A DNA stretch of 24,598 nucleotides from a virus (lineage: Duplodnaviria; Caudoviricetes): IMG/VR virus record IMGVR_UViG_3300006029_000086, positions 1-24,598 of that record; one strand, written 5' to 3'. Each line of letters begins with the position of its first letter. The first letter of the stretch is position 1. A program made the translations under genes and the position numbers. The notes below the pieces were generated by a model. The model did no database searches and was not told the origin of the DNA. It was given only the letters and a program-made list of their open reading frames with translations. Shown here piece by piece: positions 1 through 24,598 of the stretch.

Positions 1-353
1 GTTGACGATGCAAATGTTTTTTTTGACCCAGTCCAAACAGGCGAACCAATGGATGACGCATGGTCAACACTCATGAAGGGCAAAAAAAAACTAAACCTTT
101 TCACGGGTACAATCCGAACAAGCACAGTAAGAAAGGCGGACTAAACGCCAAAGGACGTGCTGCTGCAAAGCGCAAGTCAGGTGCAAATCTCAAGCCACCT
201 GTCACGACAAAGCCAAGCAAACTCAAGCCCGGTGGCAAGAAAGCCAAGCGACGAAAGTCGTTTTGTGCACGAATGGCTGGTGTCAAAGGTCCGACCAGCA
301 AAAAAGGTAAACTCACACCAAAAGGTGCCTCTCTCAAGAGGTGGAATTGTTGA
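1..353 (+). CDS. 5'-truncated gene with a -1 frameshift at A9 (82-90): TGEPMDDAWSTLMK tag followed by a small basic phage domain (DUF6321-like)
   Basis: Frame +1 from base 1 reads VDDANVFFDPVQTGEPMDDAWSTLMKGKKK and stops at 142-144. Frame +3 continues KTKPFHG...GGLNAKGR...NLKPPV...RRKSFCARM...SLKRWNC, a Lys/Arg-rich motif I recognise from small marine phage proteins. The family name is from memory. Confidence 0.65.
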
Positions 354-802
354 CAGTCTTGGTCAAGCGTATTCAATCACCTGAGGCTAAGCGCCACAAG
401 GTCGAGTACGACTCCAAATATGAATCGTCACCAAAGCGAGTCAAGTATCGTGAAGAGTTGAACCAAGAACGACGCAAGCGTGGCATGTACGGCGACGGTA
501 GTCACAGAGACATCAGTCATACACAGGGGAACAAACTCACAGTCGAAGACGAGCACGCTAATCGTGCACGACATTTCAAGGACAAGGGAACACTACGACC
601 TGTACAGAAGTCATGCGACTGTGCACACTGTAGCGGTATGCACGCAGCCATCGATTTGTTAGAAAAGAAACTATGTCCCGCAGGTAAAGCAGCGGCTAAA
701 AAGAAGTTCGATGTCTATCCGTCAGCCTATGCGAATGGATGGGCAGTGCAATACTGCAAAGGCAAATTCAAAGGTAAGAAGAAGGGAGGTAAGAAGAAAT
801 GA
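350..802 (+). CDS. Basic two-module hypothetical protein (degenerate HNH-like module plus a YPSAYAN module)
   Basis: Likely TTG start at 350 overlapping the previous stop (TTGA), with GAGGTGG upstream. Module 1 has GDGSHRDISH...L...NRAR; module 2 has CPAGKAAAKKKFDVYPSAYANGWAVQYCKG and a Lys-rich tail. Confidence 0.7.
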   Translation: MTVLVKRIQSPEAKRHKVEYDSKYESSPKRVKYREELNQERRKRGMYGDGSHRDISHTQGNKLTVEDEHANRARHFKDKGTLRPVQKSCDCAHCSGMHAAIDLLEKKLCPAGKAAAKKKFDVYPSAYANGWAVQYCKGKFKGKKKGGKKK

Positions 803-1005
803 TTCCTCTTGAAGCAGCATGGGCTATCATCAAGGGTAAGGAAGATGCCCCAAACTATCGAAAAGCGACAGGTCCGCAAAAGTGTGGTAATTGCAAGGCT
901 TGGGATTCGTCGAAAACAGACGACCCCATGACTGGCTATTGCGAGTGGTATGACTTTACATGTCGTGCTGACCACGTATGTGATGCATGGGCGGGGAAGA
1001 AATGA
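799..1005 (+). CDS. Small Cys-rich protein, HiPIP-like Fe-S/metal-binding motif, with N-terminal tag
   Basis: ATGA overlap with the previous gene. Pattern NY...QKCGNCKAW...GYC...VCDAW; N-terminus MIPLEAAWAIIK. Confidence 0.65.
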   Translation: MIPLEAAWAIIKGKEDAPNYRKATGPQKCGNCKAWDSSKTDDPMTGYCEWYDFTCRADHVCDAWAGKK

Positions 1006-1865
1006 GCAAAGTCGTCGTCCGCAAGAACTTGAACCGCTGGTTCAAAGAAAAGTGGGTTGATGTTTCTCGTAAAGACAAAGACGGTAAGCACCCTCCTTGT
1101 GGCCGCTCAAAGGCAAAGAAGTCAAGCAAGGGTTATCCAAAGTGCAGACCCTCTGTCAAAGTTAGTAGCAAAACGCCAAAGACCTCAGGCTCGATGAGCG
1201 AAGGTCAGAAGGCTGCTGCTACAAAGCGCAAGCGAAGCAAGAAGCAAGGCGTAGGCGGTAAGCCAACGATTGTCAAGCAAGATTATCCGTTTGAAGCAGT
1301 TGACACAGCAGCACCTGACCCAGTTGTCGATACGTTTACATCGATGCATCGAAAGGTTCCTGTAAAAATAAAACAGTTTGAAGCAATGGAACGTGCACGT
1401 AAAGACCCACTAACACATCCGGGCTTTGGTGCACACGATATTTTTGATACATCTCTCGGCCAAGCACAAGCGGTTGAGCCTACGATAGCGGGTACGAATG
1501 CCCCTTTTACTCAACCTAATCCTCGCCCTACGATTTTCGGTCAACAATTTCAAATTGCTGACCCTGAGCAAATGCGTCGAATTTACCGCATGAAAGATGA
1601 TACACACAAGGAAGGTGTTCATGACGGAATGGTGGCTGCCGAAGAATTACAGATACCGAGAGTACAAACACAACTTGTCACTCCACTTGATAGAAACAAA
1701 CTTGACCCACAAGGGTTTTATGGAGACGCCATGGTGAATCTCCCAACATTCCGTGGTATGCCTTACAACGAATCAACTCACTTTACAACAGGCGAGCCTA
1801 TGGACTTGGCGTTCAGGTTGCTTAAGACCGAAGGGCTTTTGTCTACGAGCGTACTGGTGAGATAA
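1002..1865 (+). CDS. Modular hypothetical protein: basic N-terminal phage domain (DUF5872-like), unrelated C-terminal region, C-terminal tag
   Basis: ATG at 1002 overlaps the previous stop (ATGA). LNRWFKEKWVD...CGR...YPKCRP motif; ends FTTGEPMDLAFRLLK. Confidence 0.75.
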   Translation: MSKVVVRKNLNRWFKEKWVDVSRKDKDGKHPPCGRSKAKKSSKGYPKCRPSVKVSSKTPKTSGSMSEGQKAAATKRKRSKKQGVGGKPTIVKQDYPFEAVDTAAPDPVVDTFTSMHRKVPVKIKQFEAMERARKDPLTHPGFGAHDIFDTSLGQAQAVEPTIAGTNAPFTQPNPRPTIFGQQFQIADPEQMRRIYRMKDDTHKEGVHDGMVAAEELQIPRVQTQLVTPLDRNKLDPQGFYGDAMVNLPTFRGMPYNESTHFTTGEPMDLAFRLLKTEGLLSTSVLVR

Positions 1866-1874
1866 CAGGAGGCG

Positions 1875-2081
1875 ATGAGCATGTTACCACAATGGGTCAT
1901 AATCGCTCACTCCTATATGCTGCGTCAAATCGAAGTGTGCGTTGACATCCTTGAAGAGAATGTCGACAAGCACCCCGAACTTATGTCCGATTTAATTGAG
2001 GCTCAGGAATACTACACGTACCTCAAGAAGGAACACAAGAACATGACAGACGGGGGTGACATGTTTGTATACGCCGACTGA
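1875..2081 (+). CDS. Small helical hypothetical protein
   Basis: AGGAGG 3-4 nt before ATG; fills the gap between neighbours; 68 aa. Confidence 0.65.
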   Translation: MSMLPQWVIIAHSYMLRQIEVCVDILEENVDKHPELMSDLIEAQEYYTYLKKEHKNMTDGGDMFVYAD

Positions 2082-3573
2082 TGTAGCCTTCTCAGTCCTC
2101 AAAGAATCCAAGGAACGTAGCGATTATGACCTTAATCTGTTATTAAACGAAGATGAGCAAAGGGCAGCCGCTCGTTATTTTGCAGGTCTTTCGCCTGAAA
2201 AGCAACAACTGATACAAAAGATTGGCGAGTCGTTTCATAATATGCCACCAGAGGCAAAAGGTCAATTGACAGCCTCAGCACACCAGTTGATTCAACGTCA
2301 TCAAGGTCAACTTCCACAATTGCTCTCTCAGTCTCCGAATGAAAGTGGTCGAGTAAACAAAGCATTTTTCCTTGCGGCGATTGCAGTAGTCGTCGCTGTC
2401 GATGCATTTAACCAAAGTCAAGGGGCTGAGCGAAGTCTTGTTGGTAACGTGTTTACTGATGTAGGTAATAGTGTTTCATCTATAGGGGGCGGCGACCCTA
2501 ACTTCTTCGGAAGTAGTAATTACGGAGACGTTTTTGAATATAACAACGAAACCGCCCTGATAAATCCAATCACTGGACAGAAGCACATGGTTGAAGAAAA
2601 TCCAAGCGTGTGGAACAGAACTTGGAAGGGTGCACTCAGCACAGTAGGTTCAGTAGTTGGACCTGTTGCGGCTGGCAAAGCGGTAAAAGAAGGCGCAAAG
2701 GCTGGTGTAAAGCAAGCGACCAGTCGCTTTGCAACCGGCGCTGGAATGGCACAAAGAGGCACTGGAAAAGGTATTAGTCGTTTAGGAAGGAGAGGAACCG
2801 AGAAAGCAGGTCAAAGAGCATTTGATGCTGCCCCGTCTGTAGAAATGCAACAATACGCAAAAGAAGGTGCATTTGGTAGACTTGATAGATTTGGTCGAAA
2901 GGTACAAGCATCAGGTCAACGTAAAATCGATAACGCTTTAGCCGCACGTCAAGCAAGTAATACTTCGTTCATGAATGCAGCCAAAAATGCTCCTTTATCG
3001 AGTTACCCTTATCGAACTTTACAGGGCTTTGGAAGAACCCCTGCTGGTCAACAGGTGGCGCCATACCTTGCAGGTGTAGCAGGTTTGGGTGCAGCCGCAC
3101 TGTTGAACAACTCAGGTAGTGGTATGGGCGGAGGCTCAGGTATGGGCGGCGGCTCAGGTATGGGCGGCCAGCAACACCAACAAGGTCAGTTCAATCTCGC
3201 AGGTCAACAGTCGGGCGGCGTCCAAAACCTTCAAAACGTAGGAGTCGGTCAGACGGGACGAGAACAGATTTGGCAACAAGGCGGTTCAGGTACATTTGAC
3301 CAAAAACAAAAAGGTGAGATAATGACATTTACAAACAAAGAAGGCAACGAAATGCTATACAAAACTCTGAACGAGTTAGACAAAATGCACTGCGGCACAG
3401 AACAAAAAGCCGAATGCCCAAAGTGCGGCAAGAACTGCAAGTGCGATGAAGAAAAGAAAGCCGACGATGGCGACAAGAAAAAGAAACCTGCACACGGTAT
3501 GGTTATTGTCATCGGTTCTAAGAACGCTGGACCCGGTCCTTCGACGGACGGAAAGCGAGATTCCAAGGATTGA
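2065..3573 (+). CDS. Gly/Ala/Gln-rich protein with hydrophobic segments; candidate internal virion/ejection protein
   Basis: TTG at 2065 follows GGGGGTGA. N-terminal tag PTDVAFSVLK; hydrophobic stretches FFLAAIAVVVAV and LAGVAGLGAAALL; Cys cluster CPKCGKNCKC near the C-terminus. Confidence 0.75.
   Translation: MYTPTDVAFSVLKESKERSDYDLNLLLNEDEQRAAARYFAGLSPEKQQLIQKIGESFHNMPPEAKGQLTASAHQLIQRHQGQLPQLLSQSPNESGRVNKAFFLAAIAVVVAVDAFNQSQGAERSLVGNVFTDVGNSVSSIGGGDPNFFGSSNYGDVFEYNNETALINPITGQKHMVEENPSVWNRTWKGALSTVGSVVGPVAAGKAVKEGAKAGVKQATSRFATGAGMAQRGTGKGISRLGRRGTEKAGQRAFDAAPSVEMQQYAKEGAFGRLDRFGRKVQASGQRKIDNALAARQASNTSFMNAAKNAPLSSYPYRTLQGFGRTPAGQQVAPYLAGVAGLGAAALLNNSGSGMGGGSGMGGGSGMGGQQHQQGQFNLAGQQSGGVQNLQNVGVGQTGREQIWQQGGSGTFDQKQKGEIMTFTNKEGNEMLYKTLNELDKMHCGTEQKAECPKCGKNCKCDEEKKADDGDKKKKPAHGMVIVIGSKNAGPGPSTDGKRDSKD
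3121..3168 (+). repeat. 18-bp tandem repeat x2.7 encoding GMGGGS
   Basis: ggtatgggcggaggctca / ggtatgggcggcggctca / ggtatgggcggc. Confidence 0.9.
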
Positions 3574-3651
3574 GAGTAGTCCCTCTTCTCTCAGTCCACC
3601 TCAGAACACTTTATCAATGCGTTGCATTTAGGGTACTATGAGAGGGATAGT

Positions 3652-4212
3652 ATGAGCAGCGCTAACCACACAACAGACCAAAGCGAAATTAGATTACTCG
3701 GACTTATCTTAATGCAGTCCGCTACAGTAGGACTGGCAGTCGGTTTATTCGACGCCGAGATGTGGATTGACCTTGAAACATCGGCACTTAATGGATTCAC
3801 ATATGCTATGGGCGCTTTCTTTGTACAAGGTATCGCTTATTACATCTTCAAAATGTTCTTCCAACACGGGATGGATGAAAAGGCACGTACTGCAACAATG
3901 GAACGTGAACGACGTATGCGATACCGTGGTATGGAAGAGACATTTGAGCGACGTCGTCAAGACATGGAATTACGTATGCAAGAAGCACAATTAGAAAATG
4001 AACTTCGTTGGATGGAAAAGAACCCCGGCAAGATGCCCCCTATGTATCAGGGTCAGATGTTCGACGATTCAACATCCGATTTCAATCCTGAACCAAAACA
4101 CGAGGCTGATGTAGATGAGCCACTTGGACTGGGCGTTTCGTTCGGCGATAAAAAACAGGCTAAGCCAAAGCGTGAACGCAACCCCGACGGCACATTCAAG
4201 AACAAAGATTGA
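3652..4212 (+). CDS. Membrane protein with 2 predicted TM helices and a cytoplasmic coiled coil
   Basis: ATG at 3652 after GAGGGA. Hydrophobic LLGLILMQSATVGLAVGLF and FTYAMGAFFVQGIAYYIF, then a charged helix ERERRMR...ELRMQEAQLENELRW. Confidence 0.8.
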   Translation: MSSANHTTDQSEIRLLGLILMQSATVGLAVGLFDAEMWIDLETSALNGFTYAMGAFFVQGIAYYIFKMFFQHGMDEKARTATMERERRMRYRGMEETFERRRQDMELRMQEAQLENELRWMEKNPGKMPPMYQGQMFDDSTSDFNPEPKHEADVDEPLGLGVSFGDKKQAKPKRERNPDGTFKNKD

Positions 4213-4223
4213 GGTGAACCCTT

Positions 4224-4472
4224 ATGGGTCGTATATTCAAGACACCAACCGATGATAGTACGGAAGCAACACTACGTGCAATGCACATCGCTAATACTGT
4301 CGACACTGCATACGAACGTGCATGGGGCTGGGTCAAAACCATTTTAGTTTCTACAATTTCAGTTTTGGTCGTTAGTTCAATTGAATTTCACAGCGACTGG
4401 AGTTTGTGGGAATCGACTGCTGATTGGTTTGGTACAAAGATGTCAAATTGGTTAGGGAGTTGGTTTGACTGA
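4224..4472 (+). CDS. Small single-TM membrane protein with Trp-rich amphipathic tail
   Basis: GAGGTGA RBS; ILVSTISVLVVSSI; tail WSLWESTADWFGTKMSNWLGSWFD. Confidence 0.8.
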   Translation: MGRIFKTPTDDSTEATLRAMHIANTVDTAYERAWGWVKTILVSTISVLVVSSIEFHSDWSLWESTADWFGTKMSNWLGSWFD

Positions 4473-4492
4473 GTGCAGCAGCAGGCTCTGCA

Positions 4493-5185
4493 ATGGTCGG
4501 TGGGCTTGTATTTGCTCGTGAACTGTGGCATTATTGGGTTCCACGACGAGTAGGTATCTATGGTCCGACGATGGTCGGTAAGACAACACTCGACAGATAC
4601 CTTACAACACCGGGTGAAATGGAGAATATACCGATTGAAGAGCGTACATCGCATACAAAGATACTCGGCAAATACCTTCTTCCACGTGCTACTCGTAAGC
4701 GAGTGCGCTGGAAAGGTGAGCGGAGAGTTGTACACTCGGCAGATATGGGCGGGGAAGAGCGATTCTGGAATTTATGGGCTGATGATATGGTCAATCGTAA
4801 TGTTGAGGTTGTTGTTTTTATGTTTGACCACAGAGTTCTCTTGGGCGGCGAACCAGCGCTACAAGCAGTTGGTGGATTCAAATATCTGTGTGACGCTATC
4901 ATTCATCGTCAATACAGGTATAGAAATTTACGTTCTCGCTTTAGAGGCAAGAAGTATTGCCCAAAGACAATACTGCTCGTAGCAAATAAGGCTGACCAAT
5001 GGTGGGATGACCAAGCAAATACGCTTTGGCAGCAACAGCGATTAGGAGAACACAAAATATTCGACCCGTTTCGTGAGGACCTTGTACGCTTACAAAAAGC
5101 AGGTGTACCTTCTTCACGTTCAATGATGGCAACACGCATTGGTTGGAACGTCGAAAATACCATGGTTGACCTACTTTCATCTTAG
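4493..5185 (+). CDS. Small P-loop GTPase of the Ras superfamily (Arf/Rab/Roc-like); start may be CTG at 4469
   Basis: G1 GPTMVGKTT, G3 DMGGEERF(WNLW), hydrophobic strand VVVFMFD, G4 ILLVANKAD, G5-like MATR; hydrophobic/amphipathic N-terminus. Confidence 0.88.
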   Translation: MVGGLVFARELWHYWVPRRVGIYGPTMVGKTTLDRYLTTPGEMENIPIEERTSHTKILGKYLLPRATRKRVRWKGERRVVHSADMGGEERFWNLWADDMVNRNVEVVVFMFDHRVLLGGEPALQAVGGFKYLCDAIIHRQYRYRNLRSRFRGKKYCPKTILLVANKADQWWDDQANTLWQQQRLGEHKIFDPFREDLVRLQKAGVPSSRSMMATRIGWNVENTMVDLLSS

Positions 5186-5233
5186 GGAAGGCTTTTCAAA
5201 TAGTATGCTAACAGACAATCAGGAGGGACGTGT

Positions 5234-6208
5234 ATGGTATTAGGCTTCGACGGACTTTGGAGAGTACCTCGTAACGACGGTGGATTACAAACTGCTAATC
5301 AAGCAGAAATGAAGGCATTGAGCCATCAAGGGAATCCTTCACACGAGCAGTTAATTGAGATGCAAAGCGCACAGCAATCGATGCGAGCAGCAGGTGCACG
5401 TAACAATATCGAAGTACCCAAAGTTAATTTTTATCCAAGTCGTCATCCTGACCCACGCAAGGCTCGCAAGAAAGACATCAAGCAGGCACGAGCGTTACTC
5501 AAACCATCAAAGCGTTCTTTCTTTAATCCACTTCGGTGGGCAGGTTTCAAGTACAGATTTAACAAAAATGCTGGAGCATGTGTCGTTGATGGCTGCGATT
5601 GTCAGAAGTTGATTCAATACGACAACCTCTATGCTAAGATTACAGACGAAACCACAGGTGACAGTCTGTGGGATATGTATTGGCAGAATCCAGTTACAGG
5701 AGAGCCTACTGCGTTTATAGCACGTGAAAATGTCACTGACGGGCGACTCATGCGAGGAACGTACTGTCCAGAACATCTACATTTGTACCATCTTTTGTGC
5801 AAATGGGAGGCCGAGCAAGAGAAAGAGCGGCTCAAAACTAAGGGCGGTATGCGAGAAATGGTCAAGAAAGGTGTAAGTACCGTAGCCATACCCATATCCG
5901 TGTTGAAGAAAAAGACAAACACCCCTGAATTCCTACTCAAGTACGAGCCGTTCTTCGTTGAATTGGAAAAAGACTCCAAACGACACGCTGGTATCAAGAT
6001 TGCACACTACAAAAATCCAGTTACAGGGTTAAATGACATTACATCTGTCTACTTTGACCTTCGATATTTCCATCAAGAGTTAGGTATGGGTGAAGAAGAT
6101 GTCAATCTTATGGATGCAATGGGTTCATTGGGTGTAGAACAGGCTAATCGCCAACAGGTTCAAGAACAAAATACCCCTCAGCAACAATATACGCTTCCAC
6201 AACAGTAG
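5234..6208 (+). CDS. Hypothetical protein with a probable Zn-binding CxxxGC...YCPEH motif
   Basis: AGGAGG RBS; CVVDGCDC and YCPEHLH; basic patch; Gln-rich tail. Confidence 0.75.
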   Translation: MVLGFDGLWRVPRNDGGLQTANQAEMKALSHQGNPSHEQLIEMQSAQQSMRAAGARNNIEVPKVNFYPSRHPDPRKARKKDIKQARALLKPSKRSFFNPLRWAGFKYRFNKNAGACVVDGCDCQKLIQYDNLYAKITDETTGDSLWDMYWQNPVTGEPTAFIARENVTDGRLMRGTYCPEHLHLYHLLCKWEAEQEKERLKTKGGMREMVKKGVSTVAIPISVLKKKTNTPEFLLKYEPFFVELEKDSKRHAGIKIAHYKNPVTGLNDITSVYFDLRYFHQELGMGEEDVNLMDAMGSLGVEQANRQQVQEQNTPQQQYTLPQQ

Positions 6209-6216
6209 GTGAAATC

Positions 6217-6843
6217 ATGGGATTATTCGGCGGAGGACAAGAACAAGCAAATGGCGGACTAAACTTAGGCGTACCGCAACAAAATGGGTACACGCAGTCA
6301 CCATCACCATTCGGTCAGAACCAAGGATGGACAGGAAATTCAGCAGCAGGTGCATTTATGCAAGGTGCTGGCGTCAATCAACAGTACATGCAACAGCCAA
6401 TGGCGCCTCCTTCCGAGGCTGAGATACTCTTAGCCATGCTCAAGAGCCAATCACCAGTCGATAGGTTCGTCGTTAGCGAGAAAATGCCCATGCTTATTCA
6501 AATGTTAAACGACATTGTCAGTTTTTCAGTGCTCGATATACTGCGTAATGCCACATTTAAGATGAATGAGGATGACGGAACTCTCAAATTGGACCCACAA
6601 TCACTTCCATCAAACCTACAAACTATGAGTGGAGAGAACATTACCTCCCAATTCAATGCTCTGGTCGGTAAAAGTCAGCAAAACATCGACCAAGCACAGA
6701 TGGAACAGCAACAAATACTTGCAATTTCCCAACAATCAATGATGGGAAGCGCACTACACGCAGCAATGGCTGACGAAGGCTTTATGCAAAAGGTCGGTGG
6801 AGGCATCGGCTCGTTCACACGCAACATGATTGGAGGAAGATGA
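6217..6843 (+). CDS. Hypothetical Gln-rich helical protein with amphipathic termini
   Basis: AGGTGA RBS; starts MGLFGG; ends GFMQKVGGGIGSFTRNMIGGR. Confidence 0.8.
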   Translation: MGLFGGGQEQANGGLNLGVPQQNGYTQSPSPFGQNQGWTGNSAAGAFMQGAGVNQQYMQQPMAPPSEAEILLAMLKSQSPVDRFVVSEKMPMLIQMLNDIVSFSVLDILRNATFKMNEDDGTLKLDPQSLPSNLQTMSGENITSQFNALVGKSQQNIDQAQMEQQQILAISQQSMMGSALHAAMADEGFMQKVGGGIGSFTRNMIGGR

Positions 6844-6844
6844 T

Positions 6845-7093
6845 ATGGATAGACAGCGAATGCCCTTTTCACAAGGGATTGCAATGACAACAAGCGACAT
6901 TTTCGCCCCTAAAAAGTCCGTAATCGTCGATATGGTGATGGTTCAAATACTCACAGTTATCGTAACCATCACATTAGTGCTTGTTTTGAAGAACGAATCT
7001 CTTGGAAGTGACACAATTGCGTGGATGATGGGCTCTTTGATGGTGGGTATACTACTTGCAAGTGCCATTTATTCACGTATTTCGTCGATATGA
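6845..7093 (+). CDS. Small 2-TM membrane protein (holin-like size and topology)
   Basis: ATG at 6845 just after the previous stop, with GGAGG upstream; TMs MVMVQILTVIVTITLVLVL and IAWMMGSLMVGILLASAIY. Confidence 0.75.
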   Translation: MDRQRMPFSQGIAMTTSDIFAPKKSVIVDMVMVQILTVIVTITLVLVLKNESLGSDTIAWMMGSLMVGILLASAIYSRISSI

Positions 7094-7347
7094 CGACCCC
7101 ATTTGCCAATCGGACACTCGGATGAGGTCAGATTTGCTTTAATTTTCATCTGACAACCGCATTTTTTGCATCTTGAACCCGTCCAATGAGGGCATTTTTG
7201 GCACATTTTAAGCCGTTTTTCCTTGATTTCAGGGGGTACATTGCGCCTCAAAACGACGTCTCGTGCTGCTTTTGCCAAGGAAACAGCCGTATCTTTGTTC
7301 AAAGGCACGCCTAAGACACGTACACCTGCTGGTTTGATACGACCCAT
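7069..7347 (-). CDS. Small Cys-rich protein (DUF6171-like)
   Basis: RLKMCQKCP...CKKCGCQMKIK...CPIGKW pattern; no competing + strand ORF; TATA-like box upstream on the - strand. Confidence 0.75.
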   Translation of the reverse strand: MGRIKPAGVRVLGVPLNKDTAVSLAKAARDVVLRRNVPPEIKEKRLKMCQKCPHWTGSRCKKCGCQMKIKANLTSSECPIGKWGRHIDEIRE

Positions 7348-7408
7348 GTGTGGTTTTTGACTCCTTATTTGATAAAACCTTATCGTTGACGACTCCTTGC
7401 CGTAGGAT
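7348..7408. promoter_or_regulatory. Divergent archaeal-type promoter region
   Basis: Inverted repeat GATAA-aacc-TTATC (7371-7384) gives TATA-like boxes about 25 nt from both divergent ATGs (7347 and 7409); flanked by direct repeats GACTCCTT (7359-7366, 7391-7398). Confidence 0.55.
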
Positions 7409-8107
7409 ATGGGAGGTCGTCAGACAAAAAGGTCATGCCCTGTATGTCAGGACGAGGACCGTGATGAACTGGAAGAGCAAATTGCTTCTGGTCTTATCGA
7501 TATGAGGACACTTGACCGTGATAAGGGGTGGAGAGCCAACACCGCAGAGCGCCATATGCGTAACCATGCAGGCGAAAACGTCACTGGTTCAAACTATAAA
7601 TGCCCTATTTGCACTGATGACAGCCGTGGGCTGTACGAAGTAGCCTACTTTGATGAAGGAATGACAACAGAAGAGATAGCAAACGAGGTCGGATGCTCAG
7701 AAGATGCAGTCTATAGACACATGAAAGAGCACTTTCAGCCCCTTGTACGTCGTGCTTCGACCGCAATTGTCACGATTAAGGCTGGTGAAGAAATCGGAGT
7801 GATACGAAACAACACCGAAAAACTCAATGAGAAACTTACTCGATACATGGATGAGGTCAGTATACATGATGACAACGCAGTTGGTGACATGGTACGCCTC
7901 AACAAAGAAATTCGTGAGTCAATCAAGGACTTGATGGCCTTTCAAGCACAATGGGCACATCCTGAGGAAAAGACAGTCAATAATACTATCAATATACTCA
8001 AAGTTGAAATGGCAAAAGAAAGTCCAGAAGCATGGAAGCGAGTGCGAGAGGCACTCCTACGTGGTGACACGGAAGTAATTGACGTAGCAGAAGAGGATGT
8101 GAACTGA
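7409..8107 (+). CDS. Zn-finger/HTH DNA-binding protein with C-terminal coiled coil; putative terminase small subunit
   Basis: Two repeats of CPxC...(HTH-like helices)...RHMxxH; TTEEIANEVGCSEDAVYRH; helical hairpin then TVNNTINIL strand; first gene of the operon that contains TerL. Confidence 0.55.
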   Translation: MGGRQTKRSCPVCQDEDRDELEEQIASGLIDMRTLDRDKGWRANTAERHMRNHAGENVTGSNYKCPICTDDSRGLYEVAYFDEGMTTEEIANEVGCSEDAVYRHMKEHFQPLVRRASTAIVTIKAGEEIGVIRNNTEKLNEKLTRYMDEVSIHDDNAVGDMVRLNKEIRESIKDLMAFQAQWAHPEEKTVNNTINILKVEMAKESPEAWKRVREALLRGDTEVIDVAEEDVN

Positions 8108-9246
8108 TGCCAAGCGGGAACGGAGGAATGGGACGTGGTTCGGATACCCGAATCTATGCACCACGCTCTGAGTCCAACCACATGTACTCAAACAATGACG
8201 AAGATTCGTACAGACACGGCATCGGCGACAAAGAAGAGTTTGAGCGCAAGCGTGACGAGAAGATGCGAGAAAAGGAAGAGACAAAGACAGTGGGAGACGC
8301 TCCGCATCTTCGTATAGAAATCGATAAACCCGAAGAAGACCCTATGATGGGAGACATGGGGTCGCCTCAGGAAGAGGAAAACCCTGACATGTACAACCCT
8401 GAACAGGCAGCAGCACAGACAGATATGTCGTCAATGGCAGGTCCTATCGGTATCGGCGGTCCAAACTTATCTCAAGCAATCGGTGCACAGACAAACGGCG
8501 TTATGCAACAGTTCGCTACAGGTGAGCCGATGGAAGATGCTTGGTCGACGTTGATGAAGAGTAGTTTGAAAAACATAAAGCCGAAGCAAAACAAACCGTG
8601 GCAACAACCAAAGTACGATGGTCCACCCGGTGGACGCCGACCTGATTTAGCCACGTCATTGCGAAGTAGTCGACAGGCACGTACACTCAGCCCACGTACA
8701 GAACATGGTGGAACAACCGAATCACCACTCGCTGTCGAGATGGGTCACTTGGGTCTTTCGACCAAGCAACCATTGCGATTGTTCCCTGCAAAGTACCGAC
8801 AACAACTCGGTCAACGACAACAACATTCGCTGATGGGTAACATCACCATGCCGTATCAGACGCATAACGTCGAGCAACGTACGCCTACACCACCCGGACC
8901 CATGGGCTCAGGTAAGATTCCTCGACTTGCTGGCGAGATGGCAGGCGTTAAGAGCCGTCCAAAGGCAGTAGCCAAGTCAGAACTTCAAGAAATGAACATG
9001 CTGCTCAAATCAGCAAAGGACTATCTCCACATCTCACAACTCCGCCGTATCATTCGTGATATGAAGAAGATTGTCGAGCGACAAGACCGAATGAAGAAAG
9101 AAGTCAATAAGAAGAAAAATACAGGTCATAGAGGAGAATCAACAAACCCGCAAGGAGCAACTGATGACCCTGAATCAGATGAGATGTCATCCTCAGGTAT
9201 GCCCGGTCACGTCTTTGCTGCACGTGGAAGCGGGAGAGTTGCCTGA
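8107..9246 (+). CDS. Low-complexity hypothetical protein with internal tag
   Basis: TGATG overlap; acidic N-half and basic C-half separated by FATGEPMEDAWSTLMKS. Confidence 0.75.
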   Translation: MPSGNGGMGRGSDTRIYAPRSESNHMYSNNDEDSYRHGIGDKEEFERKRDEKMREKEETKTVGDAPHLRIEIDKPEEDPMMGDMGSPQEEENPDMYNPEQAAAQTDMSSMAGPIGIGGPNLSQAIGAQTNGVMQQFATGEPMEDAWSTLMKSSLKNIKPKQNKPWQQPKYDGPPGGRRPDLATSLRSSRQARTLSPRTEHGGTTESPLAVEMGHLGLSTKQPLRLFPAKYRQQLGQRQQHSLMGNITMPYQTHNVEQRTPTPPGPMGSGKIPRLAGEMAGVKSRPKAVAKSELQEMNMLLKSAKDYLHISQLRRIIRDMKKIVERQDRMKKEVNKKKNTGHRGESTNPQGATDDPESDEMSSSGMPGHVFAARGSGRVA

Positions 9247-11357
9247 TGTTCAAGTACACGCCTCGTAATCAACTGTTTCCAGACAACGAGGGCAAGGCAC
9301 TCCTCAAAGGACTTGTCAAATCGTATTTGTCCGTTCATGGAAACAATTCTCTTATCAAGTCATTTAGCCTTGAAATGAACGGTAAGCCGTTGACACAGTG
9401 GCTTCCTGAGCATGGCCTCAATACAAAAGACTCTGAGCACCCATGGTATCATCAGTTTGAAGGCGGGGTTGCACATCATCCTCCGTTTGCCTTTGACCCT
9501 GAATCAGAGGACCTGCTTTGGCACAATGAAGATGACCCAAGTGCGCCCCACTCTGACCAAGGTACTGCTAATCGACCTCACGGGTTTCATCCTATGGACT
9601 ACATGATTTACGATTTGAGCCGAATGTTTTCAGAACTTATGGGTGCACCAAAAGAAGCCGCAGAAAAATTCGTCAGAGAACACATCATCAGCCCTGCGAT
9701 TGACGACCACAACGCAAGTCATCTCGATGCACATGGTAACCCTACGCACGTCGTGCCTCACATAGATAGTGTTGAGTGGAGAATGAATCACGTAGGCGGC
9801 ACATTCGACAAGCGTGGTATTTCAGAGGACAGAGCGAATCGTGGGTCGACTCCTTCACCAGAAGGTTTTGCTAACCCACTCCTCAATTACTCATTAAACA
9901 TGGGTAACGTCGACCACCCGCACGCTGATAGAGGTGTGTTCATCGACGGAGGTATCAACCCCATCCATTACGAAATGGCACAGCGAGTAAAGAAGGCAAT
10001 CGGCTATATTGAAAGTCCTGAGATGATGGAACTATTGGGACAGAATGACCCTCGTTTGAAGGCAATGCATGACAAGGCAAGAGTGAAATTAGACAAAACC
10101 CTCAAAGACCGTTACTTAGCACATTCAAATATACCTCTTCGTGACTTGACTTTTGGTCATGTAGTGGGCAACAAAGCCAACAGAGGACGGACAAGAGGTC
10201 GACCTGACGGCTCAGGATACCGTACAAACATTGCAGCCGAGGACCACCCGCTAAGAGATATGCACCCTCTCCAATTAGCCGAACTTGCTCCACATGGGTT
10301 GTACGATACAGCGACTTATCGACAGGGTACACCAGTTGTAACTGCTGAAAGCATTATGCAAGAGGCAGCACAACACGGTGTAACAGTATCACCCGAAGAA
10401 GCAGAAATTCTTTCTCGGCAACCTAAGTCAGGGTTTATCTTTGGCGGTAATAAGAAGCAAATTCGTGAAACATCGACTCCAATGAGAATACTACAAAACA
10501 TTGCAAATGATTTAGGTGTCGATATGGATTCCAATGAATACAAAGATATGGCTGAATCTATTCATACGAAAGGTACACGTGGTGGTGGTCGAATCAAAGC
10601 ATCTCGACATCTTGCTGCTATACCTGCACACTATGCTAAACTACTGGAACAACAAGGCGTACCTGCCGATGAAGCACTACAGCGTGCAATAACTGAATTT
10701 AAAGAACATGAGTATGTTCATGGTCGACATGAGCGTAATCCAAAAGCGAGAGAGATAGCAGAGCGTATTCACAGAGAGATGCGTGAAGCACGTGGTATTC
10801 CCGAACTTGCTGAGGGCGCTTTAGGTTACAGTCCGCTTGGCGATGATTTCCGTCACAATCAGGCACACGGACAACTTGAAACAGTCGTACCTCGCCATCA
10901 CGAAGGATTCATTTCAGATGAAGGGGCGCATCCGAACGTCAACGTGGAGCGAGAAAGACAAGCCAATCGACAAGGTGAAATGCCTGTTCCTACACCAGCG
11001 CCTATGGGTGAGGCACCTCCGATGGACAATATGCCTCCACAGTTGCCTCAGGGTCAGATGACCTTGGACCAATTTCCAACCAAGGCTCACGTCGCTGAAA
11101 TCACAGAGGCTATGGAGCACATCCAACTGGAGGACGCTAAGCGAGACGACTCAATCCTCAAGATGGTTCCTCACAATCCTATTCAACTCAATTCAATTCA
11201 GTCAGTCGGCTTATTCGCCAAAGACTTGGGCATCACATCGATGGACGTTCACGGACTGTTGCACTCACGTGGCGACTGGCACCGTATCGCTAAGGAATGG
11301 AGCGTCAGTCCACAGGTCGTCAAGGTCGTCAAGGTCACTTTTAGCGGAGGGGTTTGA
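9246..11357 (+). CDS. Large His-rich hypothetical protein; candidate internal head protein
   Basis: TGATG overlap; 703 aa; many His residues; Pro/Met linker then a C-terminal helical, HTH-like domain (DWHRIAKEWSVSPQVVKVVK). Confidence 0.75.
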   Translation: MFKYTPRNQLFPDNEGKALLKGLVKSYLSVHGNNSLIKSFSLEMNGKPLTQWLPEHGLNTKDSEHPWYHQFEGGVAHHPPFAFDPESEDLLWHNEDDPSAPHSDQGTANRPHGFHPMDYMIYDLSRMFSELMGAPKEAAEKFVREHIISPAIDDHNASHLDAHGNPTHVVPHIDSVEWRMNHVGGTFDKRGISEDRANRGSTPSPEGFANPLLNYSLNMGNVDHPHADRGVFIDGGINPIHYEMAQRVKKAIGYIESPEMMELLGQNDPRLKAMHDKARVKLDKTLKDRYLAHSNIPLRDLTFGHVVGNKANRGRTRGRPDGSGYRTNIAAEDHPLRDMHPLQLAELAPHGLYDTATYRQGTPVVTAESIMQEAAQHGVTVSPEEAEILSRQPKSGFIFGGNKKQIRETSTPMRILQNIANDLGVDMDSNEYKDMAESIHTKGTRGGGRIKASRHLAAIPAHYAKLLEQQGVPADEALQRAITEFKEHEYVHGRHERNPKAREIAERIHREMREARGIPELAEGALGYSPLGDDFRHNQAHGQLETVVPRHHEGFISDEGAHPNVNVERERQANRQGEMPVPTPAPMGEAPPMDNMPPQLPQGQMTLDQFPTKAHVAEITEAMEHIQLEDAKRDDSILKMVPHNPIQLNSIQSVGLFAKDLGITSMDVHGLLHSRGDWHRIAKEWSVSPQVVKVVKVTFSGGV

Positions 11358-12307
11358 TGGGCAAGGTCTTAATCAAAGCGTATGAGTATCAAATTGGACC
11401 TGACGGTAAGCCTCAGATGTATTACAATTTGAGCGGAAGAGGAAGAAGTGGAGGAGGCGGCGACGGACCACGTGGTCGTACATTCAGAAGTAAGTTGGGC
11501 GGTAGATTAGGTGGAGCAGTAGGTGTAATGGCTGCACTCACAGGCGAATCACGAAGTGCTGGCGGATTAGCAGGGCAGATGTTTGCTGGCTATCAACAAG
11601 GCTCTGCTGTGGGTCAAGGACTCGCTAACATGGCAACTTCACGCCGACGTCAAGCACGTGCTGATATTCGTGAAGGTGAAAAGCAAGCCCAAGCAAAGGG
11701 TGATGCACAAGCACGTTTAGCAGGCGAAAGAGAAATGAAACGCCGAAGAGGACTTGACTTTGACCCTAATATGTCGTTACAAGAAATGCGTGACATGGGT
11801 CCTACGCCAAGAAGAAGAAGCATACTACCCGGCATCGGTGGCAAAAACATGACAAGGTTTGGATATGAGTTAGCAGACCACCAATCGGAACAACAAGCAA
11901 TCGCTGCCGAACAAGCAAAGCGAGAAGGAAGAGAACGTGCTGCTATGGAACGTGCAAATCTTGGGGATGACATTAGTTTGTTGCAACGTGTTAGAGGGAT
12001 GAATCCAGAAGCGCTGGCAGCGGTTCAACAAGCACAACCAGTAGTACCGACGACACAGATGCCTGCTGCGCCAATCCAACCTCTTTCTAATGAAACAAGT
12101 AGACAGATTACAGAAGGCGAACAAATACCCGCTCCTAATGCACCGTATGCTGACCATGATGCTGACCTCACTACAGGTCAGGAGAATTTGAATCAGTTTA
12201 GAGAAGAAAATCCTGACGTACAAGGTCAGCAAGGTCAAGAACCCGAAGTAAATTTGAATGAACAGAATTTAAGTAGACTGGCGCAGATGATGGGGAGTGA
12301 GCAATGA
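11357..12307 (+). CDS. Glycine-zipper-like hypothetical protein; candidate ejection/pilot protein
   Basis: TGATG overlap with GGAGG RBS; LGGRLGGAVGVMAALTG...GGLAGQMFAGYQQGSAVGQGLA followed by coiled coil. Confidence 0.7.
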   Translation: MGKVLIKAYEYQIGPDGKPQMYYNLSGRGRSGGGGDGPRGRTFRSKLGGRLGGAVGVMAALTGESRSAGGLAGQMFAGYQQGSAVGQGLANMATSRRRQARADIREGEKQAQAKGDAQARLAGEREMKRRRGLDFDPNMSLQEMRDMGPTPRRRSILPGIGGKNMTRFGYELADHQSEQQAIAAEQAKREGRERAAMERANLGDDISLLQRVRGMNPEALAAVQQAQPVVPTTQMPAAPIQPLSNETSRQITEGEQIPAPNAPYADHDADLTTGQENLNQFREENPDVQGQQGQEPEVNLNEQNLSRLAQMMGSEQ

Positions 12308-13803
12308 GCGATGCAGAGGGCGTCAAGGCACTCGTTGATGAAATCGATATTGAAATGTCGAAGAAATCATTCAAGTTCTTTTTCACTGAAATACTTGGCT
12401 TCGATTACGCTGACCATCACGAAGCATGGGACAACGGTCTGAACGGTCATCGTTACTACTGTGTCAAAGCGAGTCGTGACCACGGCAAATCAGTTTTCTT
12501 TATGTCCTATGCCCTTTGGATTGCAGCATTCAACCCGAACACTCACGTCATGGTGTTCAGTCACTCTCTTGAACAAACACTTGAGCATATGCGATTCATT
12601 CGCAGCAACATCGATATGGCTGACATCCTCAAGCCACTCAAGCCTTCTGGAAAACCTTGGGCTAAATCCTACTTTGAATTCACAAACGGCAGCCGTATCA
12701 TGGCAAAGTCCGTTGGTGGTGCTACTCGTGGTTTCCACCCTGACGTGGTTGTGTGCGATGATATTCTGTGGGGTACAACCGTATCCGAACTTCAACGTGC
12801 AGCCGACTGGTTCTATACCGTTCTGCTCCCTGTACTGCACCACACAGGTCGAATGATGATGGTCGGTACACCGTTTTCGTACAATGACCTGTACGCTGAA
12901 CTTGAACAAAAAGAAACCTTCCAAGTCGAAACCTATCCCGCTATCTTAGAAAACGGCGAACCGTTATGGCCGGGACGTTGGCCGCTTGATGCACTCCGAA
13001 TGCGTGAGAAGTCAATGCCTGCAATCAAATTCGCTCGTGAATATCTGTGTGAACCGATTCACGATAACTCAAGTATGTTCCCTCATAGTCTGTTGGAGAA
13101 AGCCCGTGACGAAAATCTCGTGCTTCTTGACCACGCTGAACAAGAATTCGACGAAGAAGGCAACGCAGCAGGCGTATTCGGTCAACACTTTGTTGGCTGG
13201 GACCCTGCGATTGCAAGCGATTCAAACGCTGACTACACAGCCATGACCGTATTGCGTGTGCTTCCCGGCTCTGAGGAGAAACAGTTAGTTCACGTCATCA
13301 ACCAAAAGGGATTGAGCGGTGCTGCACAAAAACGTAACATCCTCCTCCTCAACAATCGATTCCAGCCTGACTTGATTGAACTTGAAGGCAACAACTTCCA
13401 ACGAATGTTCGCTGCTGAACTTCAAGAAATGCGAGATGACATCCCTATCAAAACCTTTATGACCACGAGACAGCGCAAGGAAAGTATGTTCATGTCGCTG
13501 CTTATGGCTTTTGAGCAAGGTAAACTGAAAACACCTTGGGGCGACGAACGCAGTAAAGAATTCACAAGAGAACTTGAGAAGCAACTCAGTCGATTCGGTA
13601 TGAAGAAAGACGGTAAACTTGAATCCGTTGGCTCTCACGATGACTTAGCGATGTCAATTGCTTTGGCGAACTGGGCGACCAAAGAATTCAGAGGAAGCGT
13701 TATGCTACTCGATGACGACCTTCCGGGCTTTGACAAGTGGTTCCTTGATTCACCGAGTCAGGGCGCTTCTCGTATGACAGGAGATGATTGGTTTGTTGCT
13801 TGA
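12304..13803 (+). CDS. terL: Terminase large subunit
   Basis: Walker A ASRDHGKS, Walker B VVVCDD, coupling motif MVGTP, RNase H-like nuclease motifs VGWDPA, DYTA and HDDLAMSIALA. Confidence 0.95.
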   Translation: MSDAEGVKALVDEIDIEMSKKSFKFFFTEILGFDYADHHEAWDNGLNGHRYYCVKASRDHGKSVFFMSYALWIAAFNPNTHVMVFSHSLEQTLEHMRFIRSNIDMADILKPLKPSGKPWAKSYFEFTNGSRIMAKSVGGATRGFHPDVVVCDDILWGTTVSELQRAADWFYTVLLPVLHHTGRMMMVGTPFSYNDLYAELEQKETFQVETYPAILENGEPLWPGRWPLDALRMREKSMPAIKFAREYLCEPIHDNSSMFPHSLLEKARDENLVLLDHAEQEFDEEGNAAGVFGQHFVGWDPAIASDSNADYTAMTVLRVLPGSEEKQLVHVINQKGLSGAAQKRNILLLNNRFQPDLIELEGNNFQRMFAAELQEMRDDIPIKTFMTTRQRKESMFMSLLMAFEQGKLKTPWGDERSKEFTRELEKQLSRFGMKKDGKLESVGSHDDLAMSIALANWATKEFRGSVMLLDDDLPGFDKWFLDSPSQGASRMTGDDWFVA

Positions 13804-14548
13804 CCCGTTTGAACAGGCTTGGCTTTTGCTTAAAGCACAAAGCAGAGAGCAGCAATTGAGAGATGATGTTGCTCGTCACAAAGCCAGTGTAGAAAGAATA
13901 ACTGGTCACCTTACAAGAGGACACCCGAATTACATATCTATGGAATCAATTCGTCAATCCTTCGGTTCAACACCCGAAGCATTGGAAAGGGACAAAAATG
14001 CTTATGAAAAAAGCAAAGCCAAGTTAGAAGAATACATGGGCGGACGTGGTGCGAAGGAAGCAGAGCGCAAGAAAGAGCGAACACGTCAGCAAGGAATAAA
14101 GAATGTTGAGTTTTCCGATGCAGCAAGAGAACGCAGCAAAGCACGCCAGCAATCAGCGCAAGCAAAAGATGACGCTCGTGTTCAGGCGGAAAAGGATGCC
14201 GAAGAAGCAAAGCGTCGAGCCGAAGAAGAAAAGCATGAAGCAAACCGTATCAAAGTCAAAAGAAGAACAGAGTATCAAGAGCGTAAACAGAAGCGTGAAG
14301 GTAAATCTACATCAGAAGAAACCGCTATAGACGACCCTGATGCCCCAATTGAAAGCGTGCTTGATGAGGTTAATCGACGTGAGCGAGCAAAGTTAGGAGA
14401 TGCAAATGAACCTGTCAAACCTCAGCCTGAACGCAGACTTGTTGGCATCAAGCCCAAGCCTCAACCCAAAGAAGAAGAAGAAGATTGGGAAAAGGACTTA
14501 AGAGAACAATCGAGTACGTTCTCATACGACCCATACGGAGATAACTAA
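13784..14548 (+). CDS. Highly charged coiled-coil protein with N-terminal tag (start may be TTG at 13793 or 13796)
   Basis: LDPFEQAWLLLKA followed by E/K/R/A-rich helices. Confidence 0.75.
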   Translation: MIGLLLDPFEQAWLLLKAQSREQQLRDDVARHKASVERITGHLTRGHPNYISMESIRQSFGSTPEALERDKNAYEKSKAKLEEYMGGRGAKEAERKKERTRQQGIKNVEFSDAARERSKARQQSAQAKDDARVQAEKDAEEAKRRAEEEKHEANRIKVKRRTEYQERKQKREGKSTSEETAIDDPDAPIESVLDEVNRRERAKLGDANEPVKPQPERRLVGIKPKPQPKEEEEDWEKDLREQSSTFSYDPYGDN

Positions 14549-14549
14549 T

Positions 14550-15860
14550 ATGTGGCCTTCACTAATCGTAGGAGAATCTGACATTCATTTGGATATGGGT
14601 GAAGAGCAATCGACAATGATTGCTTCTTCTCTACTGGCTCATCCTTCTTTGAGGGATGACATGATGAAGGCTGTCAAGATTGCTAAAGAAGCCGTCCCAC
14701 AGCAACCTATTCTACAAATCGAAACACATTCGTTTCCAGAAAATGGCGACTCGTGGTTCGATGCTTATCTCGGCAAGAGTGCTGACGAAGTTGTCAAAGA
14801 CCTCAAGCGTGCTCGCCGTAAGATGAAGGACATGAAATTCGACATTGACAGTGCTATCAAAAGCGTACGTGCTCTCAAAGCACAAGAAGTCGAACAGACG
14901 TTGGCGACTATACCTTGGGCATCAGAATACGGCGGTACGATTCGTAATCTTGGTCTGAGCGACAGAAACCTCAAATCACTTAGGACATTCTCTAAGTCAA
15001 GAGAATCCACATTGCTTCGTGCTTGTCATATGTGGGAAGCAGCAGATGAGGCACTCAAGATGCTCGATGACTTTGAAGATGTATGGGGTGACGAAGAACA
15101 ATCTGCTTGGGTTAATGCTATGCAACAAAGACAAGACGCTCGTAAAATGTGGCGCAGTGGGTTGCATCAAGTTGATACTCTGAGCAAAGAGCAAAAGAAT
15201 TGGCTTGAAATGGCTCGTCAAGAACTTCAAAGCAAAGGACACATGGGGGCTCGTGATATTACAGCCAACCTTATTGAAAAGGGCGTTAATCGAATCTCAG
15301 CGACTCGTATGAGTAAACTCCTATCCATGTTCGGTGAAGAAATGGATATTGTCAAAGCACCTCGACGAGGCGAATACATTCTACTTTCCTGTGATGGTCT
15401 GGTTATCAAAGACCCTTGGGCGTATGCTGCTGGATTTATGGATGCTGACGGCTCTATCTTTATCACAAAGCGAGGAGAAGTCCGAGCATCAGCAGTAGCG
15501 ACTGGAGACAGAGGTAAAATTCATTGCGAGAGATTGCAGAAAACACTGGGTTGTGGCACACTTTCACTCAATGAAAAGATGTCAAAGAACAGTAAGCGAA
15601 CAACTCACAGACTCAATTTCCACTCACGAGATGACTTGAAGAAAGTTCTTAACGGAGTGCTTCCGCACTTGCAGTTGAAGTCCACTCAAGCCAAAGCCGC
15701 TTTGCGGTTTCTTGAAGAGGATGACAACGTGAAGAAGGAGCAATACAGGATGTTAGTCATGTTTGAAAATTGGAAAGATGACGTCGATGCAGTTCAGAAG
15801 AAACTGGATGCATGGGGCGTCGATGCGGATACTATCCGTTCATGGGGAAGTGATTTGTGA
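14550..15860 (+). CDS. Protein with C-terminal LAGLIDADG endonuclease-like domain and long helical N-terminal region
   Basis: WAYAAGFMDADGSIFI motif at about 15417-15465, followed by LQKTLGCG and LPHLQLKSTQA, typical of single-motif LAGLIDADG domains. Confidence 0.8.
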   Translation: MWPSLIVGESDIHLDMGEEQSTMIASSLLAHPSLRDDMMKAVKIAKEAVPQQPILQIETHSFPENGDSWFDAYLGKSADEVVKDLKRARRKMKDMKFDIDSAIKSVRALKAQEVEQTLATIPWASEYGGTIRNLGLSDRNLKSLRTFSKSRESTLLRACHMWEAADEALKMLDDFEDVWGDEEQSAWVNAMQQRQDARKMWRSGLHQVDTLSKEQKNWLEMARQELQSKGHMGARDITANLIEKGVNRISATRMSKLLSMFGEEMDIVKAPRRGEYILLSCDGLVIKDPWAYAAGFMDADGSIFITKRGEVRASAVATGDRGKIHCERLQKTLGCGTLSLNEKMSKNSKRTTHRLNFHSRDDLKKVLNGVLPHLQLKSTQAKAALRFLEEDDNVKKEQYRMLVMFENWKDDVDAVQKKLDAWGVDADTIRSWGSDL

Positions 15861-17596
15861 TGGCAGACGATAAAGTCAAGGGTGTATTAGGTCGTCTTGC
15901 TGACAGGTTCAGAAGAAGACGTACACCAGAACCTCAGATGCCTCTCTATACAACAGGTATCCAAGAACCAGTTGTTGTTCAAGGTATTACTATTCCAGCA
16001 CTGTATTCAGTCGCATCAGAGAATTTGATTCTACGTACAGTTTTGTCAACACTCAAGCAAGAAATATTCCGTCGTGGTTATTATTGGGACAAGGCATTTC
16101 ACCAAAAGTGTATACAATGCGAAAAAGAGTACGAACACGACGTTGACGCCTGTGTTGATTGTGGAGGAGAAGTTCGTCAGCCTGAACCAAGTGAAAAGGT
16201 ATATGCTCAGTGGCTTGTAGAACAGCGTAACTCGATGGAACAAACTTTTATGGATGTTTTGAGAGAGATTGAACAAGACCTCAACATTATGGACGATGCA
16301 TTCCTTATTCTTGTCAAAGAATACTATATCGACCCTGAAACAAACGAAGTTGCATTCTATCGTATCAAAGAAATTCTTCGTGGTGACCCTATCTTCATGC
16401 GTATTGTTGCAGACAAGCGGGGTGTACGTGGAGGTCGATACAAAGTATGCCCCCTCCATCGTACAGAAGTACGTGGTTACAGCGAAGGTCAGAAGCAGTG
16501 TGATACCTGCGGACACGATTTAGAAGACGTACACCACGTGAATACTGGCGGTGCTGGTAAAACGCAATACTATCTCAAGGGAGAAGTCATCCACGTCAGT
16601 AAATACAATCCATCGAAACTCTATGGCAAGTCACCTGTGTCAACACTATGGCGCCAAGCAATGACACTTACAGCAATGGACAATTACATGTACACTGCAT
16701 ACAGTAAGCGTCGTGTACCCCGTGGTTTGATTTCTATCACAACAGACAACCTTGAATCGATGAAGTCGTTTTGGAAGGGTGTTGACGAGAAACTTGAACG
16801 TGACCCTCACTACATCCCTAAGATTGGTATCGAAAGTCAAAGCGGACGTGGAGGCGTCAATTGGATTAAATTCATGGATACGATGGAAGAGATGCAATAC
16901 ATTGCTGTACGTGATGAAATGCGAACACGCATTGCTGCATTCTACGGTGTATCAAATGTGTTTATGATGGATACAGGTAAGTCAGGTGGACTGAACAACG
17001 AAGGTCTGCAAATTCTTGTCACCAATCGTGCAGTTGAATTTGGACACAAGGTGTATACCGACCATCTCTTTCCTCGACTCATGGAAGAAATGGATGTTCA
17101 TGACTGGAAACTCACCCTTTATCCAAACGAGGAAGAAGACGAAGTCACTCGACTACGACGTGACGAAATGGAAGTCAATATCGCACAACGGATGATGCAA
17201 CTTGGATTCAAGCCTGAACTCATCGAGGAAGGCGGACGTGATTTGAGATTTATCTACAAGCCTATGGAACCGGGTCAACCGGGTCAACCGGGTCAAGGTG
17301 GAGGTATGCCCGGAGGACCAATGCCAATGGCACAGCCCGGTGGCTTGCCAAGTCGTAACATGAATCCACAGATGGCAGGTGCGTTAGCAGGTCAAGCAAG
17401 CGCAGGCTTGAGAGCAGCACAAGGTCCAGCATCACAGCCCGGTGGAGAGGGGATGGGTATGCGTACTCCACGAGGACCTGCAAGTCCTCAAAACAGAACA
17501 TCGATGGGTTCAGGAGCACCGTTTTCAAGTGTCCAGCAACGAGGACCGCAAGGCAGTCCTCTCAGTCAAGCGATGAATAATATACGAAGATTCTGA
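15860..17596 (+). CDS. Portal protein (HK97-like) with Zn-ribbon insertions and a Pro/Gly/Gln/Met-rich tail
   Basis: DLNIMDDAFLILVK, EVIHVSKYNPSKLYGKSPV, VPRGLI, EMQY...RIAAFYGVS motifs; position downstream of terL. Confidence 0.9.
   Translation: MADDKVKGVLGRLADRFRRRRTPEPQMPLYTTGIQEPVVVQGITIPALYSVASENLILRTVLSTLKQEIFRRGYYWDKAFHQKCIQCEKEYEHDVDACVDCGGEVRQPEPSEKVYAQWLVEQRNSMEQTFMDVLREIEQDLNIMDDAFLILVKEYYIDPETNEVAFYRIKEILRGDPIFMRIVADKRGVRGGRYKVCPLHRTEVRGYSEGQKQCDTCGHDLEDVHHVNTGGAGKTQYYLKGEVIHVSKYNPSKLYGKSPVSTLWRQAMTLTAMDNYMYTAYSKRRVPRGLISITTDNLESMKSFWKGVDEKLERDPHYIPKIGIESQSGRGGVNWIKFMDTMEEMQYIAVRDEMRTRIAAFYGVSNVFMMDTGKSGGLNNEGLQILVTNRAVEFGHKVYTDHLFPRLMEEMDVHDWKLTLYPNEEEDEVTRLRRDEMEVNIAQRMMQLGFKPELIEEGGRDLRFIYKPMEPGQPGQPGQGGGMPGGPMPMAQPGGLPSRNMNPQMAGALAGQASAGLRAAQGPASQPGGEGMGMRTPRGPASPQNRTSMGSGAPFSSVQQRGPQGSPLSQAMNNIRRF
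17270..17296 (+). repeat. 9-bp tandem repeat x3 encoding PGQ
   Basis: ccgggtcaa x3 at the start of the portal low-complexity tail. Confidence 0.9.
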
Positions 17597-17632
17597 CAAA
17601 ACATTCAATACAATGGAGGTTATGGGATGCGT

Positions 17633-17974
17633 ATGGACCTAGCGAAGATGGACCCAATGGCTCGTAAAATGCGCTCACATGTTGATGCGTTTTTCAAAGC
17701 AATCGAAAACAACGACAGCGTATCTGCAAGTTCTCACATAGGTGAGGTTAGCAAGTACGCAGAATACCTTTCAGAAGACGTATCAAAAGCAATCATGAAG
17801 TCTGATACACCTTCAACTAACGGCGTCAACGACATCTATGCAGGCGGCGTACCAGTTCGTAAGTTCAATAGCATTCAAACTGTTCACGAAGCAACAACAC
17901 AAGTCTTGCCGGGTACTATCCGAACAAGCCGACGTGGGCCTATCATGCAGCGTCGAAACAACAGGAATCTCTGA
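17633..17974 (+). CDS. Hypothetical head-module protein (start 17627 or 17633)
   Basis: ORF after the portal; helical N-half, linker AIMKSD, basic C-terminus. Confidence 0.75.
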   Translation: MDLAKMDPMARKMRSHVDAFFKAIENNDSVSASSHIGEVSKYAEYLSEDVSKAIMKSDTPSTNGVNDIYAGGVPVRKFNSIQTVHEATTQVLPGTIRTSRRGPIMQRRNNRNL

Positions 17975-17983
17975 GGTGAAATA

Positions 17984-18364
17984 ATGAGCGAAGAAGTCGT
18001 AGAAGAGGGAGCGGCTGAGAAACTCATGGGTGCTCTTATCAACAAGATGGAGAGCATGGACCACAGTTTGTCACTTCTCAAAGCAGAAAACGTAGCACTC
18101 AAGAACATTGTAGCAGACCCTGCTGCACTTTTGAAGCGTGCTGGATTTATTCGACACGGGTCGAACAGTGCACCGATGGATATTATGCCTGACCTGTTCC
18201 GTGGAGACTCACAATATGATATTCTAAAGAACGAATCCGACAGTGGAGTACCGTTGCCTGAAACCAACGCAGACTTCCACGCTATGGATTGGTCGGATAT
18301 TCATCGCCTTGCAGAAGAATCGAAAGGTAACGGAAACATAGGCAACAACATGGGAATGGAGTGA
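17984..18364 (+). CDS. Hypothetical coiled-coil protein (scaffold-like)
   Basis: GAGGTGA RBS; heptads LINKMESMDHSLSLLKAENVALK; acidic C-terminus. Confidence 0.75.
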   Translation: MSEEVVEEGAAEKLMGALINKMESMDHSLSLLKAENVALKNIVADPAALLKRAGFIRHGSNSAPMDIMPDLFRGDSQYDILKNESDSGVPLPETNADFHAMDWSDIHRLAEESKGNGNIGNNMGME

Positions 18365-18368
18365 TAAC

Positions 18369-18749
18369 ATGCGACCAAGATACGAACCTAGAAGTTCAAA
18401 GATTGACCAACTAATGAAAGCAGCGAAAGAAGTCGAGAACCGACTTATCACTAAAGAGCAAGGTGTTACCTTCCAGCAAAAAGAAGGAACAGCATTGGGC
18501 GATGTCCAGTTCCATTCACAAGTCGGTGGAGAGACTGGTGTTCAAAACCAATACTACTCGACCAACCAACGACTCATTGATGTCGAAGATGTCAAGAACA
18601 AGGGCGCAATTTCAGAGAAGAGCGACATACTCGATAAGAATCCGTACTATCCTACAGCCCTTTCAACACTTGCAGGTCACTTTGTAGATGGTGGCGGTGA
18701 AGCGCAGTCTCTCAAAAAGGCTTTAGAAACTCGACTCAACCGCCAATGA
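18369..18749 (+). CDS. Hypothetical protein
   Basis: GGAGTGA RBS; tightly packed in the operon. Confidence 0.75.
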   Translation: MRPRYEPRSSKIDQLMKAAKEVENRLITKEQGVTFQQKEGTALGDVQFHSQVGGETGVQNQYYSTNQRLIDVEDVKNKGAISEKSDILDKNPYYPTALSTLAGHFVDGGGEAQSLKKALETRLNRQ

Positions 18750-18763
18750 ATGGCGGTGATTGA

Positions 18764-21700
18764 GTGACTATTCCGAATCCCAGTGATGGTAACCAAGTCG
18801 TTGACCCCGCACGACAACAGGGCGGTCAATACAGCGATGAACAAGAATCACTTGGAATCGTTGACCCGATGACCGAGCGCTATGCCGCTGGTTTAGAAGA
18901 AGCACCCAAAAACATTTCAGAATCATTTCCGGGTCAGTACCCTGAGGTTGGTCGTATAAGACAACCTCAAAACGTCGACCACATAGGTCAGGATTGGTTG
19001 CACCAACAGATACTGCCTGCTACAAGAGCACACGAAGGAACAGCCAGTGAACATTTTGGCGACATGTCGATGTATCACCCTGACGTTGCGCCGCTTTGGG
19101 ATGAGCGTACAGTCAACAATGGTGTCGATATGCCTGCATGGTCAGAGCGTTTAGATTCATTTGCACGAAACGGTGTATCGAGAGTACACGATGCAAAAGA
19201 AAGAGCACATCGAAAGCACTATCCTGATTCTGCTCTATACACATATGGTATGTATGGACCTCACAACACACACGTTACACAGCATGAATTGTATGAAAGA
19301 AGTTACAACAATTGGCTACAGAGTGAAGAGGGGCAGGGTTTTTCTAAAGATTTAGATGAAGGTGGTATACATGGTGCTGAACAACAAAGGTATCTTCGAC
19401 ATTATCATTTAGGCTCAACACAAGAATCGTGGATGGACGATGACACTCACGAAGAAACAGGTCGACGAAAAGGCTTGGGCGAGATGGATTACTATCTCGG
19501 CCTTGAGTGGCTCACACCCGGCGAACGTGCTAAGGTGTACAGACACATCAAGGAACACGGCTTCCACGACAAAAACAATTACACCATCAGCGACATTCAC
19601 GTAGGCGACAAGCCTCTTTCGATGGGTCGACTCGTTTCTAATTATCACCAGCGATACGCACCAGTATTCAATCATCACACTCGTGACCCTGACGCTACAG
19701 GTCAAGCATTCGCAGTTGGTATGATACCCGGTGGCTCAACTCAAAAGATGAATCCGAGCACACTTTATGAAGATTTAGAAAACAGTGAACTTGGGAAGAA
19801 ACTTCGTAGATATTATGAGGACTTCGACGACGAGGTCGAGTACCTTCCGAGATTTGCAGAAAATGGTTTCAAGCCGGGTACCGAACCTACGATGGATTTG
19901 CGTGGCATACATGCTCTCGCAGGTGTGAAGGCAGGTGCCGACGGTAATCTCACATTCCACAAAAAAGGCGAATCCCCGCATTATGGTGAAGGCTGGACAG
20001 GTGACCACGATTGGACAATTCAAGAAGTCGAAGATTTCTTAGAGCCGCATTTGCATATGCAAAAAGCACAAGGTGCAGGTCGAATCGCTCGTAATCACAT
20101 ACAGATGTACACCTCACCTCACCTCTTGACAGAAGGCGAAGGTGCACATCCTGAGTCGTACACATTAGGCGAATCAGAATCACTCGCACATCACTGGTCA
20201 GTTCCCTTTGAAGGCAGAGGTGGTTTGGGTAAGACACACACAACGAAGTTGGATATGATGCACCAGTCTCTTTTACTGGAAGGAGAATATGACGGACTGC
20301 TCGGTCGTAAGCAGGCGAGACAAGACGTGTTCAGTGGACGACCGCTTCCATCGGGGGAGGCTTTAGAGACGAAGGGTGGTGAAGTGCTAAACCTGCACAG
20401 TAAGGTCAGCGGTTTGCTCGCTCCGTTCTATCCGCCTATATCTGAACTTGGAGAAGCACGTCGTGCAATCAAACGAAGAAACCAAGTCGAAATGACGTCT
20501 GTGTCGGAGATTGACCCTACTGCTGGTTTTATCGCATCGCTTTCTCCACACAATACGTTCATATCGGGTACAGGTGCTTTAGCCAATGCAAAAGTCAATC
20601 AAGGTTTGCAGGGCACTACTCATTCGCCTGAACATCACAACAAACTATACAGGCAATCGTTAGCGGCAGGTCGCACAGAAGGTACAAGTAAGTTGAAAGA
20701 TTTACGTAACGAAGTAGGTGGATTTGGGGTATCACAAAGATTTACACACGGTATAGGTCACGCATTTGGACAGGCCGTAGAAGATGGTAAATTAAAGCGG
20801 GACGGTGATGTTTCTCACCAAGCCATAAAACTGGTCGGTATGATTGGCGGATTGAACAACCCTGCTATGCCTGCTCAATACGATGTTAGTGCTCCTCATC
20901 AGTTACCGTATGAGGCAAAACTGCCGATTAGCAGAGAAGATTACGACCTGCGTCAGCAAACACATACCGACCGCTACGAACAAAATAAAAACAAGTTGGC
21001 TGAACTTGATGAAATACTTAGAAATATGGAAACCAACATGAGTCCAGAAGAAAGACTTACCATGGAACGCTCTCTTCAAAGTTTAGAAACACGTCCACTT
21101 CGTGAGAATGAAGTTAGGTACAAATCATTACGTTCCCAAAGGGAAGCATTGGATGAAAAAACTCATGAATATGATGAAGCCGAAGAGGAATTGAATAAAT
21201 TATTTGAAGAACGAGAATTGCTTCCAGAAGGCAGTGAAGGACGTGACCACCTTGACCATCTAATTGATGAACAAAGTGAAGTGTTAAGAGAGATAGGTCG
21301 AAAACACTACGGTTCTAATTCAAGAGGTCAAAAGAAGGTTGACGTCGACGAAACACATCACAAGCAAGTCTCAGGCCATCACGAAGCAATCGCACAGATG
21401 GCTGAGAAGATTGGTGAAGAGATTGAAAAGCAAATGCCTGAATTGTATTCAATGGTGCATCCTGACACTATGGCTGCTTGGAAAATGTTTGCAGCCAATA
21501 AGTATCTTGCTGAACAGGACTCAGAGCATCACAATTTGACCGCTCCAGTAGCAGGTCACGAAGTAGTTGACTCGGAACTAAAAGGTGCGACGGATAACAG
21601 CCATGATGCTATATCTTACAATGTACATGAAAACGGCCATGAAATCAATTCGGATATGAGCAAAGATGATGTTGCTAAGTTGTTGTTTGGTGATGACCCT

Positions 21701-24163
21701 AAGCCGTATCAGATTCGTATGGCGAAAGATTTGCTAAGGAAAGTTAAGAAAAGAGGCAAACCACTCAAAGCAATGTCAATGATGGACTTGTCAGGTCGTA
21801 TGGCTGAATCAGGCGACAAACACTTCTCAGGCATGAAAGCACTTGGTCATGAGAAGGTTCTTGAGGACTTGGTTAGTTTCAAGCGACACAAGCCTGATTA
21901 CGATAATGACCCTTCGTACACTGTACCTACGAAGCGTACGGTCCCTCCATCGGGTGGTAGAAGTAAGAACTCACACCCTACTGCTAAAGACATTAGTAGA
22001 AGTCATGCATACAGAGCAGCACAGCGGGTTCATGCAGCGTTGTCTACACACAAAACAAAAGTTGCTTTGGGAGAAAGGTCATTAGAGATTTTAACTCCAT
22101 CAGAGCATAATCAAGAAGATTTGAAAGGTAAATTTAGAAATGAAACCTTGGGTTACGACATCAGCGATAAGCCAAACGAGTTGAAAAATGAAGCAACGCT
22201 TCATGACATGGTCAACCATCTTCATGGTATTATGGTAACAGATGCAGACGAATATGACGCATCAAAGGTCATTGATACAGAAAACAAACCAACACTGCTC
22301 CACAAACCAATCGGTCGAGCAGGTCACCCTAAGACAAAGGCCAGCATCATGTCGATGTTCAATTCCGATGGCCTGCGAGGAAATTTTGGTCACGTTCACG
22401 AAATACCGTTCCGTATGCACGTTGACAAGAGGACAGGTCAAATGTCGTTCAAGCAACGTGACACTCCTAAGAAGATGAGGCTGATGACGCCAAACGAGAA
22501 CACAATACGCAGAATCATGCCTGACCATCTTTTGGGACAATTAGGCACATCTGAATTCCGCACCAACCCTTTTCAATTGCTACCCCCAGCGATACGTGTG
22601 AACAGAGTAGGTCAACCGTTTATGGACACTGCTTCGGCATTCCACACGAAAATGGATGGACCCGCACTGCTTGCATCGTTGACGAACCCTGATTATATCC
22701 GTAAGGATATGCCTGAGGGCTTGCCATCACTGCAACCGATGCATCGAATCTTTGACATCGATGACCTTGAACACTTACGTGGTTTCACAGGCGACTGGAT
22801 TGTAAGCGCATATCCCGAAGGCAAGCGAATGTTCGTTACTAAGAAAGACGACGATGTCGAGAGTAAGGGTTCGCTTACTGATGAAGAAAAGAAAGCATTC
22901 AAGCAGGTGTCTGACAAAGACTTCGTTGTCGATGTCATCCGTACAGACAAAGGACTCTACATCTTTGAAGTCGTAGAGTTCGACGACAAAGAGGTACACG
23001 ACATACCGATTCAGGACAGAATCAAACTCTTGCGTGGTGCACTGGAAAGCGTCGAAGGTATCGATGCACCAAGCGCATCCGACACAAAACTCACAGATGA
23101 CGTAGGGCTGGCTGACGCTATCAAGAACATTGACAGCGACCGTGTTATTCTACGTGATGCTAAATCCACATACATGAAAGGAGAGGCTCGTCATCCTAAG
23201 TGGGTCTTGTACCAGAAAGGCAACGATGTCACACTCATGGTTCTTGAGCGGCGAGGCGAATCACCCTACGTGTATCGACTCGGTACAGGTCCAATCATAC
23301 ACGGAGAGGACTTAGGTGACCGAGCGGTCAAGATTGAAGATGACATATACATGGACATCGGAGCCTCGTTCAATTCGCCTGACAAGTACGAAGTTGGAGA
23401 CTATGTCAAAGTCAACGTATCGAATGTAACAGAAGGCCACGCATCTGAGAATCAGAAGGTGTATACCGTACACGCACCTCAAATCGAAGGTGAGGCGGAA
23501 GGCGAACCACTCGTTAGTACAGAGAGTCTTGCTATGTTAGCAAAGGCCGACTTCGACCAAAGTCCACTCAGTATCTATAGAAGTGACAGACACATCCGAG
23601 TTTCGTTTGAAGCAGGTGACGTTCTATACAAGGCTACGACACGTGGTCAGTATTGGACTGTACACACACCTGTAGCAGACAATGGTTATCTTATTCGTTT
23701 GGCTGAAAGCCAGCGACCCTTCTGGTCACCTGTTGCTGGTGTTATGCTCAAAGGTGACTTCTCTATAGAAGAACGTGAGGATAAGGCCGAAGTACACGAA
23801 AGCAAGAACGACGGCAAGCCGCTCATACCTCCGAAGAAGATTGAAGGTACTGGTACGTGGGACAAAGAGAAAGTCAAAGTCATGAAGAAGAGTGCTGAAC
23901 TCCTTGAGAAATTGTTAGCGAAGAGTGGTATAGGTCAAGTAGGTATGTCATCGGCTGGTCCTAAAGGACTTGGTATAGACGTAGGCACACCTATACAGTC
24001 ACCTACAGGGCCTACAAACCCTGATGATGCGAAAACTATGCCTGACTATGATGTTCGTGATGTTGAGCGTGAAAAGAAGGATAAGGAAGAAGAATCGAAG
24101 GACGTCGAAGAAGTCGATAGTAAGTTAGAACTTACAGAGGACAAGGCTGTATACCATATCTGA
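18764..24163 (+). CDS. Giant 1799-aa protein: His-rich N-terminal region plus degenerate ATP-dependent DNA ligase-like adenylation and OB domains
   Basis: GTG start after GGCGGTGA. WIVSAYPEGKR (motif I-like), YIFEVVEFDDKEVHDIPIQDRIKLL (IIIa), VILRDAKSTYMKGEARHPKWV (IV/V), followed by an OB-like beta region. Confidence 0.8.
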   Translation: MTIPNPSDGNQVVDPARQQGGQYSDEQESLGIVDPMTERYAAGLEEAPKNISESFPGQYPEVGRIRQPQNVDHIGQDWLHQQILPATRAHEGTASEHFGDMSMYHPDVAPLWDERTVNNGVDMPAWSERLDSFARNGVSRVHDAKERAHRKHYPDSALYTYGMYGPHNTHVTQHELYERSYNNWLQSEEGQGFSKDLDEGGIHGAEQQRYLRHYHLGSTQESWMDDDTHEETGRRKGLGEMDYYLGLEWLTPGERAKVYRHIKEHGFHDKNNYTISDIHVGDKPLSMGRLVSNYHQRYAPVFNHHTRDPDATGQAFAVGMIPGGSTQKMNPSTLYEDLENSELGKKLRRYYEDFDDEVEYLPRFAENGFKPGTEPTMDLRGIHALAGVKAGADGNLTFHKKGESPHYGEGWTGDHDWTIQEVEDFLEPHLHMQKAQGAGRIARNHIQMYTSPHLLTEGEGAHPESYTLGESESLAHHWSVPFEGRGGLGKTHTTKLDMMHQSLLLEGEYDGLLGRKQARQDVFSGRPLPSGEALETKGGEVLNLHSKVSGLLAPFYPPISELGEARRAIKRRNQVEMTSVSEIDPTAGFIASLSPHNTFISGTGALANAKVNQGLQGTTHSPEHHNKLYRQSLAAGRTEGTSKLKDLRNEVGGFGVSQRFTHGIGHAFGQAVEDGKLKRDGDVSHQAIKLVGMIGGLNNPAMPAQYDVSAPHQLPYEAKLPISREDYDLRQQTHTDRYEQNKNKLAELDEILRNMETNMSPEERLTMERSLQSLETRPLRENEVRYKSLRSQREALDEKTHEYDEAEEELNKLFEERELLPEGSEGRDHLDHLIDEQSEVLREIGRKHYGSNSRGQKKVDVDETHHKQVSGHHEAIAQMAEKIGEEIEKQMPELYSMVHPDTMAAWKMFAANKYLAEQDSEHHNLTAPVAGHEVVDSELKGATDNSHDAISYNVHENGHEINSDMSKDDVAKLLFGDDPKPYQIRMAKDLLRKVKKRGKPLKAMSMMDLSGRMAESGDKHFSGMKALGHEKVLEDLVSFKRHKPDYDNDPSYTVPTKRTVPPSGGRSKNSHPTAKDISRSHAYRAAQRVHAALSTHKTKVALGERSLEILTPSEHNQEDLKGKFRNETLGYDISDKPNELKNEATLHDMVNHLHGIMVTDADEYDASKVIDTENKPTLLHKPIGRAGHPKTKASIMSMFNSDGLRGNFGHVHEIPFRMHVDKRTGQMSFKQRDTPKKMRLMTPNENTIRRIMPDHLLGQLGTSEFRTNPFQLLPPAIRVNRVGQPFMDTASAFHTKMDGPALLASLTNPDYIRKDMPEGLPSLQPMHRIFDIDDLEHLRGFTGDWIVSAYPEGKRMFVTKKDDDVESKGSLTDEEKKAFKQVSDKDFVVDVIRTDKGLYIFEVVEFDDKEVHDIPIQDRIKLLRGALESVEGIDAPSASDTKLTDDVGLADAIKNIDSDRVILRDAKSTYMKGEARHPKWVLYQKGNDVTLMVLERRGESPYVYRLGTGPIIHGEDLGDRAVKIEDDIYMDIGASFNSPDKYEVGDYVKVNVSNVTEGHASENQKVYTVHAPQIEGEAEGEPLVSTESLAMLAKADFDQSPLSIYRSDRHIRVSFEAGDVLYKATTRGQYWTVHTPVADNGYLIRLAESQRPFWSPVAGVMLKGDFSIEEREDKAEVHESKNDGKPLIPPKKIEGTGTWDKEKVKVMKKSAELLEKLLAKSGIGQVGMSSAGPKGLGIDVGTPIQSPTGPTNPDDAKTMPDYDVRDVEREKKDKEEESKDVEEVDSKLELTEDKAVYHI

Positions 24164-24171
24164 TTATATAG
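24163..24171 (+). promoter_or_regulatory. TATA box of the protease (capsid) operon
   Basis: ATTATATAG lying about 24-30 nt upstream of the ATGs at 24194/24200. Confidence 0.5.
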
Positions 24172-24193
24172 AATGACGGATGTAAGGGATAGC

Positions 24194-24598
24194 ATGGTCA
24201 TGGCATCGCCACTACAAACCTCTCGTTTTGAGAGCAGTGGAACCCTATCGCTTTTGAAGAGCGACCGTGACCTCGTTATTGCAGGTTACGCAAGCGTTGA
24301 GATGGTCGACAAGCAAGGTGACCTTATCACAACAAACGCACTTAAGGGTGCATTTGACGGTTTTATGAAAGCGGAAGGATTCCGCAACGTACAACTCGCA
24401 CACTCCAACATTCAAGTTGGAAGTGTTATTCCAGAGTACACTGACAGCAGTGGACGACTTTGGAAGTCTGGTGTCGATGACGCTGGACTCTTTGTTGTCA
24501 TCCAAGTACGTGATGACATCGAAAAGGCTCGTGAAGTAGCCAATGAAATTCGCAAAGGCGCCCTTAGGGGTTTCAGTATCGGTGGACAAGCATTCAAG
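24194..24598 (+). CDS. Prohead (capsid maturation) protease, HK97 family, 3'-truncated
   Basis: My translation: MVMASP...SLLKSDRDLVIAGYASVEMVDKQGDLI...VQLAHSNIQVG...GLFV...IRKGALRGFSIGGQAFK, with catalytic His (LAH) and Ser (GFSIG). Not listed in the ORF track. Confidence 0.92.
   Translation, partial: MVMASPLQTSRFESSGTLSLLKSDRDLVIAGYASVEMVDKQGDLITTNALKGAFDGFMKAEGFRNVQLAHSNIQVGSVIPEYTDSSGRLWKSGVDDAGLFVVIQVRDDIEKAREVANEIRKGALRGFSIGGQAFK

What the first reader, a model, noticed from the sequence alone, without database searches (positions are those of the whole stretch)
4469..5185. Virus-encoded Arf/Rab-like GTPase with Q-to-E switch II, polybasic insert and membrane-type N-terminus
Seen: G1, G3 and G4 are intact. 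G3 reads DMGGEERFWNLW, a hybrid of Arf DVGGQxxxRxLW and Rab DTAGQERF, with Glu in place of the catalytic Gln. A basic/aromatic insert HRQYRYRNLRSRFRGKKY precedes G4, and the N-terminus is hydrophobic/amphipathic (VGGLVFARELWHYW). Small GTPases are unusual in head-tail viruses and bear on the archaeal origin of eukaryotic trafficking GTPases. Inference: a membrane-associated switch with slow or GAP-dependent hydrolysis.
Basis: partly seen in the sequence, partly recalled or inferred. Interest (0 to 1): 0.75.

Follow-up and report, generated by a model that had tools for sequence, protein, structure and literature searches.

The report
Viral Arf-like GTPase membrane cassette

Summary
The gene is real (4469-5185, likely CTG start). 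It encodes a predicted Ras-superfamily G-domain with G1, G3, G4, a likely G5 and a near-invariant switch I Arg-Thr (186 of 189 viral homologues). Fold and profile searches lean Arf/Sar/SRbeta, not Rab. The 'Q-to-E switch II' is not fixed: Q 113, E 53, D 15, H 6, A 2 of 189. The basic/aromatic insert is conserved in character. The N-terminal helix is too weak for a transmembrane anchor. The gene sits in a five- to six-gene block with small predicted membrane proteins and two orphans; its core recurs in four distant magrovirus-like lineages beside different neighbours. In my trees its nearest cellular relatives are uncharacterised Chloroflexota, unassigned and Asgard 'DxPGD' GTPases. Sisterhood with the best Asgard Arf-like pair (p 0.0007) or with Asgard Rab/Ras-like proteins (p 0.02) is rejected, so the bearing on eukaryote origins is weak; no eukaryotic sequences were in the tree. 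Best guess: a membrane-bound GTP switch for a late membrane step, probably release; untested. My literature searches found no description. This scan noted the same cassette before on other genomes.

The parts
4469..5185 (+). Small GTPase-like gene, 238 aa, likely CTG start overlapping the upstream stop
4472..4537 (+). Predicted N-terminal helix (res. 2-23): small-apolar first half, amphipathic second half; not transmembrane-grade
4562..4588 (+). G1 / P-loop GPTMVGKTT (res. 32-40)
4643..4648 (+). Arg59-Thr60: likely G2 threonine preceded by a candidate intrinsic arginine
   Evidence: RT present in 186 of 189 viral homologues; role inferred from MglA Arg53-Thr54
4742..4777 (+). G3 / switch II DMGGEERFWNLW; Glu96 (4754-4756) is a variable position, Trp103 near-invariant
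4904..4957 (+). Basic/aromatic insert between alpha3 and beta5 (res. 146-163)
4985..4996 (+). G4 NKAD
5126..5146 (+). Likely G5 MATRIGW; SAK in lineage B homologues
   Evidence: lies in a low-confidence part of the model
3652..4212 (+). u2: predicted membrane protein (one clear hydrophobic segment, two in lineage D homologues) followed by a charged, likely coiled-coil tail
4224..4472 (+). u1: 82-aa protein with one predicted transmembrane segment
5234..6208 (+). d1: 324-aa orphan with conserved Cys/His motifs (CVVDG ... RGTYCPEH), likely metal-binding; candidate regulator or effector
6217..6843 (+). d2: 208-aa Gln/Met/Gly-rich orphan starting MGLFG
6845..7093 (+). d3: 82-aa protein with two predicted transmembrane segments; detected in lineages A and D only
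7409..8107 (+). Context: HTH/zinc protein, weakly terminase-small-subunit-like
   Evidence: phrog_2538, E 0.0096
12304..24598 (+). Context: terminase large subunit, LAGLIDADG-like nuclease, portal, giant protein with a weak ATP-ligase match, prohead protease (magrovirus-like structural module)

Best explanation
The gene encodes a divergent predicted small GTPase that sits in a conserved five- to six-gene viral block and likely acts as a GTP switch on the inner face of the host membrane, probably timing a late membrane-remodelling step such as virion release. Shown: the motifs, the predicted fold, the block and its conservation. [quoted passage not shown]
For: Fold: top VIA rows Arf6 Z 14.4 (rmsd 2.7, 161 aligned), SRbeta 14.0, Sar1 13.6, Loki Rag 13.5, all tied; the top Foldseek rows are Ras-superfamily proteins. 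G1, G3 and G4 residues are invariant or near-invariant across 37 sequences down to 29% identity. Same order and strand of eight genes in 80 of 80 close loci; gaps of 11, -4, 48, 8 and 1 nt suggest one transcript. Core recurs in four lineages: d1 profile probabilities A-B 93, A-C 100, A-D 100; d2 A-B 90, A-C 39, A-D 99; off-slot pairs at most 14. Three of five partners have predicted transmembrane segments. Flanks are morphogenesis-related in three lineages (terminase-small-like gene in A and D, major capsid gene PF17236 in B). RT in 186 of 189. Precedent for an archaeal small GTPase driving membrane vesiculation: ArvA (PMC10927574).
Against: No biochemical or infection data, and the presumed hosts are uncultured (PMC5434244 abstract). 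No partner matches a holin or any family. In lineage C the block lies beside a chaperonin gene, not capsid genes. u2 and u1 of lineage B match the other lineages only weakly (best probabilities 21 and 6). The protein is basic overall (+7 to +16), which fits nucleic acid as well as lipid. Switch I is poorly modelled (res. 38-50 pLDDT <50), so the place of Arg59 is not shown. The N-terminus is not transmembrane-grade (1 of 174 at KD>=1.6). Related cellular GTPases lack the block, so the membrane partners are virus-specific and give no functional shortcut.
Confidence: 0.4

Rival explanations
1. The block builds a membrane-tethered site for capsid assembly, genome packaging or replication, with the GTPase as its switch, and has no role in release.
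For: Adjacent to the terminase-small-like gene (A, D), the major capsid gene (B) or a chaperonin (C), all assembly functions. d2 is low-complexity and scaffold-like.
Against: Tailed-virus head assembly generally needs no GTPase (recalled). The block moves between neighbourhoods as a unit.
Confidence: 0.2
2. The block is a host-takeover, counter-defence or superinfection-exclusion device at the membrane, akin in logic to bacterial GTPase-centred conflict systems.
For: DO-GTPase systems combine a Glu-bearing TRAFAC GTPase, a downstream partner and membrane proteins (PMC7159879 passages). The nearest cellular relatives include a Chloroflexota family with DVGGE in 117 of 120 and a fixed downstream orphan in 13 of 15 loci.
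Against: No PADLOC hit for the viral block. DO-GTPase2 Pfam matches only 4 of 121 members at E 0.14. Strong conservation (median identities 44-73% in 80 loci) is unlike fast-evolving conflict genes (inference).
Confidence: 0.2
3. The basic surfaces bind DNA, RNA or ribosomes, and the GTPase couples nucleic-acid handling (packaging, translation of membrane proteins) to the membrane, rather as SRbeta does.
For: Two basic stretches, res. 59-86 (+6 to +11) and 146-166 (+6 to +11), in 121 of 121 close homologues. SRbeta ties for top fold score.
Against: The insert mixes basic with 3-6 aromatic residues, typical of membrane-interface loops (recalled). No transmembrane anchor as in SRbeta.
Confidence: 0.12
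4. It is a GTP-binding scaffold with little or no hydrolysis; relaxed selection on residue 96 reflects loss of catalysis.
For: Residue 96 takes five states with at least 16 changes.
Against: Gln remains the commonest state (113 of 189) and Arg-Thr in switch I is kept in 186 of 189.
Confidence: 0.08

Closest known systems
Arf-family small GTPases: Asgard GerdArfR1 (PDB 8OUN, 8OUM), Arl8, Arf6, Sar1, SRbeta
   Same: G-domain fold. Best single-domain PDB matches of the viral-only profile are 8OUN (E 4e-7), Arl8A (8e-5) and 8OUM (4e-4), ahead of Rab33B (1e-3). DxGG in 176 of 189 and Trp103 in 188 of 189. N-terminal helix without a myristoylation glycine, as the ArfR preprint says of ArfR1 and Arl8A.
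   Different: 16-19% identity in fold alignments; below the Pfam Arf cut-off; long interswitch, basic alpha3-beta5 insert, extra helices after G4; the switch II arginine of the Arf signature (recalled) is mostly Trp; switch I Arg-Thr; viral block.
Uncharacterised prokaryotic Arf-like GTPases found here: Chloroflexota family (P0237-P0356), unassigned P0206 group, P0201, P0207, Asgard DxPGD subfamily (L297-L314, L316)
   Same: One supported clade with the viral proteins (98/94; 96/84). Basic stretch before beta5 in the P0206 and Asgard groups; Glu, Asp or other residues at the 'catalytic Gln'.
   Different: No switch I Arg-Thr in those printed; no homologue of the viral partners beside the Chloroflexota genes; unrelated metabolic neighbours in the one Asgard locus read.
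ArvA-ArvB-ArvC (OapABC) vesiculation operon of Haloferax (PMC10927574)
   Same: Archaeal small GTPase in an operon with a zinc protein proposed as GAP; membrane remodelling.
   Different: No DUF2072/DUF2073 match in the block; ArvA is cellular; no ArvA sequence was in my trees.
MglA-MglB of Myxococcus (bioRxiv 10.1101/577387)
   Same: Arg directly before the switch I Thr, an intrinsic arginine finger in MglA.
   Different: No roadblock-domain partner detected; no MglA row among the 50 VIA rows shown.
DO-GTPase/GAP1 conflict systems (PMC7159879)
   Same: TRAFAC GTPase with Glu after DxxG, downstream partner, membrane components.
   Different: Glu not conserved here; single copy; no GAP1, GASH or FNIII match.
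Rab/Ras/Ran genes of giant eukaryotic viruses; Arf genes in Atabeyarchaeia mobile-like regions (PMC11529989)
   Same: Small GTPases carried by viruses or mobile DNA.
   Different: The giant-virus rows are at most 22% identical and belong to viruses of eukaryotes; the Asgard ones cluster with Arf and are not described in such a block in the passages read.

Membership tests
Ras-superfamily small GTPase | G1 GxxxxGK[ST] | tested here: met
Ras-superfamily small GTPase | G2 threonine in switch I | tested here: inconclusive
   Thr60 near-invariant but the loop is poorly modelled
Ras-superfamily small GTPase | G3 DxxG and G4 NKxD | tested here: met
   D92, G95, N173, K174 invariant in 37 of 37
Ras-superfamily small GTPase | Stand-alone G-domain fold | tested here: met
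   (predicted model)
Ras-superfamily small GTPase | GTP binding and hydrolysis | not testable with these tools
   needs biochemistry
Arf family | N-terminal helical extension (PMC6724607) | tested here: met
   helix 2-23 predicted; hydrophobic moment 0.38 over res. 14-24
Arf family | Switch II signature, recalled as wDvGGqxxxRxxW | tested here: inconclusive
   GG 176 of 189 and final W 188 of 189 kept; the leading W is absent and R is mostly W
Arf family | Pfam PF00025 curated cut-off (22.3 bits) | tested here: not met
   no hit for the window protein; best of 37 members E 0.00026, similar to Roc and MMR_HSR1
Arf family | Interswitch toggle coupled to the N-helix | not testable with these tools
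   needs GDP and GTP structures
Arf family | Nests with Arf proteins in phylogeny | tested here: inconclusive
   Arf-like side 100/100 against Asgard Rab/Ras-like; sisterhood with L329/L331 rejected, p 0.0007; no eukaryotic Arf, Sar1 or SRbeta in the tree
Rab family | C-terminal cysteine prenylation motif (recalled) | tested here: not met
   ends VDLLSS; no C-terminal Cys column
Rab family | Groups with Rab/Ras-like proteins | tested here: not met
   AU p 0.022 against Asgard Rab/Ras-like rows
SRbeta | N-terminal transmembrane anchor (recalled) | tested here: not met
   KD19 median 1.09; 1 of 174 reaches 1.6
MglA | Arg-Thr in switch I | tested here: met
   186 of 189; MglA Arg53-Thr54
MglA | Adjacent roadblock (MglB) gene | tested here: inconclusive
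   no such Pfam hit; only d1 was folded
ArvA | ArvB (DUF2073) and ArvC (DUF2072) in the operon | tested here: inconclusive
   no Pfam hit, but the partners match nothing at all
DO-GTPase system | Conserved Glu in Walker B | tested here: not met
   E in 53 of 189
DO-GTPase system | GAP1 partner | tested here: inconclusive
   no Pfam or PADLOC hit
Magroviruses | Structural module with terminase, portal, protease, inserted nuclease and ligase (PMC5434244) | tested here: met
   (ligase match weak, E 0.008; nuclease PHROG E 2e-11)
Magroviruses | About 100-kb genome with PolB, often a chaperonin | tested here: met
   four relatives of 96-110 kb: PolB 4 of 4, chaperonin 3 of 4; MCM 0 of 4 by Pfam
Magroviruses | Poseidoniales host | not tested
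   no spacer, provirus or capsid-gene phylogeny was run

The most novel reading that the evidence does not exclude
Tailed viruses of marine archaea carry a self-contained, GTPase-timed membrane-remodelling machine (Arf/Sar-like switch with its own intrinsic arginine, its own zinc-type regulator, a scaffold and small membrane proteins) that releases virions or reshapes the host membrane without holin-endolysin or ESCRT; the switch comes from an undescribed prokaryotic branch beside the Arf family.
Probability: 0.25. Interest if true: 0.85.

Novelty: new variant of a known kind. Interest (0 to 1): 0.58.

Why it matters
How tailed viruses leave or remodel cells of Marine Group II archaea is open, and this block is a conserved, testable candidate that standard annotation misses (no Pfam, PHROG or PADLOC hit for the window's GTPase). 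It extends small regulatory GTPases to head-tail viruses. It also points to an undescribed group of prokaryotic Arf-like GTPases in Chloroflexota and Asgard archaea. The natural Q/E/D/H/A series with a fixed switch I arginine is a ready-made test of how small GTPases hydrolyse GTP without the classical glutamine. A practical warning: three GTDB 'cellular' copies, one in an Asgard MAG, lie on short contigs with the viral block and are likely mis-binned.

Tried and rejected
Single-sequence Pfam, PHROG and PDB searches gave nothing for the GTPase; the close-homologue profile gave only non-significant Rab33B rows. Repeated RecA rows at the top are summed P-loop matches and were disregarded. No tblastn match in 50,697 GenBank phage records for P0001 or P0219; the terminase found only distant bacterial phages there (best 28.6%), so that collection could not name the virus. 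The complex prediction of GTPase plus d1 gave no answer (score 0.00) and says nothing either way. d1 has no fold match (best Z 4.2; one unnamed viral model at E 7e-5; no Atlas hit); its model is middling (pLDDT 68, pTM 0.48). Three RNA-labelled runs gave only scattered short contigs and cannot show transcription. Promoter and terminator scans were at chance level and use bacterial consensus; no repeats of note. Pseudomonadota sample: 0 of 300 genomes beyond the centre genome with its likely mis-binned contigs, with only 9 candidates scored per genome. Viral scans with P0129 and P0201 found no loci. A recalled resemblance of the Chloroflexota partner to GAP1-N was not borne out by Pfam. MCM was not found by Pfam in 4 of 4 relatives. 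Viral plus Asgard DxPGD as one clade was neither preferred nor rejected (p 0.18). Rejected readings: fixed Q-to-E design, Rab membership, transmembrane N-terminus, cellular copies in Maricaulis, Parvibaculum and Asgard MAGs.

Full report
Observation. The ORF caller begins at ATG 4493. In related viral loci the gene starts eight codons earlier with ATG, with TTG in the five closest loci (L001-L004, L049) or GTG (L006). So the window's CTG at 4469, overlapping the upstream stop by 4 nt, is the likely start. Contigs from 4 of 4 DNA runs laid span the gene with no indel and no change at that codon. The window is a 24.6-kb virus record with one copy of the gene.

The virus. The window encodes terminase large subunit, a LAGLIDADG-like nuclease, portal, a 1799-aa protein with a weak ATP-ligase match and a prohead protease. 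Passages of Philosof et al. 2017 (PMC5434244) describe this layout, with a ligase and a nuclease inserted in the structural module, for magroviruses of groups A and B. Four relatives of 96-110 kb, one per lineage, carry PolB (4 of 4) and a chaperonin (3 of 4); Pfam found no MCM in any. The Marine Group II host is therefore inferred, not shown.

The protein. A search gave 449 proteins at E<=0.001 among 1199 candidates, of which 120 were listed. A profile search of 1.84 billion representatives gave 86. Alone the protein matches no Pfam family. The AlphaFold2 model (pLDDT 76.8, pTM 0.76; res. 38-50 and 223-230 under 50) has an N-terminal helix 2-23 and a G-domain with a long beta2-beta3 region and extra helices. 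Foldseek ranks Rab27B, Rab33, Rac, Ras and Rho first (E 3e-7 and up, 13-22% identity). The independent VIA search ranks Arf6 (Z 14.4, rmsd 2.7, 161 aligned), SRbeta (14.0), Sar1 (13.6) and a Loki Rag (13.5) as ties, with Rab28 at 12.6. So the two fold searches disagree on subfamily and agree on the superfamily. A profile of 37 viral-family sequences finds, apart from summed RecA P-loops, 8OUN (E 4e-7; GerdArfR1 by the N-terminal residues given in the ArfR preprint), Arl8A (8e-5), 8OUM (4e-4) and Rab33B (1e-3). Member-wise Pfam matches are all weak and split: Roc 16, Arf 13, MMR_HSR1 11, Ras 4 of 37.

The three features named in the finding. (1) Switch II. Among the query and its 120 closest homologues residue 96 is E 93, D 16, Q 11, N 1. 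Among 189 distinct sequences from four lineages it is Q 113, E 53, D 15, H 6, A 2. A FastTree tree built without those columns needs at least 16 changes, 8 for acidic versus not. Glu is thus a recurring variant at a relaxed position. By contrast Arg-Thr in switch I is present in 186 of 189 and Trp103 in 188 of 189. In MglA the Arg before the switch I Thr is an intrinsic arginine finger set in place by its GAP (bioRxiv 10.1101/577387, passages); the same role here is inference. [quoted passage not shown] (2) The insert. Res. 146-166 carry +6 to +11 and 3-6 aromatics in 121 of 121 close sequences; a second basic stretch (59-86) is equally charged, and the whole protein is +7 to +16. Median insert charge by lineage is +9, +3, +8, +9 with unrelated sequence. 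(3) The N-terminus. The first half is apolar with almost no moment, the second half amphipathic (0.38). Only 1 of 174 reaches transmembrane hydrophobicity. There is no Gly2 in the window protein.

The block. In 80 of 80 close viral loci eight genes (u2, u1, GTPase, d1, d2, d3 and the two next + strand genes) keep order and strand, while genes further upstream vary (6 to 67 of 80). u2, u1 and d3 have predicted transmembrane segments. Distant homologues led to three more lineages: B beside the major capsid gene (PF17236), C beside a chaperonin (PF00118), D beside the terminase-small-like gene as in A. All show two small hydrophobic genes, the GTPase and two soluble genes. Profile-profile probabilities by slot: d1 A-B 93, A-C 100, A-D 100; d2 A-B 90, A-C 39, A-D 99; u2 A-C 98, A-D 95, A-B 0.5 (B-C 21); u1 A-D 86, A-C 32, A-B 0.5; d3 A-D 97, not seen in B or C; off-slot pairs at most 14. 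Lineage C rests on four loci and two distinct sequences. d1 keeps a Cys pair region and an RGTYC-x-x-H motif in A, B and C but has no fold or family match.

Cellular relatives. The three GTDB hits at 61-62% identity (an Asgard, a Maricaulis and a Parvibaculum MAG) lie on 8-16 kb contigs with the viral block and are likely mis-binned. With the viral-only profile, 47 of 151 Asgard genomes matched at E<=0.001, the best true cellular rows (36-45 bits) mostly a subfamily with DxPGD and a basic stretch before beta5. Following P0206 led to a Chloroflexota-labelled family, DVGGE in 117 of 120. Profile scores rank P0201, P0207 and the P0206 group (median 56 bits) above the Asgard DxPGD set (38), Chloroflexota (27), Asgard Arf-like (12) and Asgard Rab/Ras-like (6); the first two sets were found by this family's profile, so the ranking is partly by construction. 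By hhalign the order differs: P0206 group 99.5, Asgard Arf-like 98.6, DxPGD 98.3, Rab/Ras-like 98.0, Chloroflexota 97.9. In a 66-row tree (18 of 37 viral rows, 6 of 19 DxPGD, 16 of 27 Arf-like, 12 of 29 Rab/Ras-like, 6 of 120 Chloroflexota) the viral rows form a clade (96/94) inside a clade with those relatives (98/94), on the Arf-like side of the split from Rab/Ras-like rows (100/100). A 38-row tree, with five long rows and others dropped, agrees (96/84; viral plus Chloroflexota, P0206 group and P0207 97/91). AU tests reject viral plus L329/L331 (p 0.0007) and viral plus Rab/Ras-like (p 0.022), and do not reject viral plus DxPGD (p 0.18). The groups were named after the first tree was seen, branches are long, and no eukaryotic, MglA, ArvA or Roc sequences were included. 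The Chloroflexota gene is followed by a conserved orphan in 13 of 15 loci, unrelated to the viral partners. The hosts or viruses behind P0201, P0206, P0207, P0129, P0162 and P0163 are unknown.

Mechanism. The likeliest reading is a GTP switch held at the inner membrane by its N-helix and basic loop, working with its own membrane proteins and two soluble partners in a late step, most probably release (0.4). Rivals are a membrane-tethered assembly site (0.2), host takeover or counter-defence (0.2), nucleic-acid binding (0.12) and a non-hydrolysing scaffold (0.08). Motifs, predicted fold, block and conservation are shown; every functional step is inferred.

Literature. 'magrovirus' with 'GTPase' gave 0 papers. 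'Poseidoniales, virus, GTPase' gave 3 papers on Asgard archaea, seen as listings only. 'small GTPase, archaeal virus, Caudoviricetes' gave 3; I read passages of two: one speculates that enveloped viruses might use host OapA/ArvA (PMC10791045), one reports Arf genes in an Atabeyarchaeia mobile-like region (PMC11529989). A phage and small-GTPase search listed 20 of 231 papers, none on a tailed-virus GTPase by title. 'GTP' is absent from the main text of PMC5434244 and PMC11706807 and from the held supplements of those and of PMC10160649. The held supplement of PMC11706807 is only 8,917 characters, so its annotation tables may not have been seen; bioRxiv supplements and subscription journals were not searched. 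Of PMC10927574, PMC7159879, PMC6724607, PMC10160649 and the two preprints I saw passages only. Some database records already carry automatic names such as 'GTPase SAR1 family protein', and ESM Atlas clusters are auto-named as Ras or GTPase domain proteins.

Earlier notes. This scan recorded the same cassette on other genomes at least eight times. Their 'four lineages' remark prompted my lineage test; I checked it here and do not count the notes as evidence.

Verdict. Observation confirmed, interpretation partly supported. A new, divergent family on the Arf-like side of the Ras superfamily, in a viral membrane-gene block that I found in no paper. It works, by inference, like an Arf/Sar-type membrane switch, but is not shown to be a member of Arf proper and is not a Rab. 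New variant of a known kind; interest 0.58.

Noticed in passing
window 4469-4471: Likely CTG start codon overlapping the upstream stop; close relatives use TTG, more distant ones ATG or GTG, at the same place.
   Followed up: yes
L133, L134, L135, L292, L296, L327: Magrovirus-like GTPase genes inside Asgard, Maricaulis and Parvibaculum MAGs; for L133-L135 the whole block was confirmed on short contigs. Likely mis-binned viral contigs that could be mistaken for cellular genes.
   Followed up: partly
L297:1489-2139 and L298-L314, L316: Asgard small-GTPase subfamily with DxPGD in G3 and a basic stretch before beta5; two subgroups; function unknown.
   Followed up: partly
L391:5001-6344, L401, L424 and related loci: Chloroflexota two-gene unit: Arf-like GTPase with DVGGE followed by a conserved orphan of about 213 aa (13 of 15 loci) with no Pfam match.
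   Followed up: partly
window 18764-24163: 1799-aa protein with a weak ATP-dependent ligase match near its C-terminus, between portal and protease genes.
   Followed up: no
window 60-1865: Run of short, very basic genes (DUF6321, DUF7140-like, DUF5872) that are highly conserved in sequence but shuffled in order among relatives.
   Followed up: no
window 987-24163: Many structural-module proteins share a short motif of the type 'AW.LLK' or 'AF.VLK', or 'LLKS/LIKS' (for example ORFs at 799, 2056, 8107, 13784); possibly a common processing or packaging signal.
   Followed up: no
window 7069-7347 (-): Lone minus-strand gene with a DUF6171 Cys cluster, converging on the end of the block; found in 69 of 80 close loci, not detected in lineages B-D.
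   Followed up: partly
window 14550-15860: 436-aa protein with a C-terminal LAGLIDADG-like domain between terminase and portal.
   Followed up: no
window 3121-3170: Short 18-nt tandem repeat coding a Gly/Met/Ser-rich stretch in the 505-aa ORF at 2056.
   Followed up: no
L221, L230 (about 1.4 kb upstream of the GTPase, minus strand): Lineage D loci carry a minus-strand gene of about 170 aa with a GISH motif upstream of the block.
   Followed up: no
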